Both the position numbers and the translations under genes were made by a program. Positions 1 to 64,000 of a stretch of DNA of 64,000 bases are shown piece after piece. Below the pieces are notes generated by a model. It worked only from the letters and a program-made list of their open reading frames with translations, did not search any database and had not been told where the DNA came from. Source of the stretch: Fimbriimonadaceae bacterium (lineage in GTDB: Bacteria; Armatimonadota; UBA10988); assembly GCA_020850355.1 (NCBI GenBank), contig JADZEX010000040.1, positions 6,339 through 70,338 on the forward strand, in the 5' to 3' direction. The first letter of the stretch is position 1, and each line of letters starts with the position of its first letter.

Positions 1-1531
1 CGCGCAGCAACTCGAACGGGAGCTGCCCCTGCCGCAGCCGCCATGGATCGCAGGCTGCCGTGGCGGCACCCTCGCGGTGGTAGACCAGCACGGCGTTTAG
101 CAGGCCGGCGGCCACCGTCAGCAGCGTGCCCCAGGCCAGCGCCTGCGTCAGCCGCCGTGCCGGAATGCCGGCGGCCTCGCAGAGTCGCAGCGCGTCGAGC
201 TGCATCGGCAGCGGGTGGGCCCGCCAGTCGCCGAAGCTGCACCACCGCAGCAGCGTCAGGCCGACCCGGTCCGGGACCGTCAGACCACCGCCGACCGTCG
301 CGCGGACCAGCCAGCCGAGATCCGTACCAGGGTTCCAGATCGGCCCGACGGCCGCCCGCAGGCGCCCGATGCCGAGCATCGCCAGCCCGAAGAGCAGCCA
401 GAACCAGAGGCTGACCAGCCAGCGCATTCCGAGCGCGTGGCCGAAGGCCACCAGCAGGGCCCCGGCCCCCAGCAGCACCGCGCCCAGCCGCCGCCCGTCC
501 GGTTGCGTCAGCCGCTGGCGCCAGCCGTGCCGGCCCAGCCAGAGCGCCAGCAGCGCAGACCCCAGCAAGGCGCCCTGCGCCTGCTCGCCGGCCCACGGGA
601 AACCCGTCGCCCCCAGGCCGCTGACCGCGCCGATCACCCGCCCGGCGCGGGCCACGGCAAAGCACAGGCTGCAGCTCAGCAGGATCTCGCTCGGGACCAG
701 GGCGAACAGGCCGATCACCGCCGGGTAGAAGGTGACCTCAAGCGGCCGCAAGGCGTTCCAGGGCGGCGGCAGATGGTGGGCGATCTCGATCGGCAGGACT
801 CGCCAGGACGGCACGGCCGGGAACCGCTGATGCAGGGCGTTGACCGACTGCACCAGCAGGGCCACCAGCGCGCCCGCCAGCAGCGTCGAGCGCGCGCCGA
901 GGTCGGCCCGCCGGGTTGGGTCGGCCAGCGCCAGCGGCAGCAGCACCAGGGGATAGGTCAGTCGTTCGGCACGGGACCAGCGCGGATGCACGAGTCCGGC
1001 CAGCGCGCCCATCGCCGCGGTCACCAGCAGCAGGAAGCCACCCCAGGCCAGCAACGGCAGCGCCCAGGCCCGCGCCAGCTCACCCCAGGGCAGGCCGACG
1101 GTGCCCAGGAAGAAGCCCTGCACCACCGCCTGGCTCTGCGGCACGGCCCAGCGGGGGAGGTACGGCAGCAGCTCCGCGTAGCGGTTCTCGGGTGTCGCAA
1201 AGAAGAACGGCGCTGGGAGGGCCGGCACCAGGAACTGGATCAGCCCCATCGTGCACAGCCCGACGGTGCCGCTGACCGTGGCGTAGGCCAACAGGATCGC
1301 CCGGCTGCCCAGTCGGCCGCCCAGCAGCACTCGCAGCAGCAAGAGCAAGAGCAGCGTGATCAGCCCCGCCACGGGCAGCGCGCTGCTGGCCAGGTCGGCG
1401 CTGTGGTGCAGGATCTCGGCGTGCCACACTGCGAGGCCGACAACGGGCGCCAACAGGGCGGCGGCCACGACGGCCGAGCGGCGAGGCGTTGGGTCGTGCG
1501 CAGGGCCGACAGTCGCGGGGGTGAGGGGCAT
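1..1531 (-). CDS. Polytopic integral membrane protein, unknown family. It is 5'-complete and its 3' end runs off the window edge. It lies immediately downstream of the two Flp pilin genes.
   Basis: Reverse-complement reading gives a continuous, strongly GC3-biased frame from ATG (1529-1531) to the window edge with many hydrophobic helices (MPLTPATVGPAHDP...LLLLLLRVLLGG...). It is absent from the ORF track because it has no stop in the window. The overlapping + strand ORF 215..1618 has the composition of an antisense artefact. Confidence 0.55.
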   Translation of the reverse strand, partial: MPLTPATVGPAHDPTPRRSAVVAAALLAPVVGLAVWHAEILHHSADLASSALPVAGLITLLLLLLLRVLLGGRLGSRAILLAYATVSGTVGLCTMGLIQFLVPALPAPFFFATPENRYAELLPYLPRWAVPQSQAVVQGFFLGTVGLPWGELARAWALPLLAWGGFLLLVTAAMGALAGLVHPRWSRAERLTYPLVLLPLALADPTRRADLGARSTLLAGALVALLVQSVNALHQRFPAVPSWRVLPIEIAHHLPPPWNALRPLEVTFYPAVIGLFALVPSEILLSCSLCFAVARAGRVIGAVSGLGATGFPWAGEQAQGALLGSALLALWLGRHGWRQRLTQPDGRRLGAVLLGAGALLVAFGHALGMRWLVSLWFWLLFGLAMLGIGRLRAAVGPIWNPGTDLGWLVRATVGGGLTVPDRVGLTLLRWCSFGDWRAHPLPMQLDALRLCEAAGIPARRLTQALAWGTLLTVAAGLLNAVLVYHREGAATAACDPWRLRQGQLPFELLR

Positions 1532-1630
1532 CGGCGCGTCCCCGACGCGGGCGGGTCGCGCGGCGGACCAGCCGGTCGGGCTCCCTGTTGGCTCACACGC
1601 TCGGGCGGCGCGACGTAAGCAGCCGCGGCC

Positions 1631-1798
1631 CTACGAGGACTGGGTGGTCATCGCGTCGTTGACGGTGACGTAGACATCGGCATTCTTGCGGCCGAGGACC
1701 ATCAGAATCGCGATCGCCACGACGGACAGGAGCGCCGTCAACAGGCCGTACTCCAGCAGAGTTTGGGCGCTTTCATCGAGCAGCAGGCACCGCAGCAT
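1631..1798 (-). CDS. flp: Flp/Fap family type IVb prepilin (Tad pilus pilin)
   Basis: The internal Met of ORF 1631..1873 gives MLRCLLLDESAQTLLEYGLLTALLSVVAIAILMVLGRK..., the canonical Flp motif (G/xxxxEY cleavage site, hydrophobic helix). The sequence CAGGAG lies 8 nt upstream of ATG 1798. Confidence 0.8.
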   Translation of the reverse strand: MLRCLLLDESAQTLLEYGLLTALLSVVAIAILMVLGRKNADVYVTVNDAMTTQSS

Positions 1799-1885
1799 TG
1801 GGTGGCTCCTGGACGGCCCCAAAACAGGACCGGGAGCGGTGGCCGGTACGACCGCCGCTCCCGGCACTGGCAAAATCGTCGCAGC

Positions 1886-2053
1886 CTAGCTGGACTTGGT
1901 GGTCATCGAATCGTTGACCGTCACGTAGACGTCCTTGCTCTTGCGGCCAAGGACCGTCAGGATGGCGATCGCCACGACCGAAATCAGCGCGGTCAGCAGG
2001 CCATACTCGATCAGGGTCTGGCCCTCTTCTTCCACGAACAACCGGGTCATCAT
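1886..2053 (-). CDS. flp: Flp/Fap family type IVb prepilin, tandem paralog
   Basis: Sequence MMTRLFVEEEGQTLIEYGLLTALISVVAIAILTVLGRKSKDVYVTVNDSMTTKSS. GAGGAG lies 7 nt upstream of ATG at 2053, whereas the longer ORF-track start at 2068 lacks an SD. It is nearly identical in the core to the 1631..1798 pilin. Confidence 0.8.
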   Translation of the reverse strand: MMTRLFVEEEGQTLIEYGLLTALISVVAIAILTVLGRKSKDVYVTVNDSMTTKSS

Positions 2054-2155
2054 CGACGTTCTCCTCATGTGTGTCGGTGGCGTCGGAACGCTCCTCGTAT
2101 ACTAGAATGCATTCTGGCCCCGCTGTCAACACCTGCGAGCCCGCCGCGTCGACTC

Positions 2156-2184
2156 TTGACGCCGAACGCGCCCTCCGCTACGAT
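2156..2184 (+). promoter_or_regulatory. Sigma70-type promoter for tRNA-Asn (-35 TTGACG, 17-nt spacer, -10 TACGAT)
   Basis: TTGACG at 2156-2161 and TACGAT at 2179-2184 with exact 17-nt spacing. The predicted TSS is about 5 nt before the tRNA 5' end at 2196. Confidence 0.5.
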
Positions 2185-2195
2185 GGGCGGCACCT

Positions 2196-2267
2196 TCCCG
2201 GGTAGCTCAATGGCAGAGCGGGTGGCTGTTAACCACTAGGTTGGGGGTTCGAGCCCCTCCCCGGGAG
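2196..2267 (+). tRNA. tRNA-Asn (anticodon GTT)
   Basis: Manual cloverleaf with every arm base-paired. The acceptor is TCCCGGG/CCCGGGA, the D-arm GCTC-AATGGCA-GAGC, the anticodon stem GGTGG/CCACT with loop CTGTTAA (anticodon GTT), and the T-arm GGGGG-TTCGAGC-CCCTC. The discriminator is G and CCA is not encoded. Confidence 0.85.
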
Positions 2268-2272
2268 TCCCT

Positions 2273-2596
2273 TCACCCGCGCCCGCGGAGTTGTGGCAGC
2301 AGCGCCACCAACTGTCCGAGGCTGAGCACCAGCACCATCCCGCGCGGCATGAACTTGGCGCCGTCCAGGAACACGGACTTGCCGCTCCAGGCCGCCAGAG
2401 CCACCGCCAGGCCGAGCGCCACAAACACGCCGGCCTGCCGGCCCCCGGACTGCAGGCCCGCCGCCAGGAAGGCCACCACGCCACTGAGGCAGCCGGCAAT
2501 CAGCGAGGCCTGGCTGCCCGCCTTGAGGCCGCCGAACACGCCGCCGACTACCAAGAGCACCCCGTAGACCAGGGTGATCACCGCTGACGTCTGCAT
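2273..2596 (-). CDS. Small 4-TM membrane protein (DUF423/TMEM14-like, 107 aa)
   Basis: The ATG at 2594-2596 starts a glycine-rich hydrophobic sequence, MQTSAVITLVYGVLLVVGGVFGGLKAG...AGCLSGVVAFLAAGL. The family guess is weak. Confidence 0.55.
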   Translation of the reverse strand: MQTSAVITLVYGVLLVVGGVFGGLKAGSQASLIAGCLSGVVAFLAAGLQSGGRQAGVFVALGLAVALAAWSGKSVFLDGAKFMPRGMVLVLSLGQLVALLPQLRGRG

Positions 2597-2656
2597 AGCA
2601 TCTCCACTGCCTGCCAGTGTGGTGCCGATTCGCCAACGCGTCGGCGCCTGCGTCGT

Positions 2657-3514
2657 TCAGCCCTCGGCCTGGGCCTCCGACGGCTGCTCGGGCTCCAGCC
2701 AGAGGCTCAACGCCCGCGCGTCGGGAGCCGCCTCGCTGGCCCGGCTGAGGGCCGCCAGCGGGATGTGCTTGACGTCGTTTTCGAGGCGGGCGACGGCTGC
2801 TTTGATCACCTGGCGCACCTCCCCCCCGACGCGCAGCCAGCGCCACGGCCGCAGCAGGCTCTTGAGCACGGGCAATGCGTTCGGCTCGCCTTGCTCGCCG
2901 ACCCAGGCGACCATCGCCCGGTCCGGGGTGAAGTCGTTCTCCAGCCGCGCGAGCACCCAGGGCAGCGCCCGACGGTCCCAGCGGCACCAGAGCGCCCGGC
3001 CGGCGGCCTGCCGGAGCAGGGGCGAGGGGTGCCCGGCCAGCGCTGCGAGGCAGTCCCCGGCGGCGTCACCGCGCACGATCACCAGGGCTTTCACCAGGCC
3101 CAGCCGCAGCCGCACCGCGAGGTCGGGCAGTGCGGCCGCCGCCAGCAGCCAGGCCAGGCCCTGCTGCGGCCGCGCCGCGAGCAGCTTCCGGCCGTCCGGG
3201 TTGCCCGCCAGCAGCGCCGCCGCGAGCGCACTCTGAGGCCCGTCAAGGGCCGCCTGCAGCAAGTCCTGGCACTGCTCGGGGTGGCTCCGGATCAGCTCGC
3301 AGGCGACCCGCCGGACCGCGCTGGAGCTGTCGCTGGTGGCGGCCCAGAGCAGCTCCGGCAGGTCCTGCGGGGCGCGATTCGCCAACTCCCGCAGCGCCAC
3401 CCGGCGGACCTCCAACCGGGGGTCGGCCAGCGCCGCCCGGAGCGGTGGCAGGTAGCCGTTCCGCCCGTGTCGGCGCAACTCCTCGACCCGTCGTCGCCAG
3501 GCATCGTCAGCCAT
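2657..3514 (-). CDS. HEAT/PBS-lyase repeat protein
   Basis: GC3 is strongly biased in this frame. There are repeated DPRLEVRRVALRELANRAP / DSSSAVRRVACELIRS helical-repeat motifs. The ORF track start is a GTG at 3532, and an ATG (MADDAWRRR) lies at 3514. Confidence 0.6.
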   Translation of the reverse strand: MADDAWRRRVEELRRHGRNGYLPPLRAALADPRLEVRRVALRELANRAPQDLPELLWAATSDSSSAVRRVACELIRSHPEQCQDLLQAALDGPQSALAAALLAGNPDGRKLLAARPQQGLAWLLAAAALPDLAVRLRLGLVKALVIVRGDAAGDCLAALAGHPSPLLRQAAGRALWCRWDRRALPWVLARLENDFTPDRAMVAWVGEQGEPNALPVLKSLLRPWRWLRVGGEVRQVIKAAVARLENDVKHIPLAALSRASEAAPDARALSLWLEPEQPSEAQAEG

Positions 3515-3577
3515 CGCCGCCCCCCAAAACACGAAAGGGGCCCGCCCAGTGGGCGAGCCCCTCCCGAGGATCGGTGA

Positions 3578-5428
3578 TCAGAAGCTGAAGCCACCGACCA
3601 ACCGGACGCCCATGACGCCCTGGCTGGTGAGACCGGCAACGTTCAGCGCATGACCCGGATCGACGTCAGCGTAGATCGCCTGGATCGAGACGTCACCCTT
3701 ACCCGTCTGAACGAGCGGGAAGGAGCCGCCGATGGCCCAGTTGAACAGGTCGAGCCGGCGAGTCGAACCAGCCCAGCGCACCTTCAGCGGGCGGCTACCG
3801 ATGTTCCACTTGAAGTCAACATCGAAGCCCTGCGTCGGACCGAACTGGTTGATGAAGGAGTCCAACATCACCGGCCGGTCCATCAGCGTGAAGACGCCGT
3901 TGGCGCGGGTGTAGGGGTTGGTGAGGATCGAGTGGGAGAGGGTGTAGTCCTGCTCCACCAGACCGCCCTTGACCGCCAACTCGAAGGTCGGGGTGTCAAG
4001 GATCCCGAGTTCGGCGTAGATCACCTGACCATCAGCATCGGTGTCGAGGTTGAGGTCGGGGGTGGTGCCGATTTCGTTGCGGAACTGGCTGGTGTACTCG
4101 ATCTTCAGGCCCTTGAGGACGTTGACGTAGGCGTTCGCGGAAATCGACCACTCGCTGCTGCGGGTGCCGTCGTTGAAGCCCTTGCCAATGCCGGCCGCGT
4201 TGTTGTTCGGCATGTGGCCCACGGTCTGGAAGCCGAGCTTGATGAGGGGCTCGCCGCCAGCCTTCTTGAACCACGGGAAGTCGACATCCCAGCGAGCGAC
4301 GCCGGCGACGTTGGCATTGAGGATGCCGCCGCCCACGCCACTGGCCGCGCTGTCGTCAGCCTGGGCCAAGAGGGTCAACTTGCCGAACGTGCCGAGGCCG
4401 TACTCCGCGCGGATGCCGGTGAGGGCAGCGCCGGTGTAGTAGCCGGTACCCAGGCCAAGGGCCGGGGTGGCAGCGCCGGACTCATAGTCCTGACCAGCGT
4501 ACTGGCGACCGAAGATCCACTTGCCGCCGAGACCGGGCAGGCGGACCCAGGCTTCATCGACGCCCAGGCCGGCCAGGCCGGCGCTCTGCAAGCCGTGGTG
4601 CTGGTTGGCGTCGCTGTCGTACCACCAGGTCACGCGACCGCGCATGTCGCCGCCGAGGTTGGCATCGAGGCCGACCTTGACGCCGAGGTAGCTGAACGCC
4701 TCGCCCGACTCGAAGCCGAGGTCGCCGTCCTGCGCGCCGGTCTGATCGATCGCGCCGTCGAGACCGATTTCGGTGGTGATCCCGCCGTACCACTTGATCC
4801 GCTCGAGCTCTTCGATGCGGGCTTCGTGGTCATTGAGGGTGTCGGCCATCGCGGCGGCCTTGGACTCCAGGGCGGCGATCCGAGCCAACGCCTGATTGAC
4901 GTTCTGGCCCATCGTGTCGAGCTCGCCCTTGAACTCCTTGGTCAGCTTCTCGATGGCTTCGAGCTTCGTCAGCCAGTCCTTCGGGATCTGGCCGTCGGCG
5001 CCCTTGTCGCCCTTTTCGCCCTTGGCGCCGGGAGCGCCGTCACGACCGTCGGCACCCTTGGTGCCATCGCCACCCTTGGCGCCGGCCGATCCGGAGTCGC
5101 CCTTGTCGCCCTTCGAGCCGGCTGGCCCGACAAGCTTGGCGCGATTCTCGGCGAACCACTTCTCGAGGTCTTCCTTGGACATGCCCTTCGGAAGCTTCTC
5201 GAGGTTCTTCAGCATGCGATGGATCGCCACCGCGAACTCGTAGCGGGTCATGGGCTGCGGGCCGTCGAACGTACCGCCGGGGTAGCCCTCCAAAATGCCC
5301 GCTTGAGCCAGGTCCTGGACCGCATTGTAGGCCCAGTGGTCAAACGGAACATCGCTGAAGGCGCCGGCGTGCGACGGCCGCATGAGCAGAAGCCCCACGG
5401 CCACTGCGAGAAGAGCCTTCTTGCTCAT
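3578..5428 (-). CDS. SLH-domain outer-membrane porin of the OmpM/Slp type, with a signal peptide, SLH domain, collagen-like G-X-Y repeat, coiled coil and C-terminal beta-barrel ending in Phe
   Basis: MSKKALLAVAVGLLLMRPSHAGA is a signal peptide. FSDVPFDHWAYNAVQDLAQAGILEGYPGGTFDGPQPMTRYEFAVAIHRM is a classic SLH domain. GPAGSKGDKGDSGSAGAKGGDGTKGADGRDGAPGAKGEKGDKGADG is about 15 G-X-Y triplets. A heptad-rich EAIEKLTKEFKGELD...IEELERIK segment follows, then an alternating amphipathic C-terminal region ending ...RLVGGFSF. GGAGGAG lies 7 nt upstream of ATG 5428. The ORF-track N-terminal extension to 5632 is rejected. Confidence 0.85.
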   Translation of the reverse strand: MSKKALLAVAVGLLLMRPSHAGAFSDVPFDHWAYNAVQDLAQAGILEGYPGGTFDGPQPMTRYEFAVAIHRMLKNLEKLPKGMSKEDLEKWFAENRAKLVGPAGSKGDKGDSGSAGAKGGDGTKGADGRDGAPGAKGEKGDKGADGQIPKDWLTKLEAIEKLTKEFKGELDTMGQNVNQALARIAALESKAAAMADTLNDHEARIEELERIKWYGGITTEIGLDGAIDQTGAQDGDLGFESGEAFSYLGVKVGLDANLGGDMRGRVTWWYDSDANQHHGLQSAGLAGLGVDEAWVRLPGLGGKWIFGRQYAGQDYESGAATPALGLGTGYYTGAALTGIRAEYGLGTFGKLTLLAQADDSAASGVGGGILNANVAGVARWDVDFPWFKKAGGEPLIKLGFQTVGHMPNNNAAGIGKGFNDGTRSSEWSISANAYVNVLKGLKIEYTSQFRNEIGTTPDLNLDTDADGQVIYAELGILDTPTFELAVKGGLVEQDYTLSHSILTNPYTRANGVFTLMDRPVMLDSFINQFGPTQGFDVDFKWNIGSRPLKVRWAGSTRRLDLFNWAIGGSFPLVQTGKGDVSIQAIYADVDPGHALNVAGLTSQGVMGVRLVGGFSF

Positions 5429-5603
5429 CTCTTGCACTCCTCCGTGTGTTGCCAGGCCACAACGGGCTGGAGTCGCGTCGGTCGCGGTCGAGTGTCTTGC
5501 ATTTCCTCTCCGCCACCATCGCCCGTCCAACGCGCCGTGGATCCTCCTGTCAGACCTCCGCCGCGGCCGAAACCAACGGCTGGAGTCAGTCCAGTCGCGG
5601 CGC

Positions 5604-5632
5604 AGTATACCAGCCGGCGACAGCCACGTCAA
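5604..5632 (-). promoter_or_regulatory. Sigma70-type promoter upstream of the SLH porin (minus strand: -35 TTGACG, 17-nt spacer, -10 TATACT)
   Basis: The reverse complement of 5604-5632 reads TTGACGtggctgtcgccggctggTATACT. This would give a 5'UTR of about 170 nt. A second GGTATACTG copy sits at 5779-5787 without a good -35. Confidence 0.45.
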
Positions 5633-5843
5633 ACAACTCCGGGCCGCCTGCCGTCTCTTGGTCCACGCCGGGGGCCGCGCCAGGCGCAGCCGTGATCCTT
5701 GTCCTTTGACACCCGACCGGGAGGCTGGTTGCAGCCCCTCGCCGGCTTCTCCGGACGGACCTCCGGTTCCCCAACGACAGTATACCGCCCGACGTTCCCG
5801 CCGGCAGGTCGATCGCGCCGATTCGTTGCAGTCGGGCTGCGCC

Positions 5844-7313
5844 TCAGGCGGCGAACTCCACCGCCCGCTGCTCGCGCACCACCAGCACCTTGATCTGGCC
5901 GGGGTAGGTCAACTCGGCGCTGATCCGGCTGGCCAGTTGCCGCGCCAGCTCCGCCGCGCCGAGGTCATCGACCTCGTGCGGCCGGACCAGCACCCGCAGC
6001 TCCCGCCCGGCGGCGATGGCGTACGCTTTGGCGACGCCCGGAAACTCGAGGGCGAGCTGCTCCAGGCGCTCGATGCGTTGCAGGTATTGCTCGACGCTGT
6101 CCTTGCGGGCGCCGGGCCGGGCTGCCGAGAGGGCGTCGGCGGTCAGCACCAGGGTCGCCTCGAGCGAGGCCGGGGCCACGTCGCGATGGTGCGCCGCGAC
6201 GGCATGGCAGACCGCCGGCACCTCGCCATGGCGCTGCGCGAGCTCGGCGCCGAGGGTGGCGTGCGGGCCTTCGGCGCTGCTGCTGACGGCCTTGCCGAGA
6301 TCGTGCAGCAGCCCGGCCCGGCGGGCCAGCGCCGCGTCGCCACCCAGCTCGGCGGCCAGGACCTGCGCCAGGCGGGCCACCTCGACACTGTGCCGCAGCA
6401 CATTCTGGCCATAGCTGGTGCGGTACTGCAGGCGCCCCAACAGCTCCAGCAGCGGCGGGGCCAGCCCGGCCACACCGGCCGCGGCGGCGGCTCCTTCGCC
6501 GGCCAGCAGCAGCTCGGCGTCGAGTTCGGCGCGACAGCGCTCGACCACTTCCTCGATTCGCGCCGGGTGGATCCGCCCGTCGTCGACCAGCGCGGCCAGC
6601 GCCCGGCGGGCCACTTCGCGGCGGATCGGATCGAACGACGAGATCACCACCGCTTCCGGGGTGTCGTCGATCACCAGGTCGACCCCGGTGATCTGCTCGA
6701 AGGTCCGGATGTTGCGGCCCTCGCGGCCGATGATCCGGCCTTTGACCTCGTCGCTGCCGAGCGGGACGACGGCCACCGTGGACTCGCTGACCTGCTCCAC
6801 CGCGCAGCGTTCCATGGCCTGCGCCAGCAGCTCGCGGGCGCGGCCGGCGGCCGACTCACGCGCTTCGTCCTCCAGCCGCCGCGCGAGGTGCGCGGCCTCC
6901 TGCCGGACCGTCTGGGTGAGCCGTTCCAGGAGCTGCTCGCGAGCCGTCTCCACCGGCAGCCCGGCGACCGTCGCCAGCGCCTCGCACTGGGCCGCTTCGG
7001 CCGCCGCCAGGGCGGTTTCGCGGGCGGCCAGGGCGGTGCTCCGGGCAGCCAGCTCGCGCTCGGTGGCGGCGACTGCGGTGCTCTCCTGGGCGAGCTGCGC
7101 CTGCCGTTCTGCGAGGCACGCGGCGGTCCGGTCCAGTTCCTCGCGGCGCAGGCGCAACTCGGCCTCCAGGGTCTCGCGATGCTGGGCCAGGAGCTGGTGC
7201 GCCGCCAGCTCCGCCTGGGCACTGGCCGCGCTCAGGCGGGCCCGTGCCACCAGCCAGCCGAAACCCGCGAGCAGCCCGCCGGTGCCGATCCCGGCGGCGG
7301 CGATTATCTCCGC
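5844..7313 (-). CDS. rny: Ribonuclease Y (N-terminal TM, coiled coil, KH domain, HD domain)
   Basis: MSAEIIAAAGIGTGGLLAGFGWLVARARLS is the TM anchor, followed by a long coiled coil. VVPLGSDEVKGRIIGREGRNIRTFEQITGVDLVIDD is the KH domain, and HSVEVARLAQ...HDLGK...AVAAHH is the HD domain. The ORF-track upstream extension to 9011 is an antisense artefact of the lipoprotein gene. Confidence 0.9.
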   Translation of the reverse strand, partial: AEIIAAAGIGTGGLLAGFGWLVARARLSAASAQAELAAHQLLAQHRETLEAELRLRREELDRTAACLAERQAQLAQESTAVAATERELAARSTALAARETALAAAEAAQCEALATVAGLPVETAREQLLERLTQTVRQEAAHLARRLEDEARESAAGRARELLAQAMERCAVEQVSESTVAVVPLGSDEVKGRIIGREGRNIRTFEQITGVDLVIDDTPEAVVISSFDPIRREVARRALAALVDDGRIHPARIEEVVERCRAELDAELLLAGEGAAAAAGVAGLAPPLLELLGRLQYRTSYGQNVLRHSVEVARLAQVLAAELGGDAALARRAGLLHDLGKAVSSSAEGPHATLGAELAQRHGEVPAVCHAVAAHHRDVAPASLEATLVLTADALSAARPGARKDSVEQYLQRIERLEQLALEFPGVAKAYAIAAGRELRVLVRPHEVDDLGAAELARQLASRISAELTYPGQIKVLVVREQRAVEFAA

Positions 7314-7389
7314 GCTCATCCACGTCTCCGGCGTGCCCCCCAGAGCGGCCGGGCCGCCGGCCCGCAGCGACCGCGCGCCGGCGATCGGA

Positions 7390-7417
7390 GTATACGCGAT
7401 GCCACCGGGCGCCGCAA
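7390..7417 (-). promoter_or_regulatory. Candidate rny promoter (minus strand: -35 TTGCGG, 16-nt spacer, -10 TATACT)
   Basis: The reverse complement reads ggTTGCGGcgcccggtggcatcgcgTATACTcc, about 75 nt upstream of the rny ATG. The -35 match is weaker. Confidence 0.35.
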
Positions 7418-7441
7418 CCACCGCCAGCGCCGCCGGTTGCG

Positions 7442-7470
7442 TTGACGAGGCCCTTGGCGCGACGTATAAT
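7442..7470 (+). promoter_or_regulatory. Near-consensus sigma70 promoter for the lipoprotein gene (-35 TTGACG, 17-nt spacer, -10 TATAAT)
   Basis: TTGACG at 7442-7447 and TATAAT at 7465-7470, read directly from the sequence. It is 56 nt upstream of ATG 7533 and is divergent from rny. Confidence 0.55.
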
Positions 7471-7532
7471 CCGCGATGCCTCAGGAGCGGCGGGCCTTGC
7501 AGGTGGTGCAGCGAAGCGGCGGGAGCGCGGGC

Positions 7533-8804
<1,272 letters not shown>

Positions 8805-8823
8805 GTGGAAGGAGCAGTTCACG

Positions 8824-9039
8824 ATGCTATCGCAGGGTCTGCCCGCCAAGGGCTTGCGCGTCGAGATCATCCACGGCGGCGATTCCGCCCAGCACCAGCG
8901 GCGCGTCTTGGAGTGGTTGGCGCTGAACGGCGACGTCGAGGTGGTCGACTGGAAGTTCTGCGCCCAGCACGACAACAACTCGCGCGTCGGCACCAGCTTC
9001 TCGACCGCCATCGTCTACCGCGAGCCGGCCGCCGGCTGA
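8824..9039 (+). CDS. Small hypothetical protein (71 aa)
   Basis: GGAAGGAG lies 6 nt upstream of ATG 8824. The sequence is MLSQGLPAKGLRVEIIHGGDSAQHQRRVLEWLALNGDVEVVDWKFCAQHDNNSRVGTSFSTAIVYREPAAG. No family was recognised. Confidence 0.45.
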   Translation: MLSQGLPAKGLRVEIIHGGDSAQHQRRVLEWLALNGDVEVVDWKFCAQHDNNSRVGTSFSTAIVYREPAAG

Positions 9040-9106
9040 GCACCACCCGCCACCCGCGGCCCCTGACGCCACCGGCCCCACGACAGGGGTTGGGGCAGGA
9101 TGCGCC

Positions 9107-10168
9107 ATGAAGCTACTGATCACCGGCGGCGCCGGCTTCCTCGGCTACCACGTCGCCAACGACCTCGCCCGCCACGGCGTCAGCGCGGTGCTCTACGACC
9201 TCGAACCAGCCAACTTGGCGGAGTACCCCGCCGGCACCACCGCCTTCCAGGGCGACATCCGCGACGCCGCCCGGCTGCGCAGCGTGCTGCAGGAGACGCA
9301 GCCCGAGGCGATTGTCCACGGCGCCGCGGCGCTGCCGTTGTGGAAGAACGAGGACATCGTTTCGGTCAATGTCACGGGCACCCGCACCGTGCTGCAGACC
9401 GCGCAGGAGGCTGGCATCGGGCGGGTCGTGCAGATCTCCAGCACGGCGGTCTACGGCGTGCCGAAGAAGCACCCGCTCGAAGAAGATGATCCGCTGCAGG
9501 GCGTCGGCGCTTACGGCGAGTCGAAGATCGCGGCCGAGCAGGTCTGTCGCGAGTTCCGGGAGGCCGGGCTGGTGGTGCCGGTGATCCGCCCGAAGACCTT
9601 CATCGGCACGGCGCGCCTGGGCGTCTTCCAGATCCTCTACGACTGGGTCGAGAGCGGCTGCAAGATCCCCGTGATTGGCAACGGTCGCAACCGCTACCAG
9701 CTCCTCGAAGTGACCGACCTGGTCCACGGGATTTGGCTGCTGCTGAGCCAGCCAGTCGAGGTCGCCAACGACATCTACAACATCGGCGCGCAGCGGTTTG
9801 GGACCGTCCAGGACGACGTCGGCGCGCTCTGCGCCTACGCCGGCAGCGGCGCCCGGGTGCTCGCGACACACGCCCCGTCGGTGAAGCTGTTCCTGCGGGC
9901 CGCCGAGCTGGCGAAGCTCTCGCCGCTCTACAAGTGGGTCTACGGCACCGCCGACACCGATTCGTTCACGAGCACCGCCAAGATCGAGTCGCGGCTCGGC
10001 TGGACTTCGCAGTACAGCAACGCCGAGGCGCTGATCCGCAGCTACCAGTGGTACCTCGAGCACAAGGCCGCGATCGCCGGCGCGACCGGGGTGACCCACC
10101 GGGTGGCCTGGAAGCAGGGCATCCTGGGCACGGTCAAGCGCTTCCTGAAGACCAAGCCGGCGCGCTGA
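9107..10168 (+). CDS. NAD-dependent epimerase/dehydratase (extended SDR family)
   Basis: MKLLITGGAGFLGYHVANDL is a Rossmann GxxGxxG motif, and YGESK contains the catalytic YxxxK. Length and layout are typical of UDP-sugar epimerases. Confidence 0.9.
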   Translation: MKLLITGGAGFLGYHVANDLARHGVSAVLYDLEPANLAEYPAGTTAFQGDIRDAARLRSVLQETQPEAIVHGAAALPLWKNEDIVSVNVTGTRTVLQTAQEAGIGRVVQISSTAVYGVPKKHPLEEDDPLQGVGAYGESKIAAEQVCREFREAGLVVPVIRPKTFIGTARLGVFQILYDWVESGCKIPVIGNGRNRYQLLEVTDLVHGIWLLLSQPVEVANDIYNIGAQRFGTVQDDVGALCAYAGSGARVLATHAPSVKLFLRAAELAKLSPLYKWVYGTADTDSFTSTAKIESRLGWTSQYSNAEALIRSYQWYLEHKAAIAGATGVTHRVAWKQGILGTVKRFLKTKPAR

Positions 10169-10171
10169 GGC

Positions 10172-10962
10172 TCAGCGCGGAATCCCGAACGCGGCGTCCT
10201 GCCGGCGGCGGCGGGACTCGTCCAGCGCGTGGCGGCAGGCGCAGTCGGCGGTCGGCCCGCCGGCCGCCCAGGCCAGGCAGAGCGTCGCCAGGTCGGGCAC
10301 CCGCGTTGCCATGATCTCCTCGACCTCGGTGTGCGTCAGCGCATAGCCGGCCAGTCCGGCGGCGTTGTTGGTGGCAATCGCCACCGTGGCGTAGCACAGC
10401 TCGGCTTCGCGGGCCAGCACCACCTCCGGGACGTTGGTCATGCCCACCAGGTCGGCGCCCCAGGCGCGGTACATCCGGATCTCCGCCGGCGTCTCGAAGC
10501 GCGGGCCGTTGGTGCAGACGTAGGTGGCGCAGGGCAACAGGGCAATCCGCTGCGCCGCGGCACAGGCGGTCAGGCTGGCGCGCAGCCGCGGGCAGTAGGG
10601 CGTGGTGCTGTCGAGGTGCACGACGTCCTGTTCGAAGAACGTGCCGGCGCGGCCCCAGGTGGCGTCGATGAAGTCGGTCAGCAGGCAGAGGCTGCCAGGC
10701 GGGATGTCCGGTGAGAGCGTGCCCACGGCGTTCGAGGCGACCACCGCGGTGACGCCGAGCGCCTGCAGGGCCGCGATGTTGGCGCGGTAGTTGATGCCCT
10801 GCGGCGGCGTCTGGTGGCCCGCGCCGTGGCGTGGCAGAAAGACCAGCTCCTGGCCTTCGTGCCGCCCGACCTGCACCATCACGTCACCCCAGCGGGTGGT
10901 CACCTGCCGCGACTGCCAGCCCTGCCCGACCAGGCGGTAGAAGCCCGTGCCGCCGATGAAGC
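10172..10962 (-). CDS. mtnP: S-methyl-5'-thioadenosine phosphorylase (PNP family 2)
   Basis: The sequence MLGFIGGTGFYRL...VTTRWGDV...FLPRHG...NYRANIAALQALGVTAVVASNAVG...CTNGPRFETPAEIRMYRAWGADLVGMTNVPE is the MTAP signature. GGAGGA lies 6 nt upstream of ATG 10960-10962. The ORF-track N-terminal extension is rejected. Confidence 0.85.
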
Positions 10963-10968
10963 CCAGCA

Positions 10969-11748
10969 TCAGCCATCCTCCAGAGTGGTCAGCAACTCGG
11001 CAAAGCGCTCGAAGCCGGCCCGCTCGCGGGCCCCGAACTCGAAGCGCACACACTCCCGCAGGTAGCGCAGGCAGACCGCCAGCGGCAACCCCAATCGCGC
11101 CGCCTCGGCCGCGGCGATGGCCGGGATCTGCGGTTCGGAGAGCTCCCGCGCCTGCCGCAGCAGCGCCGCCAGTTCGCCCTCGAGGCAGCTCCTCGGCGCG
11201 ACCCAGGCCGCGAACACGAACGGCAGGCCGGTCCACTGGCGCCAGGCCGCCCCCAGATCGTATGGCTGCGGCCGCCGCGCATCGTGCTGCGCCGCGACGA
11301 ACGCCGCCAGGGCCGGGTCGCCGATCAGCAGCGCCGCGTCGCAGTCGGCCAGCATCACCGCCAGGTCCGGCGGCCGACTGACCAACTCCGGCGCCACGCC
11401 ATGCAGGTCGCGCAGCAGGATCCGCGCCAGGGCCACCGAGGTCACCGAACTGCGATCGACGGCCAGGCGGCGCACCGCGGCCAGCGGGCCGTGGTGGAAG
11501 ATCGCCACGCTCTGCACCGGCCCGTCGGCGCTGACGCAGCCGGCCGCTGGCAAGATCCCGAGTTGTGGCTCCTGCAGGGCCACGATGCTGCTGACAATGG
11601 CGGCGTCGATCTGGCCGGCGACCAGCCAGCGCGCCAACTGCGAGGGCACCGCTGGGACCGGCTCCAGGCCAGGCACCGCGCCCTGCGTGATGGCCCAGCT
11701 CAGCGGCCGGGCGTTGAGGTAATCGACGATGCCGATCCGCCAGCTCAT
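10969..11748 (-). CDS. mqnA: Chorismate dehydratase MqnA (futalosine-pathway menaquinone biosynthesis)
   Basis: MSWRIGIVDYLNARPL...LPAAGCVSADGPVQSVAIFHH is the MqnA/MqnD periplasmic-binding-like fold signature. Its start ATG overlaps the upstream stop (ATGA at 11745-11748). Its stop is 6 nt before the MTAP ATG. Confidence 0.8.
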   Translation of the reverse strand: MSWRIGIVDYLNARPLSWAITQGAVPGLEPVPAVPSQLARWLVAGQIDAAIVSSIVALQEPQLGILPAAGCVSADGPVQSVAIFHHGPLAAVRRLAVDRSSVTSVALARILLRDLHGVAPELVSRPPDLAVMLADCDAALLIGDPALAAFVAAQHDARRPQPYDLGAAWRQWTGLPFVFAAWVAPRSCLEGELAALLRQARELSEPQIPAIAAAEAARLGLPLAVCLRYLRECVRFEFGARERAGFERFAELLTTLEDG

Positions 11749-14507
11749 CGCCGGCGGCGGCCGCGGCCGAGCAGGCCGTACAGCAAGCCGACCACCAACA
11801 GCCCGATCACCAAGGGGCGCATCACCGCGTCGGCGCTCAGGCCGAGCCACTCCAGTCCAATCACGTCCAGCCCGGCGTCGCCCCCGCCGGGACCGGTTGA
11901 CAGCAGTTGCAGCACCACCGGATTCGGGCCCTTGTCGAGCGTCGCCTCGCAGCGCGCCCCCATCCCCGGTCGCTCACCCGGCGCGGCGCTGTCGAGCGTC
12001 ATGGTCTGGCGGCCGAGCTGCACCGTGAAGCTGCCGCCGGTGGGCAACTGGGCCTGTCGGATGGTCACCCGATAGCGCCCGCTGCGGGGTGCCCAGAGGC
12101 GCAGCGTGCTGGTCGCGCCGACCCGGCCGAGCGGGCAGCGGAGGTAGGCCCCACCCGACCAGCGCGGCTCCGCGCCGAACCGGTGCTTGACCACCGCCCC
12201 GAGCGCCGCGGCGTCGCCGCGTCCCAGCCATTCGGCCTCGTGCCCGCGGTTGGCGCGCTGCAGCATCACCCAGTCGATACCTACCCGGAAGCCCGACTTC
12301 TCGTTGGTCAGTGCCGTCAGCGTCAGGCGATGCCGGCCCTGCTTCAGGCGATGCACTCCCAATGGGGTCCAGTCGCCGACGGTCGGCACCTTCGCGCCCA
12401 GGTTGAGACCGCCCGCCAGCAGGGGCTTGCCGTCCAAGTGGGCCCGCACTCCGCCGTACTCGGGTCCTTTCAGGAACGACACGACCAGGCCGTAGTCGGC
12501 CGTCTCCGGAACGTCGAGCGGCACCACCAGCGTGCCGACGCTGCCACCCAGGTTGGCAACCGCCGCGCCGCCGCCGCTGAGACAGGGCTCCGTCGGCCAG
12601 GCCCCCCCGACCACGCCGGTGGCCCGCACCGTCGTCGGCCCCAGCTCGTACAGCCGCTGCTCCAACTGGGCCCCGGACCCGAGCGCCTGCAGCGGCAGCG
12701 CCTCGGCCTCCAGCGCGCCCTTCACGCGGCCCACCGGGTGCAACTCGAGACCCTCCAGGTAGACCGGCGCGGTCCCGCCGCGGAGGGTCAACACGAGGGT
12801 CGTGGCGCCCTTGGAGAGGTTCGCCTCGCCCACCGCCCAACCTGGGCCGACCGGCGCCAGAGTCCGGGGCTGGGCGCCGTCCAGGCTGCCCTGCACCTGC
12901 AGCTCGGGCCCGCCGCCAGCTCCGATCAGCGTGACCCGGTAGCGCCCCGCCGCGGCGACGTCGACCGGCAGCCGGGCCGTGCCGCGCCCGACCACCTGCA
13001 GCGCCGCCGCCGCCAGCGCCGGACGGGGCAGACCCGGCCGCGCCACCCGCCGCACGGTGCAGCCGTCCCCGCCGCTACGCGCCGGGTCGCCCGCGAAGGC
13101 GACCAGCGCTGCGGGCGCCGCGACCGTCGCGGCGCGGGCCGGGGCGGGCGCCGTCACGGCCACCGGGCTGGCAGCGTACCAGTAGACCACACTGCGGTAG
13201 CGGCACCCCGGCGCGCTGTTCTGCTCGCCATGCTCCAGGTCCAGCGTCAACCGCTGCCGAAACGGCACGCCGCCGTCGAGGTACCAGCGATAGGCCTGCA
13301 CCGCGCGCTTCTCGCCGGGCAGCCAGGTCGCCCCGGCAGCGCGGTCGGCGTAGGCGCCGTGGCGGAAGTACCAGGCGCCGTCGAACCAATCCTCGGTCCC
13401 GGTGCCCACCAGGCGCTGCCCGTCGACGGTCAGCGTCTCGTCACCTTCCAGGTACTTCAGATCGGCCTGCCCCGCCAGCGTCACGGCGGCGCCGACCAGC
13501 GTCCCACGGCCGCGCAGGTCGGCCAGCCGGTGCGGTTGTCCGAGCTTGGTCAGACTCTCGACGCAGGTCGCCTGAAAGGTCCCATCGCGCGGCCCGACCG
13601 CGTCGCTGACCGCCGCGCTGACCTCGACGGCCAACGCCCGGCGGCCGGTGTTCAGCAGGCGCACCTCGGCGCTCCGCCTGAAGGGCAGCGGCCAGCGACA
13701 GCGGTAGTCGCCGGCGGCGTTGACGCTGAGCGCCGCGGACTCGTAACTGACCGCCCCCAGACCACAGGCGAAGAAGTCCAGCCAGGGCACGTCGACCGTC
13801 AGCGGCCCGCCCTCGAACCGCATCTGCAGCCGCAGCGCCAGCAGCTCGGCGTAGGTCGGCGACCCGCCCAACCGCAGCCGCAGCTCACGGACGCAGCCCG
13901 GCCCGCTGGCCTGCCACAGCACCGCGCTGCCGCCGGCCGGCACAGCGCACCGGCGGTGCACCGCCCGAGTCACCGGGACCGCCCGCTGCGGCGCGCGGTC
14001 GCCCGGCCGGAAACTCCGCCCGCCCGGCACCGCGGGCAGGGTCAGGTAGTTGATCTGATAGTAGAGCTGCTCGACGCCCTCGCCGGTGATCCGCAACGAC
14101 TTGGCGAACGGCAGCGGAGAGGTGCAGGCGACGCCGCCGCCCGCGCTGCTGACATACGGCGCCACCCGCGGTGCTTGCCCCGTGGCGCGGCCAAGCTCGG
14201 CGAACGGCACTTCCCACCGGGGCTGCGCCTCACCGTCGAAGTAGAGCCGCAGCGTGCCCTGCGGATTGGCCGACCAGATCCGCGTCACCACCCCCGGGCC
14301 CCGCGCGTCGAGCAGCACCGCGGTGTTGCCGGCCTGCCGGACATAGTGCCCGCGGTCGTCGTTCCCGCCCCGCGGATCGGCGCTGCTGACCAGATGCGGC
14401 ACGCCGTCGGACAGCACCGCAGCATCCACCAGGCCCGGATCGGCGGCCGCCGCACCGACCGTTCCCATCCAGCCCACTGCCACCGCGAACCAAAGCCCAC
14501 GCATCAT
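11745..14507 (-). CDS. Secreted glycoside hydrolase family 172 (DUF2961) protein with extra beta-sandwich/CBM-like domains and a C-terminal TM helix plus Arg-rich tail
   Basis: Signal peptide MMRGLWFAVAVGWMGTVGAAAA. The motifs RIWSANPQGTLRLYFDG...GTGTEDWFDGAWYF are the DUF2961 signature also seen in the 61728..63719 paralog. It ends ...MRPLVIGLLVVGLLYGLLGRGRRRR. Confidence 0.8.
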   Translation of the reverse strand: MMRGLWFAVAVGWMGTVGAAAADPGLVDAAVLSDGVPHLVSSADPRGGNDDRGHYVRQAGNTAVLLDARGPGVVTRIWSANPQGTLRLYFDGEAQPRWEVPFAELGRATGQAPRVAPYVSSAGGGVACTSPLPFAKSLRITGEGVEQLYYQINYLTLPAVPGGRSFRPGDRAPQRAVPVTRAVHRRCAVPAGGSAVLWQASGPGCVRELRLRLGGSPTYAELLALRLQMRFEGGPLTVDVPWLDFFACGLGAVSYESAALSVNAAGDYRCRWPLPFRRSAEVRLLNTGRRALAVEVSAAVSDAVGPRDGTFQATCVESLTKLGQPHRLADLRGRGTLVGAAVTLAGQADLKYLEGDETLTVDGQRLVGTGTEDWFDGAWYFRHGAYADRAAGATWLPGEKRAVQAYRWYLDGGVPFRQRLTLDLEHGEQNSAPGCRYRSVVYWYAASPVAVTAPAPARAATVAAPAALVAFAGDPARSGGDGCTVRRVARPGLPRPALAAAALQVVGRGTARLPVDVAAAGRYRVTLIGAGGGPELQVQGSLDGAQPRTLAPVGPGWAVGEANLSKGATTLVLTLRGGTAPVYLEGLELHPVGRVKGALEAEALPLQALGSGAQLEQRLYELGPTTVRATGVVGGAWPTEPCLSGGGAAVANLGGSVGTLVVPLDVPETADYGLVVSFLKGPEYGGVRAHLDGKPLLAGGLNLGAKVPTVGDWTPLGVHRLKQGRHRLTLTALTNEKSGFRVGIDWVMLQRANRGHEAEWLGRGDAAALGAVVKHRFGAEPRWSGGAYLRCPLGRVGATSTLRLWAPRSGRYRVTIRQAQLPTGGSFTVQLGRQTMTLDSAAPGERPGMGARCEATLDKGPNPVVLQLLSTGPGGGDAGLDVIGLEWLGLSADAVMRPLVIGLLVVGLLYGLLGRGRRRR

Positions 14508-14614
14508 GCTGTCACCGCCAGCAGTCTAGCGGCTTTGCCAGGGATCGGCAACGGCCGGAGCGCGGCCAAGGGAACCGGTACGGCCGCGGCGAAAGGCCTG
14601 GCAGCGAGAAGCAG

Positions 14615-17599
14615 ATGGCGTTCTGGCTGGGGTTGTCGCTGTTGTCGGTGACCGCCGCGCCGCGGACGGTGGTGGACCTGAGCGGGGCTTGGGAGCTGCG
14701 GGCCGATCCGCAGGACCAGGGCCTGGCCGACGGATGGCAGACGGCTGGGGGCGACTGGCCGACGGCGCGGGTGCCGCGGTCGTGGGAGCCGGCGCTGGGG
14801 CTCGACTACGATGGCGTCGGCTGGTACCGCCGGCGGGTGCGCGTGGCGCCGGGGCCGGGGCGTTGGTTGCTGCGGTTGCACGGGGCGGCCACCGCGGCGA
14901 CGGTCTGGGTCGGCGGGCGGGAGGTCGCCAGCCATCTCGGTGCCTGGACGCCGTTCACTGCCGAGGTGACCACCGACCTGGCCGACGGGCAGCCGCACGA
15001 GCTGGTGGTCCGGCTCGACGAACGGGTGGGCCACAACACGCAGGGCTTTCTGCCGATCATCGCACCGCACTTTGGCGGGCTGTGGCAGCGGGTCGAGCTG
15101 TTGCGAGTCGGGGCAGCCTGGTTCGACGACACGGCCTGGTGGGCCCACGCCGCGGCCAGCGGCGCGCTGGCCGTGCGGTTGCCGCTGCAGGGCGAGCTGC
15201 CGGCCGGGGCCGAGGTGCGGTGGAGCCTGTCCCGCGGCGGCCGCCGCGTCGCCAGCGGTCGGCGGCCGGCGGCGGCTGTCAACTCCTGGCAGTGGCGCGG
15301 CGCGGTCACCCCGTGGGGCGACGGGCAGTCGCAGCTCTACGCGTTGACCGCCGAGCTGTGGGCCGGCGGGCGGCGGATCGACGCGGTCAGCCGCCGGATC
15401 GGCTTCCGCAGTGTCACCACCGCCGGGCGGCAGATCCTGCTCAATGGCCAGCCGCTCCGGGTGCGCGGCGTGCTCAACTGGGGCTACTACCCGCCGGAGC
15501 TGGCCCCGGCTCCCGACCCGGCCGAGTTCCGTCGCGAAGTGCGGCGGTACCGCGCGATGGGTTTCAACCTGCTCAAGTTCTGCCTCTGGCAGCCGCCCCG
15601 CGAGCTGCTCGAGGTGCTCGACAGCGAGGGCTTCCTGGGCTGGATCGAGTACCCCACCTGGCACCCCAAGCTGGACGCCGCGCACCGCGACGAGCTGTTA
15701 CGGGAGTACGCCGAGTTTGGCCGCCTGGACGGTGCCCATCCGGCGGTGGTCGTCCGCAGTCTGACCTGCGAGACCGGTCCCGCGGCCGATCTGGCGGTGT
15801 TGCGGGCGCTCTACGACCAGGCCAAGGCGTGGGCGCCGGAGACGCTCGTCGAGGACGACTCGTCGTGGATCGGCTGGAACCGGATCCACGATGTCTGGGA
15901 CGACCACAGCTACGGCAACAACCGCTGGTGGCGCGGGCAGCTCGACCGGCTCGAGGCCCATGTCGCGCAGCACGGCGTGAAGCCGCTGCTGCTGGGTGAA
16001 GCGATCGCCGCCGACACCTGGGCCGACAGCGCGGCCCTGGCCGCGGCGGGAGCGGCCGAGGCCTGGTGGCGACCGCGGTGCTGGGACGACCAACGGCAGT
16101 TCGAGGCCGCCCTGCGCGAACGTTTCGGCGCAGCGGCAGTCGACGACCTGCTGGCGGTCAGCCGGCGCTACGCCGCGGCGATGCGGCGCTGGCAGGTCGA
16201 GACCTTCACGGAGCGGCTGCCCGACGCCGGCTATGTGGTCAGCGTGGCGCGCGACTTCACGCTGGCCCGGATGGGTCTGGCCGACGACCTGGGCCAACCG
16301 AAGTGGCCGCTGGCCGAGTGGGCCTGGCATGGCCCGCAGGTGGTGGCGCTGGCGACGCGCGGCGACCAACGCGGCTACCTGGCCGGCGCGGCGGCCGCCC
16401 TGGGGCTGGACCTGGCGGTCGACGACTCGCCGGTCAGCCGGCCGACGCGGCGGACGGTCGGTCGGACGGTCCACGGCCGGCGGCTGAGCTGGGAGCTCTG
16501 GGCCTTGCCCGCGGCGCCGGCTGTGCCACCGGGCACGGTGGTGGTGGCCAGCGCGGACAGCCCCTGGCCGGCTGTGCTGCCCGGCGCCGCGGTGGTCGCC
16601 CCGGGCGCGGCGTTGCCGGCGACGACCCGGCTGGCCGTCTGCAGCGAGCTGACTCCGCCGCTGGTGGCCTGGCTGCGGGCCGGCGGCCGCCTGCTGCACC
16701 TGCCGGGGACCGGGCGCGGGGCCTGGCAGACCGAGGCCCTCTGGTGGCTCCGCGGCACGGTCTGGCAGCCACCGCAGGAGGCTTTCGCGGAGCGGCTGCC
16801 GGCCGGTCTGTTGAGCGACCTGCAGCTCCACGAGCTGGGCGGCGAGCAGGTGATCCGGGGCGAGCTGCTGTGGGAGCAGGTCGACCCGTTGCTGACCTGC
16901 CTCGAAACCCACGACCTGGCGACGGTCCGGCCGAACCTGCTGGTCTTCCAGACGGCGGTCGGCGAGGGGCGGCTGCTGGTCAGCGCGCTGCGCCACGGCG
17001 GGCCGGACAACGCCGCCGGGGCCTGGCTGACGCGCGAGCTGGCAGCCTGGCTGGCAGCCGGGCCCGCGCCGCAACGGGCGCTGTCCGAGGCCACCGCGGC
17101 GGCCCTGGAGTTGGCCGCGGGCGCCCGCAGCGTGCGGCTGGGCGGTCCCTGGAGGTTTGCCAAGGACCCCACCAACAGCGGCCTCGCCAACGGCTGGCAG
17201 ACGCCGCAGTTCGGCGCCGCTGAGTGGCCGGAGCTGGTCGCCGGCAGCCGCGCCGAGTGGGACCTCTGGGCGACCTACGACGGCTGGGGCTGGTACCGCC
17301 GCGACCTGGAGCTGCCCGCCGACTGGCCCGCCGGCCCCGCCCGGCTGGTCTTCGAGAGCGTCGATGACATGTATGAGGTGTACGTCAACGGCCAGCTCGC
17401 CGGCGGCCACGGCCGGCTCGACCGCAGCGAGACCAGCTACCTCCGCCGCACCTGGTTGGACCTCGGGCGCTGGCTCCGACCGGGCCGTAACAGTCTCGTC
17501 GTGCGGGTCCACGACTGGTACGGCGGCGGCGGCCTGGGGCGCGACCCGCTGCTGACCACCGGCCCGGTCGAGCCGGAGTTCGATCTGCTGCGGCCCTGA
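14615..17599 (+). CDS. Glycoside hydrolase family 2-like protein (994 aa, beta-galactosidase/beta-mannosidase-type sugar-binding N-domain, TIM barrel, and a second GH2-type sugar-binding-like C-terminal domain)
   Basis: N-terminal LSGAWELRADP...GWQ...ARVPRSWE, then WYRRRVRV...LRLHGAATAATVWVGGREV (the GH2 sugar-binding jelly-roll pattern). The same pattern recurs near the C-terminus (GGPWRFAKDP...GWQTPQF...WYRRDLELP...ESVDDMYEVYVNGQ). Confidence 0.75.
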   Translation: MAFWLGLSLLSVTAAPRTVVDLSGAWELRADPQDQGLADGWQTAGGDWPTARVPRSWEPALGLDYDGVGWYRRRVRVAPGPGRWLLRLHGAATAATVWVGGREVASHLGAWTPFTAEVTTDLADGQPHELVVRLDERVGHNTQGFLPIIAPHFGGLWQRVELLRVGAAWFDDTAWWAHAAASGALAVRLPLQGELPAGAEVRWSLSRGGRRVASGRRPAAAVNSWQWRGAVTPWGDGQSQLYALTAELWAGGRRIDAVSRRIGFRSVTTAGRQILLNGQPLRVRGVLNWGYYPPELAPAPDPAEFRREVRRYRAMGFNLLKFCLWQPPRELLEVLDSEGFLGWIEYPTWHPKLDAAHRDELLREYAEFGRLDGAHPAVVVRSLTCETGPAADLAVLRALYDQAKAWAPETLVEDDSSWIGWNRIHDVWDDHSYGNNRWWRGQLDRLEAHVAQHGVKPLLLGEAIAADTWADSAALAAAGAAEAWWRPRCWDDQRQFEAALRERFGAAAVDDLLAVSRRYAAAMRRWQVETFTERLPDAGYVVSVARDFTLARMGLADDLGQPKWPLAEWAWHGPQVVALATRGDQRGYLAGAAAALGLDLAVDDSPVSRPTRRTVGRTVHGRRLSWELWALPAAPAVPPGTVVVASADSPWPAVLPGAAVVAPGAALPATTRLAVCSELTPPLVAWLRAGGRLLHLPGTGRGAWQTEALWWLRGTVWQPPQEAFAERLPAGLLSDLQLHELGGEQVIRGELLWEQVDPLLTCLETHDLATVRPNLLVFQTAVGEGRLLVSALRHGGPDNAAGAWLTRELAAWLAAGPAPQRALSEATAAALELAAGARSVRLGGPWRFAKDPTNSGLANGWQTPQFGAAEWPELVAGSRAEWDLWATYDGWGWYRRDLELPADWPAGPARLVFESVDDMYEVYVNGQLAGGHGRLDRSETSYLRRTWLDLGRWLRPGRNSLVVRVHDWYGGGGLGRDPLLTTGPVEPEFDLLRP

Positions 17600-17663
17600 G
17601 CCGTGGCGCCGGCGGGTTTGCGGTGGCGTTCGCCAGATGGTAGGCTCGCGGGCGGAGAAGGTG

Positions 17664-20054
17664 ATGCCGACCGTCTGGCTGGCCCTGGCCCTGCTCGCCC
17701 CCGGCCTGCCGGTGGTGCGCGAGGGGCGGCCCGTGGCGACGCTCGTGCCGTTGGCCGCGACCCCCGAACGACTCGCCACGGCGCGGCTGCTGCAGCAGGT
17801 GATCCGCCTCGCCAGCGGGGCCGAGGTGCCGATCGGGGCGCTGCCGACGAACGGCACCGCAATCCTCTTGGGCCGCCCGGCGACCGGCCCGGATCCGGTC
17901 GACCTGAGCGGCCTGGACGGTGACGGCTGCGTGCTGCAACCTCTCGACAACCAACGCTACGTGGTGGCCGGGCCGACCGAGTGGGGCACCGAGTTCGGAG
18001 CGGTCGAGCTGCTGGAGCAGATGGCCGGGGCGCGCTGGCTGCTGCCGGGCGAGCAGGGGCTGGATGTGCCACGCAACGCCGATCTGACGCTGCCGGCGAC
18101 GATCCAACGACAGCAGCCGGCCTACTTCTCGCGACTCTTGAGCGGGCTGGCCAACGGCACCCAGACCACCTGGGCGCGGCGCCTGCGGATGCACGGGCGG
18201 GTGCAGTTCCACCACAACCTGCTGCACCTCTTCGCGCCCGGCCGCTACTACGCGACCCGGCCGGAGTTCTTCCCAGTCTACGACGGGCGGCCCTACCGGC
18301 CGGTGGACGACGAGGACCCGCGCTGGCAGCCGAACTTCAGCGCGCCGGGGATCGTGGAGGAGGCGGTGGCCAACATCACGCGCTACTTCCGCGAGAACCC
18401 GGCCGCCGAGAGCTACAGCCTGGGCATCAACGACACCGCGCGCTTCGACGAGCGGCCGGAGTCCTTGGCCCGGGAGGTCGGGCGAAAGAACTTCCTGGGC
18501 GACCGCGATGTCTCGGACAGCTACTACCGCTGGTGCAACGAGGTGATCGAGGGGGTGCTACGCGAGTTCCCCGACAAGTGGTTCGGCTGCCTGGCCTACC
18601 ACAACGTCGCCGAGCCGCCGGTCAACCTGCGAGTCCACCCGCGGTTGATCCCCTACATGACCTACGACCGGCACAAGTGGGTCCTGCCGGCCGTGCGGCA
18701 GCAGGGCGAGGAGCTGACCCGCCGCTGGCACGCCCAGGCGCCACGGCTCGGCTGGTACGACTACGTTTACGGCACGCCCTACTGCCTGCCGCGCTGCTAT
18801 CCCCAGCAGATGGCCGCGGCCCTGCGCTTCGGGCGCGACCAGGGGGTCACCGCGCATTACGCCGAGGCCTACCCGAACTGGGGCGAGGGGCCGAAGCTGT
18901 ACCTCTATCTGAAGCTGCAGTGGAACCCCGATCTGGACGTGGCAGCGACGCTGGCGGAGTGGTACGAGCGTTGCGCCGGTCCCGCGGCAGCGCCCCTGTT
19001 GGCTGGGTATTACGCGCTCTGGGAGCGCTTCTGGACCGTCCGCGCGCCGGCCGGGAAGTGGTTCCGGGGCGGGCAGTACCTCAGTTTCGCCGACCCCGGC
19101 TACCTGGCCGAGGTCGATCCGGCCGACCTGCAGCGCAGCCGTGCCCTGCTTGACCGGGCGTTGGCGCTGACGGCGACGCCGGCGCAGCGCTGGCGGGTCG
19201 GCGTGCTGCGCGACGCCTTTGGCTATTACGAGGCCAGCGCGGTCAGCTACCTGGCCGACCACGCCGCGGTCGGGGCACCACCGGCGACCGAGGCCGCCGC
19301 CCTGGCGGTGCTGGAGCAGGCGGCCGACGGCATCGACCGCGGCGCGGCCCGGCTGGCGCTGGTCGACTCCTGGGGCCAGGACGCGCTGCTGACGCACCCA
19401 CTGCCGCCACAGCGCTACGGCGGGCTGAGCCGCAGCGATTGGGGCGGCGGACCGCTCTACCAACTGCTCTCCTGGGCGCAGCGCAGCCCGGCGGTGCTGG
19501 CCCGGCTGGAGGCCCTCGGGCGCAGCGGCGGCCCGGCGCTGCGCGAGGCGGCGCGGGCGCTGAGCGACCTGGCGGCCGGGCGGGCGACGGCGGTCAGCAG
19601 CAACCCGTCGGTCGAGGAGCACGCCACCGGCTGGACGATGTGGGTCAGCGACGTTGGCCAGATCGGGCGCAGCGACGCGGCGGCGCAGGACGGCCGGTGG
19701 TGCCTGCTGGCCACTGGCCTGCGGCGCGGCGGACCCTACCAGTTGCTGCCGGTGCAGCCCGGTCGTTACCTGGCGACCTGCTGGATCAGCGCGCCGGCCG
19801 GCCAGGAGAGCCCGGTCACGGTGGCCCTGACAGGCACCATGCGCGGCGACGACAACGTCAACCTGCCCTCGCCGCAGGCCCAGGCGGCGCCGCTGCCGGG
19901 CGTCTGGACGCCGTTGGTCTGCCCGGTCACAGTGCCCCAGCAGATCGGCGCCGTGACCGTCACGCGGATGCTGCTCTGCCCGATCGTCGACGGGCTGCGG
20001 CCCGGAGAGAAGGTCTACCTCGATGCGATTGCGCTGCACCGCCTGCCTGATTAG
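17664..20054 (+). CDS. DUF4838-like putative secreted glycoside hydrolase
   Basis: Signal peptide MPTVWLALALLAPGLPVV. The domain recollection is based on overall layout and motifs such as WQPNFSAPG...GCLAYHNV. GC3 is strong. The family assignment is from memory. Confidence 0.65.
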   Translation: MPTVWLALALLAPGLPVVREGRPVATLVPLAATPERLATARLLQQVIRLASGAEVPIGALPTNGTAILLGRPATGPDPVDLSGLDGDGCVLQPLDNQRYVVAGPTEWGTEFGAVELLEQMAGARWLLPGEQGLDVPRNADLTLPATIQRQQPAYFSRLLSGLANGTQTTWARRLRMHGRVQFHHNLLHLFAPGRYYATRPEFFPVYDGRPYRPVDDEDPRWQPNFSAPGIVEEAVANITRYFRENPAAESYSLGINDTARFDERPESLAREVGRKNFLGDRDVSDSYYRWCNEVIEGVLREFPDKWFGCLAYHNVAEPPVNLRVHPRLIPYMTYDRHKWVLPAVRQQGEELTRRWHAQAPRLGWYDYVYGTPYCLPRCYPQQMAAALRFGRDQGVTAHYAEAYPNWGEGPKLYLYLKLQWNPDLDVAATLAEWYERCAGPAAAPLLAGYYALWERFWTVRAPAGKWFRGGQYLSFADPGYLAEVDPADLQRSRALLDRALALTATPAQRWRVGVLRDAFGYYEASAVSYLADHAAVGAPPATEAAALAVLEQAADGIDRGAARLALVDSWGQDALLTHPLPPQRYGGLSRSDWGGGPLYQLLSWAQRSPAVLARLEALGRSGGPALREAARALSDLAAGRATAVSSNPSVEEHATGWTMWVSDVGQIGRSDAAAQDGRWCLLATGLRRGGPYQLLPVQPGRYLATCWISAPAGQESPVTVALTGTMRGDDNVNLPSPQAQAAPLPGVWTPLVCPVTVPQQIGAVTVTRMLLCPIVDGLRPGEKVYLDAIALHRLPD

Positions 20055-22164
20055 CCTGCTGGCCGCCGGCGCCGCCGCGCAGACGCCGCTGTGGGACACC
20101 CGACCCGACACCTGGGTCGCCACCGACGGCCTCGGGCGGCGCACGCCGGGCTACGAGCAGGTCGGCCCGCCGCGGCCAGACCGCACCGTGGCGATGTTCT
20201 ACTTCCTCTGGCTGGGCGCCCACGTCAACGGCGGCCCGTATGACGTCAGCCGGATCCTGCTGCAAGACCCGGACGCCATGCAGCAGGCGGACTCACCACT
20301 GTGGGGCCCACTGCACGGGACCCACCACTGGGGTGAGTCGATCTTCGGCTACTACACCATGGACGACCCGGCGGTGCTGCGCAGCCATGCCCAGCAGTTG
20401 GCCGACGCCGGGGTCGACACGGTCGTCTTCGACTGCAGCAATCAGCTCAGCTACCCGCAGTACTACGTGCCGTTGATGACCACCTGGAGCCAGATCCGGG
20501 CCGCCGGCGGGCGCACCCCGCAGGTCGCCTTCCTGTGCCCCTTCTGGCAGCCCGGCAAGGTGGTCCGGGAGGTCTACCGGGACCTCTATGCCCCCGGCCG
20601 CTGCAGCGACCTCTGGTTCCGCTGGGAGGGCCGGCCGCTGATCCTGGCCGACCCCGACCTGCTGCAGGAGACCCAGCCCGGCGAGCGGGGCGACCGGCCG
20701 GACCGCCTGGAGCCCGGCCACACCCTGGGGGTGCAGTTCACCACCAGCGCCCCGGTGCCGCAGGTGACCTGCTCGCTGCCGACCTGGAACAGCATCGGCT
20801 CGGCAGCAACGCTGACCCTGCGGCGCGACGGGCCGGCCGGCCCGGTGGTGCAGACCCGTCGCCTGCTGAGCATCGCCGACAACGATTGGGCCGGCCTGCG
20901 CTTCGACGAGCCGCTGCCCCCGGGCACCTGGTACCTGGAGCTGGCCGATCCGCTGGGCACCGTCGGCTGGTGGAGCGGCGGCCAGACGCCGGGCGTGACG
21001 GCCTGGGCCGACGGCCGCCCGGTCGCCGGGTCGCGCTCGCTGCGGGTGGCCGCCGACAGCCCGGAGGATGCCGCGATCCGCCGGTTCTTCTGCTTCCGCG
21101 CCCCGCAGCCCAGCTACTTCCAGGGGCCGGTGAAGCCGAACATGTGGAGCTGGCTGGAGGTCCACCCGCAACACGTCTTCCGCAACGACCGCGGCGAGGC
21201 CGAGCAGATGTCCGTGGGCGTGGCCCAGAACGCCGTCGGCGAGCGGCTCGGTTCGCTCAGCGAGCCGGGCGCGCGCGGCCGCACCTGGCACCGTGGCGCC
21301 CGCGACCCGCGGCCAGGGGCGGTGCGCTGGGGGCTGAACTTCCAGGAGCAGTGGGAGCACGCCCTAACCGCCGACCCGCGGGTGCTGTTCATCAGCAACT
21401 GGAACGAGTGGATCATGGGCCGCTTCAACGAGTTCGCCGGCGTCCGCCAGCCGGTGATGTTCGTCGACGAGTTCAACCAGGAGTACAGCCGCGACCTCGA
21501 GCCGATGCGCGGCGGCCACGGCGACGACTACTACTACCAACTGGTGTCCAACATCCGCCGCTACAAGGGCGTCCGCCCGCCGGACCCACCCGCCGCGCCG
21601 CGTGCGATGGCGGCCGGCGACTGGCGGGCCTGGCAGGGCGTGCGGCCGGAGTTCCGCGACGACCGGGGCGACCCGATGCAACGCGACTGGGACGGCTACA
21701 ACCGGTGCACCCGTTACGTCAACCGCTCGGGTCGGCACGACCTGGTGGCGGCGAAGGTCGCCCACGACGCAACGACGGTCTGGTGCTACCTGCGTTGCGC
21801 CGCGCCGCTCGCTGGCCCCGACGCCACCACCGGGCTTTGGCTGCTACTGAATACCGACGGCCGGGCCACCGGCTGGGATGGCTTCGACCTGCTGCTGAAC
21901 CGCGCCGGCCCGCATGGTGAGGTGCTGATCGAGCGCAGCCGCGGCGGCTGGCAGTGGGAAACCGTCGGCACCGCCCAGCGCCAGGTGCAGGGCGCGGAGC
22001 TGGTGCTGGCCCTGCCCCGCGCGCTGCTCGGCCCCGCGGGCCCGCTGACGGTGGAGCTGAAGTGGGTCGACTCGGTGCAGACCCCGGGCGACCCGCTGGC
22101 CTTCCTGACCGACGGCGACGCCGCCCCGAACGGCCGCTTCGCCTGGCGCTGGCGCGGGCTGTGA
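20023..22164 (+). CDS. Secreted GH99/GH71-like glycoside hydrolase (putative endo-alpha-mannosidase-like TIM barrel)
   Basis: Signal peptide MRLRCTACLISLLAAGAAAQ. MFYFLWLG...HHWGE resembles the GH99 YxWYG/HW N-terminal block, and ISNWNEWIMG resembles the catalytic FNEWHE block of GH99/GH71. The start overlaps the upstream gene by 32 nt. Confidence 0.65.
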   Translation: MRLRCTACLISLLAAGAAAQTPLWDTRPDTWVATDGLGRRTPGYEQVGPPRPDRTVAMFYFLWLGAHVNGGPYDVSRILLQDPDAMQQADSPLWGPLHGTHHWGESIFGYYTMDDPAVLRSHAQQLADAGVDTVVFDCSNQLSYPQYYVPLMTTWSQIRAAGGRTPQVAFLCPFWQPGKVVREVYRDLYAPGRCSDLWFRWEGRPLILADPDLLQETQPGERGDRPDRLEPGHTLGVQFTTSAPVPQVTCSLPTWNSIGSAATLTLRRDGPAGPVVQTRRLLSIADNDWAGLRFDEPLPPGTWYLELADPLGTVGWWSGGQTPGVTAWADGRPVAGSRSLRVAADSPEDAAIRRFFCFRAPQPSYFQGPVKPNMWSWLEVHPQHVFRNDRGEAEQMSVGVAQNAVGERLGSLSEPGARGRTWHRGARDPRPGAVRWGLNFQEQWEHALTADPRVLFISNWNEWIMGRFNEFAGVRQPVMFVDEFNQEYSRDLEPMRGGHGDDYYYQLVSNIRRYKGVRPPDPPAAPRAMAAGDWRAWQGVRPEFRDDRGDPMQRDWDGYNRCTRYVNRSGRHDLVAAKVAHDATTVWCYLRCAAPLAGPDATTGLWLLLNTDGRATGWDGFDLLLNRAGPHGEVLIERSRGGWQWETVGTAQRQVQGAELVLALPRALLGPAGPLTVELKWVDSVQTPGDPLAFLTDGDAAPNGRFAWRWRGL

Positions 22165-22246
22165 GGTCCTAAGCCAACCTGAAGCAGACGCTAACACGCG
22201 CTTCTCGGATCGCGGCGATGCTGCCGTCGCGGCTTGGGAGGCAGCG

Positions 22247-23869
22247 ATGCGCGGCATCTGGCGCGGTCTGGTGGTGGGCTGGGTGACTCTGGTGGTTGGC
22301 GTCGGGGCGGTCAGCGCCGCGCCTTGGAAGTTCGCCGTGATGAGCGACACCCAGTGGGCGCCGGCGGTCGACCACGTCGGCCGCGGCGTGGCGATCGAGA
22401 TCATCGCCAGCCTAAACCAGGAGTTCATCCGGCACGGCGTCGCGTTTGTGATCGAGGTTGGTGACCTCACCGACAACGGCGGGGAGGACGGCGAGGAGTT
22501 CCTCTCCGAACTGAACATCCGAGCCGCCGCGAATCTGGCGCTGCAGCAGGCCGGCATCCGGTTCTTCCCGCTGCGCGGCAATCACGAGGATAGCGCGGCG
22601 GCGGCGAAGCGCTTCGGGGAGGTCTTCGCGGGACTGCCCGGCACCGCTGCCTGGCGCGACGGCGACGGCTACACCGCCGGCACCCCCGCCGAGTTGCCCG
22701 GCCTGGCCGGGCTCAGCTACGCCTTCGCGTATCGCGACGCCAGCTTTGTGCTGCTTGACCAGTTCACCTTGCCGACTCCCGCGGGCCAGGCCGTGGACTA
22801 CCCGATCGCGCGGCAGCAGCCTTGGATCACCGCGCAACTGGCGGCGGCCCAGGCCGCGGGGCGGCACGCCTTTGTGTTCAGTCACAAGAACCTGCTGGGG
22901 CAGAACCACAAGGACAACCTCTTCGGCACGCCGCGCGGCGCCGCGGATCCGGGTGATGCCGACCCGGCGAAGCAGCCGACCCAGACCGCCTTCTGCCGCG
23001 CGATGGCGGATCATGGCGCGCGCTGGATCTTCAGTGGGCATGACCACCTCTACCACCGGGCGCTGGTGACGTCACCGGACGCTGCCCGGAGCGCCACGGT
23101 GCAGCAGATCATCGCCGGCTCCAACAGCTACAAGTTCTACGACCCGCGGTTGCCCTACTCCAGCAACGAGCAGCCGCTGATCCAGGAGCGCAAGTCCGTC
23201 GGCTACCTGATCGTTACGGTCGACGGCCCGCGGGTCCAGGCCGACTACTACTCGGTGCCTTGCCAGCTTGTGATCAACGGGAACATCAGCTCGTGGCACT
23301 CGCCGGGCGCCTTCCCGCAGGCTGACCGGTTTGGCTACAGCACCAACGGCCAGGGCTTCGTCGTGGCGCCGGGTGAGAGCTTCACCAAGGTGCTCGACGC
23401 TGCGCCGAGCGGCCCCGGCTGGGTCGGCTCGCGACTGGAGCTGCTGGGCGGCGAGAACACCGTGGTTGGCACGACCGCCGACGAGGAGTACGTGATCCGC
23501 CGGCCCACCGCCAACCACGTCACCACCGGCTGGCAGCCGGCGCCGCTCCCGGCCCTGGTCAGCGACGTGGTCAGCCTGTGGGGGATGCGGATCCGGCCGC
23601 GCTCGCCGCGCAGCAATCCGTACTGCCTGGCGCTGAGCTACGACACTGCCCGCGTGCCGGCCGCCCAGGCTGGTCGCTTGACGCTGCTGGTGCGCACCAG
23701 CCGGGGCTGGGTGCCCGCGGTCAGCCGCAACACCGCGGGCCGGCCGCGCTATGTCGAGGGCGCCTACACCAACCAGCCGCTGGGCACCGCGGGGGTCTTG
23801 GCCGAAGCCGGACGCGTCTGGGCAGTGCTCGACTACGATGGCGACTTCGCCGTCGGCGTCCGGCGCTGA
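22247..23869 (+). CDS. Secreted calcineurin-like metallophosphoesterase
   Basis: Signal peptide, then the motifs MSDTQ, GDLTDNG, GNHE and GHDH (the metallophosphatase motifs). Confidence 0.85.
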   Translation: MRGIWRGLVVGWVTLVVGVGAVSAAPWKFAVMSDTQWAPAVDHVGRGVAIEIIASLNQEFIRHGVAFVIEVGDLTDNGGEDGEEFLSELNIRAAANLALQQAGIRFFPLRGNHEDSAAAAKRFGEVFAGLPGTAAWRDGDGYTAGTPAELPGLAGLSYAFAYRDASFVLLDQFTLPTPAGQAVDYPIARQQPWITAQLAAAQAAGRHAFVFSHKNLLGQNHKDNLFGTPRGAADPGDADPAKQPTQTAFCRAMADHGARWIFSGHDHLYHRALVTSPDAARSATVQQIIAGSNSYKFYDPRLPYSSNEQPLIQERKSVGYLIVTVDGPRVQADYYSVPCQLVINGNISSWHSPGAFPQADRFGYSTNGQGFVVAPGESFTKVLDAAPSGPGWVGSRLELLGGENTVVGTTADEEYVIRRPTANHVTTGWQPAPLPALVSDVVSLWGMRIRPRSPRSNPYCLALSYDTARVPAAQAGRLTLLVRTSRGWVPAVSRNTAGRPRYVEGAYTNQPLGTAGVLAEAGRVWAVLDYDGDFAVGVRR

Positions 23870-23890
23870 GGCCAGCCAGCGGGTTAGGTC

Positions 23891-23919
23891 TTGACGGTCA
23901 ACGGAGGCGATGGTATACC
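23891..23919 (+). promoter_or_regulatory. Sigma70-type promoter for the tRNA-Gln/tRNA-Glu pair (-35 TTGACG, 17-nt spacer, -10 TATACC)
   Basis: TTGACGgtcaacggaggcgatggTATACC. The predicted TSS is about 8 nt before tRNA-Gln. The whole element sits inside an 8-bp inverted repeat (GGTTAGGT...ACCTAACC). Confidence 0.5.
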
Positions 23920-23933
23920 TAACCCTGCTCCGT

Positions 23934-24004
23934 TGGGGAGTCGTCTAGTGGCAGGACAGCGGACTCTGGATCCGTATGCGGGGGTTCGAATCCTCCCTCC
24001 CCAA
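23934..24004 (+). tRNA. tRNA-Gln (anticodon CTG)
   Basis: Manual fold: acceptor TGGGGAG/CTCCCCA, D-arm GTCT-AGTGGCA-GGAC, anticodon stem GCGGA/TCCGT with loop CTCTGGA (anticodon CTG), T-arm GGGGG-TTCGAAT-CCTCC. Confidence 0.85.
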
Positions 24005-24007
24005 TTT

Positions 24008-24080
24008 GGCCCCATCGTCCAGTGGCCTAGGACGCGGGATTCTCGATCCTGAAACAGGGGTTCGACTCCCCTTGGGGCTA
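24008..24080 (+). tRNA. tRNA-Glu (anticodon CTC)
   Basis: Manual fold: acceptor GGCCCCA/TGGGGCT, D-arm GTCC-AGTGGCCTA-GGAC, anticodon stem CGGGA/TCCTG with loop TTCTCGA (anticodon CTC), T-arm AGGGG-TTCGACT-CCCCT. It lies 3 nt after tRNA-Gln. Confidence 0.85.
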
Positions 24081-24094
24081 TCCCCAGGATCTCG

Positions 24095-24146
24095 CCTTGC
24101 GGCGGGGTCCGCTGTAGAACCCCGCCGCAAGGCGGGGTTCTTTGCA
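24095..24146 (+). terminator. Intrinsic terminator after the tRNA pair (perfect 13-bp stem, then T-rich tail)
   Basis: CCTTGCGGCGGGG-tccgctgtagaa-CCCCGCCGCAAGG followed by cggggTTCTTTG. Confidence 0.6.
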
Positions 24147-24160
24147 TCTAGGAGCGCCCG

Positions 24161-25300
24161 ATGATCGCAGCCCGACTCGCGCCGCGGTTGCTGCCCACGT
24201 TGTTGCTGCTGAGCAGCTTGGCCCACGCTGACGTGTCGGTGCCGTTCGCCCGATTCTACGAACAGTACGCCGCCGCCGGGGTGGTCTACGATCCGCTCTG
24301 GAACGACCTCCGCGCCCGTCCCGACCTCTACGCACAGCGGGCCATCGCCTATCAGGTGCTGGTCAAGGGCCGCATCGACAGCCCGTCGGAGACCCGGCTG
24401 ATCGCCTACACGACGCGCGACGAGGCGGTCACCATCGTCTGCCCCGGTGGCTGCGCCGCGGCCGCGCTGGGGACCTGGATCGGGGTGATCGGCGGCCTGA
24501 CGCCCGAGGGCAACCTGCTGCTGGCGGCGGCGGTGACGCAGATCCGGCCGCCGCAACTGCACACCACCACCTCCACCACCACCGCCGCGCCGAGTGGTGA
24601 CACGGGCTCGGCCAACGGTGCCGCCGGGGTGGCGCAGCAGCCGGCCGGGGCGACCGCCCCGACCGCGCCGCAGAGCACCGCCGCGCTGACGCCGCGCCTG
24701 CCCGACGGCACCGCGCCGCTGCCGGCCGAGGGGCTCAAGTCGCGGACCACCGCCCTGCCCGGCGGACAGCCCACCGCCGCCCAGACGGCCACCGCCCTGG
24801 CGGCCGCCGAGGCCAACGCCATCGCTCGCCTGGAGCGCTTCATCACCACCCGCAACCGCCGCATCGATCCCGCCGAGCGGCGGCTGATTGCGACCGAGAT
24901 CCTGCGCTGGTCGCGCTACCACGGCTTCCGCTGGGAGTTCTTCGCAGCGGTGATCGCCGCCGAGTCCGACTACAACAAACGCTGCGTCAGCTCGGCCGGC
25001 GCGATGGGGCTGGGGCAGCTGATGCCCTTCAACTGCAAGGACTTCGGTGTCAGCGACCCGTTCGATGTGCGGCAGAACCTGGCCGGGTCGGCGGCGCACC
25101 TGCGCGAGTTCCTCGACAAGTACCGCGACCGCGACGCGCTGACGCAGTTCCAGTTGACCCTCGCCAGCTACAACGCCGGGCCGGGGGCGGTCCGCAAGTA
25201 CGGCGGGGTGCCGCCCTACAACGAGACCATCAACTACATCAAGAAGATCGCCGACCTCTACGTGCGGCTCTGCAACGAGAGCGCCGCCGCTGGCGGCTAG
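24161..25300 (+). CDS. Secreted lytic transglycosylase (SLT/GEWL-like domain)
   Basis: Signal peptide MIAARLAPRLLPTLLLLSSLAHA. ESDYNKRCVSSAGAMGLGQLMP...LASYNAGPGAV is the SLT catalytic E-S...GLMQ...AYNAG pattern. GGAG lies 9 nt upstream. Confidence 0.85.
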   Translation: MIAARLAPRLLPTLLLLSSLAHADVSVPFARFYEQYAAAGVVYDPLWNDLRARPDLYAQRAIAYQVLVKGRIDSPSETRLIAYTTRDEAVTIVCPGGCAAAALGTWIGVIGGLTPEGNLLLAAAVTQIRPPQLHTTTSTTTAAPSGDTGSANGAAGVAQQPAGATAPTAPQSTAALTPRLPDGTAPLPAEGLKSRTTALPGGQPTAAQTATALAAAEANAIARLERFITTRNRRIDPAERRLIATEILRWSRYHGFRWEFFAAVIAAESDYNKRCVSSAGAMGLGQLMPFNCKDFGVSDPFDVRQNLAGSAAHLREFLDKYRDRDALTQFQLTLASYNAGPGAVRKYGGVPPYNETINYIKKIADLYVRLCNESAAAGG

Positions 25301-25499
25301 TGTCCTGTCGCAGATCGACGGGTAGCGGGCGGAAACAGGCTCTGGCGGCTCTGCGACGCCGTCATCGAACCAGCCCATCGCGCCGGTAGGTCGGATGCCC
25401 AGGTCCGCCCTGGGGCCGGCGAGAAGCACAGGCGACTGTGCAAGTACGCGAACATTCAGTGCCTCATTGGCGTATGATGACCAACGAGGAGAGCACACC

Positions 25500-26660
25500 A
25501 TGGACGTCGTCCAGCCCCCGGACGAGGGAGTGTTGGCCGGCCTCGGCGAACGCCTTCGCATCCGTCGCGATGCGGTGGGCCTGAGCGTCCGCAAGCTCGC
25601 TGAGCAACTTGGCGCCAGCCGTAACACCATCACGAACTACGAACAAGGCCACACCGTGCCGAGCACGAGTGATCTGGTTCGGCTCGCGGCGGCTCTGGGG
25701 TGCACCTTGGTTGACCTGCTCGACCTGCCAGCATCCCAGCCACCGGCGCGCTTCGCCTTTCGCGCCCACAAGGCGCTTCAGAGCAATCCGGACGTCGCGG
25801 TCATGGCGCAGAAGTACCTGCGGGCCTATGCCGACATCGAGGAGATCTGCGACGCGCGCCTGCCACGCCGGCTGCGCCGGGCACCGGTAGCGACGGCGGG
25901 GCCGAACCTGGACCTGCGCATCGCGGCGACCGCCGAACGCGTGCGTGAGGACTCCGGGTTCGCGGAGCTGGGCCCGACCAACATCGTGCAGGCCCTTGAG
26001 AACCTCGGGGTGCGCTGTATCTTCTTCCAGCATCCGACCCCCGGTCTGGATGGGATCAGCGTCGAACAGGACGAAATGAGCCTCGTGCTCTTGCCGGACC
26101 GGGCGCAGGTCGTCGAGCGCGTTATCTTCAGCGCCGCGCACGAGCTGGGTCATCTGGTGCTGCACCCCGAGTTGTTCACGGCAGCGGCCCAGAAGGTGGA
26201 CGACGCCCGCGACTACGAGCACGAGGCCCATGTGTTCGCGGCCAGCTTCCTGGTGCCGGAGGGCGACCTGCTGCGGACCTGGCAGGATGAACGGCTGGCC
26301 CGGTTGCCCCTGGAGCGTGCGCTGCTGGTGCTCAAGTGGCGCTTCCAGGTCAGCTTCTGGGCACTTTTCGAGCGCGTGCGCGGGCTAGGGTTGACCGAGA
26401 CCACCTATCCGGCGTTGACCACGAGCGTGAAGCGCCTACTTGGCTTCGAGGGTCGCGCCAGTCGGCAGGACCTGGAACCCCAGCCGCTGCCAGCCGGCGC
26501 CTTGTACCGCTCCACACGGTTCGAGCGTCTGGTCTACAGTGCCTTCGTCCAAGAGGAGATCGGGGTCGCCAAGGTCGCAGAGCTGCTGCAACTGACCGTC
26601 GATGATGCCCGACGTCGCACCGCGGAGTGGATCAGGCCCCGTGCTGAACTGGTGGGATGA
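25500..26660 (+). CDS. XRE-family HTH fused to an ImmA/IrrE (M78) zinc-metallopeptidase domain
   Basis: LRIRRDAVGLSVRKLAEQLGASRNTITNYEQGHTVPSTSDLVRLAAALGCTLVDLL is the Cro/C1-type HTH. AAHELGHLVLH...E is the HEXXH of ImmA/IrrE. GAGGAG lies 8 nt upstream of ATG 25500. The ORF-track extension to 25395 is rejected. Confidence 0.85.
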   Translation: MDVVQPPDEGVLAGLGERLRIRRDAVGLSVRKLAEQLGASRNTITNYEQGHTVPSTSDLVRLAAALGCTLVDLLDLPASQPPARFAFRAHKALQSNPDVAVMAQKYLRAYADIEEICDARLPRRLRRAPVATAGPNLDLRIAATAERVREDSGFAELGPTNIVQALENLGVRCIFFQHPTPGLDGISVEQDEMSLVLLPDRAQVVERVIFSAAHELGHLVLHPELFTAAAQKVDDARDYEHEAHVFAASFLVPEGDLLRTWQDERLARLPLERALLVLKWRFQVSFWALFERVRGLGLTETTYPALTTSVKRLLGFEGRASRQDLEPQPLPAGALYRSTRFERLVYSAFVQEEIGVAKVAELLQLTVDDARRRTAEWIRPRAELVG

Positions 26661-27162
26661 GGCGCTCTGGGACACTTGCTCGTTGATCACACTGGACCTA
26701 CTGGTGCAGTGGGACGCCGGGTTCCGCGAACACGTCGGGGCACCGCGCTGTGTGGCGGTGAGCCTGTCGGACGACAACCTGCGGCCTGACACCGCGGGGC
26801 GCCTGACGACTCTGGTCGGGCCGGTTGTGGAACCGCCAGACCTGCTGACCACTGTCGGATTCCTCCGTACGGCCGACCTGCCGCGCGCCGTGGCCGAGGT
26901 CGACCGCGTCGTCTACGTCACGGCAGCCCACCATCGGCTCGCCGTGGTCACCGCCGACCGCAAACTCGCCCGAGCCATCGCGGCGCGGCACCAGCGGGTT
27001 GGCAACATGGCGCTGATCCTCAAGGAACTGGTGACCAGCCGTGCGATGGCGGCTGCAGCGTGCGACTCGGCGCTGGCGCGCCTGGCTGCCCAGCAGGAGT
27101 TCCTGTTGCCACCCAGCGGTCCGCAAGGTTGGACTGGCCTCAGGAGCTACCGCTTCCCGTGA
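26602..27162 (+). CDS. PIN-like domain protein (DUF4411-like), the partner of the HTH/M78 gene. The start is uncertain (ATG 26602 or GTG 26641) and overlaps the upstream gene.
   Basis: The N-terminus has acidic residues within the hydrophobic stretch (VLNWWDEALWDTCSLITLDLL), and the C-terminus has LAVVTADRKLARAIA (PIN-like D...T.D pattern). The ORF is in a different frame overlapping the 3' end of 25500..26660 by 20-59 nt. Confidence 0.5.
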   Translation: MMPDVAPRSGSGPVLNWWDEALWDTCSLITLDLLVQWDAGFREHVGAPRCVAVSLSDDNLRPDTAGRLTTLVGPVVEPPDLLTTVGFLRTADLPRAVAEVDRVVYVTAAHHRLAVVTADRKLARAIAARHQRVGNMALILKELVTSRAMAAAACDSALARLAAQQEFLLPPSGPQGWTGLRSYRFP

Positions 27163-27312
27163 GCAACTACGAACCAAGCGGAATAGAGTACAATCGGGTC
27201 GAGCGATTCGGCGGCCATGGGGCGTCTCTGCAAGGCCGATCCCAGCACCTTGGACCGTTTGGAACGCGCGCTTGAACTTCGATTCCGGTTTGGATGATCA
27301 GGACACCAGGCG

Positions 27313-27882
27313 ATGAGCCTCGACGAGGCCCTCTTCCGGCTGGTCAACGAGACCAGCGCCAATCCGCTGTTTGACGCCTGGATGCCCTGGCTGACCGCCG
27401 GGGATCGGGTGCTGGCGGTGCTGCTGGGCAGCGGTCTGCTGGTGCTGGCCCAGGCCGCCCTCCGCCGCGATCGCGCCGCGTTGCGGCTGGCGGGGCGGGT
27501 GGTGCTGGTGGCGCTCGGCGGCGTGGCGCTCTGTGAGCTGATCGGCGGCAACCTCCTGAAGCCCCTGCTGGCCCGCCCGCGGCCGCCGCTGGCGCTGGCC
27601 GAGGTGCGGCTGCTGGTGGGGCTGGGGCCTAGTGGCAGTTTCCCCAGCCTGCACGCGGCCAACAGCCTGGCGGTCACCAGCGCGCTGGTCTACGGTTACC
27701 GCCGCCTGGCGCCGTTGCTGGTCTACCCCGTGGTGATCGCCTACTCGCGGGTCTACGTCGGCGTGCACTACCCCTCCGACGTGCTCGCCGGAGCGCTCCT
27801 CGGCGGCCTGGCCACGGCGCTGCTGTGGCGCCTCAGCGGCCGGCCGCGTGGTATGCTTGCGACTGAGGCACAGGCAGCGTGA
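27313..27882 (+). CDS. PAP2-family phosphatase (undecaprenyl-diphosphate/lipid phosphatase-like)
   Basis: The PAP2 motifs KPLLARPRP, PSGH (FPSLHA) and SRVYVGVHYPSDV, with multiple TM helices. Confidence 0.85.
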   Translation: MSLDEALFRLVNETSANPLFDAWMPWLTAGDRVLAVLLGSGLLVLAQAALRRDRAALRLAGRVVLVALGGVALCELIGGNLLKPLLARPRPPLALAEVRLLVGLGPSGSFPSLHAANSLAVTSALVYGYRRLAPLLVYPVVIAYSRVYVGVHYPSDVLAGALLGGLATALLWRLSGRPRGMLATEAQAA

Positions 27883-28865
27883 CCGAGGCGGTCGACAAAC
27901 CGGGGCAGCCGTTACCGGCGCCAGCGCGGCGCGGGTGGCTGGGCTGGCTGGCCCGCGCGGCGGTCAGCGCGGTGGTCCTCGGCTGGGTCTTCACCCGGCC
28001 AGAGAACCGCGCTGCGGTGGCTGGTGTCAGCGGTCACACGGCCGTCGTGGTGCTCTGGGCCGTGCTGCTCTACGCCGGCTGCCAACTGCTCACGGCACTG
28101 CGCTGGTGGTGGCTGCTACGGCTGGTCGGAGCCCCGGTGCCGTACCTCGCCACGGTGCGGGTGACTTTCAGCGGGATGTTCGCCAACTACTGCCTGCCGA
28201 CCAGCGTCGGCGGCGATCTGGTGCGGATCGGGCTGGTCACGCGCCATGGCGTGCCGGCCACGCTTGGCGCGCTGACGGTCTTCCTGCAGCGCTTCACCGG
28301 CCTGGTGGTGCTGCTGCTGTTTGGCCTGCTGGGCCTGGCGGCTGGGGCCGGACAGACCGACCCGAGCGCGGCCCGCTTGCTGTCGGTGGTGGGTGCGCTT
28401 TCGGCCGGCGGCCTGCTCTGCCTGGCGGCGCTGGCGCTGGCCGAGCAGCGCCGGCAGATCAGCCAGCGGCTGCCGCGGGCGCTGGGCGGGCCGCTCCGCA
28501 AGCTCAGCGCCGCGCTGCAACAACTGGCCAGCCAGCCCCGCGGCCTGCTGTTGGTGCTGGCGCTGTCGGTGACTTATCAACTCCTGATCGTCGGCCTGCA
28601 GGCCTGGCTCGGCTGGACCGCTGGGGTGCGGCCGGCGGCGGTGCACTGGTTCTGGACCGTGCCGATGGTGACGCTCACCGAGATGGTGCCGCTGCCCGGC
28701 GGGCTGGGCATCCGTGAGGCCGCCGCCGAGGGCGTCTTCCATGTGCTGGGGTTCGGCGCCCTGGGCGCGCTGGCCTCGCTGCTCTGGCAGGCCACCAAGT
28801 TCCTGACCAGCCTGCCCGGCGGCCTGCTGCTGGCCTGGGGCGAGCGTCGGGAGCCGCGGCCGTGA
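27879..28865 (+). CDS. Lysylphosphatidylglycerol-synthase TM-region / flippase-like (UPF0104) membrane protein
   Basis: Polytopic. The LRWWWLLRLVG...FSGMFANYCLPTSVGGDLVRI motif is characteristic of the MprF N-terminal flippase-like domain family. The ATGA overlaps the PAP2 gene. Confidence 0.75.
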   Translation: MTEAVDKPGQPLPAPARRGWLGWLARAAVSAVVLGWVFTRPENRAAVAGVSGHTAVVVLWAVLLYAGCQLLTALRWWWLLRLVGAPVPYLATVRVTFSGMFANYCLPTSVGGDLVRIGLVTRHGVPATLGALTVFLQRFTGLVVLLLFGLLGLAAGAGQTDPSAARLLSVVGALSAGGLLCLAALALAEQRRQISQRLPRALGGPLRKLSAALQQLASQPRGLLLVLALSVTYQLLIVGLQAWLGWTAGVRPAAVHWFWTVPMVTLTEMVPLPGGLGIREAAAEGVFHVLGFGALGALASLLWQATKFLTSLPGGLLLAWGERREPRP

Positions 28866-29677
28866 CCGCCGCCCTGCCCGGCGCGGGCGCCGCGCGGCCG
28901 CGCGAGCTGCTGGCCGCCGCGGCGCGCTACTGTGGGCAGCGCCTGCTGGCCTTCCTCGGCTATCTCGGGGACGTCGTCTTGTTGGGCAACCAGACCGTGC
29001 AGTTCATCTTGCGCGGACAGGTCACGCGGCGCGAAGTCTTCGACCAGATGGCGGCGATCGGCGTGGCGGGGCTGCCGCTGGTCGCGCTGACCGTCTGTTT
29101 CAGCGGCATGGTCTTCGGGGTCTACGGCGTCGAGCAGTTCAAGGCCTTTGGGCTGACCAACCTGCTCGGCGGGATCACCGCGATGTCGATGACCCGCGAG
29201 GTGGCGCCGGTGCTGGCGGCGACGGTGGTGGCCGCCCGCAGCGGCTCGGCGATCGCCGCCGAGATGGCGACCATGAAGATCACCGAGCAGCTCGACGCGC
29301 TGCGCGCGCTGGCCACCGATCCGGTCGAGTACCTGGCGGTGCCGCGCTACATCGCGCTGGTCTTCACGTTGCCGATGCTGGCCCTGGTCGGGATGTGCGC
29401 CGGCACCTGGGGCGGCGGGCTGGTGGCCACCTGGAGCGGCATCTCGTGGGGTGAGTACATCAGCCAGATTCCCGATCGCGTGCCGCCCGACTATGTCGTC
29501 AACGGCTGCATCAAGGCGATGGTGTTCGGCGCGCTGATCGCCCTGGCCAGCCTGCGCCAGGGCTTCCGCTGCGGCTACGGCGCGGAGTCGGTCGGCCGCA
29601 CGACGACCCAGGCGGTGGTGCTCAACATCCTCTGGATCCACGCCGCCAACCTGCTGCTGGCGATGCTCACCGAGTAA
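28862..29677 (+). CDS. MlaE/YrbE-family ABC transporter permease
   Basis: FLGYLGDVVLLGNQTVQFILRGQVTRREVFDQMAAIGVAGLPLV...MSMTREVAPVLAATVVAARSGSAIAAEMATMKITEQLDALRALATDP matches the MlaE permease family throughout. The ATGA overlaps the upstream gene. No MlaF/MlaD gene is adjacent. Confidence 0.85.
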   Translation: MTAALPGAGAARPRELLAAAARYCGQRLLAFLGYLGDVVLLGNQTVQFILRGQVTRREVFDQMAAIGVAGLPLVALTVCFSGMVFGVYGVEQFKAFGLTNLLGGITAMSMTREVAPVLAATVVAARSGSAIAAEMATMKITEQLDALRALATDPVEYLAVPRYIALVFTLPMLALVGMCAGTWGGGLVATWSGISWGEYISQIPDRVPPDYVVNGCIKAMVFGALIALASLRQGFRCGYGAESVGRTTTQAVVLNILWIHAANLLLAMLTE

Positions 29678-29682
29678 CCGCC

Positions 29683-31080
29683 TCAGTCTGGGGGCGCCTC
29701 CGGCCGCGGCAGGTGTAGCGTGAAGGTGGAGCCCGTGCCGGGCTGGCTGACCACGCTGATCCACCCGCCGTGCACCTCGGCCAGGCGCCGCACGAGGTGC
29801 AGGCCGACCCCGGTCCCGGTGATCTTGCGCTCCGGGGCGGTCAGCCGCTCGAACGGCTCGAAGACCCGCCCGGCCTGCTCCGGAGTCAGCCCGAGGCCCT
29901 CGTCCGTGACGGCGATCCGCAGCTCCGCGCCCGCCTCGCTCAAGCGCACGCTGACCAGTCCGCCGGCGGGCGAGTACTTCACGGCGTTGTTCACCAGGTT
30001 GGTGAGAATCTGGTAGAGCTTGTCGCCGTCGACCTCCCGCAAGGGCTGCGCCAGGTCGCTGTGCAGTTCGAAGGTATGACGGTCGGTGGCCAGCTTCTGG
30101 GCCTCGATCACGCTCCGCGCCAGCGCCGGCAGGTCGGTCGGCTCCAACCGCAGGTCGGGCTCGCGGCCGGCTTCCAGGCGGGCCGTGTCGAGCATGTTGT
30201 GCAGCAGCCGCATCAACCGGCCGCAAGTCTCGACGCACAGGCCAAGCATCTCGCGCTGCGCCTCGGGCGGCACCGGCAGCGCCAGCAGCGTCTTGGCAGC
30301 GCCCTGGATGCCGGCCAGCGGGTTCTTCAGCTCATGCGCGACGTCCCGCACGGCCTCGTCGCGGAAGCGCACCAACTGCTCCAGCTTGGCGCGGCGACCC
30401 TCGCTGCGGATCAGCTCCTGCGCCAGCGCCACGCCGCAGAAGACGCAGAACAGCGCCGCGCCAAGGCTGTGCAGGCTGACGCTGACGCGGGTCTCGGGGA
30501 AGAAGAGGATCAGTATCACCACGATGAAGCCGTCCAGCACGGCGACCGCCATGCCGGCCAGAATCACCGGCAGCCGCGCCTGCAACGGCGCGAAGCCGAC
30601 CTCGTGCCGGCGCCGCCAGCCGCGCATCAGGACCACCCAGGCGATCACCGCCTCGAGCAGCAACAGCGGCATGATCCACCGGAACAGCGGCCCGATGTTG
30701 AACCAGCGCCCGGGGGTGGCGCTGACCAGGACGAAGCTGTCGGTGAAGACCAGGCCGACCATCAGGACGCCCAGCAGGTAGGTCAGCGCGATGCCCCGCC
30801 GGCTGCGCCGCAGACCCGACACGAGCAAGGCCAGGTGCAGGAAGAGGGTCACCGCGCTGACCACCCCGACGTACTGGTTGCGCAACCAGAACAGCGCCTG
30901 GGGGCGCTGGATGTCGATGTTGGTGAGGTACGACGAGAGCGCCATCCAGCCCAACGCGAGGGCCAGCACGGCAAACACCAGATCGGCCAGGCGGCGGCCG
31001 AAGCGGCGGTGGATCACCAAGAAGGCGACGGCAATCTCGAGGCACAGCACCGCCGCCACCACCGGCACCAACATCGCCAT
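29683..31080 (-). CDS. Sensor histidine kinase with a 7TM (7TMR-DISM-like) membrane sensor domain
   Basis: MAMLVPVVAAVLCLEIAVAFLVI... has seven hydrophobic helices. HELKNPL is the H-box, and LTNLVNNAVKYSP...DEGLGL...GTGVGL are the N, G1 and G2 boxes. GGGAG lies 6 nt upstream of ATG 31080. The ORF-track extension to 31458 is rejected. No response regulator is adjacent. Confidence 0.85.
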   Translation of the reverse strand: MAMLVPVVAAVLCLEIAVAFLVIHRRFGRRLADLVFAVLALALGWMALSSYLTNIDIQRPQALFWLRNQYVGVVSAVTLFLHLALLVSGLRRSRRGIALTYLLGVLMVGLVFTDSFVLVSATPGRWFNIGPLFRWIMPLLLLEAVIAWVVLMRGWRRRHEVGFAPLQARLPVILAGMAVAVLDGFIVVILILFFPETRVSVSLHSLGAALFCVFCGVALAQELIRSEGRRAKLEQLVRFRDEAVRDVAHELKNPLAGIQGAAKTLLALPVPPEAQREMLGLCVETCGRLMRLLHNMLDTARLEAGREPDLRLEPTDLPALARSVIEAQKLATDRHTFELHSDLAQPLREVDGDKLYQILTNLVNNAVKYSPAGGLVSVRLSEAGAELRIAVTDEGLGLTPEQAGRVFEPFERLTAPERKITGTGVGLHLVRRLAEVHGGWISVVSQPGTGSTFTLHLPRPEAPPD

Positions 31081-31299
31081 CGACCAACTCCCATCCCAAG
31101 GAGTCTGACGCGGACGCCGCCCCGCCAAGTTCCCCTGACGCCGCAGGGCTACGGCGCGCCTGTGACCTGATCTGCCGCAGCCTTCCCTCGGATCGACGGC
31201 AGTCCGTGCACCAGTCGCGCCACGGCGGCGCCGTCCATCGCGAGGGCACCGGCCTCTGGGGCGCGGAGCGGCTCGACCGCCGCTTCGCTCGCACCGTAG

Positions 31300-32215
31300 C
31301 GGCGCAGGCGCGCTGCAAGCAGTCGTCGGCCGTCCGCCGGCTGCTGAGGCCGCCCCAGTGGCCGGGGAAGTCGGTGTTGTGCGCCGTCGTCGATCCCGCC
31401 CCGTCCAGCTCCGCCAGCAGGTTCTGCCCGTCCCACACGAACTGCGTCGTGCCCGCACCCGTCACCTTCCGCCGCCGCAGGCCGTCCGCGGCGTAGGTGT
31501 AGGTCTCGAGTCCGGTCAATGTCTCGACCGCCACCAGTCGATGCTCCGCATCCCAGGTGTAGCTGGTCAGCCCGCTCGGGCGCGGGTCAGTGAGCGTATT
31601 CCCGTTACCACCATAAGCTATGCTGGTGATCCACGAGTCCCCGGCGCTGGCGAAGGCCGTGGCGTTGGCGCTCCTGAGCGGGCCCGGATGGCCGACGCGT
31701 TGGAACGTGATGGCCAGCAGCGGGGCGGTGTCGGCGTCGACCTCAATCGGCGCGGGCAGCGCCAGGATCACCTGGTGCGCACCGGCGGCGCTGATGGTGG
31801 CGCTGGCGAGGGTCTCCAGGACCGTCCGATCCGCCGCGAGCGTCTGCAACGTCACGGTCCAGTGGTTCGACCCATCCCAGGTCCCCGTCGCCGCCACCAC
31901 CACGAGACTCGCCTGCTCGACCATCAAATCGGCCGCGGGCAGCGTGTAACGTAGCGCCAGGGCCGCACAGCTCAACGGCGGCGCGACGACCGGCTCGAAG
32001 ACGCACAGCGCCCCCAGCGTGGCGACATCGGACACTCCGGCCAACCGTTTCGGCTGATCTCGCAGCGTCCCTGCCCCCGGCGCGTGGTCGGCCGCGAAGC
32101 CGGATCGCCGACGCAACAACGGCGACACATCACGCGGGCATACTGATCCCGCTGTCGCGGACGGAGGACACAGGAAGTGAGCTGGCCGAAGCTCACCTGC
32201 ACCGCTCAAGACCAT
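31300..32215 (-). pseudogene. RHS/YD-repeat protein fragment (probably a degenerate remnant; boundaries approximate)
   Basis: The frame encodes ...TSYTWDAEHRLVAVETLTGLETYTYAADGLRRRKVTGAGTTQFVWDGQNLLAELDGAGST..., i.e. two or three canonical YD repeats (YxYDxxGRL). There is no plausible stop before it runs into the histidine-kinase upstream region. It starts 17 nt from the divergent pseudopilin gene. Confidence 0.4.
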
Positions 32216-32232
32216 GGCTGGGGAGAACGTCA

Positions 32233-32943
32233 GTGAAACGACACGCCTTCACGCTGATCGAGCTGTTGGTGGTGATCGCCATCATCGCGATTCTGGCGGC
32301 GATTCTGTTCCCGGTGTTTGCCAAGGCGCGGGAGAAGGCCCGGGCCAGTTCGTGCATGAGCAACTGCAAGCAGATCGGCCTGGCGGTGACGCAGTACTGC
32401 CAGGACTACGACGAGACCGCCCCGCTGGCCTCGTTCGGCTACAACGCCACGGCGCAGTGGCCGATGCCGGACGGCTCGCTGGGCAACGCGATGCTCTTCT
32501 ACCACGTGATTCTGCCGTATATGAAGAGTGTCCAGATCCTCAACTGCCCGAGCTACCCGGGGACCAAGTACAACGGCCAGTACCACCCGCCGGGCGGGTT
32601 CGGCGGCAACCAGTTCTGCTGGGGGCTGCCGATCGCTCGGTACGCCTACCCGGCCGAGCTGGCGGTGTTCATGGACGCCGGCTGGAACCGCGTCTCCGAG
32701 CCGAACTTGGACCGCGCCGCGAGCCGCGCGGATGGCTACTACTTGCTGGACTGGGACGACCAGGCGGCGGTCACCGGTGGCGACAACAGCATGGCGCCGT
32801 CGCCGCGGCACAACCTGACCACCAACGTGGTGTTCATGGACGGCCACGCCAAGGGCATTCAGACCAGCAAGATGATCGACACCGCACAGCCGTGGCCGAC
32901 CGATGCCGCGACCCGGCGGATCTGGGATCCCGCCGCGCCCTGA
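32233..32943 (+). CDS. Prepilin-type N-terminal cleavage/methylation domain protein with an H-X9-DG (DUF1559) domain; a type II secretion pseudopilin-like protein
   Basis: GTG start with GGGAGA 8 nt upstream. [29 protein letters not shown] is the prepilin leader plus hydrophobic helix. The C-terminal [16 protein letters not shown] is the H-X9-DG motif. Confidence 0.9.
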
Positions 32944-32969
32944 CGCCGGCGGGTTACAGGATCGTTGAC

Positions 32970-33007
32970 GAAAGGGACGCCGTGCCACCCGGTCCGGCGT
33001 CCCTTTC
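32970..33007 (+). terminator. Perfect 13-bp hairpin downstream of the pseudopilin gene (candidate terminator, no U-tract)
   Basis: GAAAGGGACGCCG-tgccacccggtc-CGGCGTCCCTTTC, 27 nt after the stop of 32233..32943. Confidence 0.35.
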
Positions 33008-33056
33008 GTCGGCGGTGCCGTCATGCTAACCGACAGGAACGTCCGGGAGTCGGCTG

Positions 33057-34991
33057 GTGCGCATGAAGACCTGGCAGAAGGGCCTCGCTGGCACGTTGCT
33101 GCTGCTGCTGATCGCGCAGGCCAGCGGCCTCTCGGCCGGGCTCGACCGCTGGCTGGGTGACAGCCACTGGCGCTGGGCCGCGGCGCGGCGGAGCGAGCCG
33201 TTCCCGCCACAGGTCGTCGTGATCGGCATCGACGACGCCAGCATCCGCCAGCTCGGTCGGCTGCGCAACTGGTCGCGCAGTCTCTACGCCGACCTGCTGG
33301 ACCGCCTGAAGCTGGCCAAGGCGGTCGGCCTCGATGTGCTGTTTGTCGACCCCGACGAGCGCGACGCCGCCGGCGACCGCGCCTTCACCGCGGCGGTCAA
33401 GCGGCACGGCCGGGTGGTCGTGGCGTTCAACCAGTGGACCGTGCTGCGGCCGTTGGGACAGGCCGACCTGGCCGCCATCAAGGCCTTCTCGGTACGGTTG
33501 CCGCAGGTCCCGACCCAGGGCTGGCCACTGTTGCAGCCGCAGTTGCTGCAACCGCCGCTGCCCGACCTCGTCACCAACGCGGCAGCCTTCGGGACGGCCG
33601 ACGTCACCGCCGACGCCGACGGCGTCTATCGCCAGCCCTTGTTGCTGCGCTCGACCTTGGAGCAGCGCCTGCTGCCGCACCTGGCGGTCAGCCTGGCGGC
33701 GCTGGCCAGCGGCACGCCGCTTGAGCAGGTCGCCAGCACCCCACGGCAACTGACCTTCGGCGACCGCCAGGTCCCGCACCGCGCCGGGCGGGTACTCTTG
33801 CAGCCGATCGCCGTGGCCGCCGGGTTCGGGCGGAAGGGCGGCCAGCCGGTCACCACGATCAGCTTCGCCGAGGCGTTGCGGGCCGCTCCGCAGCAGTTCG
33901 CCGAGAAGGTAGTGCTGGTCGGCGAGACCGCCGTGGGCACCACCGACATTCGGGCCAACCCGCTCGACAACGGCCTCCGCGGCGTCGAGCTGAACGCGGA
34001 GATTCTGGCCAACCTGCTCTACCTGCCAGCGGTCCAGCCGTTGCCGGCGCAGTGGCAGTGGCTGGCCCTGCTGGCGGCACTGGCGGTGCCGCTGACGCTG
34101 TTCGGCAGGCAGTCGCCGAAGGTCGCCACGGTCGGCTCGTTGCTCGCCCTGGCGCTGCTGCTGGGCGGGCTGGAGGCGGCCTTCTGGCTGGGCCGGCTGC
34201 TGCCGAGCTGGGCACCGGTGCTGGTCGGCTGCGGTGGCGCGACGCTGCTGATGGGCCTGCAGCGGTTGGCTGAGGAGAACCGCGCCAAGGAACAGGTGCG
34301 GCAGAGCTTCTCGCTGTACGTCTCGCCCGAGGTCGTCAACGAGATCGTCAACGACCCGCAGCAGGCGCATCAGGAAGGGCGTCGGCAGCAGACCGCGGTG
34401 CTCTTCAGCGACATCCGCAGCTTCACCACCTTCTGCGAGCAGAATCCGCCGGAGCAGGTGGTGCAGCAGATGCGCACCTACCTCGGCAGCATGGCCGACA
34501 GCGTCACCGCCCACCGCGGCGTGCTCGACAAGTTCATCGGCGACGCCGTGATGGCGCTCTGGGGGCCGTTCCTGGAGCCCGACATGAACCCCGGAGCGCT
34601 GGCCGTGGTGTGCGGGTTGGACATGCTTGACCGGCTCGACGGCCTCAACGCCGAGTGGGCCGCCGCCGGGCTGCCAACCCTCAAGATCGGCATCGGTGTG
34701 CACTTCGGCGACGCGATTGTGGGCAACATCGGGTCCGACAGCCGGATGCAATACACCGCGCTGGGCGACGCCGTGAACCTCGCCTCGCGGCTGGAGAGCA
34801 ACACCAAGGAGCTGAAGGCGACCTTCGTGGTCAGCCGCGAGCTGCGCGACGCCGCCGCCCCGGCGCTCGGCGCCGCGGTGACCTTCCGACCCGTGGCGAC
34901 GATTCAGGTTCGTAACAGGAACACCCCAGTCGAGGTTTTCGAGGTGCTCCGGCCGGTAACAACCCAGGAGGAGAGCCATCATGCAACGTAA
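33057..34991 (+). CDS. CHASE2 sensor domain adenylate/guanylate cyclase (class III)
   Basis: A signal/TM sequence, then a CHASE2-type periplasmic domain (VVVIGIDDASIRQLG...LYADLLDRL...DVLFVDPDE), three or four TM helices, and a class III cyclase domain (AVLFSDIRSFTT...KFIGDAVMALWG...GIGVHFGDAIVGNIGS...YTALGDAVNLASRLE). Confidence 0.9.
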   Translation: MRMKTWQKGLAGTLLLLLIAQASGLSAGLDRWLGDSHWRWAAARRSEPFPPQVVVIGIDDASIRQLGRLRNWSRSLYADLLDRLKLAKAVGLDVLFVDPDERDAAGDRAFTAAVKRHGRVVVAFNQWTVLRPLGQADLAAIKAFSVRLPQVPTQGWPLLQPQLLQPPLPDLVTNAAAFGTADVTADADGVYRQPLLLRSTLEQRLLPHLAVSLAALASGTPLEQVASTPRQLTFGDRQVPHRAGRVLLQPIAVAAGFGRKGGQPVTTISFAEALRAAPQQFAEKVVLVGETAVGTTDIRANPLDNGLRGVELNAEILANLLYLPAVQPLPAQWQWLALLAALAVPLTLFGRQSPKVATVGSLLALALLLGGLEAAFWLGRLLPSWAPVLVGCGGATLLMGLQRLAEENRAKEQVRQSFSLYVSPEVVNEIVNDPQQAHQEGRRQQTAVLFSDIRSFTTFCEQNPPEQVVQQMRTYLGSMADSVTAHRGVLDKFIGDAVMALWGPFLEPDMNPGALAVVCGLDMLDRLDGLNAEWAAAGLPTLKIGIGVHFGDAIVGNIGSDSRMQYTALGDAVNLASRLESNTKELKATFVVSRELRDAAAPALGAAVTFRPVATIQVRNRNTPVEVFEVLRPVTTQEESHHAT

Positions 34992-36150
34992 ACCGCCGCC
35001 CAAGAGCGGCGACCAGGCGCTGAAAGACGCGCTGCTGGACATGGGCAAGCAGAAGAAGCAGAGCGACCGCCGGGCCGCGCGGGCGAAGGGCAAGTGGTCG
35101 GCCAAGTGGACCGACGGCCTGCTCAAGAAGATCCTGATCCTCGCGGTCGTGCTGCTGGTGATCGTCCTGGCCGACGGCGTCCGCCGCGAAGGCGGCGAGT
35201 TCAAGGCGACTCTGGTCAGCAAGACCGGCAACGTCACCGTGGCCCGGGCCGCCGGCGGCGGGGGTGCGCTCAACACCGCCGACACCCTGGAGGACGGCGA
35301 CACCGTCAAGACGGGCGCCAACACCACCGCCACGCTGACCTTCCCGGACGGCTCGGCGGTGCTGCTGGAGCCGAACACCGAGTTTGAGGTGCGGCTGCTC
35401 GACTTCGCCCGCGGTGGCAAGCGTGACCGCTCCTTCCTGGTCAAGAGCGGCGCCGCCGTGGCGCGGGTCGGCGAGTACTTCGGGGTCGGGTCCGAAGCCA
35501 CCGTCTGCACCCCCACCGCCGTCGCGGCCGTCCGCGGGACGGCCTTTCGGGTGGCCTACCAGCCAGCCGGTGAGAAGGGCGCCCGGGGCTACACCAGTGT
35601 CGAGGTGGTCGAGGGCACCGTGGCCTTCAAGACCCCGCTCGGCGAGACCGCGCAACGCGCCGGCAGCACCGGCCAGGCGGCCGGCTACCAACTGGCGGGG
35701 CAAGGCGGCCTGGACCCCTACGCGCGCAACCGCATGAACAACCAGGTGGCCCAGTTGCGGCAGCACGAGGAAGAGCCGAGCGGGCTCAAAGACCTCGAGT
35801 GGAACCTCACCAACCTCTTCGACCCGGTCCTGCAACTGCTCGGCATCTGCCCCGGCGGGTGGGGCTACAACTCCATCGACGCGGCGCGACGGACCGCGGC
35901 GCAGAAGTCGTTGGTGCGCGTGCAGCAGCAGATCGAGTCGCTCAACGAACCGCCGAAGTTCGTCAACCCGACCACCCTCGAGGAGTTCGGGTTCAACGAA
36001 AAGGAGCGCCGCCAGATCGTCAGCACCTTCGCCGGTGGGATGATCGACAGCTACAAGGCCGAGCAGGACCGTTACACGCTGCTGGCCCGTGCGCGGGACA
36101 AGAAACGAACCGTGTGGGAGCTGACGGAATCGGGAGTGGTCCGGAAGTAG
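34981..36150 (+). CDS. FecR-domain membrane protein
   Basis: A basic cytoplasmic N-terminus, one TM (ILILAVVLLVIVLA), then a FecR-like beta domain (GDTVKTGANTTATLTFPDGSAVLLEPNTEFEV...TPTAVAAVRGTAFRV). The ATG overlaps the stop of the cyclase gene by 11 nt. Confidence 0.8.
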   Translation: MQRKPPPKSGDQALKDALLDMGKQKKQSDRRAARAKGKWSAKWTDGLLKKILILAVVLLVIVLADGVRREGGEFKATLVSKTGNVTVARAAGGGGALNTADTLEDGDTVKTGANTTATLTFPDGSAVLLEPNTEFEVRLLDFARGGKRDRSFLVKSGAAVARVGEYFGVGSEATVCTPTAVAAVRGTAFRVAYQPAGEKGARGYTSVEVVEGTVAFKTPLGETAQRAGSTGQAAGYQLAGQGGLDPYARNRMNNQVAQLRQHEEEPSGLKDLEWNLTNLFDPVLQLLGICPGGWGYNSIDAARRTAAQKSLVRVQQQIESLNEPPKFVNPTTLEEFGFNEKERRQIVSTFAGGMIDSYKAEQDRYTLLARARDKKRTVWELTESGVVRK

Positions 36151-36977
36151 ACGCCCGGCTGGCCCGGCGGATCTCGCGGCGCCGCTTCCTCCGGCGGCTG
36201 GCGCTGACGGGTCTCGGCGCCACGGCCTACAGTCTGTTCCTGGAACCGCGGCGGCTGCAGGTGACGACTCACGAAGTCATCCTGCCCGGCCTGCCCGCCG
36301 CCCTCGACGGGCTGCGGATCGCCCAGCTCAGCGACCTGCATCACAGCCCCTGGGTCACCGCGGCGCAGGTGGCGAAGGCCGTCCGCGCGGTCAACGCCGC
36401 CGGCGTCGACGTGGCCGTGCTGACCGGCGATGCGATCGACGGCAACGCTGCCTATGGCCGGTCAGTCGGCGCCTTGCTGGCCGCGGTGCAGGCCCCGCGC
36501 GGGCGCTACTTCGTCTACGGCAACCACGACCATTGGCGCGGCGTCGGGCCGCTCACCAGCGCCCTGCAGGCCGCCGGCTGGACCCTGCTCAACAACACGG
36601 TGGCCGCTTTGGCAGCGGGCCTGGCGGTGGCCGGCATTGACGACCTGCTGGCGGGCCAGCCGCAGCTCGGGCAGGTGCTGCGGCGGCTCAACCCGCGGCA
36701 GCCGGCGCTGTTTCTGAGCCACAACCCGCGAGTCTTCGGCGAACTGCCCCCGGCGCCGTGGCTGGTGCTGGCGGGGCACACCCACGGCGGGCAGGTCCAC
36801 CTGCCGGGCATCCCGCGGGTCCTGCCGCCCGACATGGACGGCACCCCGTGGGTGGTTGGCTGGTACCGCCGCGGTGCCGCCCAGATGTACATCACCCGCG
36901 GCATCGGCTGCGTCGTGCCACCGGTCCGTTTCAACTGCCCCCCGGAGCTGCCGGTCTTCACGCTGCGCCGCGGCTGA
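36114..36977 (+). CDS. Tat-secreted metallophosphoesterase (YkuE-like)
   Basis: ISRRRFLRRLALTGLGATAYS is a twin-arginine signal. DLH, GDAIDG, GNHD and GHTHGG are phosphoesterase motifs. There is no ATG upstream, so the start is assigned to GTG 36114, overlapping the FecR gene end. The start is uncertain. Confidence 0.7.
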   Translation: MGADGIGSGPEVDARLARRISRRRFLRRLALTGLGATAYSLFLEPRRLQVTTHEVILPGLPAALDGLRIAQLSDLHHSPWVTAAQVAKAVRAVNAAGVDVAVLTGDAIDGNAAYGRSVGALLAAVQAPRGRYFVYGNHDHWRGVGPLTSALQAAGWTLLNNTVAALAAGLAVAGIDDLLAGQPQLGQVLRRLNPRQPALFLSHNPRVFGELPPAPWLVLAGHTHGGQVHLPGIPRVLPPDMDGTPWVVGWYRRGAAQMYITRGIGCVVPPVRFNCPPELPVFTLRRG

Positions 36978-37185
36978 GCGGTCCCGCGACTCACTGCCCA
37001 GGCACCGAGTGGAGTCTGGCCTGGCTGGCCGGCCGAAGCGGTCCGGGCGCGGCGGGTCCGGTGGCTCGTTCAGGTGACCGTAACGCCCTGGCGTCACGCT
37101 CTCGCCTCTGATCGGCGTCCGGCCCGGTTGGTGCCCGCCAAAGGCCAGGCCGCGCCCTAAGCCAGCGGGCCTCCGGGGGTGAGCC

Positions 37186-38100
37186 TCAGAGCTCCCCCCG
37201 GCGCAACGCCTCCAACTCCTCGGCGGTGCGCGGCCAGTCCTGCTTGAGCAACGTCGACAGCCCCCGGTCGGCCAGCGGCCGGCCCCCGGTCTGGCAGCGC
37301 GGGCAGTAGTTGGTCTCGGTGTCGGCGTAGCGGATCCGTTCGATCAACCCCGCGCAGCGCGGGCAGGGCTGGCCGAACTTGCCGTGCGTCGCGAACTCCG
37401 GCCGGAAGGCGGTGACCGCGGCCGGTTCCGGAAAGCCGTCGCCCAGTTCGCGCTGCAGGCGGGCCGTGGCCTCCTGCAGCACGCTCTGCACCGCGGTGTG
37501 CAGCCGCGCCACCTGCACCTCGTCGAGCCGGGCCGTGGTCTGCAGTGGCGAGAGCTGCGCGTGCCACAGGATCTCGTCGCTGTAGGCGTTGCCAATGCCG
37601 GCGAACAGCCGTGGATCGGTCAGGCTGCGCTTCAGCGTGTGGTTCTCGCTGCGCAGCCGCGCCGCGAACGCCGGCAGGTCCAGGTCCAACGGCTCCAGCC
37701 CGCCCGGATCGTGCTCCGCCAGCGCGTCCCGCCCGGCGACCACGTGCAGCGCCGCGCGCTTCCGGCTGCCCGCCTCCAGCAGGCTGACCGCCCCGGCCGC
37801 CGTCTCGAAGACAGCCAGCAACACCTTCCCGCCGACCTTCGCCGGTGGCCGCGCCGACCACTTCAGGCGGCCCGCCAGCATCAGGTGCAGCACCAGGAAC
37901 AGGTCGTCGGCGAGAACCCACACCAACCGCTTCCCGAGCCGCTCGAACCCGGCAATCAGACGCCCCTCGACGGCGCTCAGCGACGGCTCCCAGGTCCGCA
38001 GCAAGAACGGACTGCCGACCCGCACTCGCGTCAGAACCTGCCCCTGCAGCCGGTGGGTCAGGGCGTGGCGGTACAGCTCCAGGTCGGGGAGTTCAGGCAT
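37186..38100 (-). CDS. Formamidopyrimidine-DNA glycosylase / endonuclease VIII family (Fpg/Nei)
   Basis: The N-terminus MPELPDLE carries the catalytic Pro2/Glu3. The C-terminal zinc finger is CPRCAGLIERIRYADTETNYCPRCQ. It has H2TH-type architecture. Confidence 0.85.
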   Translation of the reverse strand: MPELPDLELYRHALTHRLQGQVLTRVRVGSPFLLRTWEPSLSAVEGRLIAGFERLGKRLVWVLADDLFLVLHLMLAGRLKWSARPPAKVGGKVLLAVFETAAGAVSLLEAGSRKRAALHVVAGRDALAEHDPGGLEPLDLDLPAFAARLRSENHTLKRSLTDPRLFAGIGNAYSDEILWHAQLSPLQTTARLDEVQVARLHTAVQSVLQEATARLQRELGDGFPEPAAVTAFRPEFATHGKFGQPCPRCAGLIERIRYADTETNYCPRCQTGGRPLADRGLSTLLKQDWPRTAEELEALRRGEL

Positions 38101-38115
38101 CGGCGAGCCTCTCGC

Positions 38116-40809
38116 TCATTCCACCGGCTCCAAGCGCAGTCCCGCCACGGCGAAGACGCCGCCGATGGTCTCGCCGCCCATCAGGCCGAGCCAATCCACG
38201 GCCGCGAACTGCGGGTTGGCTGGGGGCTGCGCGGACAGGTGCAGCGGCGGGCCGGTGGGCGGGGTGATGGTCAGGGACCAGGTGCGGGTGGGCGTGGTCA
38301 CCGTCGGGTCGCCGAGGTCCACCAGCAGTTCGACGGCAACCCACTGGCCCAGCGGCAGCGTCCCGACGGTCTGCTCGCCCCGGCGCACGGCGCCGGTCGG
38401 CTGGACGTTGACCACCGGGCCGTCCCGGTAAGCCGCCTGGCCGCCGCCGTAGTCGCGCAGGCTGAAGCTCAGCTCGGCGGGGTGCTGCGGGTCGAGCCAC
38501 AGGTCAAACGCCAGCCGCACCCGGCCGCGGGTCCACGGGCGGCTGATCACGTAGAGGTGTGGCTGCCAGACCGCGGCGAGGCCGGCGGCCTTCTCGAAGC
38601 GCAGGCAGCTCCGGCCGGCGATGCTGGCGACGGTCACCAGGTCGCGGTCGGCCGGCACCAGGCTGACGCCGCTGGGTCGCTGCCCGACGGCCTGGCCGCT
38701 GAGGTCGAGCCGCCACGGTCGCGGCAGCGGCGGGGGTGGTGGGGTGGTCGGCTCCACCGGGTCGGGTTGCAGCGTCCGCGCGAGGTCGGCCAGCGGCCCC
38801 GGCGGCAGCCCGGCGCGGCCGGGGTCGAACGGCCGGAAGCCCAGCGCCAGGGCCGGCGAGTTGGGCTGCAAGCGGAAGTCGTCGGCCGCCGCGTTGACGA
38901 ACAGCGGGTCGGCGAGGCGGCTGTCCGGGTCGCGCCCGCTGGCCTGCCAGGTCGCCCAATCGACGCCGGCCAGGCGCGGCGCCTGGCCGCTGGTATCCCA
39001 GTAGAGGTTGCGCCGGAAGTCGGTGCGGGCTCGCAGCGGGCTGAAGTGCTCGCTGGCGGCCTCGCCGCGGTCGCTGAGCACGATGTTGCCCTCGAAGGTG
39101 TAACTGAGATGCTCCTCGGCGCGGGCGCAAGAGAGCGGGCTGCGGCGGGCGAAGGCGAAGATGTTGTTGCGCGCGATGTTCTCGCGGCCGTAGTGCTGGT
39201 GGAACAGGATCCCGGTGCGGTAGACCAGGTTGTCCTCGTCGAGGATGCCGGTCGAGCCCTCGTCGTGGTACAGCCCCAACCCGCCGTCGGGCATCAGCGG
39301 CGTCGGGATCACATCGTGGATCACGTTGCCCCGCAGCACCGTGCCGGGCGACACGCCGAGTGTGTAGATCCCGCCGCCGTCGCTGAAGTAGCCGTTGCCG
39401 ATGTGGTGGATCCGGTTGTACTCGATCGTGTTGTGGTGCGCGCTGCTGGGGGCGTAGCCCCAGCTCCAGCCAACCCCGATGCCGAGGTGGTGGAAGCCGC
39501 AGATCTCGTTCTGGCGGACCTGATTGTACGACGCGCGGCCGATCCAAACGCCCTGACTCCCCCGGAACAGCCGCGAGCCGTGGTGCAGCAGACAGCCCTC
39601 CACGGTGACGTGCGAGACGGCCGTCGCCGCGCGGTCACCGCCCTGCCGCGGCCCAATGTAGATCGCGCCACCACCCAGATCATGAAAATGACTGTTGCGC
39701 AGTTGGTCGTGCTGACATCCTTCGTCCAACCAGACACCGTTCTCACCAGCATGAGCGATGGTGCAGCCCTCGAACTGGCTGTGGCGCAGGCCGGTGGCGT
39801 GGACCAGGCCGTCGCGCTCGACCGCCGATTGCTGGTCGCGCGGCATCTCGACGCTCAGTGCGGCGGCGGGGTGGGCGAAGGTGAGGTCGCGGAAGGTGAG
39901 CTGTTCGACCAGCTCGCCGGCCGCCGGATTGCCACGAATCGCGAGCAGCGTGCCCGTGACCTGCGGGACGATCACCGCGGCGGTGGTGAGGTCCTCGCCG
40001 GGTCGCGGCAGGTAACTGACCTCGCCCGTGCGGGAGTCGAGCAGCCACTCGCCGGGAGCGTCCAGCGCCGCCCGCAGCCCTTCGATATGGTAGCGGGTGC
40101 CGCTCTCCCACCAGTAGCCGATCGGCCAGGTGCTGCGCGGCGCCAGCTTGACCGTGTGGGTGGCCGGGTCGAGCGCGGTGATGCGGTGGATTGAGGTGGT
40201 CCAGGAGTGGTAGATCACCAGCCAGGCCTGGTCAAGGTCGGCCGCCGGTTGGAGGTCCTGGTCGCGGTAGATGAACCCAGTCTTGGCGAGGATCGCCGGG
40301 TCGTACCACGTGCCGCGGTCGAAGGGGGCCAGGATGTCGGCGGTGTAGAGGTAGCCGGTGTTGGGTGTCCGTGCCCGCACAGCGCGGCGGCCGTCGACCC
40401 ACAGGGTGTGAAAGACGGTGCCCGCCGGCACGCTGGTGGTCCACCGCCCATCGGGCTGGCGCTGCCAGCCGGTCAGGCGGCGACCGCCCGAGATCACGAC
40501 GCGCTCGCCCGGCGCGGCCGCCCACTCGACCGGCGCTTCGGCGCGGCCGGAGTCGGCGGGAGTCAGCTCCAGCCGCGCGGTCAGGGCGTAGGTGCCGCCG
40601 CGCAGCAGCAGCCGCCGCGGGCCGGCGATGCCGCGGAGCTGGTCGCGAGCGTGGGGCAGCGTCGCCCAGGGACCATCGGTGCCGGTGGCGTTCGGGGCGG
40701 GCAGGCGGCCCGACCAGGCGTCGCGGCCGGCGGGCGCCAAGTAGCGGGTCGTGGCCTCTGGCGCGGGGGCCAGCAGGGCGGTCAGAGCGAGCAGCAGCGG
40801 CCACGGCAT
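38116..40809 (-). CDS. Secreted right-handed parallel beta-helix (pectate-lyase fold) protein with an additional C-terminal domain
   Basis: Signal peptide MPWPLLLALTALLAPAPEA, with GGGAG 7 nt upstream of ATG 40809. Repeated NxxxxNxI/GGGIY beta-helix rungs are present (GNVIHD, NNIFAF, NTIEYNRIHHIGNGYFSDGGGIY). The ORF-track extension to 42966 is antisense to the GH9 gene and is rejected. Confidence 0.75.
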   Translation of the reverse strand: MPWPLLLALTALLAPAPEATTRYLAPAGRDAWSGRLPAPNATGTDGPWATLPHARDQLRGIAGPRRLLLRGGTYALTARLELTPADSGRAEAPVEWAAAPGERVVISGGRRLTGWQRQPDGRWTTSVPAGTVFHTLWVDGRRAVRARTPNTGYLYTADILAPFDRGTWYDPAILAKTGFIYRDQDLQPAADLDQAWLVIYHSWTTSIHRITALDPATHTVKLAPRSTWPIGYWWESGTRYHIEGLRAALDAPGEWLLDSRTGEVSYLPRPGEDLTTAAVIVPQVTGTLLAIRGNPAAGELVEQLTFRDLTFAHPAAALSVEMPRDQQSAVERDGLVHATGLRHSQFEGCTIAHAGENGVWLDEGCQHDQLRNSHFHDLGGGAIYIGPRQGGDRAATAVSHVTVEGCLLHHGSRLFRGSQGVWIGRASYNQVRQNEICGFHHLGIGVGWSWGYAPSSAHHNTIEYNRIHHIGNGYFSDGGGIYTLGVSPGTVLRGNVIHDVIPTPLMPDGGLGLYHDEGSTGILDEDNLVYRTGILFHQHYGRENIARNNIFAFARRSPLSCARAEEHLSYTFEGNIVLSDRGEAASEHFSPLRARTDFRRNLYWDTSGQAPRLAGVDWATWQASGRDPDSRLADPLFVNAAADDFRLQPNSPALALGFRPFDPGRAGLPPGPLADLARTLQPDPVEPTTPPPPPLPRPWRLDLSGQAVGQRPSGVSLVPADRDLVTVASIAGRSCLRFEKAAGLAAVWQPHLYVISRPWTRGRVRLAFDLWLDPQHPAELSFSLRDYGGGQAAYRDGPVVNVQPTGAVRRGEQTVGTLPLGQWVAVELLVDLGDPTVTTPTRTWSLTITPPTGPPLHLSAQPPANPQFAAVDWLGLMGGETIGGVFAVAGLRLEPVE

Positions 40810-40908
40810 CGCGAGCTCCCAGGCGGATCGCCGGTTCGCGCTGGGGCCGGCTGAACCTGCCGGCAGGAGCGCCGTCCGATTCCCCGAACCGCGCCCCTGG
40901 AGCTGCCG

Positions 40909-43299
40909 ATGATCCGACCCTTGTCGTCCCTCCTGCTGGCCGTTGCGCTGGTCGCCTGCCAGGCCCAACCGGTGGAGCCCGGCCGCGCCGTCCAGGCCGC
41001 CGCGGCGGCGGCCAATCCGCCTGACGACGGTCCGCGGGTGACCCACCTCGGCGCCGTCGCGGCCGATGTCCTGGAGGTCGTGCTGGCCGTCGGGCAGGCC
41101 AAGCATGGCGTGCAGCAGGCCTACGTGCCGCAGCCCGGCGACCAGGTCCGGCAGGAAGGCCGCGGCCGGGTCCTGGTCCGTGGCGGCCGCCCGGTCGGCA
41201 ACATCGTCGGGCCGCAGGGCAACGTCTTCACGCCGTACGACGCGGTGGTCGGCAGCGGGCGCGAGCGGCCGGTCGACCGGCTCGCCGACTACCGCCTGCA
41301 GTCGACCGACGACCCGGCCTATGCGCAGCCCCAGGCGCCGCGGAAGCTGTCCCGCAAGAGCAAGCCGACCGACCTCTGCCGGACCGCTGGCTGGTCCTTC
41401 GACTCCCCGCTGGAGCACCATCTCTTCCTGCACCTCCCGGCGCCGCTGCAGGTCGGCCGGTCGTACACCCTCAGCCTCGGCGAACTCGGCCCGGCGCCGC
41501 AGCGCTTCACCTTCGATCCGGCGCAACTGCGCAGCGAGGCCGTGCATGTCAGCGCCGTCGGCTTCGCGCCGAGCGACCCCTACAAGGTCGCCTTCCTGAG
41601 TTGCTGGCTGGGCGATGGCGGCGGGCTGAGCTACCCGGCCGAGCTGCCCTTCGAGGTGGTCCAGGCGGCCACCGGAGCGGTCGCCGCGGCGGGCCGGGCC
41701 GTCTTGGCGAAGGGCGCCACCGCCGCCGATGAGGACGCCTACAAGCGCAACCACAACGGCTGCGATGTCTGGCGGCTGGAGTTCGGGCAGCTCACCACGC
41801 CGGGTGAGTACCGCGTGGTGGTCCCCGGCGTGGGCTGCTCGTTCCCGTTCAAGATCGCCCCGACGGTCTGGCGCGAGGCCTTCACCGTCGCAGCGCGGGG
41901 GTTCTACCACCAACGCAGCGGCCCGGCCCTGGGCCCGCCCTACACCGACTTCCAGCGCCCGCGCTGCTTCCTGCCGGCCGACGGCGTGCAGGTCTACCAC
42001 AGCACCTGCGGGCTGGTCGACAGCGGCAATGGCCTCGGCCAGGACGATGGCAACTTCGGCAACCTGGTGCGGGGCAAGACCGACCAGGTGGTCGCCGACG
42101 CCTGGGGCGGCTACATGGACGCCGGCGACTGGGACCGCCGGATCCAGCATCTGGTGGTGACGCGGTACCTGCTGGATCTGGCCGAGCAGCGCGCCGCGAC
42201 CTTCGACGGGTTGGGGCTGAACCTCCCCGAGAGCGGCAACGCGCTGCCCGACGTTGTCGACGAGGCGCTCTTCAACCTCGACCATTATCGCCGTATGCAG
42301 ACCCCCGAGGGCGGCATCCGTGGAGGGGTCGAGAGCTCCGAGCATCCCAACCAGGGGGAGTGCTCCTGGCAGGAAACCCTCACGGTGATGGCCTACGCGC
42401 CGGACCCGTGGTGCAGCTATGTCTACGCGGCGACCGCTGGCCAGGCGGCCCGGGTGCTGCGCGGCCACGACGCGGCGCTGGCCGAGACGTACCTGCAAAG
42501 CGCCCTCCGCGCGATGCGCTGGGCCGAAGCGGCGCTCCCGGCGCGGGCCGGCAAGGGCGACCACCATGCCGTGCTCGACTCCCGCAACTTCGCGGCCGCG
42601 GTGCTCTTCAGCTTGACCGGCGACGCCGCCTGGCACGAGTTGTTCAAGCAGACCAGCGTGTTCGTCGATCCGCGGGCCGAGGGCGAGAGCTGGGGCAAGC
42701 ACGACCAGCGGGACGCCGCCTGGGAGTACGTCCATTGCAGCCGCCCCGGGGTCGACCTGAACCTGCAGACCAACGCCCGCGGGGCCCTGCTGCGGGAGGC
42801 CGACTTCTGGCTGATGTGGGGCCAGCGGGTCGGCTTCGGCTTCACCAAGAACCCCTGGGCGCCGCTGGCCTACGGTGGGGCGACCCGGCCGCCGGTGCCG
42901 ATCGCGCGGGCCTGGCTGCTGACCAACGACCGCAAGTACCACACCGCCTTGTTGCGCGCGGTGCAACAGCAGCTTGGCGCCAATCCGCTGAACATGTGCT
43001 ACACCACCGGCCTCGGGCCGCGCTGGCCGCAGAACCCGCTGCAGCTCGATTCGCGGCAGACGGGGCAGGCCCCGCCGGCCGGCCTGACGGTCTTTGGGCC
43101 GCAGTACCTGGGCGATCAGACCGGCAACTTCGCCTTCAAGCTGGTGGCGCCGAAGGCCTATCCCGAGCTGGTCAAGTGGCCGTCGATGGAGGCCTACTTC
43201 GACGTCTTCTGGTGGCCGTCGATGTGCGAGTACACGGTGCAGTCACCGATGGCCGACGTCGCCTTCTGCTTCGGCGTGCTGGCCGCCAGCGTCAAGTAG
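40909..43299 (+). CDS. Glycoside hydrolase family 9 protein with an N-terminal Ig-like (CelD_N-type) domain; lipoprotein signal
   Basis: MIRPLSSLLLAVALVACQ contains a lipobox. GGYMDAGDWDRR is the GH9 GGWxDAGD signature. Additional GH9 blocks (ALLREADFWLMWGQ, NMCYTTGLG) are present. Confidence 0.85.
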   Translation: MIRPLSSLLLAVALVACQAQPVEPGRAVQAAAAAANPPDDGPRVTHLGAVAADVLEVVLAVGQAKHGVQQAYVPQPGDQVRQEGRGRVLVRGGRPVGNIVGPQGNVFTPYDAVVGSGRERPVDRLADYRLQSTDDPAYAQPQAPRKLSRKSKPTDLCRTAGWSFDSPLEHHLFLHLPAPLQVGRSYTLSLGELGPAPQRFTFDPAQLRSEAVHVSAVGFAPSDPYKVAFLSCWLGDGGGLSYPAELPFEVVQAATGAVAAAGRAVLAKGATAADEDAYKRNHNGCDVWRLEFGQLTTPGEYRVVVPGVGCSFPFKIAPTVWREAFTVAARGFYHQRSGPALGPPYTDFQRPRCFLPADGVQVYHSTCGLVDSGNGLGQDDGNFGNLVRGKTDQVVADAWGGYMDAGDWDRRIQHLVVTRYLLDLAEQRAATFDGLGLNLPESGNALPDVVDEALFNLDHYRRMQTPEGGIRGGVESSEHPNQGECSWQETLTVMAYAPDPWCSYVYAATAGQAARVLRGHDAALAETYLQSALRAMRWAEAALPARAGKGDHHAVLDSRNFAAAVLFSLTGDAAWHELFKQTSVFVDPRAEGESWGKHDQRDAAWEYVHCSRPGVDLNLQTNARGALLREADFWLMWGQRVGFGFTKNPWAPLAYGGATRPPVPIARAWLLTNDRKYHTALLRAVQQQLGANPLNMCYTTGLGPRWPQNPLQLDSRQTGQAPPAGLTVFGPQYLGDQTGNFAFKLVAPKAYPELVKWPSMEAYFDVFWWPSMCEYTVQSPMADVAFCFGVLAASVK

Positions 43300-43312
43300 G
43301 GCGGAGCGCACC

Positions 43313-44221
43313 ATGCCGTACGCCGTCCTGACCGCGGCGCTGTTTGCGGTCTCGATGCTCTTCGCCACCCGCTCGACGCGCAACGTCGGTGTCGGGCGGG
43401 CAACGCTGTTGCGGATCCTGCTCGCCACCACGGTGCTCGGCCTGTGGGCCGCGGCCGCGGGCCGCGGGCTGCCGCGGGCGGCGGTCGCCTGGTTGCTGCT
43501 GAGCGGCCTGATCGGCATGGGTCTCGGCGACGTCGCCGCCTTCGCGGCGATCCCGCGGATCGGCGGCCGGCTCAGCGCGGTGATCGGCCAGTGTCTCTGC
43601 GCGCCCTTCGCGCTGGCCAGCGAGGCGCTCTGGCTGGGCACCCGGGTGACCGGCCTGGAGCTGCTCACGGTGCTGCTGATCCTGGGCGGCCTGGCCCTCT
43701 CGCTGGAGCCCGACCGCCACCGCGAACCGCGCCGGGAGGTCACCGCGGGGGCCTTCCGCGGGGGCCTGTTGCTGGCCGTCCTGGGCTCCCTCAGCACCGC
43801 TGTTGGCGCCGTCGGCAGTCGGCTGGCCCTCGACTGTCTGCCGGCCGGCGCGACCTGGCACCCGGCCACGGCGGCGTTCTGGCGAATGGTCGCCGGCACC
43901 GGCGTGACCCTGCTGTTCTACGCCCCGCTGCTGCGCCACTGGGTCCAGGCGGCGCGCGCCGGCCGCGCCCAACCGGCGCTGCCGCGCTACGGCGCGACCA
44001 TCGCCAACGCCTTCTGCGGCTCGATCTTCGGGATGGCCGCGATGCAGCAGGCCCTCGCGACGACGCCCGCCGGGGTCGTCCTGGCGGTCACCGCCACCGC
44101 GCCGATCGGCACGATGCTGCTGCTCTGGCTGCTCGAAGGCAGCCGCCCCACGGCCCGCGCGGCGCTCGGCGGATTCGTCGCGGTGGGCGGCGTGGTGGTG
44201 CTGCAAACGGTCCGTGGGTAG
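43313..44221 (+). CDS. EamA/DMT-superfamily transporter
   Basis: Ten hydrophobic helices in two EamA-like halves. The ATG at 43313 lies 14 nt after the GH9 stop, with GGCGGAG upstream. The ORF-track N-terminal extension is rejected. Confidence 0.8.
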   Translation: MPYAVLTAALFAVSMLFATRSTRNVGVGRATLLRILLATTVLGLWAAAAGRGLPRAAVAWLLLSGLIGMGLGDVAAFAAIPRIGGRLSAVIGQCLCAPFALASEALWLGTRVTGLELLTVLLILGGLALSLEPDRHREPRREVTAGAFRGGLLLAVLGSLSTAVGAVGSRLALDCLPAGATWHPATAAFWRMVAGTGVTLLFYAPLLRHWVQAARAGRAQPALPRYGATIANAFCGSIFGMAAMQQALATTPAGVVLAVTATAPIGTMLLLWLLEGSRPTARAALGGFVAVGGVVVLQTVRG

Positions 44222-44347
44222 GCCCGCGGAGCGGCGTCGCGGGGAGTCGACGGCCCGCGGGCGGGTTGACCGCGGCCGCGATTGCTGCTACCGTGGAGCG
44301 GCATTGCGCCTCGCGACGGTCACGGCCGTGGGGCGCGGGAAGACTGC

Positions 44348-45085
44348 ATGATCGTCATCCGGGACGTCACCGTCCGCTACCATCGCGGGCCGGAGGCGTT
44401 GGCGAGGGCGAACCTCCAGATCCGCCGCGGCGAGTTCGTGTTCCTGGTCGGCACCTCCGGCTCGGGCAAGAGCACGCTGCTGAAGCTGCTCTACCGCGAT
44501 CTGCTGCCGACCGAGGGCCGGGTCTGGGTCAACGACCAGGACCTCACCACGCTGTCCCGGCGGGAGATTCCCCTGCTGCGGCGCCAGCTCGGGGTGGTCT
44601 TTCAGGATTACCGCCTGCTGCCCTACAAGACCGCCAGCGAGAACGTCGCCTTCGCCCTCGAGGTGATCGGCGACGAGCCGCGACAGATGCACCGCAAGGT
44701 GATGCGGGCACTGGCGCGGGTCGGGCTGCAGCAGCGTCAGGGCGCCATGCCGCACGAGCTGTCGGGCGGCGAGCAGCAGCGCATCAGCATCGCGCGGGCG
44801 CTGGTCAACGATCCGGTGCTGCTGCTGGCCGACGAGCCGACGGGCAACCTCGACCCCGACTCCAGCCTGGGTGTGATGCAGCTCCTCGACGAGATCGCGG
44901 CGAGCGGCACGACCGTGGTGGTGGCGACGCACGACCGCCACATGGTCGACCACTTCCGCAAACGGGTCGTGGAACTGGTCGACGGCCGGATTGTCAGGGA
45001 CGAGGAACTGGCCGGCTACGCCCGTCCGAGCGAGCCGGCGGTGGCCGCGGCGCCGGTGGAGGGAGTCGACCTTGCGGAGGCTTGA
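44348..45085 (+). CDS. ftsE: Cell-division ABC transporter ATP-binding protein FtsE
   Basis: MIVIRDVTVRY...LVGTSGSGKSTLLKLL (Walker A), LSGGEQQRISIARAL (ABC signature) and LLLADEPTGNLD (Walker B). Confidence 0.9.
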   Translation: MIVIRDVTVRYHRGPEALARANLQIRRGEFVFLVGTSGSGKSTLLKLLYRDLLPTEGRVWVNDQDLTTLSRREIPLLRRQLGVVFQDYRLLPYKTASENVAFALEVIGDEPRQMHRKVMRALARVGLQQRQGAMPHELSGGEQQRISIARALVNDPVLLLADEPTGNLDPDSSLGVMQLLDEIAASGTTVVVATHDRHMVDHFRKRVVELVDGRIVRDEELAGYARPSEPAVAAAPVEGVDLAEA

Positions 45086-45956
45086 GTTTCAGATCAGCGA
45101 GGTCTTCACCAACATCCGCCGCAACGGCATCCTGTCGCTGGCGGCGGTGCTGACGGTGCTCGCCTCGCTGGCCATCCTCAGCCTGTTCTTCCTGATGCAG
45201 CGCAACCTGCAGGGCCTCCTGGAAGAGCAGACCCGCAAGGCGCAGATCTCGGCGTTCCTGAAGCCGGGGCTGAGCGAGGCCGAGCAGCAGGCCCTGCGGG
45301 AGCAGATCACCGCCATCGCTGGGGTGGCGCAGGTCGAGTACGTGTCGCCCCAGGCGGCCCTGGCGCGGACGATCGAGTCGATGGATCTTTCGGCTGCGGA
45401 ACGCAAGCTGCTGGGCCCGGAGAACCGCCTGCCGGCCAAGTTTGCGGTGCATCCAGCCGATCCGGCCGGCATCGAAAGCGTCGCGGAGCAACTGCAGAAG
45501 CTCGCCGGTGTCCAAGATGTGCGGTATGGCGAGAAGGTTGTAGCGCCCCTCAACGAGTTGCAGCGTCGCTTCCGGCAATGGGGCTGGGGCGCGCTGGTGG
45601 TGCTTTCGCTGGCGACTTGTGGTATCATCAGCAACGCGATTCGGCTGACGATCTATGCCCGGCGCCGCGAGATCCGCATCATGCAGCTCGTTGGTGCGAC
45701 GGACGGGTTCATCCGGATGCCCTTCTTGCTGGAGGGTTTGGTGCATGGCATTGTTGGCGGGCTGCTCGCCTTGCTGACGACGTCCGTGCTCTACGCTCAG
45801 GTGCGTGAGGCCAGTGCGGTGATCATTCCGTGGCTGAAGCTCATCTCTTTGGAGGAGTTGATGCCGTCGTTCGGAATCGGTCTGGTAGCGCTGGGTATGC
45901 TGTTCGGGTTCGGCAGTTCGTTGGTGTCGATCCGGCAGTTCCTGCGCGAGGCCTGA
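45072..45956 (+). CDS. ftsX: Cell-division permease FtsX
   Basis: The TTG start at 45072 has GGAGGGAG upstream and overlaps the ftsE 3' end by 14 nt. It has an FtsX-like topology: a first TM, a large periplasmic loop, then three C-terminal TMs (ISNAIRLTIYARRREIRIMQLVGATDGFIRMPFLLEG). Confidence 0.85.
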   Translation: MRRLEFQISEVFTNIRRNGILSLAAVLTVLASLAILSLFFLMQRNLQGLLEEQTRKAQISAFLKPGLSEAEQQALREQITAIAGVAQVEYVSPQAALARTIESMDLSAAERKLLGPENRLPAKFAVHPADPAGIESVAEQLQKLAGVQDVRYGEKVVAPLNELQRRFRQWGWGALVVLSLATCGIISNAIRLTIYARRREIRIMQLVGATDGFIRMPFLLEGLVHGIVGGLLALLTTSVLYAQVREASAVIIPWLKLISLEELMPSFGIGLVALGMLFGFGSSLVSIRQFLREA

Positions 45957-45982
45957 GCCTGGTGCAAAGGAGAGCCGAAGGA

Positions 45983-47155
45983 ATGAGATTCCGGCCAAGC
46001 CGTTTGACCGGGCCCATGCTCCTTCTCGTCGTGGTCGTTCTGGGGCTGCCCCCCGTGTCGGCGAAACCCGCCGCCAGTAGCGTCAAATCCCTGAAGGCCA
46101 AGCGCGCTGCCACGGTGCAGAAGCGCGAGGTGATCGAGCAGCAGGTCCGCGCGGCGCGCTCCAAGCAGCGGGTCGCCTCGGCCAGCTTCCACGAGTCCGC
46201 CCGGACTCTCGCCGACGCCGAGTCCGATTTGAGTTCGGCGCGCTCCAAGCTACGCTGGACCGAGAACCGCATCCACGGCTGCCAGGAGCGCCTGGACGCC
46301 ATTAAGAAGAACCTCGAGGTCCAGACCAGCGCGCTCTGGAAGCGGCTTGAGCTGTTCTACAAGCAGGGCAGCATCGGCTATGTCGAGGTCCTCCTGGGCG
46401 CTCAGGATTACGATCAGTTTGTCGACCGCGCGGTCTTTGTGCGCGGCATCGCCGCCGAGGATCTGCGGCTGAAGCAGCACATCGAGGAGAGCCAGCAGCA
46501 GCAGGCGGCGCTGAAGGCCGAGTTGCAGCAACGCTGGATCGAGTCCAACAGCCTCCGCAAGCAGTGCGCCTCGAAAGCCGAGACCGTGCGGGTCGAAGCG
46601 GCGCGGAAGTACGACTACCTGGCCACCGTGAAGCGCGACCGCGCCGCCAAGGAAGCCGCGTACGAGGAGATCGTCGAGACGCAGCGCGAGATCGACGCCG
46701 TGCTCTGGCGGATCAACCGCCGGGCGGCGAGCGCCTCGAGTGGCGGCAGCGGCGGGCCGGTGCGGCGCCTCAGTGGCGGCTTCATCTTGCCCTGCAACGG
46801 GCGCTTCAGCAGCCGTTTCGGCTGGCGAACTCACCCGATTCTGGGCACCCGCCGCTTCCACGACGGCCAGGACATCGCCGCCCCGCACGGCACCACGATC
46901 CGCGCCGCGGCGGGTGGCACGGTGGTTCACGCCGGCTGGATGAAGGCCTACGGCAACACCGTGATGGTCAGCCACGGCGGCGGCTACACCACCCTCTACG
47001 GGCACTGCTCCTCGCTGCTGGTGAGGGATGGCCAGGCGGTCTCGCAAGGTCAGCCGATCGCCCGCGTCGGCAGTACGGGCTGGTCGACCGGCCCGCACCT
47101 GCACTGGAGCGTCTACCACAACGGCTCGGCGGTCAACCCGCTCAGCGTGCGGTAG
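45983..47155 (+). CDS. Coiled-coil M23-family metallopeptidase (EnvC-like partner of FtsEX, with intact catalytic residues)
   Basis: AAGGAG lies 6 nt upstream. After a signal sequence there is about 250 aa of coiled coil, then the M23 domain with HDGQD...HLHWSV (the HxxxD and HxH zinc ligands are present). Confidence 0.85.
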   Translation: MRFRPSRLTGPMLLLVVVVLGLPPVSAKPAASSVKSLKAKRAATVQKREVIEQQVRAARSKQRVASASFHESARTLADAESDLSSARSKLRWTENRIHGCQERLDAIKKNLEVQTSALWKRLELFYKQGSIGYVEVLLGAQDYDQFVDRAVFVRGIAAEDLRLKQHIEESQQQQAALKAELQQRWIESNSLRKQCASKAETVRVEAARKYDYLATVKRDRAAKEAAYEEIVETQREIDAVLWRINRRAASASSGGSGGPVRRLSGGFILPCNGRFSSRFGWRTHPILGTRRFHDGQDIAAPHGTTIRAAAGGTVVHAGWMKAYGNTVMVSHGGGYTTLYGHCSSLLVRDGQAVSQGQPIARVGSTGWSTGPHLHWSVYHNGSAVNPLSVR

Positions 47156-49112
47156 CGGGCGCCGAGCCGCTCGTCTGCAGGCTGGCCAGCACCTTCTGCC
47201 GCTCCGCCTCGGCTGCTGGCGAGCGCTCGGCCGCCGCTTGCACGGGCACGCCCAGGCGGTCGGACAGCAACATCGCCAGCAGGGCCTCCATGATGTTGCC
47301 GCCCCCCGTCTCGCCGCCGCCGATCATCACCCGCGGCACGACATCGACGCCCGCCGTTTCGATCGCCTGCGCGAAGCGGGTCAGGACCTCTTGCGTCACC
47401 TGGAACTGCGGCCCGCCGTAGGCCCGGACCTGCTCCTCGGTCGCCAGCGCCTGCGCGATCCCGACACGGGCCACCTTCTCGGCCTGGGCCTCGGCCATCG
47501 CGCGAATCTGCGCCGCCTCTTGCAGTGAGCGCTGGTAATCGGCCTTGCCCTGGTTGGTGCGCACGGTGATGTCCAGCTCGGACTCGGTCAGGCGCGTCTG
47601 CATCTGCGCCCGCGCCTCGGCCTCGCGCAGTTCGCGCTCCTTGACCGCCGCCTGCTCCTGCCGGCCGTATGTCTCGATCTGCTCGACCGCCACCTGCCGC
47701 GAGCGGAGCTGCGCCAGGATCACCTCGATCTGAGTGTCGCCCTCGACGGAGGCCGGCGTGCCGATCAGGACCTCTTCCAGCTCCAGATTGTAGTGCGCGA
47801 ACTTGGCGCGCATCTCGTCGCTGGCCTGCTGCTGAATGGCGCTGCGCTCCTGCAGCAGCTCAATCAGGGTGCGCGTCTGCGCGACGTTCTTGAAGTACGC
47901 CGCCACCATCGGGTCGAGGGTCTGTTCGACCAGGCGCTTGATGTCACCGAAGCGCTGCACCACCAGCGGAGCCTTGCGGTAGTCGATATGCACCACCACC
48001 GACAGCGGCAGCCGCGGCTCGAACGCGTCTTTGGTGATCAGCGAGACCTCGGCGAGATTCTCGTCGAACCCGTGGGCGCCGGCCTCGGCGCGGATCCACT
48101 TCAGGATGAAGTTGGTGGTCGGCACGCCGAGCACCTTGCCAGCGTAGGAGTTGAAGGCGTACTTGCCCGGCAGCAGGCCCTCGTCCCAGACACCGCGCCG
48201 GCCCTTCGCCACCAGCTCGCCGTGGCGGTACTCCTGACCGGACAGGTCGGGCCCGCTCTTGCCGGTGTACGAAACCACCACGCCCACCATGCCGACGCCG
48301 ATCACCGTCTTCGGGATCAGCTCAACCGTGGCGAACAGGCGGTTGATGTAGTAGGTGCCTTCCACCAGCACCTGGTACTGCCGCCCGCGGCCGCCACCTG
48401 CTTTCAGGAAGTGATCGGCGTCCTGGAAGTTGTTGTGGTAGGTCTCCGCGTCCAGCGGGTTCTCGCCCACCACCGGCGCGATGATCTCGCCCGACGGCAG
48501 CGACGGCCCGTCGTGGACCGTGACCACGCCGATCAGGTCTTCGCTGTTGCTGATCACGACTGGCTGGAAGCCACCGCGCTCGTTGATGAAGTGGGCCATC
48601 CGCTCGATCACCGCCGACTCGTCGCGGCTCATCGGCAGGCTGAAGACCTTCTCGGCGGTGATCACCACGAACTGCACCAGATTGATGGCGTACGTCCCCT
48701 CGCGCAGAATGCGGCGCTGCGGGCCACGTTGACCGCCGCGCCGCAGGAAGTTGACGACATCCTGGACATCGTGCACGGTCTCGTTGCTGGCCAGCACCTG
48801 CGTCGGCTCCAGCGGCACGCCGTCGCGCGCGAAGACGTAGCCGATCTTGCCCTGCGGAATCGTCACCAGCGGCATGACGTGCACTTTGTACTGCACCGGC
48901 AGCAGGAAGTGCAGCCCGCCGCGCAGCACCTCCGGCTGGTAGCCGGCCTCGCCGTTGAGGGCCAGCAGTCCGCTGCGCACCGAGCCCTTGACCAGGCTCC
49001 AGCGCTTCTCGACGATGCCGATCCGGTTGTTGGGGATGTAGCGAACCCCCAGCAGCAGCACCAGCGCCACCAGACCGACCAGCCCCAGCAAGCTCCACAC
49101 CAGCGGTCCCAT
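47142..49112 (-). CDS. SPFH/band-7 flotillin-like protein (YqiK/FloA-type)
   Basis: MGPLVWSLLGLVGLVALVLLLGVRYIPNNRIGIVEKRW is an N-terminal TM followed by an SPFH domain. A long Ala/Glu/Gln-rich coiled-coil flotillin tail follows. GAGGGAG lies 8 nt upstream of ATG 49112. Confidence 0.85.
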   Translation of the reverse strand: MGPLVWSLLGLVGLVALVLLLGVRYIPNNRIGIVEKRWSLVKGSVRSGLLALNGEAGYQPEVLRGGLHFLLPVQYKVHVMPLVTIPQGKIGYVFARDGVPLEPTQVLASNETVHDVQDVVNFLRRGGQRGPQRRILREGTYAINLVQFVVITAEKVFSLPMSRDESAVIERMAHFINERGGFQPVVISNSEDLIGVVTVHDGPSLPSGEIIAPVVGENPLDAETYHNNFQDADHFLKAGGGRGRQYQVLVEGTYYINRLFATVELIPKTVIGVGMVGVVVSYTGKSGPDLSGQEYRHGELVAKGRRGVWDEGLLPGKYAFNSYAGKVLGVPTTNFILKWIRAEAGAHGFDENLAEVSLITKDAFEPRLPLSVVVHIDYRKAPLVVQRFGDIKRLVEQTLDPMVAAYFKNVAQTRTLIELLQERSAIQQQASDEMRAKFAHYNLELEEVLIGTPASVEGDTQIEVILAQLRSRQVAVEQIETYGRQEQAAVKERELREAEARAQMQTRLTESELDITVRTNQGKADYQRSLQEAAQIRAMAEAQAEKVARVGIAQALATEEQVRAYGGPQFQVTQEVLTRFAQAIETAGVDVVPRVMIGGGETGGGNIMEALLAMLLSDRLGVPVQAAAERSPAAEAERQKVLASLQTSGSAPATAR

Positions 49113-49239
49113 CACGGAACTCCCTCGGCCCCGGTCGCGGCGGCGCACTGCCATCCCGTGAACCGGTGCCGAGAGAGCCAAGCGTCTGGCAGCCGGAGAT
49201 CGTTCCCGACTGGCCACGGGCGGCAGGATTCCCTCGAAA

Positions 49240-49255
49240 TGCGTAGATTTACGCA
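49240..49255. promoter_or_regulatory. Perfect 16-bp palindrome TGCGTAgattTACGCA in the divergent flotillin/LuxR intergenic region (candidate operator)
   Basis: Read directly from the sequence. It lies 96 nt upstream of the LuxR-family gene's ATG. Confidence 0.3.
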
Positions 49256-49350
49256 GCCAAGGTGGACGGGAGTCTGGCACCATGGCCGTTGACGAACCGC
49301 CGGGGGGCGGGCGCCACGGCGCTCGGAGTTCGGGGGCGGAGGAGGGGGCG

Positions 49351-50172
49351 ATGGCCCAGGAGCTGGACCCGCTGGAGCCGCCGCCGGAGAACGGCCAAGG
49401 CTTGCGGGCACCCTTGCTGGACCACGCCCCGCCCTTCGAGGGCGCGGCCCGCCTCCGCCCCTGGCGCGGCGCGCGGGGTTACCGGCTGCCTTTCGTATCC
49501 AACCGCGCAGCACCGCGGGAGTTCGTGGTTACCCTCGGTCACGACCAGCGTAGTCTGTACCTCGCGGTGGCGGGCCCGCTGCAGGCCGAGTCCCACGACA
49601 CGTACCTGGCCGTCACCACCGAGTGTCTGCTGGATCTCGAGAAGCCGGGTTACGAGTTCGACCGCGAGCTGATCATCGGCACGGCCGGGCCGTGCGGCTG
49701 GGACGGGTACAACTACTTCCACCACAAGTTCGAGCACCTCGCCGAGCCGACCGCCCCGATCCGCGCGGCCTGGGGCACCTCGGCCGGGGTGGAGTTCCGG
49801 CTGGCCGTGCCGCTGAACCACACGTATGTGCGGCCCGGCGGCCGCCTGGCGCTGCGGCTGCAGGCCGGTGAGGACGGCCGCGGCTACTTCGGCTGGCCGG
49901 ATTGGCGCGAACACCACCGCTCGCGGGCCAACGTGACCCTGGAGGGCCACTGGTCGGTCGCCCCAGCGGAGCACCCTTTTGGCCTGACCCTGCGCGAGCG
50001 CCAGGTGCTGCAGGCCCTGGCCGACGGCGGCAGCGCCGAAGCGGTCGCCGCTCAGCTCGCCCTCAGTCGGCGCACCGTCGAACGCCACCTCGAGAACATC
50101 CGCCAGAAGATGCGCCGCCCCAGCAGCCTGGCCTGCGTCGTCGAAGCGTTGCGGTATGGCGTGGTGAGCTAG
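49351..50172 (+). CDS. LuxR/GerE-family transcriptional regulator with an uncharacterised N-terminal domain
   Basis: GGAGGAGGGGG lies 6 nt upstream of ATG 49351. The C-terminal LTLRERQVLQALADGGSAEAVAAQLALSRRTVERHLENIRQKM is a LuxR-type HTH. Confidence 0.75.
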   Translation: MAQELDPLEPPPENGQGLRAPLLDHAPPFEGAARLRPWRGARGYRLPFVSNRAAPREFVVTLGHDQRSLYLAVAGPLQAESHDTYLAVTTECLLDLEKPGYEFDRELIIGTAGPCGWDGYNYFHHKFEHLAEPTAPIRAAWGTSAGVEFRLAVPLNHTYVRPGGRLALRLQAGEDGRGYFGWPDWREHHRSRANVTLEGHWSVAPAEHPFGLTLRERQVLQALADGGSAEAVAAQLALSRRTVERHLENIRQKMRRPSSLACVVEALRYGVVS

Positions 50173-51401
50173 GTCGTCGCCTCGGCCGCCACAAACGGCA
50201 GCCGCAGCGGCACGTCGTCGCCGCCTTCGCCGCGCTGGCCGCCGGCGTCGACCCGGTCCGGGCCGACCAGGTAGAGCAACCCCTGCCGCGGCCGGTAGCG
50301 GATCGGCTGGTCGTCGAACGGATCCCGCGGCACGGCTGGCAACAGACCGTCGGCGACCAGCTCGTCGAGCTTCGCCGGCAGGCGGCCGTGGCGGTCGAGG
50401 TAAACGCGAATCGCGTAGGCACAGGCCACCAGCCGCGGCTGCCCGCGGCGGCGGTCGGAGGCGTTCAGGGCCTGCTGGTAGACCGGGGCCAGCGAACCGC
50501 TGAGGTCCCAGGCCCGGTTGGCCCCCGGCAGCGGCCGACGCCGGCCCGGCGGCTGGCCTGCTTCGCGGATCGCCCTGGCCAGCAAGCGATTGCGGTTCTC
50601 CAGCATCCGTGGCAGCGCGACATGTGGCAGCGGCTGTTCGCCGTCTGTCGTGGGATCGTAGTACCCCTCGGCCTGCAGCGCCGCGATCACGCCAGCCGGT
50701 TCGGCGTTGGTGGCGGCGAGCCGACGAGCCGCGGCCTGCAGGTGTTGGCGCTGCGCGGCGCTGAGGCGGGGCAGCGGCCAGCGCCTGGTGGGGTCGGCGG
50801 TCGCCAGGTCCAACGGTGGAGCACCTAGCTCGGTCAGCAGCCCACGTTGCCCGATCGCTTCGACGGCAATCGAGACGAGGTACCCGATCAGGCTGTTGGG
50901 CGCCTTCGCGGTCTCGCTGCCGAGGCGGGTGATGCGCTTGAGGTCGGCCGCGGCCGCCGCCATGTCGCCGCTCTGCCAGCGCACCTTGGCGCGCAGCAGC
51001 AGCATCCGCGCGGCGGCGCGGCTGTCTCGGTAGAACGGTCCGAAGTCGAGCGCCCCGCCGCCGGGCGTGCCCAGCCAGCGGCACTGCGGGCGGTCCAGGG
51101 CCTGCGCCAGGCGGTCCAGCGTACCGGCGTTGGTGGCCACCCAGGCGCGCACCGCGGGGCTGGCCCCGGACAGCCCCCGGGCGCTCAGCGCGGTGGGCAG
51201 CTTCGCCTGGCTGACAATCTGCGGCAGTGCCGCCACGGCGTTCTGGGCGTCGGGCACGGGGCTCCAAGGATTACGCCAGGGCGGCGGCGCGGCGGGGCGC
51301 AGCAGCCACCAAGTCAGACCACCGGCGAGCAGCGCCGCGGCCAACAGACAGCCACCGCAGCAGCGTGGGCCGCGGCCGGTGCGACGGTCAGATGGCGGCA
51401 T
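50169..51401 (-). CDS. Membrane-anchored protein with a GspG-like (pseudopilin-fold) C-terminal domain; paralog 1
   Basis: An N-terminal TM (CLLAAALLAGGLTWWLL) and a helical middle region. The C-terminal AYAIRVYLDRHGRLPAKLDELV...DPFDDQPIRYRPRQGLLYLVGPDRVDAGGQRGEGGDDV parallels the GspG globular domain (ALDMYKLDNGRYPT...DPWGNPYQY...GADG..GG.DAD). It lacks a prepilin leader. Confidence 0.65.
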   Translation of the reverse strand: MPPSDRRTGRGPRCCGGCLLAAALLAGGLTWWLLRPAAPPPWRNPWSPVPDAQNAVAALPQIVSQAKLPTALSARGLSGASPAVRAWVATNAGTLDRLAQALDRPQCRWLGTPGGGALDFGPFYRDSRAAARMLLLRAKVRWQSGDMAAAAADLKRITRLGSETAKAPNSLIGYLVSIAVEAIGQRGLLTELGAPPLDLATADPTRRWPLPRLSAAQRQHLQAAARRLAATNAEPAGVIAALQAEGYYDPTTDGEQPLPHVALPRMLENRNRLLARAIREAGQPPGRRRPLPGANRAWDLSGSLAPVYQQALNASDRRRGQPRLVACAYAIRVYLDRHGRLPAKLDELVADGLLPAVPRDPFDDQPIRYRPRQGLLYLVGPDRVDAGGQRGEGGDDVPLRLPFVAAEATT

Positions 51402-51566
51402 CGCAGGTCTCCCTCGTGGTGGGCTGGGCGGTGAGCAACAGGGCCAGGTCAGCGGCCTCCGCGGTCGGTGGTCGCCGCTCGTCGCGGCCCCGGCGGCCGA
51501 CGGTGGCGAGCGTGCCGTTGGTCGGCCGGTAGCGCAGCATCTCGCCGGACGCCTCGTCGAGGTAGC

Positions 51567-52817
51567 TCACGGCCCGGTCTCCCAGGCCGCGTCCGGCCGT
51601 ACGAAGGTCAGTGGCACCAGCACGTCGTCTCCGCCGCGCACCCCGCCGCGGTAGCCCGAGTGATCGACGATCTGGGTCTTGGCGTCGCGTTTGGCGTTGT
51701 CGCCGAGCCCGACCAGCCGGCCGCTGGTGACGGTCCAGGCCACCGGCTGGCCGGTCGCCGGGTCGATTGGCGGCGCCGGCAGCAGCCTGGCGCGCACCAG
51801 GTCGGTCCAGCCGCTGGGCAGCCGTTGGGCCTGGTCGACGTACAGTCGCAGCGCGATGGCCGCGGCGGTCAACCGGATCCGGGCCACCCGGTCGTCGTAC
51901 CAGCGTGGCAGGTTGGCTCGCCGGCCGAGCAGGCCGTCCCGCTGCAGCCGGGAGTCCTGGCCGAGCCAGCCACTGACCGGGGTGCGTTGCGCCCGCGGCC
52001 GAGTCGCGTTGTGCAGCAGCACGGTCGTCCGCGCCCGCCGTTGCTGGACCAGTCGCTCGCGCCAGGGGAACGCCGGGAGGCGGCTGACGGCGTGATGGTA
52101 GTCGGCCCGCAGGGCGGCCTGCAGCGCGGCCGGCTCTTCATGCCAGGCCAGCAGGTCGCGCAGCTCGGCCTGCCAGAGGCGGCGGTCGGCGGGGCGCAGG
52201 CGTGGCAGCGGCCAAGGCCCGGAGCGGGCCGGGCGGGCCGGGCGCCAACCGGGCGCCGGCCGCAGCAGGAGGTGGTAGGTGCACAGCGCCGCCTCCTCGC
52301 CCAGCGTCGCGGCGGCATGGTCGCCCAGCGTCCGGGCGCCGCGGGCCGCTCGGGCGAGCAGGCGGCGGGCGGCCCGGGCGTCGGCCAGCGCGGCGTCCAG
52401 GTCGCCCTGTTCCCAAGCCCGCAGCGCGCGGCACTGCCAGAGTCGGGTGACCGCCGCCAGCCGCGACCCGGTTTGCTCGTTGGCGCGATCGTCCAACGTC
52501 CAGGCGCACTCGGGCCGGGCCGCGGCAGCGCCGAGCAGCAGGAAGGCGGACCGGTGGGTGGCCAGCCAGGCGACGGCGTCGGCGGTCAGTTCGCCTTGCT
52601 CGATGGTCAGGCGCCAGTGGTTCTCGGGCAGGCAGTCGGCCAGCGCCGCCAGGGCGTTGTCGTAGTGCGCCGGTGGCGCTGCCGGTGGGGGAATCGTCTC
52701 AGCGACGGCGGCCGGGCGCGACCAGCGCCAGAGCAGCCCCAGGCCGAGCAACCCGAGCAGCGCCAGCCCGCCGCCGCAGCCCACCAGGCACCCCAGCCAG
52801 CGACCGCGCATCGGCAC
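51567..52817 (-). CDS. Membrane-anchored protein with a GspG-like C-terminal domain; paralog 2
   Basis: It is clearly alignable to 50169..51401 (WPLPRL block, and AIALRLYVDQAQRLPSGWTDLV...DPATGQPVAWTV...GLGDN...GGVRGGDDVLVPLTFV), with an N-terminal TM. Confidence 0.65.
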   Translation of the reverse strand: MPMRGRWLGCLVGCGGGLALLGLLGLGLLWRWSRPAAVAETIPPPAAPPAHYDNALAALADCLPENHWRLTIEQGELTADAVAWLATHRSAFLLLGAAAARPECAWTLDDRANEQTGSRLAAVTRLWQCRALRAWEQGDLDAALADARAARRLLARAARGARTLGDHAAATLGEEAALCTYHLLLRPAPGWRPARPARSGPWPLPRLRPADRRLWQAELRDLLAWHEEPAALQAALRADYHHAVSRLPAFPWRERLVQQRRARTTVLLHNATRPRAQRTPVSGWLGQDSRLQRDGLLGRRANLPRWYDDRVARIRLTAAAIALRLYVDQAQRLPSGWTDLVRARLLPAPPIDPATGQPVAWTVTSGRLVGLGDNAKRDAKTQIVDHSGYRGGVRGGDDVLVPLTFVRPDAAWETGP

Positions 52818-52889
52818 CTCCTGGAGTCCGGAAGCGTTGCCCCCGGACGGATGGTTCCAGCCCGGCGGAGTCGATTCCTGGTGACGCGC

Positions 52890-54848
52890 TTACCAAATGT
52901 AGTCGCGCGCCGCGGCGCGTTTGTCGTGGCCGGAGAGCACATGGAAGACGCGCAACTTCTGCAGTGTGACCGGCGAGAACCCGCCCAACGGCAGATAGAG
53001 GATCTGCCGTCCCAGCCGACCGGCCCATTGTCGCAGCAGCGGCCGCGGCGGCTTGGCGGCGACGTAGACGACATGCCGCTGTTCGCTGTAGTCGAGCGCC
53101 GCCAGCAGCAGCACCTCGCTCTTGCGGAGCACGCCACGGTACGCCCGGTCCTCCCAGACCTCGTGCATCCGGCCCGGCGGGTAGCTCATCATGAAGCCGC
53201 CGTACTCGCACCGGGCGATGCCCGGACCGATGATCCGGCCGTCGGCGGCGGTCGCATAGAAGGCCATGTCGGACTCCTGGCTGTGCTCGCCCAGCCAGGT
53301 CATCCGCCAGGGGTAACGGCGGTCGGCCTCGTCCTCGTCGAAGATCACCACGACGCTGCCGACCTCACCCCGCGTGCGCCGCAGCTCACGCACGAAGAGC
53401 TGCCGCTGATGCCAGTTGCGGACGGTCTCGCGGACGTCGATGCCGTCCAGCAACGAGGTCCGGAATGGCTCGACACGGGCGTCGTCCTCAGCCAGTTGGT
53501 GCTTCGCACGCTTCTTGAGGTGTTCGCCAAACCCCTCGATCACGATGTCCTCGGGCGGGTAGGAGCAGATCCCGCCGCCGCGCAGGAACTCGCGCCGCCA
53601 CTCGCCGGGCCGCCGTTCATGGCGCCGCTCCTTCAACCGCACCCCCCGCAGCCGGGCCTTGTCGCGCGGCGGGCGCGGCCGGAACTGGATCCGGCGACTG
53701 CTCTGCCAGACTTCCTCCGGGTTGAGCCGGATGGTCGTCAACTCGGCGGACTCCTGCTGCCACGGCCAGTGCGAGCCGAGGTCCCAGGTCTCGAAAGCCA
53801 GGTTGTCGTCGGCGATCCCACGAGCGCCGATCACCAGTTGGTGCAGGTCGGGCAACAGCAGGCCGTCGAGCAGCGCCCAGTTGCGGCAGAAGCGGCGCCA
53901 GATCCCCAGATCGCTGGTGCGCAGTTGCTCGCCGGTGTGCTCCTCATACTGTCGCCGCGCCGCCTGCATCAAGCCCAGCAGCACCTTCTGGCGGTCCAGC
54001 GGCGAGAGATGGTCGGCGGCTGGCGCGGCGCGCCAGGCGAGGTCGATCTGCAGCCGAGCGCGCTCGTACTCCTGGTGGCCAAGGTTGTCGCGCCCACCGC
54101 TGACCAGCCGCAGCCCCGACTGGTGCTGCCGCGCCGCGACCGGCAACGGCGGCAGCCGCGGCGGCAGTTCGTGGCGCCGCCGCTCGTAGACCGCGGCAAC
54201 GAAGGGCGGCGTGGCCAGCAGGCCGCGGACGCTGTCGGGATGCAGGTTGAAGACCTGCACCCCGGCCCGCTGCTGCCGCGCCAGCGGCTGCACCAGCGGG
54301 CGGGCCAGGCCTTGCAGGATCCCGGCGACGTGCTGGAAGCCGCAGACGCAGAGCACCCGTGGCTGGTCGGCGAGCTGCTGCAGGTGCCAGGCGAGGTTTG
54401 TTTCACGTGAAACATCGGCCGGGTCGACGGCCCGCGCGCGGCGGGCGGCGTAGGCTTCCCAGAGCTGCCCCCAGCCGAGGCGGGTGAGCACGTAGCTGTC
54501 GGGGAAGGGGTCGTCGTAGAGCGGGTAGCTGTCCAGGTCGAGGTCGCCGAAGATCACCGGCAGACCGCGCTCCTGGCCGCTGCGCACGGCTTCGAGCAGC
54601 GCCTCGCAGGGCTCCAGTGGCAGGTAGACGGGCTGCCCCTGGCGGTCGAGATAGGCCACCACGCTGAGTTGCGGCAGGCGCGCGACGGCGCGCCGGATGG
54701 CCGGCTCGAGGGTCGCCGGCAGCTCCACCACCAACGCCGTCGGCTGCCACTGGGCAATCACCCGCCGCACGGCGTCGGCAAACTCCAGCCGGTAATGCAG
54801 CACCGGGGCAAACAGCACATTGCCCGCCCGCGGCAGGCCTGCGAACAT
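52890..54848 (-). CDS. Large TraB/GumN/Tiki-superfamily domain protein (DUF5682-like, 652 aa)
   Basis: MFAGLPRAGNVLFAPVLHYRLEFADAVRRVIAQWQPTALVVELP resembles TraB motif 1 (GTxH...PDxVxVEL), and LCVCGFQHVAGILQGL resembles motif 2 (GxxHxxGI). GGAGGTG lies 4 nt upstream of ATG 54848. The ORF-track extension to 54992 is rejected. Confidence 0.7.
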   Translation of the reverse strand: MFAGLPRAGNVLFAPVLHYRLEFADAVRRVIAQWQPTALVVELPATLEPAIRRAVARLPQLSVVAYLDRQGQPVYLPLEPCEALLEAVRSGQERGLPVIFGDLDLDSYPLYDDPFPDSYVLTRLGWGQLWEAYAARRARAVDPADVSRETNLAWHLQQLADQPRVLCVCGFQHVAGILQGLARPLVQPLARQQRAGVQVFNLHPDSVRGLLATPPFVAAVYERRRHELPPRLPPLPVAARQHQSGLRLVSGGRDNLGHQEYERARLQIDLAWRAAPAADHLSPLDRQKVLLGLMQAARRQYEEHTGEQLRTSDLGIWRRFCRNWALLDGLLLPDLHQLVIGARGIADDNLAFETWDLGSHWPWQQESAELTTIRLNPEEVWQSSRRIQFRPRPPRDKARLRGVRLKERRHERRPGEWRREFLRGGGICSYPPEDIVIEGFGEHLKKRAKHQLAEDDARVEPFRTSLLDGIDVRETVRNWHQRQLFVRELRRTRGEVGSVVVIFDEDEADRRYPWRMTWLGEHSQESDMAFYATAADGRIIGPGIARCEYGGFMMSYPPGRMHEVWEDRAYRGVLRKSEVLLLAALDYSEQRHVVYVAAKPPRPLLRQWAGRLGRQILYLPLGGFSPVTLQKLRVFHVLSGHDKRAAARDYIW

Positions 54849-55018
54849 CGCCACCTCCCAGCCGCATGGTAGCCTCGCCCGCCGGCCGGAGCAAGGGTTG
54901 GCCGGTGCGGCGGACAAGGCGCCGATTCGCTTGACAGGCAGGGCGGCCTGCGCTAGCCTTGGGGTCTGCCGCGCCGGTTCGGGTGTCGGCAAGCACTCAC
55001 CAGACGAGGACCGACGCG

Positions 55019-55111
55019 TTGAGCAGTGACAAGAAGAAGCATCGGCGGAAAGTGCGCAACCACCTCATGAAGAAGCGCCGCCGCCGCAATCGCCACAAAG
55101 TCCGGCGGTAG
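55019..55111 (+). CDS. Unannotated 30-aa highly basic ORF, possibly a bS22-type small ribosomal protein
   Basis: TTG at 55019 with GAGGA 8 nt upstream. It encodes SSDKKKHRRKVRNHLMKKRRRRNRHKVRR. It is followed by an imperfect hairpin (55121-55153) and a T-run. It is below the 60-aa cut-off of the ORF track. Confidence 0.35.
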   Translation: MSSDKKKHRRKVRNHLMKKRRRRNRHKVRR

Positions 55112-55182
55112 TTGTCCGGCCGTGGCGCCGGGGCTTTGGCTCTGGTGCCACGCAGGCGGCCTGCCCCCTGGCTCACCCGTTT

Positions 55183-56130
55183 TCACGCTGCCGTCAGGCT
55201 CCCCACCGCCCGCGGGTGCGCCTGACGGTAGACTGCTTCCAGGTGCGCCGTCTCGACGTGGGTGTAGATCTGCGTCGTTCCGACGTCGGCGTGGCCGAGC
55301 AGCTCCTGGATGATCCGCAGGTCCGCTCCACCCGCCAGCAGGTGCGTCGCGAAGCTATGGCGGAGCGTGTGCGGGCCGATCGGCGGCCGCCGCTGCCCCA
55401 ACCCGGCCCGCTCGGCGACGCGGCGGACAATCTTGTAGAAGGCGACCCGCGTGAGGCCTTGGCCGCGGCCTGAGATGAACACCGTGTCGCCGGTCTCGCG
55501 CTTCTGCCACAGCTCGCGGACCTCGCGCAGGTAGAGCGCGCAGGCGTCGGCGGCCAGCCGTCCGAACGGCACGATCCGCTCGCGCTGACCCTTGCCGGTA
55601 ACCCGCACCAGGCGCTGCCGCAGGTCCAGGTCGGCCTGCCGCAGGCCAATCAGCTCGCTGACCCGCAGGCCCGCGCCGTAGGCCATTTCCAACATCGCCA
55701 CATCGCGCAGGGCGCGCTGCTGCTCGGCTTCCTCCTGCCCGGCCGCCGGTTGCGCCGCGGCCAGCAGGCTGCTGACTTCGTCGGCCGACAGCACCGGCGG
55801 CAGGTAGCGCCCGCTGCGCGGCACCGGGATCCGCTCGCTGAGATCGGCCGGGATCAGCTCCTCGGTTTCCAGGAACCGAAAGAACCGGCGCAGCGCCGTC
55901 GCCTTGCGCGAGACGCTGCGGGTCTTCAGGCCGCGGCTCCAGAGGTGGTTCAGGTAGAGGTCGATGGTCGCCAGGTCGACCCGGGCGGGGTCTTCGATCT
56001 GCGCCGACGCCAGGAACGCGCTGAACTGCGCGAGGTCCGAACCGTAGGCCTCGAGGGTGTTGCGGCTGAGACCACGCTCGACGGTGAGCTGGTCCAGAAA
56101 CTCCGCCACGGCTGCCGAGAGGGCGCTCAT
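55183..56130 (-). CDS. Tyrosine recombinase of the XerC/XerD family
   Basis: N-terminal core-binding domain (EFLDQLTVERGLSRNTLEAYGSDL). The catalytic R...HxLRHSFATHLL...GHADVGTTQIYTHV with Tyr is present. The listed ORF start is a GTG at 56145; the ATG at 56130 is used. Confidence 0.85.
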   Translation of the reverse strand: MSALSAAVAEFLDQLTVERGLSRNTLEAYGSDLAQFSAFLASAQIEDPARVDLATIDLYLNHLWSRGLKTRSVSRKATALRRFFRFLETEELIPADLSERIPVPRSGRYLPPVLSADEVSSLLAAAQPAAGQEEAEQQRALRDVAMLEMAYGAGLRVSELIGLRQADLDLRQRLVRVTGKGQRERIVPFGRLAADACALYLREVRELWQKRETGDTVFISGRGQGLTRVAFYKIVRRVAERAGLGQRRPPIGPHTLRHSFATHLLAGGADLRIIQELLGHADVGTTQIYTHVETAHLEAVYRQAHPRAVGSLTAA

Positions 56131-56181
56131 ACCCGCTTGCGACACCCGTCGCCGACCCAGGTTGCGGCGAGTCCGGCAGGG

Positions 56182-56730
56182 TTAGGGCAGGTAGCCTCCC
56201 TCGGGTCCCAGCGCAGCGCGTAGCTCGTCGCGCCGGGACGCGGTCAGGTCGCCGTAGCTGGTGTGGTCGATCCCGAACACCGGCAACCGCGTCAGCCGGT
56301 CGCGGTGCTTCGCCAGCAGCTCGTCGAGGCTGCCCAAGGGCCGGGCCGGGTTGCCGGCCACCACCGTCCGCGGCGGCACGTCCCGCGTGACCACCGCGCC
56401 GGCCGCGACCACTGCCTGGCAGCCGATGGTCACCCCCGGCAGGACGATTGCGCCAGCGCCGAGGAAGGCCTCGTCGGCGATCACCACCGGGGCCACGTGG
56501 GTGTAGCCGAGCGCGCGCCGCAGACTGGCGTCGTGGGCCAGCAGATGCACCCGCGGCGCGAGCGTGACGCGGTCGCCGATGGTGATCAGGAAGCCGTGGT
56601 CGGGGTCGATCAGCACCTCGGGCCCGAGGTGACAGTCGACCCCGATCTGCACGCCGGCCGCGCGCAGGGCGTCGAGCCGGTGGCCGGGCCGTAGACGGCG
56701 CCAGAGACGGGTCAGCAAGCCGGCCGCCAT
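56182..56730 (-). CDS. Hexapeptide-repeat (left-handed beta-helix) acetyltransferase
   Basis: Tandem [LIV]GxxxxI hexapeptides (VQIGVDCHLGPEVLI, ITIGDRVTLAP, AFLGAGAIVLPGVTIGCQAVVAAGAVV) of the maltose/galactoside O-acetyltransferase type. Confidence 0.8.
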   Translation of the reverse strand: MAAGLLTRLWRRLRPGHRLDALRAAGVQIGVDCHLGPEVLIDPDHGFLITIGDRVTLAPRVHLLAHDASLRRALGYTHVAPVVIADEAFLGAGAIVLPGVTIGCQAVVAAGAVVTRDVPPRTVVAGNPARPLGSLDELLAKHRDRLTRLPVFGIDHTSYGDLTASRRDELRAALGPEGGYLP

Positions 56731-56808
56731 GGGGGTCTCCGGGGCCCAGCTTCGGCCAGCCCGACGGGGCTCCTGCCAGGGGACCTATACTGTCGGTGGG
56801 ATGGACCG

Positions 56809-57876
56809 ATGGACGACGGGATCTACGACCAACTGGCGACGCGCCTGGCGGCCGGGCAGCGCGGTGCGCTGGCGCTGGTGATTGCCACCAAGGGCTCGAC
56901 CCCGCAGCGCGCCGGGGCGAAGGCGGTGTTCACACCCGCGGGTGAGATCCTCGGCACCATCGGCGGCGGCTGTCTGGAGCACGAGGCCCGGCTCCGCGCC
57001 CTGGACTGCCTGCGCGACGGGCAGCCGGCGCGGATCACGGTCGATCTGACGCACGATTGGGACCAGGACACGGGCTTGATCTGCGGCGGCCTGGCCGACA
57101 TCCTGATCCTCGTGCCGGCACCGGGCGAGGCGCCACTTTACGCGGCCGTGGCTGCCGCGCGGGAGGCCGGGCAGACGCTGGTGGTGACGCACGGCGTGGC
57201 GGGCGAGCAGCTTGGCCAGGTGGCGCTGGCCGTGGCCGACGGCGAGCGCCGGGGCGACGCGGCGCTGCTCGAGGCGGCGGCGGCGGCGCTGACTGCGCGG
57301 CAAGGTGGGCTGCTGGGCGAGCACTACCACGACCTCCTGGTGCCCCGGCCGCGGCTCTGGATCGCTGGCGCCGGGCATGTCGGGCAGGCGCTGGCCCGCT
57401 GCGCCGCCGCGGTCGGGTTCGCGGTGACCGTGATCGATGACCGGGCCGACCTCTGCACCGCCGCGCAGATTCCCGCCGCAGCGGAGCATTGGGTCGGCGA
57501 CATCGAGCGGCTGCTGGGCCAGCCGGTCTTCGGACCCGACGACTTCGTGGTGGTGGTGACCCGCGGCCACCGGCACGATGCCGCCGCGCTACGGGCGGTG
57601 ATTCGCAGCGCCGCCGGCTATGTCGGGTTGATCGGCAGCCGCCGCAAGATCAAGCTGATTGCCGAGGGACTGCTAGACGAGGGTGCCGCCGACGCCGCCG
57701 AGCTGGCCGGCGTCTACGCGCCGATTGGCCTCGACATCGGCGCGGTGACCGTCGACGAGATCGCCGTCAGCATCGTCGCCGAGCTGATCGCCGTGCGGCG
57801 CGGCCGGCTGCGGCACCCGTCGCAGCGTGACTGGCGCGCCAAGGGTCAACGGCCGGCGGGGAGCTGCCAGGGCTGA
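56809..57876 (+). CDS. XdhC/CoxI-family molybdo-enzyme maturation protein
   Basis: An XdhC_CoxI N-domain (ALALVIATKGSTPQRAGAK...GTIGGGCLE) followed by a Rossmann-like XdhC_C (LWIAGAGHVGQALARCAAAVGF...GLIGSRRK). Confidence 0.85.
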   Translation: MDDGIYDQLATRLAAGQRGALALVIATKGSTPQRAGAKAVFTPAGEILGTIGGGCLEHEARLRALDCLRDGQPARITVDLTHDWDQDTGLICGGLADILILVPAPGEAPLYAAVAAAREAGQTLVVTHGVAGEQLGQVALAVADGERRGDAALLEAAAAALTARQGGLLGEHYHDLLVPRPRLWIAGAGHVGQALARCAAAVGFAVTVIDDRADLCTAAQIPAAAEHWVGDIERLLGQPVFGPDDFVVVVTRGHRHDAAALRAVIRSAAGYVGLIGSRRKIKLIAEGLLDEGAADAAELAGVYAPIGLDIGAVTVDEIAVSIVAELIAVRRGRLRHPSQRDWRAKGQRPAGSCQG

Positions 57877-57925
57877 GCGGGCAGGAATCGGGTCGTCGCC
57901 GGCGAACCATCGGACGGAGCCGCCG

Positions 57926-59977
57926 ATGTTGCTGCCGACCGCCCTCTCCGCCGCGTTGCTGGCCCCCGCCCCGATCCGCCCGCCGGCGGTGCCCCTGATT
58001 GTCTGCGACCCGTACTTCAGCATCTGGTCGTGCGCCGATCAACTCAACACCGACTGGCCACGCCACTGGACCGGCGCGGTCAACGCCCTGCAGATGATGC
58101 TGCGCGTGGACGGCACGACCTGGCGCCTGATGGGCGCCGCCCCACCGACCAGCGCCCCAGCCCGCCAGCTCTCCTGCGAAGTGCGGCCGACCACCACGCG
58201 CTACCGCTTCGCGGCCGGGCCGGTCGAGGTCGCCCTGTCCTTCCGCACGCCGGCCCTGCCGGGCGATCTGGAGCAGCTCAGCCGGCCAGTCGGTTACGTT
58301 ACCTGCGACCTGCGCAGCACCGACGGTGGTCGCCACGTGGTGCAGCTCTACTTCGACCACTCGGGCGAGCTGGTGGTCAACGAGCCGGCCCAGCCGGTGG
58401 TCTGGTCGCGGCCGCAGTTGCCGGGGCTGACCGTCACCCGGATGGGCAGCGCGGCGCAACCGGTGCTGGGGCGCAAGGGCGACAACCTGCGGATCGACTG
58501 GGGCTACCTGTACGTCGCCACGGCCGACCCGGCGCAGGTGGCGGTCGTCGGACACGAGGCGGCGCGGGGCGGGTTCGTGACCGCCGGCAAGCTGCCGTCG
58601 GAGGACGACCCCCGACAGCCCCGGCCGGCCAACGACGACTGGCCAGTGGCGGCCACGGTCTTCGACTGCGGCGAGGTCGGCGAGGCCGCCGTGCGGCGGT
58701 CGCTGGTGCTGGCCTACGACGACCTCTACAGCATCGAGTACCTGGGGCAACGCCTGGCGCCCTACTGGCGCCGCCACGGCTGGGGCGCCGCCGAGCTGCT
58801 GCGGGCGGCGGTCGCCGATCAGGCTGCCGTGGCGCAGCGCTGCGAGGCCCTCGACGCGCAGTTGCTGAGCGACCTCGAAGCGGCCGGCGGACCACGCTAC
58901 GCCAGCCTCTGCGCGCTGGCCTTCCGGCAGTGCCTGGGCGGCCACAAGCTGGCCGCCGACAGCACCGGGCGGCCGCTCTGGTTCAGCAAAGAGAACTTCA
59001 GCAACGGCTGCATCGCAACTGTCGACGTGAGCTATCCGTCGGCGCCGTTCATGCTGCTGTTCAACCCGGCGCTGCTGCGGGCGATGCTCGATCCGGTGCT
59101 CGATTACGCCGCCTCAGCGCGCTGGAAGTTCCCCTTCGCGCCGCACGATCTGGGGACCTATCCGTTGGCCAACGGCCAGGTCTACGGCGGCGGCGAGACC
59201 GGTGAAGAGAACCAGATGCCGGTCGAGGAGTGTGGCAACCTGCTGATCCTGGTGGCAGCCCTGGCGCAGGCCGAGGGCCACGCCGAGTACGCGCGGGCGC
59301 ACTGGCGAGTGCTGACGACCTGGGCCGAGTACCTCAAGGAGTTCGGTTTCGACCCCGGCAAGCAGCTCTGCACCGACGACTTCGCCGGCCATCTGGCCCA
59401 CAATGCCAACCTCTCGGTGAAGGCCCAGGTGGCGCTGGCCGGCTACGCCCGGCTGTGCGAGTTACTCGGCCAGACCGCGGCGGCCAGCGAGTACCGCAAG
59501 CTGGCCGAGGAGGGTGTCGCGAAGTGGGAGGCGGCCGCCCGCGACGGCGAGCACTACCGCCTGGCCTTCGACCAGCCCGGCACCTGGAGCCAGAAGTACA
59601 ACCTGGTGTGGGACAAGCTGCTCGACCTGAAGCTGTTCCCGCCGGCTGTCGCAGCGCGCGAGGTGGCCTTTTACCTGACTCAGCAGAACCGCTACGGGCT
59701 GCCGCTGGACAACCGCAGCGGGTTCACCAAGGCTGACTGGATCATCTGGTCGGCGACCTTGGCGGAGCGGCCGGAGGACTGGCACGCGCTGGTCGACCCG
59801 GTCTTCGCGTTCGCCAACGAGTCGCCCAGCCGGGTGCCGCTGACCGACTGGTACTGGACCGCCGACGCCAGGCAGCGCGGCTTCCAGGCCCGCACGGTGG
59901 TCGGCGGGCTGTTCATCAAGCTGCTCGCCGACGAAGCCGTCTGGCGCCGCTGGCGGACCGCTCGGGAGTCACCATGA
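57926..59977 (+). CDS. Secreted glutaminase-A-like (DUF4965/DUF1793) protein; a putative glycoside hydrolase
   Basis: Signal peptide MLLPTALSAALLAPAPIRPPAVPLIVCDPYFSIW. There is a large (alpha/alpha)6-like C-terminal region (ECGNLLILVAALAQAEG...TDDFAGHLAHNANLSVKAQVA). The family call is from memory. The ORF-track extension to 57827 overlaps xdhC and is rejected. Confidence 0.75.
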   Translation: MLLPTALSAALLAPAPIRPPAVPLIVCDPYFSIWSCADQLNTDWPRHWTGAVNALQMMLRVDGTTWRLMGAAPPTSAPARQLSCEVRPTTTRYRFAAGPVEVALSFRTPALPGDLEQLSRPVGYVTCDLRSTDGGRHVVQLYFDHSGELVVNEPAQPVVWSRPQLPGLTVTRMGSAAQPVLGRKGDNLRIDWGYLYVATADPAQVAVVGHEAARGGFVTAGKLPSEDDPRQPRPANDDWPVAATVFDCGEVGEAAVRRSLVLAYDDLYSIEYLGQRLAPYWRRHGWGAAELLRAAVADQAAVAQRCEALDAQLLSDLEAAGGPRYASLCALAFRQCLGGHKLAADSTGRPLWFSKENFSNGCIATVDVSYPSAPFMLLFNPALLRAMLDPVLDYAASARWKFPFAPHDLGTYPLANGQVYGGGETGEENQMPVEECGNLLILVAALAQAEGHAEYARAHWRVLTTWAEYLKEFGFDPGKQLCTDDFAGHLAHNANLSVKAQVALAGYARLCELLGQTAAASEYRKLAEEGVAKWEAAARDGEHYRLAFDQPGTWSQKYNLVWDKLLDLKLFPPAVAAREVAFYLTQQNRYGLPLDNRSGFTKADWIIWSATLAERPEDWHALVDPVFAFANESPSRVPLTDWYWTADARQRGFQARTVVGGLFIKLLADEAVWRRWRTARESP

Positions 59978-61683
59978 ACCTGCTGCCGCTGCTCTGGCTG
60001 GCGCTCGGCGCGCCGTTGGACGACGCCCTGGCGGACCTCGCTCGACGGCTGCCGGCCTGCAGCCCGGTGGCCTGTCCGGCCGCTGGCCCTCTCACGCTGC
60101 AGCCGGGCCAGAGCCTGACCGTCGAGCAGCTCCGCGGCGTCGCGCTGGACGACGATCCGCCCCGCCTGGGGCAGCCCGCCAAGCCCTACCCGGCCAACCT
60201 GGGTGACGGCTTCGCGCCGGGCACCGCGCCCTATGTGGCGCGTGAGATCCGGCCGTTCCGGCTGCGGCGCCTGCACGCCGAGTGGTGCTACGGGGGCTGG
60301 CACACTTGGGCCATGAGCGACTACGCCAGCGCCCACGGCTTCGACATCGTCAGCGCCTACAACCGCCGGCCGGCGGAGGTCACGCACCTGCCGGCGGGCA
60401 CCCGTTGGATGCACTGGGGCGGCTTCGTCGATTGGCCGAAATGGCTGGAGGCGGCTGGCCTGGAGCCGGGCCGGTACGACCAGTTGGCCGACCGCGACGT
60501 CGCCAGCGAGCTGGCCGCGCAGGGGACTTTCGCCCGCCAGGACGGCTTCGACTCGCTGATGATCGATCTGGAGCACAGCTTCCTGTCGCCCGCCCGGCTG
60601 CGGCAGGCCGACTTCTACCCGGCCGCCGGCCCGGCCGAGCAACGGGAGGCCTTCGAAGCAGCCTACTACGCCGGCTACGCCAAGACCTACAGCGGTCCCC
60701 TGGAGGCGGCTCGCGCCGCCGGCTGGCGCGACCGCAGCGTCTACGGCTGGCAGCCCTTCGCGCGGACCTGGCACGGTCTGGAAAAAGCCACCGTCGATCC
60801 TGCCACCGACGAAGCGTGGAACCTCTACGGCCGCCGGCTCGCCGAGGCGGTCGACCTGCTCAACCCGTCGGTCTACTGCTTCTACTGGGACCCCAAGAAC
60901 GTCGCCTACACGCTCGCCAACCTGGATCTCAACGTCCGCCTGAATCAGTCGCTGCCCCGCCCGCGGCCGATCCGGCCGTACTACTGGACCCTGCTCCACG
61001 GCGGCGGCGGTGGCTGGCGCTGGTGGGCCGGGCAGCCGCTGAGCGACGAAGAGACCCGCGCGATGACCGTGCTGGGGTTCTTCTGCGGGACCCAAGGACT
61101 GGTCAACTGGAACTGGTCGGGCACCGGCGACCACACCCGGCCGAGCGTCAAGCCCGCCGCGGATCTGATGCTCCGCGACCGGCTGGAGCTGGCGCCGGTC
61201 GGGGGCGGGCCACCGACGACCTTCTCCCGCTACGACGTGATCCACGTGCTCAGCGTCACCGCCGAGCTGGTGCGGTTCCAGCGGGTGATCCCCAGCGAGG
61301 CCCGTAGCAACTACGGGATCGGCGAGGGGCGGCCAGTCTACGAGCTGGCGCCCGCCGCGTTGCAGCCGCACTTGCGACCGGCCGCCGAGCCGGTCGCGGC
61401 GATGGTCGAGGGGTTGGCGTTGGTGCGGGCCATCGAAGAGCTGCTGGCCGCCGGGCGGCCGGTGATCGACGTGCCGGCGCAGCGGCAGTTTGCCGAGACC
61501 CTGCCCATTGTCCGGCGGATCGATCTCGGTGCCGTGCAGTTGCTGGCGACCTGGGACCCGCTCTGGGCGCAGCAGCCGGCCGGGCGCGCGGTGGAGCTGC
61601 GCGACTTCGCCGGCCGGGCAGGCCTGCACCTGACGCTGCCGGCCGACGGCCAGGTGCGCCTCTGGCTGCTGCGGCTGCCCTGA
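59974..61683 (+). CDS. Secreted hypothetical protein (possible TIM-barrel glycoside-hydrolase-like), translationally coupled to the DUF4965 gene
   Basis: ATGA overlap at 59974-59977. Signal peptide MNLLPLLWLALGAPL. Strong GC3 bias. No family was recognised. Confidence 0.6.
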   Translation: MNLLPLLWLALGAPLDDALADLARRLPACSPVACPAAGPLTLQPGQSLTVEQLRGVALDDDPPRLGQPAKPYPANLGDGFAPGTAPYVAREIRPFRLRRLHAEWCYGGWHTWAMSDYASAHGFDIVSAYNRRPAEVTHLPAGTRWMHWGGFVDWPKWLEAAGLEPGRYDQLADRDVASELAAQGTFARQDGFDSLMIDLEHSFLSPARLRQADFYPAAGPAEQREAFEAAYYAGYAKTYSGPLEAARAAGWRDRSVYGWQPFARTWHGLEKATVDPATDEAWNLYGRRLAEAVDLLNPSVYCFYWDPKNVAYTLANLDLNVRLNQSLPRPRPIRPYYWTLLHGGGGGWRWWAGQPLSDEETRAMTVLGFFCGTQGLVNWNWSGTGDHTRPSVKPAADLMLRDRLELAPVGGGPPTTFSRYDVIHVLSVTAELVRFQRVIPSEARSNYGIGEGRPVYELAPAALQPHLRPAAEPVAAMVEGLALVRAIEELLAAGRPVIDVPAQRQFAETLPIVRRIDLGAVQLLATWDPLWAQQPAGRAVELRDFAGRAGLHLTLPADGQVRLWLLRLP

Positions 61684-61727
61684 AGGAGTCGCCCGCCGCC
61701 GCTCGAACCGGTGGGGCGGAGCTGATC

Positions 61728-63719
61728 ATGCGCCGCAGCCTGTCCTTGCCCACCGCACTGGTCGTCGCCGCCGTCTGGACGCTGCTGACCGTCCCGGCCC
61801 CGGCCGCCGCGCCGTTCTCGCTGGCCAGCCTGCTCGACGAGATGGTCGACCGCGCGGCGCTGGCGCAGTGGCCGTCGCCGGCCTACACCTGCCGGCAGGC
61901 CAGCAGCTACGACCGCGCCGCCAAGTCGCCGACCGAGCACTGGTTCGCCAACGGCGACGCCAACCAGTTCCTGCGGCAAGAGACCAACGAAGGGCGCCCC
62001 GAGTGGGTGCTGCTCGACGCCGCCGGACCCGGCGCGGTGGTGCGGATCTGGTCGGCCAACCCGCCCGAGGGCGCCAACCTGCGGTTCTACCTCGACGGCG
62101 CCAGCAGCGCCACCTGGACCGTGCCGTTTCAGGCCCTGACCAACGGCAGTGGCCCGGTGGGCCAGCCGCTGGCGGCCGAGCGCAGCCGCGGCTGGAACTG
62201 CTACCTGCCGATTCCTTACGCCCGGCACCTCAAGCTGACCGCCGACAAGCGCGGCTTCTACTACCAGGTCAACTACCGCACCTACGCCGCCGGCAGCGCC
62301 GTCAGCAGCTTCAGCCCCGCCGCGCTGCAAGCGGCCCAGGCGCAAGTCGCGCAGGTCAACCAGACGCTCGCCGCGCCCGTCGCCTTGCCCACCGGGAGCG
62401 GCCTCAAGCGGTACGCCCTGGCGGCCGGTGAGGCGCGCGAAATCCTGGCCCGCGACCTGCCCGGCGCGGTGACCGGCCTGGCGGTCAAGCTGACGGCCGC
62501 CGACCGCGACCAGGCCCTGCGGTCGACCGTCCTGGTCGCCGAGTTCGACGGTCAGCCCTGCGTCTGGGCGCCAGTCGGCGACTTCTTCGGCAGCGGCGTG
62601 GGCGTCAACGTCTTCCAGGACTGGTGGCGCGCGGTGCAGGCTGACGGCACGATGCTCTGCCGCTGGACGATGCCCTTCGCCAGGCGCGCGCGGCTGCGGC
62701 TGGTCAACCTCGGGCGGCAGCCGGTCGACGCCGCCGTGCGGGTGGTCACCGGGCCGTGGACCTGGGACCAGCGCTCGCTGCACTTTCGCGCCGACTGGCG
62801 GGCCGAGTACCCCCTCAACACCCGGCCGATGATCGACTGGAACTACCTCACGGCCACCGGCCAGGGCGTCTACGCAGGCGACAGCCTGGCCGTGATGAAC
62901 CCGGTCGGCGCCTGGTGGGGCGAGGGTGACGAGAAGATCTACACCGACGGCGAGACCTTCCCGTCGCACTTTGGCACCGGCACCGAGGACTACTACGGCT
63001 ACGCCTGGTGCTGCCCCGAGCCCTTCACCGGACCGTTCCACGCCCAGCCGCGCTGCGACGGGCCAGGCAACTTCGGCCACACCACCGTCAGCCGGGTGCG
63101 CCTGCTCGACGGCATTCCGTTCGAGCGCGACCTGCGGTTCGATATGGAGGTCTGGCACTGGGCGGCCTGCGAAGTGGCCTACGCCGTGACCACCTATTGG
63201 TACGCCCGCCCGGGCGCCAGCGACACGATTCCGCCCGCCCCGGAGCAGGCGCGCCGCAAGCTGCCGCAGCCCCCGCCGCCGTTCAAGCGGGCCAACCACA
63301 CGGAGGCCGAGGCGATGACGATCGCCGCCCTGGCCGACGGCCTGCCCCACGAGCGGCAGGGCACCGCCGGTTACCAGCAGGACGGCTGGAGCGAGAACTA
63401 CCACCTCTGGGTCAAAGGCCGTCAGGCGGGCGACTTCCTCGAGCTGCGCTGCCCGGCGACACCCGGCGCGCACAAGTTGACGCTCTACCTCACCCGAAGC
63501 TGGGACTACGGCATCGTCAACGTCTCGCTGAACGGCAAGCTGGTCGCCGAGAAGGTCGACCTGTACAGCGAGAAGGTGGTCGCCACCGGGCCCATCGTCC
63601 TCGGCACGCACGCGCCCGTCGACGGCGCCTACCGCCTGCGAATCGAAGTGGTCGGCCGCAATCCGGCCTCGAAGGGCAGCGGGGCGTACCTGGGGATCGA
63701 CGGCCTGCAGGTCGAATAG
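61728..63719 (+). CDS. Secreted glycoside hydrolase family 172 (DUF2961) protein; second paralog
   Basis: Signal peptide. VVRIWSANPPEGANLRFYLDG...GTGTEDYYGYAWC is the same DUF2961 block as in 11745..14507. A C-terminal beta-sandwich domain is present. Confidence 0.85.
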   Translation: MRRSLSLPTALVVAAVWTLLTVPAPAAAPFSLASLLDEMVDRAALAQWPSPAYTCRQASSYDRAAKSPTEHWFANGDANQFLRQETNEGRPEWVLLDAAGPGAVVRIWSANPPEGANLRFYLDGASSATWTVPFQALTNGSGPVGQPLAAERSRGWNCYLPIPYARHLKLTADKRGFYYQVNYRTYAAGSAVSSFSPAALQAAQAQVAQVNQTLAAPVALPTGSGLKRYALAAGEAREILARDLPGAVTGLAVKLTAADRDQALRSTVLVAEFDGQPCVWAPVGDFFGSGVGVNVFQDWWRAVQADGTMLCRWTMPFARRARLRLVNLGRQPVDAAVRVVTGPWTWDQRSLHFRADWRAEYPLNTRPMIDWNYLTATGQGVYAGDSLAVMNPVGAWWGEGDEKIYTDGETFPSHFGTGTEDYYGYAWCCPEPFTGPFHAQPRCDGPGNFGHTTVSRVRLLDGIPFERDLRFDMEVWHWAACEVAYAVTTYWYARPGASDTIPPAPEQARRKLPQPPPPFKRANHTEAEAMTIAALADGLPHERQGTAGYQQDGWSENYHLWVKGRQAGDFLELRCPATPGAHKLTLYLTRSWDYGIVNVSLNGKLVAEKVDLYSEKVVATGPIVLGTHAPVDGAYRLRIEVVGRNPASKGSGAYLGIDGLQVE

Positions 63720-63725
63720 CGCCGG

Positions 63726-64000
63726 CTACTCGGCCAGCAGCCCCGTCCGGCGGTAGAGGCGGGCCAGCGCCAGGCTGAAGCCGAGGCTGTCCAGCCGCAG
63801 CTCGTCAGCAGGCTGCACCAGCCGCTCGGTGATCCAGGTCGGCTGCCCGGCGTCGCGGCGGTGGACCGCCACCGCCAGGGCGGTCTGCGAGACCTGCACG
63901 TAGCTCTCGATCGAGGGCGTCTCGAAGTAAGCAGCCGCCTTCTCGATGCTATCGGTGCGCTGCGTCTCGGGCGAGGTGATCTCAACCACGAACCGCGGCC
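63726..64000 (-). CDS. Uma2-family (DUF820) putative endonuclease; C-terminal part only (gene continues beyond the window)
   Basis: The minus-strand frame reads ...VVEITSPETQRTDSIEKAAAYFETPSIESYVQV...TERLVQPADELRLDSLGFSLALARLYR, the typical Uma2 C-terminus (PDLVVEIxSP..D...K...Y...GV.EYW.V). There is no start inside the window. Confidence 0.6.
   Translation of the reverse strand, partial: PRFVVEITSPETQRTDSIEKAAAYFETPSIESYVQVSQTALAVAVHRRDAGQPTWITERLVQPADELRLDSLGFSLALARLYRRTGLLAE

What the first reader, a model, noticed from the sequence alone, without database searches (positions are those of the whole stretch)
3578..5428. SLH-anchored OmpM-like porin containing a collagen-like (G-X-Y)15 segment between the SLH domain and the coiled-coil/beta-barrel
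The domain order is: signal peptide, SLH domain, about 45 residues of uninterrupted Gly-X-Y triplets (GPAGSKGDKGDSGSAGAKGGDGTKGADGRDGAPGAKGEKGDKGADG), a heptad coiled coil, then a C-terminal beta-barrel ending in Phe.

OmpM/Slp-type proteins are known to form trimers that tether the outer membrane to peptidoglycan through a coiled-coil stalk. A collagen-like triple helix inserted in the stalk would be stoichiometrically compatible with a trimer, and I do not recall it being described for these tethers. It could act as a rigid spacer setting the periplasmic width.

The presence of this protein also marks the organism as having an SLH-tethered outer membrane.
Basis: seen in the sequence. Interest (0 to 1): 0.6.

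Follow-up and report, generated by a model that had tools for sequence, protein, structure and literature searches.

The report
Collagen-like stalk in OmpM-type tether
This gene encodes an outer-membrane porin that is anchored to the cell wall, and part of its periplasmic stalk is a collagen-like Gly-X-Y segment; the same design runs through Armatimonadota outer-membrane tethers and I found no paper describing it.

Summary
Window 3578-5428 (minus strand) encodes a 616-aa protein with this order:
- signal peptide;
- an SLH domain about 57% identical to that of Veillonella OmpM1;
- 15-16 uninterrupted Gly-X-Y triplets, above the Pfam Collagen gathering score;
- eight unbroken heptads of coiled coil;
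- a confidently modelled 18-strand porin barrel ending in Phe.

The Gly-X-Y tract is not a one-off.
- 15 of 17 orthologues have it; the other two carry a longer, mostly helical insert at the same place.
- 111 of 111 members of a separate Chthonomonadaceae-type family have it.
- About 80 of 87 SLH open reading frames in Armatimonadota or WS1 genome loci have it.

Across 2,039 triplets the composition is collagen-typical: Pro, Asp and Glu in X, and Lys and Gln in Y. KGD/KGE-type pairs are twice as frequent as expected. Paralogues within one genome, with barrels only 36-47% identical, have stalk segments equal to within about one residue.

The best reading is a trimeric OmpM-type tether and porin whose stalk is a collagen triple helix in series with a coiled coil, together about 20-27 nm. 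Trimer and triple-helix formation are inferred, not shown. Three key OmpM/SlpA papers never mention collagen. I class it as a new variant of a known kind.

The parts
3578..5428 (-). Complete gene for the SLH-collagen-coiled-coil-porin protein (616 aa plus stop codon)
   Evidence: Translation; Pfam SLH and Collagen hits; 100%-identical metagenomic protein P0001 and orthologues at 43-65% identity.
5604..5632 (-). Promoter-like site: TTGACG, 17-nt spacer, TATACT, with TG extension
   Evidence: Consensus scan: 10 of 12 matches, 0.1 sites expected by chance. This is a consensus match only.
5437..5443 (-). Shine-Dalgarno sequence GGAGGAG, 8 nt before the ATG
   Evidence: Read directly from the sequence.
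5366..5428 (-). Signal peptide, residues 1-21 (MSKKALLAVAVGLLLMRPSHA|GA)
   Evidence: By inspection: an n-region with KK, a hydrophobic core and S-H-A before the predicted cleavage site. It aligns with the OmpM1 signal peptide and mature start (...AFA|ANPFSDV). No signal-peptide predictor was run.
5231..5359 (-). SLH domain, residues 24-66, with W32 and T61-R62-Y63-E64
   Evidence: Pfam SLH E 1.3e-9. Sequence matches to V. parvula OmpM1 and D. radiodurans SlpA in the PDB. Invariant columns in the orthologue alignment.
5129..5230 (-). Linker, residues 67-100; two short helices are predicted (62-77 and 85-99)
   Evidence: AlphaFold2 secondary structure, at low to moderate confidence.
4985..5128 (-). 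Collagen-like (G-X-Y) tract of 15-16 triplets, residues 101-148
   Evidence: Pfam Collagen 31.6 bits against a gathering score of 27.2. Only such run in all six frames of the window. All 7 Lys residues sit in the Y position; there are 4 KGD/KGE pairs and the net charge is 0.
4799..4984 (-). Alpha-helical coiled-coil stalk, residues 149-210, including the conserved EFxxELxxxG motif (F166, E169, L170, G174)
   Evidence: A single heptad register from W152 to L208. AlphaFold2 helix at 150-208. Invariant F166, L170 and nearly invariant E169, G174.
3581..4798 (-). 18-strand porin-type beta-barrel, residues 211-616, ending in Phe
   Evidence: AlphaFold2 pLDDT mostly 85-95. Foldseek matches to C. jejuni MOMP, V. 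parvula OmpM1, AlgE and OmpF-type porins at E about 1e-10. The distant family member P0025 passes the Pfam Porin_4 gathering score.
3522..3566 (-). Terminator-like hairpin (16-bp stem, 12 G-C pairs) followed by TGTTTTGGGG, just after the stop codon
   Evidence: Consensus scan. The number of such sites found in the region is no higher than in shuffled sequence, so this is only suggestive.

Best explanation
**What it is.** The gene encodes an OmpM/SlpA-type outer-membrane tether and porin of an Armatimonadota bacterium.

**Shown here.**
- A Sec-type signal peptide.
- One N-terminal SLH domain with the conserved peptidoglycan/polymer-binding residues.
- 15-16 uninterrupted G-X-Y triplets.
- An unbroken eight-heptad helix.
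- A confident 18-strand porin barrel ending in Phe.
- Conservation of this order across Armatimonadota.

**Inferred by homology to the solved OmpM1 and SlpA trimers.** Three chains assemble. Their barrels sit in the outer membrane, their helices form a trimeric coiled coil, and their SLH domains form the wall-binding head.

**Inferred from the sequence statistics.** The three G-X-Y tracts wind into a collagen-type triple helix of about 13-14 nm (48 residues at 0.286 nm each). This lies in series with the coiled coil. From the SLH domain to the barrel the periplasmic rod is roughly 20-27 nm, depending on how much of residues 72-100 is extended.

**How it would be stabilised.** This organism's tract is poor in Pro and rich in charge, so Lys(Y)-Gly-Asp/Glu(X) interchain pairs would stabilise it rather than hydroxyproline.

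**How it would fold.** The barrel trimer and coiled coil lie C-terminal to the tract and would register and nucleate it from the C-terminal end towards the N-terminus. Collectins have the same arrangement, with their neck helices C-terminal to the collagen region.

**Proposed function.** The rod is a stiff, residue-economical spacer. It fixes the distance between the outer membrane and the peptidoglycan, while the barrel serves as a diffusion channel.
For: **OmpM identity**
- Pfam SLH hit.
- PDB sequence hits to VpOmpM1 and SlpA, with W and TRYE conserved.
- Heptad register.
- AlphaFold2 helix plus 18-strand barrel.
- Foldseek porin matches, including OmpM1 at TM-score 0.61.
- Armatimonadota origin.
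- An MlaE gene in the window, consistent with a diderm cell.

**Collagen character**
- Pfam Collagen above the gathering score.
- Unbroken Gly phase; the only such run in the window.
- In 2,039 triplets from 171 runs, X is 44% Pro, 13.6% Asp and 8.3% Glu. Y is 16.2% Lys and 12.9% Gln. There are no aromatic residues.
- Y = K/R followed by G-(D/E) occurs 397 times against 202 expected.

**Conservation**
- 15 of 17 orthologues.
- 37 of 68 SLH-porin-like proteins retrieved with a profile that contained no G-X-Y columns.
- About 80 of 87 SLH ORFs in genome loci.
- 111 of 111 members of the Chthonomonadaceae-type family.

**Interchangeability with a helical stalk**
- Orthologues P0013 and P0015 lack G-X-Y and instead carry 119-150 other residues at that site. 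AlphaFold2 predicts these as mostly helical in P0013.

**Length matching**
- 23 within-genome paralogue pairs differ by a mean of 1.6 residues (median 0). The 14 pairs with barrels under 50% identical differ by 0.7.
- Between genomes the median difference is 7 residues and the mean is 22. Permutation p <= 1e-4.
- Stalk sequences of the 13 divergent pairs examined are only 43-62% identical, so recent gene conversion does not explain the match.
Against: - No trimer or triple helix was modelled or measured. The AlphaFold2 monomer leaves residues 100-148 unstructured (pLDDT below 50) and also models the SLH domain poorly.
- This organism's tract has only 2 Pro in 48 residues.
- Compensation of physical length is weakly supported. 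The regression slope of -1.71 depends on two related G-X-Y-less sequences. Among the 15 G-X-Y-bearing orthologues the slope is -0.98, which means constant residue number. Across families there is no compensation at all.
- Length matching within a genome could partly reflect lengths conserved within a clade rather than co-tuning. No phylogenetic correction was done.
- The genome-locus sample was ranked by tblastn with a G-X-Y-containing query, which favours G-X-Y-bearing hits.
Confidence: 0.7

Rival explanations
1. The G-X-Y tract is a flexible, disordered Gly-rich linker between the SLH domain and the coiled coil, not a triple helix.
For: The AlphaFold2 monomer gives pLDDT below 50 and no secondary structure for residues 100-148. 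The window's tract has little Pro. Many family members have only 6-12 triplets, which is short for an isolated triple helix.
Against: - A disordered linker needs no strict Gly-every-third-residue phase. Yet the phase is unbroken over 6-54 triplets in hundreds of diverged sequences.
- The X and Y positions have sharply different, collagen-typical compositions.
- KGD/KGE-type axial pairs are enriched twofold.
- The tract is flanked on both sides by domains that are trimeric in solved homologues.
Confidence: 0.15
2. The tract is a slippage-generated low-complexity insertion with no specific structural role, tolerated because the stalk is permissive.
For: Short 9- and 18-bp DNA repeats occur inside it. 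Triplet number varies from 5 to 54 across proteins. The sequence of the tract is poorly conserved between orthologues.
Against: - Position, phase and approximate length are kept across orthologues at 42-65% identity and across separate barrel families.
- Lengths are matched among divergent paralogues within one genome.
- The DNA repeats have only 2-3 copies.
Confidence: 0.07
3. The collagen-like segment is exposed on the cell surface as an adhesin or fibre, as in Scl, BclA, or autotransporters that carry collagen repeats.
For: Known bacterial collagen-like proteins are surface-exposed (NCBIfam weak hits to SclA, SclB and Lcl). Negativicutes autotransporters found in the same search carry collagen repeats in their extracellular passenger.
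Against: Here the tract lies between the N-terminal SLH domain, which binds the wall, and the periplasmic coiled coil that enters the barrel. That is the same topology as solved OmpM1 and SlpA. There is no YadA anchor or LPXTG motif.
Confidence: 0.03
4. A triple helix does form, but its main role is not to set distance. It could instead be a mechanical element or a docking site for periplasmic partners.
For: Across families the tract simply adds length, with no compensation. Junction motifs next to the tract, such as EFxxEL and GMTPE, are conserved and could be interaction sites. The D. radiodurans SlpA stalk binds an accessory lipoprotein.
Against: Near-identical stalk lengths among divergent co-resident paralogues are most simply explained by a shared distance constraint. 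No conserved partner gene lies nearby; the neighbours are RNase Y, a HEAT-repeat protein and a Tmemb_14 protein.
Confidence: 0.1

Closest known systems
Veillonella parvula OmpM1 (PDB 8BYM/8BYS/8BYT; stalk 8BZ2), Silale et al. 2023, PMC10628300
   Same: [quoted passage not shown] OmpM1 is a trimer with a dual tether and porin role.
   Different: OmpM1 has a 16-strand barrel and a stalk that is only a coiled coil of about 50 residues (R64-R113). The window protein has 18 strands and inserts 15-16 G-X-Y triplets before the coiled coil. The barrel sequences are not detectably similar; the match is by fold only, at 12% identity.
Deinococcus radiodurans SlpA (PDB 7ZGX), von Kuegelgen et al. 2022, PMC9388160
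   Same: The tripartite SLH, trimeric stalk and barrel connector. Its stalk is long, about 28 nm, matching a wide gap between outer membrane and wall. The total length estimated here is comparable.
   Different: SlpA reaches that length with an all-alpha coiled coil containing beta-layers, and it has a 30-strand barrel. Here about half the length would come from a collagen-type helix.
Collectins (MBL, SP-D) and macrophage scavenger receptor A (from general knowledge, not tested here)
   Same: A collagen triple helix directly joined to a trimeric alpha-helical coiled coil in one homotrimer. In collectins the coiled-coil neck is C-terminal to the collagen region and registers it, the same order as here.
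   Different: These are eukaryotic, extracellular and hydroxylated, with no membrane barrel or wall-binding domain. There is no homology beyond the repeat.
Bacterial collagen-like surface proteins Scl1/Scl2, Lcl and BclA
   Same: Hydroxyproline-free G-X-Y tracts rich in charged residues. There are weak NCBIfam matches through the repeat.
   Different: Those are cell-surface adhesins or exosporium fibres with LPXTG or other anchors. All NCBIfam scores are far below the cutoffs (32 against 325-500). The tract here is periplasmic by topology.
Braun's lipoprotein Lpp (functional analogue; general knowledge)
   Same: A trimeric rod that links the outer membrane to peptidoglycan, and whose length sets periplasm width in E. 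coli.
   Different: Lpp is a small lipoprotein coiled coil covalently bound to peptidoglycan. There is no homology, no barrel, no SLH domain and no collagen.
Negativicutes trimeric autotransporters with Collagen, YadA anchor and C-terminal SLH (P0036, P0038; locus L072)
   Same: They combine SLH and collagen repeats in one trimeric outer-membrane protein.
   Different: The order is reversed: the collagen repeats are in the extracellular passenger and the SLH domain follows the anchor. The barrel is a 12-strand YadA anchor, not a porin.

Membership tests
OmpM/SlpA-type SLH-anchored outer-membrane tether and porin | N-terminal Sec signal peptide | tested here: met
   MSKKALLAVAVGLLLMRPSHA|GA, judged by inspection. 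It aligns with the OmpM1 signal peptide and mature N-terminus. No dedicated predictor was run.
OmpM/SlpA-type SLH-anchored outer-membrane tether and porin | A single N-terminal SLH domain with the conserved Trp, Gly and TRxE ligand-binding residues | tested here: met
   Pfam SLH E 1.3e-9. PDB hits to OmpM1 at 4.5e-14 and SlpA at 4.5e-13, with W32 and TRYE aligned. These residues are invariant in the orthologues.
OmpM/SlpA-type SLH-anchored outer-membrane tether and porin | Alpha-helical coiled-coil stalk between the SLH domain and the barrel | tested here: met
   One heptad register from W152 to L208. AlphaFold2 helix at 150-208.
OmpM/SlpA-type SLH-anchored outer-membrane tether and porin | C-terminal porin-type beta-barrel ending in an aromatic residue | tested here: met
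   18 strands at high pLDDT. Foldseek matches to porins including OmpM1. The C-terminus is ...GGFSF.
OmpM/SlpA-type SLH-anchored outer-membrane tether and porin | Homotrimeric assembly | not testable with these tools
   Only monomer AlphaFold2 is available. The trimer is inferred from the solved OmpM1 and SlpA trimers.
OmpM/SlpA-type SLH-anchored outer-membrane tether and porin | Binds peptidoglycan or a wall polymer and tethers the outer membrane | not testable with these tools
   Needs biochemistry or genetics. Only the conservation of the binding residues is shown.
OmpM/SlpA-type SLH-anchored outer-membrane tether and porin | Found in diderm Terrabacteria | tested here: met
   Named relatives are Armatimonadetes or Fimbriimonadaceae. 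Armatimonadetes are listed as having OmpM. The window carries MlaE.
Collagen triple-helix repeat (Pfam PF01391) / bacterial collagen-like proteins | Uninterrupted Gly at every third residue over many triplets | tested here: met
   15 strict triplets plus a 16th, residues 101-148.
Collagen triple-helix repeat (Pfam PF01391) / bacterial collagen-like proteins | Passes the Pfam Collagen gathering score | tested here: met
   31.6 bits against 27.2.
Collagen triple-helix repeat (Pfam PF01391) / bacterial collagen-like proteins | Position-specific X and Y composition, with stabilising Lys(Y)-Gly-Asp/Glu(X) pairs | tested here: met
   In the window, all 7 Lys are in Y and there are 4 KGD/KGE pairs. 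Across the families, X is rich in Pro, Asp and Glu and Y in Lys and Gln. The pairs occur 397 times against 202 expected.
Collagen triple-helix repeat (Pfam PF01391) / bacterial collagen-like proteins | An adjacent trimerisation domain to register the three chains | tested here: inconclusive
   A coiled-coil heptad pattern starts 4 residues after the tract, and the SLH domain lies N-terminal. Their trimeric state is inferred from homologues only.
Collagen triple-helix repeat (Pfam PF01391) / bacterial collagen-like proteins | Actual triple-helix formation | not testable with these tools
   The monomer model leaves the tract unstructured. This needs a multimer prediction, circular dichroism or cryo-EM.
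Cyanobacterial SomA/SomB iron-uptake porin (NCBIfam NF033921) | Whole-protein score above the curated cutoff, including the barrel | tested here: not met
   49.5 bits against a cutoff of 100. Only the SLH part (residues 24-81) matches. The Porin_5-type relatives found have no G-X-Y.
Trimeric autotransporter adhesin | YadA-like membrane anchor | tested here: not met
   No PF03895 hit in the window protein. That domain is present only in the unrelated Negativicutes hits.

The most novel reading that the evidence does not exclude
A hydroxyproline-free collagen triple helix is the standard periplasmic ruler of a whole bacterial phylum. In Armatimonadota and neighbouring lineages, essentially all OmpM-type tethers would use a collagen-type rod. 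Its triplet number would be co-tuned among the several tethers of one cell and would set the distance between outer membrane and wall. This would be the first collagen structure inside a bacterial periplasm, folded from the C-terminal end off the membrane-inserted barrel trimer.
Probability: 0.4. Interest if true: 0.78.

Novelty: new variant of a known kind. Interest (0 to 1): 0.62.

Why it matters
- **A different stalk.** OmpM/SlpA tethers are regarded as the ancestral outer-membrane attachment system of Terrabacteria. Their stalk has been described only as an alpha-helical coiled coil. A collagen-type stalk would be a second structural solution to the same problem. It would also be the first collagen-like helix placed in the periplasm rather than on the cell surface.
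- **A testable ruler.** A collagen helix rises about twice as far per residue as an alpha helix. Natural triplet numbers range from about 6 to 54. Armatimonadota therefore offer a graded series for testing how tether length sets periplasm width.
- **An annotation gap.** Most of these tracts (6-12 triplets) fall below the Pfam Collagen threshold, so the feature is invisible in standard annotation.

Tried and rejected
- **AlphaFold2 monomer for the G-X-Y tract.** Uninformative, as expected. A trimer could not be submitted.
- **AFDB Foldseek search.** This was meant to find cultured-organism homologues, but the library was unavailable.
- **Cluster look-up for organism names.** Almost no names were returned.
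- **Physical-length compensation across all SLH-porins.** There is no signal: slope -0.18, and +0.07 within G-X-Y-bearing proteins. The claim is therefore restricted to the orthologue family.
- **Compensation among G-X-Y-bearing orthologues only.** The slope is -0.98, meaning constant residue count, not constant nanometres. The compensation argument rests on two sequences and is kept only as weak support.
- **Recent gene conversion as the cause of equal paralogue lengths.** Rejected, because the stalk sequences are only 43-62% identical.
- **Functional link to neighbouring genes.** The neighbours are RNase Y, a HEAT-repeat protein and a Tmemb_14 protein. Only rny synteny is conserved and no mechanistic link is evident.
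- **Membership of the cyanobacterial por_somb family.** Rejected on score.
- **Literature.** Six keyword combinations found no description of collagen in SLH-porins.
Full report
**1.

The minus-strand ORF at 3578-5428 encodes a 616-aa protein. The longer TTG-start ORF listed to 5632 is only the mechanical ORF call. The ATG at 5428 is preceded by GGAGGAG at an 8-nt spacing.

A sigma-70-like promoter match lies at 5632-5604, with 10 of 12 consensus positions and 0.1 sites expected by chance. A 16-bp-stem hairpin followed by a T-run lies immediately after the stop codon. The gene therefore looks like its own transcription unit.

Pfam finds SLH at residues 24-66 (E 1.3e-9) and Collagen at 101-147 (31.6 bits, above the 27.2 gathering score). 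The G-X-Y tract maps to 4985-5128. It is 15 strict triplets plus G-Q-I. It is the only run of six or more G-x-x triplets in any frame of this 72% G+C, 64-kb window. Tandem Repeats Finder sees only 2-3 copies of 9- and 18-bp units, so it is not a fresh slippage array.

**2.

- *SLH domain.* Residues 21-78 align to the SLH domain of Veillonella parvula OmpM1 (8BZ2, 8BYS, 8BYM; E about 1e-13) and D. radiodurans SlpA (7ZGX). The Trp and the TRYE motif are conserved, and Silale et al. tie these to ligand binding.
- *Coiled coil.* Residues W152-L208 keep one heptad register. Positions a are L156, T163, L170, V177, I184, A191, L198 and I205. Positions d are W152, I159, F166, M173, A180, L187, M194, H201 and L208.
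- *Barrel.* AlphaFold2, run on a 25-sequence alignment, gives a continuous helix at 150-208 and then 18 strands with pLDDT mostly 85-95.
- *Fold matches.* Foldseek against the PDB returns porins at E about 1e-10. These include OmpM1 (TM-score 0.61 normalised to the target), C. jejuni MOMP and AlgE. A distant family member, P0025, passes the Pfam Porin_4 gathering score.
- *What the model cannot show.* The SLH domain and the G-X-Y tract are poorly modelled in the monomer (pLDDT below 50). For a tract that can only fold as three chains this is uninformative.

**3. Who has it**

The protein has an identical metagenomic copy and orthologues at 43-65% identity. Those that carry names are Armatimonadetes MAGs. 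In GTDB genomes the closest loci are Fimbriimonadaceae, at 53-54% identity.

The barrel family itself is small. A profile of the coiled coil plus barrel only, searched against 1.84 billion cluster representatives, found 12 proteins at E <= 1e-30 and 199 at E <= 1e-3.

The architecture is far wider than the family:

| Sample | With a G-X-Y run | Source |
|---|---|---|
| Orthologues of the window protein | 15 of 17, with 36-60 G-X-Y residues at the same site | |
| SLH-porin-like proteins retrieved with the profile lacking G-X-Y columns | 37 of 68, with 5 or more triplets right after the SLH domain | |
| SLH ORFs in 78 genome loci | about 80 of 87, with 5-54 triplets (mode 12-16) starting 5-31 residues after the SLH domain | |
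| Chthonomonadaceae-type family, retrieved by full-length homology | 111 of 111, with 6-12 triplets | |

The 78 genome loci are mostly Armatimonadota, including Armatimonadia and Ca. Zipacnadia, with a few from candidate division WS1. In the Chthonomonadaceae-type family only 1 of 120 proteins carries a Pfam Collagen annotation, so the feature is hidden from standard annotation.

Proteins without a G-X-Y run include:
- the Abditibacteriota locus (L015);
- an Anaerovibrio OmpM (L078);
- the Porin_5-type (cyanobacterial-like) group.

The papers on the solved OmpM1 and SlpA describe only coiled-coil stalks and never mention collagen.

One caveat applies to the genome-locus sample. It was ranked by tblastn with a G-X-Y-containing query, which favours G-X-Y-bearing hits.

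**4. Is it a real collagen-type helix or just a Gly-rich linker?**

No direct structural test was possible. The sequence statistics favour a triple helix.

- Across 2,039 triplets from 171 runs the two non-Gly positions differ sharply. X is 44% Pro, 13.6% Asp and 8.3% Glu. Y is 16.2% Lys, 12.9% Gln and 5.3% Thr. There are no aromatic residues. From general knowledge, these are the known collagen preferences.
- Basic Y followed by Gly and an acidic X is the axial pair known, from memory of the host-guest peptide literature, to stabilise triple helices. It occurs 397 times against 202 expected when X and Y residues are shuffled within runs. The same-triplet Asp/Glu-Lys/Arg pair is enriched only 1.3-fold. 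Related sequences inflate the z-score but not the fold enrichment.
- In the window's own tract all seven Lys are in Y. There are four KGD/KGE pairs, the net charge is zero, and there are only two Pro. It is therefore of the charge-stabilised kind.
- The tract is flanked by two modules that are trimeric in solved homologues. The first coiled-coil core residue (W152) comes four residues after the end of the tract.

**5. Evidence for a spacer role**

*(a) Substitution by helix.* The two orthologues without G-X-Y (P0013, P0015; also loci L003 and L004) carry 119-150 other residues at the same site. For P0013, AlphaFold2 predicts mostly helical segments at low to moderate confidence.

I assumed a rise of 0.286 nm per collagen residue and 0.15 nm per helical residue. 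On that basis the stretch from the SLH domain to F166 is 20.6 +/- 1.6 nm across 17 orthologues (coefficient of variation 0.08). Residue number varies more (coefficient of variation 0.15). The regression of non-G-X-Y residues on G-X-Y residues has slope -1.71 +/- 0.16; constant physical length predicts -1.9.

This support is weak. It depends on two related sequences. Among the 15 G-X-Y-bearing orthologues the slope is -0.98, which means constant residue number. Across unrelated families there is no compensation, and G-X-Y simply adds length: a median of about 15 nm against 7.8 nm before the EFxxEL motif.

*(b) Length matching within a genome.* In 23 within-genome paralogue pairs, the stretch from the SLH domain to the motif differs by a mean of 1.6 residues (median 0). 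The 14 pairs with barrels under 50% identical differ by 0.7. Between genomes the median difference is 7 residues and the mean is 22 (permutation p <= 1e-4).

In the 13 divergent pairs examined, the stalk sequences are only 43-62% identical, so recent gene conversion is not the cause. Two paralogue types covary across four genomes: 74/72, 70/69, 70/69 and 66/65 residues. Genomes with very long tracts have them in both paralogues (35/35 and 36/29 triplets). This fits a shared distance constraint, but no phylogenetic correction was done.

**6. Mechanism proposed**

The protein would be a homotrimer. Three 18-strand barrels sit in the outer membrane. A trimeric coiled coil covers residues 150-208 (59 residues, about 8.8 nm at 0.15 nm per residue). 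A collagen triple helix covers residues 101-148 (13.7 nm). A short helical linker leads to an SLH trimer bound to the wall.

The total from the SLH domain to the barrel is roughly 20-27 nm. For comparison, the SlpA stalk is about 28 nm. The OmpM1 coiled coil spans about 50 residues, which I estimate at 7-8 nm.

Folding from the membrane-inserted barrel and coiled coil towards the N-terminus would match the C-to-N zipper direction of collagen and the collectin arrangement. This step is inference from general knowledge.

**7. Comparison and novelty**

Every sequence-testable defining feature of OmpM/SlpA tethers is met. Trimerisation and wall binding could not be tested. The window protein differs from OmpM1 and SlpA in having a collagen-like stalk segment and an 18-strand barrel.

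None of the three main papers on this system contains the word 'collagen'. Six keyword combinations over 8 million full texts found no description of it. That library is incomplete, so absence from it is not proof. I class this as a new variant of a known kind.

**8. Context**

- RNase Y lies directly upstream on the same strand, and this synteny is conserved in three of the four closest loci.
- A HEAT-repeat protein and a Tmemb_14 protein lie downstream.
- Elsewhere the window carries MlaE, an SLT transglycosylase, PAP2, FtsE/FtsX with an M23 peptidase, and glycoside hydrolases. This is an ordinary chromosomal region of a diderm bacterium.

Noticed in passing
Proteins P0036, P0038, P0047, P0079 and others; locus L072 (Phascolarctobacterium MAG), match region about 6001-6285: Negativicutes-type trimeric autotransporters combine 13-67 G-X-Y triplets in the extracellular passenger with a YadA anchor and a C-terminal SLH domain. 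This is the reverse arrangement of the window protein.
   Followed up: partly
Proteins P0057 and P0279-P0392 (Chthonomonadaceae-type SLH-porins): All 111 full-length members have 6-12 G-X-Y triplets followed by a conserved G(M/V)TPE junction. Only 1 of 120 carries a Pfam Collagen annotation, so the tract is invisible to standard domain annotation.
   Followed up: yes
Loci L010, L011, L013, L016, L017, L019, L024, L045, L064: Armatimonadia, Zipacnadia and WS1 genomes carry two or three SLH-G-X-Y-porin paralogues in the same locus, some of them adjacent. Their barrels are divergent (36-39% identity in several pairs) but their stalk lengths are equal or nearly equal.
   Followed up: partly
window 5847-7328 (-); loci L002-L004 upstream of the match: RNase Y (RNase_Y_N, KH and HD domains) lies immediately upstream on the same strand. 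This rny-ompM adjacency is conserved in three of the four closest genome loci.
   Followed up: partly
window 7536-8801 (+): A probable lipoprotein (MAKRFWILLGGAALVTGC lipobox) with a long Ala/Pro-rich region and a helical C-terminal part. It has no Pfam hit. It lies opposite the spurious N-terminal extension of the RNase Y ORF.
   Followed up: no
window 11748-20051: A cluster of large secreted-looking proteins with DUF2961, GH2-type sugar-binding and DUF4838 domains, probably for carbohydrate degradation. A GH9 cellulase-like gene lies at 40855-43296.
   Followed up: no
window 28718-29674 (+) and 44270-47152 (+): An MlaE permease, which belongs to the outer-membrane lipid-asymmetry system and is consistent with a diderm envelope. 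Also an FtsE/FtsX plus M23/PcsB-like peptidase module.
   Followed up: no
Alignment A1; window residues 163-174 (about 4907-4942, -): An EFxxELxxxG motif at the start of the coiled coil is conserved in the family (F166 and L170 invariant, E169 and G174 nearly so). It recurs just after the G-X-Y tract in unrelated SLH-porin families, including those without G-X-Y. Its role is unknown.
   Followed up: partly

What the first reader, a model, noticed from the sequence alone, without database searches (positions are those of the whole stretch)
25500..27162. tRNA-proximal XRE-HTH/M78-peptidase plus overlapping PIN-like gene pair (toxin-antitoxin or phage-defence-like module)
A single polypeptide fuses a Cro/C1-type HTH to an ImmA/IrrE zinc peptidase domain with an intact HELGH motif. 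It is followed, in an overlapping reading frame, by a protein of about 170 aa with PIN-like acidic motifs.

HTH-M78 regulators are the SOS-independent derepression switches of mobile elements, and M78/PIN(DUF4411)-type pairs are recurrent but functionally uncharacterised. Here the pair sits about 1.4 kb from a tRNA-Gln/tRNA-Glu pair, separated only by a lytic transglycosylase. No integrase or other mobile genes are nearby, so it appears to be a stand-alone chromosomal module, possibly a protease-activated nuclease.
Basis: partly seen in the sequence, partly recalled or inferred. Interest (0 to 1): 0.6.

Follow-up and report, generated by a model that had tools for sequence, protein, structure and literature searches.

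The report
Inserted peptidase-regulator plus PIN toxin cassette
A two-gene cassette (a DNA-binding zinc-peptidase regulator followed by a small PIN-fold RNase-like protein) was inserted into a conserved housekeeping operon; it belongs to the known RosmerTA-type toxin-antitoxin/anti-phage class but carries a rare, unnamed PIN toxin family.

Summary

B is not DUF4411. It belongs to a small discrete family (89 hits among 1.84 billion representatives, mostly Planctomycetota) that matches no Pfam, NCBIfam, PHROG or PADLOC RmrT model at threshold.

An A homolog lies directly upstream of B in all 22 loci examined. About half of the independent contexts also carry defence genes nearby (Pycsar, HsdR, a DrmD/HmaA-like helicase, Schlafen).

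The tRNA proximity is incidental. Related genomes have tRNA-Gln-tRNA-Glu-SLT-PAP2 contiguous, so the 2.0-kb cassette is an insertion between SLT and PAP2, and its GC3 is lower than that of its flanks.

The likely mechanism is inferred by homology, not shown here. A autorepresses the operon and neutralises B, and a phage or stress signal inactivates A and frees the RNase. One caveat: the window's B has Ala where most of the family has the canonical PIN glutamate.

Verdict: a new member of a known kind, of modest interest.

The parts
25301..27312 (+). Whole inserted cassette (2012 nt): own 5' region, gene A, gene B and a 3' tail, sitting between the SLT stop codon and the PAP2 start codon
   Evidence: In orthologous loci L026, L027 and L028 the SLT stop and the PAP2 start are 3-8 nt apart. 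GC3 of A and B is 0.82, against 0.89-0.96 in the flanking genes.
25440..25499 (+). Putative promoter and 5'UTR of the cassette: TGTGCAAG, a -10-like TATGAT (25474-25479) and GACCAACGAGGAGA with the ribosome-binding site
   Evidence: The block TA(T/G)(G/C)ATGACCAAC(G/C)AGGAGA...CCATGGAC is shared with the closest A homolog locus, L022. More distant loci show TTGTCAA-17-TATAAT flanked by inverted TGCACAA-N5-TTGGCAT sites. The consensus sigma-70 scan found nothing here, so this part is inferred.
25500..26660 (+). Gene A: XRE-HTH (aa 15-73) + ImmA/IrrE M78 zinc peptidase (aa ~137-263; HELGH at nt 26139-26153; E240/E242 region as the likely third ligand) + all-helical C-terminal domain (aa 271-378). 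RmrA-like antitoxin/repressor.
26641..27162 (+). Gene B: 173-aa PIN-fold protein and putative RNase toxin. D11 at nt 26671-26673, D88 at 26902-26904, T104-x-D106 with D106 at 26956-26958. The canonical Glu position (39) is Ala.
26641..26660 (+). 20-nt overlap between the end of A and the start of B (translational coupling); GGAG lies at 26624-26627
   Evidence: Sequence. Homologous loci have a 20-32-nt overlap or a 9-nt gap.

Best explanation
This is a horizontally acquired, self-contained two-gene toxin-antitoxin / abortive-infection cassette of the RosmerTA type.

Gene A is the RmrA-like component. Its N-terminal DdrO/ImmR/CapH-like HTH binds operator sites at the cassette's own promoter and keeps expression low. 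The rest of the protein (M78 peptidase plus helical C-terminal domain) holds the toxin in check.

Gene B is a PIN-fold, metal-dependent ribonuclease. It is translationally coupled to A.

When a phage- or stress-derived signal activates the peptidase, or otherwise destabilises or titrates A, repression and neutralisation are both lost. B then cleaves cellular and/or phage RNA, arresting growth of the infected cell.

What is shown here:
- the domain and fold identities;
- the strict A-B linkage;
- the insertion into a housekeeping operon;
- the association with defence islands;
- conserved promoter-proximal inverted sites in relatives.

What is inferred from characterised relatives:
- toxicity of B and its neutralisation by A;
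- the nature of the trigger;
- the RNA target;
- anti-phage activity.
For: 1. A matches 14 PADLOC RmrA models. The best is E 5.6e-39 over aa 17-376. It also matches phrog_2439 at 2e-43.
3. B has a PIN fold. D11 is conserved in 28/28 family members, D88 in 27/28, T104 in 27/28 and D106 in 25/28.
4. An A homolog (50-73% identity) lies directly upstream of B in every locus that carries B: 20/20, plus L021 and L025. The genes overlap or are 9 nt apart.
5. Defence genes neighbour the module. True Pycsar (PycC 3e-107, PycTIR 5e-105) sits head-to-head with it in L013, and Pfam-level equivalents in L001 and L025. HsdR is in L010, a HmaA/DrmD-like helicase in L003 and a Schlafen protein in L014.
6. The cassette is an insertion with a deviating GC3.
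7. Literature: RosmerTA defends against phage and delta-rmrA could not be obtained. ImmA-domain proteins are validated antitoxins and associate with PIN-like toxins. The HTH-DUF955+PIN class is described.
8. Inverted bipartite sites flank a TTGTCAA-17-TATAAT promoter upstream of A in L003, L006, L013 and L015.
Against: - No RmrT model in PADLOC matches B or any of 28 family members, so automated tools would not call RosmerTA here.
- The window's B has Ala at position 39, where 20 of 28 family members have the canonical PIN glutamate. Its nuclease may therefore be weakened or dead.
- The window's upstream region lacks the clear operator palindromes seen in distant relatives, and no consensus promoter was found.
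- A lacks the GAF domain of IrrE/CapP, whose groove with the peptidase domain binds ssDNA. The trigger therefore cannot be transferred from those systems.
- In this genome the cassette is not in a defence island.
- Nothing here tests toxicity, neutralisation or phage defence.
Confidence: 0.72

Rival explanations
1. Transcription-only switch of the CapH-CapP fusion type. A is purely a damage- or infection-responsive repressor that cleaves its own HTH (or that of a sister molecule). B is simply the effector whose expression is induced, and A does not neutralise B directly. In some genomes the same regulator also controls the divergently transcribed Pycsar operon.
For: - A hits PADLOC capP (2.5e-14) and capH (2.8e-9).
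- Lau 2022 reports 15 CapH-CapP fusions, and a vapC-like gene plus a CapH-CapP fusion-like gene beside a DISARM operon.
- In three divergent loci (A 67% identical to one another, cyclases 53-67%) the module sits head-to-head with a Pycsar operon.
Against: - The RmrA models score far better than capP/capH (132 vs 51 bits).
- A has no GAF domain: its C-terminus is all-helical. The ssDNA-binding groove of CapP is therefore absent.
- The A-B pairing is universal, while Pycsar adjacency occurs in only 3 loci.
- A repressible promoter with no post-translational check on a PIN toxin would be leaky.
- Delta-rmrA is not obtainable in RosmerTA, which fits either model but is classically read as antitoxin behaviour.
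Confidence: 0.15
2. Protease-activated nuclease. B is made as an inactive pro-form, and the M78 peptidase of A cleaves it to switch the nuclease on. The cleavage could remove, for example, the family-specific conserved C-terminal tail ...W-x2-L-x2-[YH]-R-F-P or the N-terminal WW segment.
For: - B carries about 40 residues beyond a minimal PIN core, with conserved termini: W4/W5, W164 and F172-P173.
- Proteolytic activation of defence effectors is an emerging theme (Evans 2025, cited).
Against: - That study contains no M78/ImmA system.
- Known M78 substrates are HTH repressors.
- The AF2 model of B is a compact, confident single domain with no obvious occluding pro-peptide.
- RosmerTA genetics point to the peptidase protein as the protective partner.
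- In the closest A homologs, HEXXH is mutated to QELGH and B is replaced by a fused 108-aa domain. This shows the A scaffold can function without proteolysis.
Confidence: 0.05
3. A decaying or domesticated remnant. The cassette was acquired as selfish addiction cargo, and in this genome B is catalytically impaired (E39A). The pair then has no current defence role, or only A's regulatory role is retained.
For: - The window and its closest B homolog, P0002, both lack Glu39.
- Truncated remnants of the module exist in L019 and L020, and a frameshifted B in L018.
- The closest A homologs have lost B altogether.
- The cassette sits in a solitary housekeeping context.
Against: - Both ORFs are intact and full length.
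- D11, D88 and D106 are retained.
- 8 of 28 family members lack Glu39 yet keep full length and the A partner, which suggests position 39 is dispensable or compensated (for example by D44/D45).
- Matelska lists PIN-like TA families with only 3-4 conserved acidic residues.
Confidence: 0.08

Closest known systems
RosmerTA (RmrT/RmrA) anti-phage toxin-antitoxin systems (Millman et al. 2022; Ernits et al. 2023, NetFlax ImmA node D25)
   Same: The organisation is two genes: an HTH + Zn-peptidase (ImmA/IrrE, M78) protein as the antitoxin partner and a variable small toxin. A matches the RmrA HMMs strongly. The partner is variable, and partner swapping is seen here too (L022). The module occurs in defence islands.
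   Different: B matches none of PADLOC's RmrT models. No PIN-type RmrT was experimentally validated in the papers read; the validated Kita RmrT is a membrane depolariser. Toxicity, neutralisation and defence are untested for this family.
HTH-DUF955(COG2856) + PIN-like three-component TA class of Matelska et al. 2017 (COG2405, DUF4411, PIN_14, PIN_20, PIN_26)
   Same: The architecture is the same: a fused HTH-DUF955 gene upstream of a single-domain VapC-group PIN-like gene. HEXXH is retained. The number of conserved acidic residues is 3-4.
   Different: B is not DUF4411 by HMM. PIN_20 (Actinomycetales) and PIN_26 (Firmicutes) have a different taxonomic range from this family, which is Planctomycetota, Sumerlaeota and Armatimonadota.
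VapBC type II toxin-antitoxin systems
   Different: The partner is a 386-aa HTH-metallopeptidase rather than a small VapB (RHH/AbrB/PHD-type). B is 173 aa with family-specific N- and C-terminal elements. The window protein is below the Pfam PIN threshold.
CapH/CapP, ImmR/ImmA and DdrO/IrrE repressor-peptidase switches
   Same: The HTH and peptidase halves of A are the closest structural matches to these pairs. CapH-CapP fusions, and one next to a vapC-like gene, have been noted. In three loci the module abuts a Pycsar operon.
   Different: A is a single polypeptide. It has no GAF domain and hence no known ssDNA groove. Its constant partner is a PIN protein, not a multi-gene immune operon or a mobile-element integrase.

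Membership tests
RosmerTA (PADLOC/DefenseFinder sense) | RmrA: HTH + Zn-peptidase protein matching the RmrA HMMs | tested here: met
   14 RmrA models match; the best is PDLC03949, E 5.6e-39, aa 17-376 of a 363-position model.
RosmerTA (PADLOC/DefenseFinder sense) | Adjacent gene matching an RmrT toxin HMM | tested here: not met
   No PADLOC family at E<=1 for the window's B. No RmrT hit for any of 28 family members at E<=0.1.
RosmerTA (functional sense) | The toxin is toxic alone, is neutralised by RmrA, and the pair protects against phage | not testable with these tools
   Requires expression and plaque assays. There is only indirect support: strict gene linkage and defence-island neighbours.
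PIN domain superfamily (VapC group) | PIN fold: a Rossmann-like alpha/beta/alpha sandwich with parallel strands | tested here: met
PIN domain superfamily (VapC group) | Four conserved acidic residues (D, E, D, D/N) forming the metal site | tested here: inconclusive
   D11, D88 and D106 are present. The position equivalent to the Glu (39) is Ala in the window, while it is Glu in 20/28 family members. The mapping of position 39 to the PIN Glu rests on HMM coordinates (P0013 aa 39-110 to PIN 41-117) and on secondary structure.
Pfam PIN (PF01850) | Score at or above the gathering threshold of 23.6 bits | tested here: not met
   The window's B scores 17.8 bits. Two relatives pass: P0007 at 28.2 and P0008 at 24.6.
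DUF4411 (PF14367) | Match to the PF14367 HMM | tested here: not met
   PF14367 is not listed at E<=1 for the window's B or for any of 9 close relatives.
Peptidase M78 (ImmA/IrrE) | Pfam PF06114 above threshold, with HEXXH and a downstream Glu ligand | tested here: met
CapP/IrrE three-domain peptidases | C-terminal GAF domain forming the ssDNA-binding groove with the peptidase domain | tested here: not met
tRNA-targeted genomic island | Insertion at the tRNA 3' end, with an integrase and a direct repeat of the tRNA end | tested here: not met
   tRNA-Gln-tRNA-Glu-SLT is conserved in relatives that lack the cassette. The insertion point is between SLT and PAP2. There is no integrase and no significant terminal repeat.

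The most novel reading that the evidence does not exclude
The A clade and the B family form a distinct sub-type in which the fused HTH-M78 protein is a GAF-less sensor. It would respond to a new, non-ssDNA trigger and control two outputs at once: a PIN RNase encoded in cis and, in Planctomycetota, the divergently transcribed Pycsar operon. That would be a shared 'master switch' linking a TA-type effector to cyclic-nucleotide immunity. A sharper variant is that A activates B by cleaving its conserved termini.
Probability: 0.1. Interest if true: 0.6.

Novelty: new member of a known kind. Interest (0 to 1): 0.3.

Why it matters
The finding adds a rare, unmodelled PIN-like toxin family to the RosmerTA / ImmA-PIN class. 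The family is found mostly in Planctomycetota and, in this window, in an Armatimonadota MAG. Current defence-finder HMM sets would miss such systems because only the RmrA half is recognised.

It also gives a clean natural example of a 2-kb, integrase-less defence/TA cassette dropped into a conserved operon.

The family includes a cultured host, Tautonia plasticadhaerens, where the module abuts Pycsar, so the regulatory-coupling question could be tested. None of this changes the understanding of the class.

Tried and rejected
- DUF4411 / VapC HMM membership: rejected or below threshold.
- NCBIfam and PHROGs for B: no hits.
- NCBIfam spr1629 antitoxin for A: 80 bits against a cutoff of 335, so not an equivalog.
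- PADLOC RmrT for B and its family: none.
- Sequence-profile search of B against PDB: only noise.
- afdb50 fold library: unavailable.
- tRNA-linked island: rejected by synteny.
- att-like direct repeats and terminal inverted repeats: not significant. An 8-bp perfect inverted pair, GTGTCCTG (25300) / CAGGACAC (27299), lies at the two junctions. A comparable coincidence arises in about 1.5% of random junction pairs, and the motif is absent from other loci, so I treat it as chance.
- Consensus promoter/terminator scan: nothing useful.
- B in plasmid (PLSDB) and phage (INPHARED) collections: no tblastn match.
- Exact-sequence look-up of the window's own B: not on record.
- Evans 2025 proteolytic-activation paper: no M78/ImmA systems.
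- A literature search for a solved HTH-M78 antitoxin complex found nothing.
- An A-B complex model was not attempted, because the structure tool returns no interface metrics.

Full report
**Observation**

The two ORFs exist as described. Gene A runs from 25500 to 26660 on the + strand (386 aa). Pfam places an XRE-type HTH at aa 15-73 (HTH_31 E 5e-15, HTH_3 E 7e-13) and Peptidase_M78 at aa 167-290 (E 7e-12), all above the gathering scores. The HELGH motif is at nt 26139-26153.

Gene B is in another frame and ends at 27162. It could start at ATG 26602 (186 aa) or GTG 26641 (173 aa). Homologs are 169-173 aa and begin exactly where the GTG lies, so I take 26641 as the start. That gives a 20-nt overlap with A. 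ARAGORN finds tRNA-Gln at 23933-24005 and tRNA-Glu at 24007-24083. The gene between them and A is an SLT lytic transglycosylase. The closest database entries name the source as a Fimbriimonadaceae (Armatimonadota) MAG.

**What gene B is**

At sequence level B is nearly orphan. It has no hit in NCBIfam, PADLOC or PHROGs, and only a sub-threshold PF01850 PIN hit (17.8 bits against a gathering score of 23.6). DUF4411 does not match.

The word-indexed search of 5.8 billion proteins found 8 relatives. A full HMMER profile search of 1.84 billion cluster representatives found 89, of which about 25 are full length. It pulled in no canonical VapC. This is therefore a small, discrete family.

Family-wide conservation is as follows:

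| Position | Residue | Conserved in |
|---|---|---|
| 11 | D | 28/28 |
| 88 | D | 27/28 |
| 104 | T | 27/28 |
| 106 | D | 25/28 |
| 39 | E | 20/28 |

Position 39 maps to the canonical PIN glutamate by HMM coordinates. The window protein has Ala there, so its nuclease may be attenuated. I could not check the active-site geometry because model coordinates are not exposed.

**What gene A is**

A matches 14 PADLOC models of RmrA, the antitoxin of the RosmerTA defence system. The best is E 5.6e-39 over aa 17-376. The capP and capH matches are much weaker (2.5e-14 and 2.8e-9). A also matches phrog_2439.

A has no GAF domain. The ssDNA-sensing groove described for CapP and IrrE is therefore absent, and the trigger cannot simply be transferred from those systems.

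**Linkage**

I fetched loci for B homologs from metagenomes and from GTDB species representatives. tblastn places an A homolog (50-73% identity, full length) directly upstream of B in every locus that carries B: 20 of 20, plus L021 and L025. The two genes overlap by 20-32 nt or are 9 nt apart.

Hosts are mainly Planctomycetota (Planctomyces, Kuenenia, Pirellulaceae, Schlesneria and the cultured Tautonia plasticadhaerens). One host is Sumerlaeota, and this window adds an Armatimonadota MAG.

A is more conserved than B (50-57% against 33-44% identity to the window). The A clade is larger than the B family, which fits partner swapping. The closest A homologs (73-79% identity, 493-495 aa) have no B gene. 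Instead they carry an in-frame 108-aa C-terminal extension with no Pfam match, and their HEXXH is mutated to QELGH.

**Context elsewhere**

In L013 the module is head-to-head with a bona fide Pycsar operon (PycC E 3e-107, PycTIR E 5e-105). L001 and the T. plasticadhaerens replicon CP036427.1 (L025) have the same cyclase-SEC-C-cNMP/TIR arrangement at Pfam level. These three loci are divergent: A proteins are 67% identical to one another, B 49-53%, and the cyclases 53-67%. L025 is flanked by transposases.

Other contexts:
- L010 has a type I restriction R subunit directly downstream.
- L003-5 have a HmaA/DrmD-like SNF2 helicase (5.6e-170) 1.6 kb upstream.
- L014 has a Schlafen/AlbA_2 protein downstream.
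- L009 sits among low-GC3 ORFans.
- L011, L012 and L017 show nothing recognisable.
- L015, like the window, is a solitary low-GC3 cassette between housekeeping genes.

About half of the independent contexts therefore carry recognised defence genes.

**Context here: an insertion unrelated to the tRNAs**

Orthologs of the SLT gene (51% identity) in three other contigs lie in the order tRNA-Gln(ctg)-tRNA-Glu(ctc)-SLT-PAP2-LPG_synthase_TM-MlaE. The SLT stop and the PAP2 start are only 3-8 nt apart. In the window the same genes flank a 2012-nt segment, 25301-27312, that holds only A and B.

GC3 of A and B is 0.82, against 0.89-0.96 in the neighbours. There is no integrase, no att-like repeat and no significant terminal repeat. 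An 8-bp inverted pair at the two junctions is probably chance. The tRNA proximity is therefore inherited from the SLT locus and says nothing about the module.

**Regulatory sequences**

Upstream of A in L003, L006, L013 and L015 a TTGTCAA-17-TATAAT promoter is flanked by inverted bipartite sites (TGCACAA-N5-TTGGCAT / ATGCCAA-N5-TTGTGCA). These are the expected signature of an autoregulated HTH operon.

The window has only a degenerate version: TGTGCAAG, TATGAT and a shared GACCAACNAGGAGA leader that is conserved with its closest relative, L022. The consensus scan found no promoter. This part is inferred.

**Mechanism**

The best-supported reading is a RosmerTA-type toxin-antitoxin / abortive-infection cassette. 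A represses the operon through its HTH and neutralises B. A phage or stress cue activates the peptidase or removes A. The PIN RNase B then arrests the cell.

Three published observations support this by analogy:
- RosmerTA defends against phage, and delta-rmrA could not be obtained (Millman 2022).
- ImmA-domain proteins are validated antitoxins and are associated with PIN-like toxins (Ernits 2023).
- The HTH-DUF955+PIN architecture was catalogued and interpreted the same way by Matelska 2017.

Toxicity, neutralisation, trigger, RNA target and defence are all inferred, not shown.

The rivals are:
- a transcription-only switch of the CapH-CapP fusion type, possibly also controlling Pycsar in Planctomycetota (Lau 2022 noted such fusions, one beside a vapC-like gene);
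- protease activation of B, which has no direct support;
- a decaying remnant, given the E39A substitution.

**Novelty and verdict**

What is new is modest. B represents an unmodelled PIN-like toxin family, so PADLOC-type tools would see only an orphan RmrA. The cassette is a clean, integrase-less insertion into a conserved operon. A sub-clade is recurrently coupled to Pycsar.

I rate it a new member of a known kind, interest 0.3.

Noticed in passing
L001:1672-7516; L013:3490-8525; L025:4331-9657: In three divergent loci the A-B module is divergently adjacent to a Pycsar operon: cyclase, SEC-C-motif protein, and a cNMP-binding/TIR or PycTM effector. One of the loci is the cultured Tautonia plasticadhaerens, CP036427.1. 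Across the three loci the A proteins are 67% identical, B 49-53% and the cyclases 53-67%. A may act there as a CapH/CapP-like regulator of Pycsar, or the two systems may simply travel together.
   Followed up: partly
L022:8001-9482 (also L023, L024): The closest homologs of gene A (73-79% identity) are 493-495 aa and have no B gene. Instead they carry an in-frame 108-aa C-terminal extension (ELPGANPPEPQVMKVRLWLVVENN...DPERSW) with no Pfam hit. Their HEXXH is mutated to QELGH. This looks like a partner swap or fusion with a probably dead peptidase. An AbiEi_4 gene lies 3 kb downstream.
   Followed up: partly
window 25300-25307 and 27299-27306: A perfect 8-bp inverted pair, GTGTCCTG / CAGGACAC, sits at the two junctions of the inserted cassette (extended, 12 of 14 positions are complementary). 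About 1.5% of random junction pairs in this region show a comparable coincidence, and the motif is not found at module ends in other loci. It is probably chance.
   Followed up: yes
L003:4540-4740, L006, L013:6600-6830, L015:6200-6410 (upstream of gene A homologs): There is a conserved promoter-operator architecture: TTGTCAA-17-TATAAT flanked by inverted bipartite sites TGCACAA-N5-TTGGCAT / ATGCCAA-N5-TTGTGCA, plus a recurring ATGCCCAAG. In some loci ATGCCCAAG is the start of gene A itself. In others it may open a short upstream ORF.
   Followed up: partly
L019:782-1175; L020:4-244; L018:2329-2836: Some copies of the module are decayed. L019 and L020 keep only the C-terminal end of A and the first 22-59 residues of B. 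In L018, B is split over two frames, either by a frameshift or by an assembly error.
   Followed up: no
window 31500-32215 (- strand): The N-terminal part of a long minus-strand ORF (30332-32215) reads like RHS/YD repeats (…YTWDAEHRLVAVE…YTYAADGLRRRKV…). The ORF overlaps the histidine-kinase ORF 29683-31458 in another frame, so gene boundaries here need proper calling.
   Followed up: no
L021:1822-2049: A DUF2188 gene lies directly downstream of the module in the closest B-containing relative. Lau 2022 mentions a DUF2188 + nucleotide cyclase system associated with CapH/CapP-like genes.
   Followed up: no

Follow-up and report, generated by a model that had tools for sequence, protein, structure and literature searches.

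The 64-kb stretch of DNA analysed here (the window) belongs to a metagenome-assembled genome of a Fimbriimonadaceae bacterium (Armatimonadota). Three genes, referred to hereafter as A, B and C, follow one another on its minus strand and face a regulator gene on the plus strand:

52890-54848, minus strand: gene A, an open reading frame of 652 aa
51567-52817, minus strand: gene B, 416 aa (probably 414 aa), supported by its open reading frame, an AF2 model and an RBS
50169-51401, minus strand: gene C, an open reading frame of 410 aa encoding a paralog of B with like architecture
49282-50172, plus strand: a LuxR/GerE-type regulator convergent to C, with a GerE HTH at aa 235-283 (E 3e-13)

The coordinates agree with the convergent arrangement and the 4-nt overlap between the regulator gene and the end of C that had been described for this region. 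The LuxR/GerE gene appears to be a mere neighbour, with no sign of a functional tie to A, B or C. The gene upstream of A in the window encodes an XerC/D-type recombinase.

A Shine-Dalgarno-like GGAGG or GGGAG is present upstream of each of the three genes. For B, the RBS favours the ATG at 52811, which is the more likely start and yields a protein of 414 aa, the length given by NCBI for this protein (P0121). The initial annotation described a closely spaced operon on the minus strand. Strand and gene order were as described, but the intergenic gaps, 72 nt between A and B and 165 nt between B and C, are moderate and not tight. No terminator-like site was predicted on the minus strand in the intergenic regions between the three genes. 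Given the common strand, the short gaps and the lack of a predicted terminator, it is possible that A, B and C share one transcript in this organism.

Protein A is 100% identical to the NCBI entry 'hypothetical protein IT204_13065, Fimbriimonadaceae bacterium'. A total of 774 homologs were found, those from Geobacter being about 48% identical, and relatives occur in at least 593 species genomes. As the TraB/Tiki-type histidine motifs noted earlier at the N-terminus of A suggested, this part of the protein has the features of a TIKI/TraB-fold domain:

54174-54848, minus strand: TIKI/TraB-fold domain at the N-terminus of A, about aa 1-225 (invariant residues H18, E22, E42, R148/E149 and H173)

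The motifs are PVLH18YRLE22, VVE42LP, SR148E149 and CGFQH173, and 32 homologs of 45-67% identity all keep H18, E22, E42, R148, E149 and H173. Judged by the defining features of the TIKI superfamily (PMC6254334), the domain carries two His and two Glu residues of the catalytic type plus a conserved basic residue, the match of residues to structural catalytic positions being inferred from motif order. Its alpha/beta fold has the parallel beta-sheet core and flanking helices of TIKI/TraB proteins. The superfamily comprises TIKI, TraB, PrgY, GumN, ChaN and erythromycin-esterase proteins, for example a Tetrahymena TraB family protein (8bqs_DQ), ChaN (2g5g), HopBA1 (5t09) and EreC (6xcq). Relative to these, A is longer by about 430 residues, with a helical AAA-lid-like domain and a C-terminal region that is highly conserved.

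PF01963 (TraB), PF18934 (DUF5682) and PF08334 (T2SSG), with which the initial annotation proposed to check the proteins, gave no direct match to the window proteins. PF01963 did not match A at E<=1 or any of 32 A homologs at E<=0.01. Among all Pfam and NCBIfam models, nothing matched A, B or C at E<=1 except a meaningless arylsulfatase match for A (E 0.13), and A gave no matches to PDB sequences by phmmer or by profile. No TM segment was found in A (Kyte-Doolittle 19-residue maximum 1.26), which is predicted to be cytoplasmic and soluble. It would be a cytoplasmic multidomain protein with a TIKI/TraB/ChaN/erythromycin-esterase fold at its N-terminus, in contrast to the TraB/PrgY pheromone-shutdown proteins, which are membrane proteins, and to Tiki, which is secreted. 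Because the His, Glu and Arg residues of the active-site type are kept within this fold, A is most likely a hydrolase, either a peptidase or an esterase.

The A family also differs from those proteins in its usual partner. Of 80 loci with an A homolog, 63 have a gene for an AAA_5 MoxR-like ATPase directly upstream and 69 have one no more than 6 kb away, and contexts from Geobacter, Vulcanimicrobiota and Armatimonadota show this pairing too. This resembles the yehLMPQ cluster of E. coli, in which YehM, a DUF5682 protein (330.8 bits over model positions 1-695), adjoins the AAA_5 protein YehL. The N-terminal domain of A is distantly homologous to DUF5682/YehM (hhalign E 8.4e-5, probability 60%, about 170 columns), and the first ~80 positions of PF18934 are touched by 16 of 32 A homologs. 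Unlike YehM, the A homologs reach model positions 1-81 only, with 23-32 bits that mostly fall below the gathering score. No full-length match to this model (727 positions, gathering score 26 bits) was obtained with them, and A itself did not match. A is a member of an unnamed, widely distributed family, distant kin of DUF5682/YehM. There are two further differences from the E. coli cluster. No VWA or SWIM partners resembling YehP and YehQ were present in the sampled A contexts, and the ATPase is absent beside A in the 64-kb window, where tblastn matched neither a MoxR gene nor a remnant of one. Our view is that of the 64-kb window, and a MoxR partner of A may sit elsewhere in the genome. Across bacteria, the A family would work with a small MoxR-type AAA+ ATPase whose gene immediately precedes that of the A protein, like yehL-yehM. 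Literature searches on DUF5682, YehM/YehL and T2SSG/PF08334 yielded no functional study of the A family or of the family of B and C.

B and C are 30% identical over 385 aa (E 6e-22) and share the block WPLPRL and a C-terminal block, LP..L..LV...LLPA.P.DP...QP...G.L...G....VD..G.RG..GGDDV, in keeping with the paralogy first read from the WPLPRL and GGDDV blocks. The B/C architecture consists of an N-terminal anchor or signal, an all-helical body of about 260 aa and a C-terminal GspG-like domain:

52731-52787, minus strand: N-terminal hydrophobic anchor of B, aa 11-29 (Kyte-Doolittle maximum 2.1; AF2 helix 6-32)
51300-51356, minus strand: N-terminal hydrophobic anchor of C, aa 16-34, with four Arg residues just before it (Kyte-Doolittle)
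51588-51911, minus strand: GspG-like domain of B, about aa 303-410, a long helix (303-330) followed by short strands, with a profile match
50187-50474, minus strand: GspG-like domain of C, about aa 310-405, from the B/C alignment and a profile match

Each protein has a single hydrophobic segment (19-residue maxima 2.1 for B and 1.69 for C) and none further on, so the single N-terminal TM anchor assigned to each was borne out, and the bulk of both proteins is predicted to be extracytoplasmic. The two proteins had also been called leaderless; their N-termini, MPMRGRWLGCLVGC... and MPPSDRRTGRGPRCCGGC..., contain no G/F-T-L-x-E prepilin leader motif. We considered whether B might be a lipoprotein on account of LVGC at aa 11-14 and rejected this, since the strongly hydrophobic stretch follows the Cys and does not precede it, and the Cys residues are not conserved in the family.

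A C-terminal family profile that included B and C matched GspG chains in the PDB, namely 2kep (XcpT, E 6.5e-6), 5wda (3.7e-5), 1t92 (PulG, 1.1e-3) and 3g20 (1.2e-3), and the best eight matches were all GspG. With the whole-length B/C profile the GspG matches reached only E 0.07-0.16, and they became significant after trimming to the C-terminal domain. Of 45 family members, 9 were matched by Pfam T2SSG, and P0144 passed its gathering score (30.8 vs 21 bits) as the only one to do so; neither B nor C was matched directly. The AF2 model of B has a pLDDT of 86.1. A whole-chain Foldseek search with it against the PDB, in which the helical body dominates the query, gave no match at E<0.79, and its top 50 contained no pseudopilin. 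The evidence for a GspG relationship therefore comes from sequence profiles. On that footing the C-termini of B and C are homologous to the globular domain of GspG, as the initial annotation had proposed for their last part. The resemblance covers the C-terminal ~100 aa of the B/C family and includes the common pattern Y..(D/E)(N/H)G.(Y/L)P..L..LV......P.DP(W/F).G.P..Y.....LYS.G.DG.D.GG....D. Unlike GspG, the B/C proteins lack Glu5 and the polymerising N-terminal helix as well as the prepilin leader. Their GspG-like part starts near aa 300 and follows, as part of a fusion, a different membrane anchor and the helical body. The domain would be descended from the major pseudopilin GspG with loss of the prepilin leader and the polymerising hydrophobic N-terminus; with these lost, B and C could not be processed or assembled like pilins. 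They are most likely envelope-side scaffold or binding proteins.

The B/C family comprises 5179 clusters at E<=1e-3 with matches over the full length, and is unnamed and without a Pfam or NCBIfam model. An N-terminal hydrophobic segment was present in 113 of 142 members, and some N-termini are signal-peptide-like. A word-indexed homolog search with B returned the self-match only, and a search with the divergent profile A3 returned only five proteins; the related-loci search was made with the closer alignment set A4. The genes are usually single or tandem with unrelated flanking genes, and two to six tandem copies were present in 20 of 70 loci with a called B/C-family gene. Among the contexts of the closest relatives the gene is single in L009 and L012 and in arrays of two or three in L013 and L010. 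B and C would be the product of a tandem duplication, an event typical of the very large family of exported or membrane-anchored proteins to which they belong.

The exact A-B-C arrangement is known from one genome. The initial annotation proposed that the three genes might form a novel envelope or secretion module or a signalling module, and had set co-localisation in related genomes as one test. Co-localisation was not found. Of 80 species genomes, none had a B/C-family gene 6 kb or less from its A homolog, and the 6 distinct contexts of the closest Armatimonadota A orthologs (61-67% identity) contained none either. Conversely, no A-family or MoxR gene was present at 80 B/C-family metagenome loci, nor was A found beside the closest B/C relatives (0 of 4 contexts: L009, L010, L012 and L013). 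Genes downstream of close A orthologs (385 aa and 699 aa in L003, 278 aa in L001, 409 aa in L005) showed no similarity to B or C. Two unrelated families lie side by side in this genome only, and A-B-C is therefore not a conserved new system. The adjacency is fortuitous, and A on the one hand and B and C on the other belong to two unrelated uncharacterised families. We put the probability that the region holds two independent gene sets, A and B/C, adjacent only in this Fimbriimonadaceae genome, at roughly 75%.

Other readings tie B and C to a neighbour or to a filament. One candidate other than A is a nearby FtsEX-M23 peptidoglycan-hydrolase module. L010 has three tandem B/C-family genes immediately before ftsE-ftsX-M23-ykuD, all on the same strand, and the ftsE, ftsX and M23 genes of the window (44348-47152), about 3 kb from C, are orthologous to that set (52-69% identity). 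A functional tie of B and C to this module, and not to A, is unlikely, however. The proximity is seen in two genomes only and in differing orientation, SPFH and LuxR genes intervene in the window, and FtsEX/M23 was not enriched in L009, L012, L013 or the 80 metagenome loci. Residual synteny among related Armatimonadota explains the proximity. We consider it still less likely that A, B and C form a lineage-specific operon in which A processes or regulates B and C, for instance by trimming the short tails at their N-termini, on the cytoplasmic side, as a substitute for the missing prepilin peptidase step. The layout described above would suit such an operon, B and C both have short Arg-rich cytoplasmic tails, and TIKI-fold enzymes include N-terminal-trimming and site-specific peptidases (PMC6254334). 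Against it stand the lack of adjacency elsewhere (0 of 80, 0 of 6 and 0 of 80 loci) and the MoxR ATPase as the usual partner of the A family. Moreover, A is a soluble protein, whereas for B and C the conserved parts have a predicted location outside the membrane, and the N-terminal tails are not conserved across the family.

The least probable of these readings is one in which B and C, equipped with an unusual leader, polymerise as functional pseudopilins in a T2SS or type IV filament machine. The C-terminal homology to GspG extends into part of the alpha-1 helix and Pfam T2SSG recognises some family members, yet both proteins lack the leader and Glu5, and the helical body of about 300 aa between anchor and GspG-like domain is incompatible with the packing of pilin N-terminal helices. 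The genes are also unlinked to T2SS or type IV pilus genes, unlike those of GspG. Among the 25 most frequent Pfam families listed for 71 genes flanking B/C-family members, none was a T2SS or type IV pilus family and none occurred in more than 3, and no T2SS or type IV filament genes were seen near B and C in the window. A further reading, which we regard as very improbable, makes the B/C family a widespread, unrecognised class of non-polymerising pseudopilin-domain proteins anchored in the membrane. Such proteins might serve pseudopilus or type IV filaments by docking onto them, capping them or acting as their template, or might bind envelope components through the GspG calcium-loop domain, A perhaps having been recruited in this lineage to process B and C.

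Had A-B-C been a conserved module, it would have amounted to a novel envelope or secretion system, and the evidence says otherwise. In the B/C family a GspG domain has been separated from its pilin leader and joined to a body that is helical and anchored in the membrane. This is a clear case in which a domain of the type IV filament superfamily was co-opted, and a family this large with no curated model merits definition. The A family shows a broad pairing of a TIKI/TraB fold with a MoxR ATPase (Geobacter, Acidobacteriota, Armatimonadota and others) that parallels E. coli yehL-yehM. Linking the two pairings leads to a testable hypothesis for the pair, in which it would be an AAA+-assisted hydrolase.

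Gene A, which encodes a large TraB/Tiki-like protein, is followed by B and C, two genes for membrane-anchored proteins with a GspG-like C-terminal domain. The G+C content of the window is approximately 72%, and the genes and their flanking features are arranged as follows.

47142-49283, minus strand, SPFH/Band 7 protein of 713 aa, between the M23 peptidase and LuxR genes
49282-50172, plus strand, LuxR/GerE regulator, convergent with C and overlapping its end by 4 nt
50169-51401, minus strand, gene C, 410 aa
51567-52817, minus strand, gene B, 416 aa
52890-54848, minus strand, gene A, 652 aa
55019-55111, plus strand, extremely basic ORF of 30 aa, MSSDKKKHRRKVRNHLMKKRRRRNRHKVRR, with a TTG start preceded by AGGA
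55183-56145, minus strand, XerC/D-type recombinase, upstream of A

Rechecking of the ORFs, alignment and hydrophobicity showed that the initial annotation had described the layout, LuxR overlap, paralogy and transmembrane anchors accurately. Gaps of 72 and 165 nt separate A from B and B from C, respectively, a Shine-Dalgarno-like sequence precedes each of the three genes, and no terminator-like hairpin was found on the coding strand between them. Co-transcription of A, B and C is possible. An alternative ATG for B at 52811, six bases in, is better spaced after AGGAGG and corresponds to the 414-aa NCBI call. The product of A is 100% identical to a hypothetical protein from a Fimbriimonadaceae (Armatimonadota) metagenome-assembled genome. 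Among the flanking genes, the LuxR-type regulator matched a known family solely in its C-terminal HTH (residues 235-283), and its N-terminal 230 residues had no match in Pfam or NCBIfam. The start of the 713-aa gene overlaps the LuxR start region, and its SPFH/Band 7 domain is confined to the middle of the protein (residues 378-514). The 30-aa ORF, located between A and the XerC/D-type gene, had no Pfam match; it resembles bS22 and other small, basic proteins of the ribosomal type.

The proposal that A, B and C form a new envelope, secretion or signalling module did not survive comparison with related genomes, where the three genes are not co-localized. No B/C-family gene was found within 6 kb of an A homolog in any of 80 species-genome loci, nor in six distinct contexts of the closest A orthologs (61-67% identity), in which the genes downstream of A are unrelated to B and C (glycoside hydrolase, beta-helix protein, MazEF, 5'-nucleotidase and small membrane protein). 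Likewise, no A homolog was present near the closest B/C relatives in four contexts (L009, L010, L012 and L013), and 80 metagenome loci carrying B/C-family genes contained neither an A-family nor a MoxR gene. The position of A next to B and C is best explained as chance adjacency, a matter of local gene order in one lineage (probability roughly 0.75). A functional operon peculiar to this lineage would be compatible with the common strand and possible co-transcription; set beside the 80 loci lacking the combination, it is quite improbable. Predicted topology and missing conservation make a direct enzyme-substrate relation between A and B/C unlikely.

The evolutionary partner of A is a MoxR ATPase. 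In Geobacter metallireducens, Armatimonadota UBA10988 and a Vulcanimicrobiota genome, the gene just upstream of the A homolog encodes a MoxR-like AAA_5 ATPase of approximately 272-278 aa. Such an ATPase was directly adjacent to the A homolog on the same strand in 63 of the 80 species-genome loci (56 by an automatic criterion and 7 with overlapping stop-to-stop ORFs) and no more than 6 kb away in 69. By tblastn, the 64-kb window contains no MoxR relative. On two contigs of close Armatimonadota relatives (L176, 8001-10629; L178, 7089-9690), a PQQ-repeat and DUF4405 pair on the opposite strand is inserted between MoxR and the A ortholog, and therefore the pairing is being eroded within Armatimonadota; a mazEF toxin-antitoxin pair follows the A ortholog in both. 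The A-family/MoxR gene order mirrors that of yehL (AAA_5) and yehM in E. coli. YehM is the archetypal DUF5682 protein (330.8 bits), and the A profile aligned to its N-terminal ~200 residues (hhalign E = 8.4e-5). The A family with MoxR is a broadly distributed, uncharacterized counterpart of yehL-yehM.

A word-index search returned 774 homologs of A, and relatives occur in at least 593 species genomes from Desulfobacterota, Acidobacteriota, Nitrospirota and Acidimicrobiia. Identity was 61-67% to other Armatimonadota homologs and approximately 48% over the full length to Geobacter and relatives. No Pfam or NCBIfam model matched A, and no PDB sequence was matched by A alone or by a 32-sequence profile. 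Half of a 32-member sample of the family matched Pfam DUF5682, mostly below the gathering score and over the first ~80 model positions only. The TIKI superfamily, to which ChaN, HopBA1 and the Ere (erythromycin-esterase) family belong, has as its defining features a core of parallel beta-sheet, a 2His/2Glu motif and a basic residue that is conserved (PMC6254334). In A, residues H18, E22, E42, R148/E149 and H173 are invariant in 32 homologs and lie within the TraB-like motifs PVLHYRLE, VVELP, SRE and CGFQH. Thus fold and motif support the TraB/Tiki assignment of the N-terminus, and the Pfam TraB model does not. The strongest motifs of the family, CSYPPED, QESDMAFY and GPGIxRCEYGG, lie in the C-terminal third, which was modeled with low confidence. 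A has no hydrophobic segments and is predicted to be cytoplasmic; it has a TIKI/TraB fold and is probably a hydrolase.

B and C are clearly paralogous (30% identity across 385 residues, E = 6e-22) and share the sequence blocks listed in the initial annotation. Each has a single N-terminal hydrophobic segment and none further on. A word-index search with B found only B itself. With a B+C profile, an exhaustive HMMER search recovered 5179 cluster representatives at E ≤ 1e-3 (195 at E ≤ 1e-10), mostly of 400-560 aa and with many alignments spanning the whole length. The consensus of the C-terminal end is ALR.Y...HG.LP..L..LV..G.L..VP.DPF.G.PLRY.P....LYS.G.D..DDGG....D. Pfam T2SSG was matched by 9 of 45 members, and one of the family's proteins, P0144, scored 30.8 bits (cutoff 21) across positions 7-98 of the 108-position model. 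When a C-terminal profile of ~112 positions, built from 33 sequences including B and C, was searched against PDB sequences, the best eight matches were GspG pseudopilins (among them XcpT 2kep, E = 6.5e-6; 5wda, 3.7e-5; PulG 1t92, 1.1e-3; 3g20, 1.2e-3), which argues for the GspG-like C-termini suggested earlier. In a confident AF2 model of B (pLDDT 86.1), a membrane helix at 6-32 and an all-helical body precede a long helix at 303-330 and short C-terminal strands. Whole-chain Foldseek of this model against the PDB gave nothing significant, and therefore the GspG homology rests on sequence profiles. That B and C are true pseudopilins would agree with these matches and with an alignment to 5wda that extends into the pilin alpha-1 helix, covering its lower portion; both proteins lack a prepilin leader, and the idea is very improbable. 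An N-terminal hydrophobic segment was present in 113 of 142 family members, some N-termini are signal-peptide-like and end in AxA, and the Arg-rich tail of C favors an N-in orientation; on these grounds the conserved body is probably extracytoplasmic. As a tandem pair, B and C represent a large exported or anchored family in which the GspG globular domain has been co-opted without the pilin leader.

Family genes, confirmed with the family HMM in the contexts of the nearest relatives, were single in L009 and L012 and formed tandem arrays of three in L010 and two in L013. The 80 metagenome loci (G+C 0.32-0.72) held 99 family genes, with two to six tandem copies in 20 of the 70 loci having a called family gene; the largest array, six consecutive genes on one strand, was on contig SDBU01002936.1 (L153). 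Source names, where given, were 'hypothetical protein' from Armatimonadota and Planctomycetota. Divergently upstream of the single genes on two Armatimonadota contigs (L009, 2939-6199, minus strand; L012, 4533-7736, minus strand) are proteins of ~1070-1086 aa with 59% mutual identity, no Pfam domain and no counterpart in the window. In L010 (1988-8960), the triple array lies directly upstream of ftsE-ftsX-M23-ykuD, and in the window orthologous ftsE, ftsX and coiled-coil M23 peptidase genes (44348-47152, plus strand) lie ~3 kb from C, with 52-69% identity to their L010 counterparts. A link of B and C to FtsEX-M23 would account for this recurrence. Among 71 genes immediately flanking B/C-family genes, no Pfam family occurred more than three times, and neither secretion nor pilus components were among the 25 families listed as most frequent. 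Such a link is unlikely, and proximity in two Armatimonadota is most simply loose, residual synteny.

In domain architecture, the B/C family is a genuine variant of the pseudopilin fold; Pfam and NCBIfam have no model for it, and a literature search, within the searchable library, found no publication. Both it and the A family are useful leads for annotation and not a surprising find.
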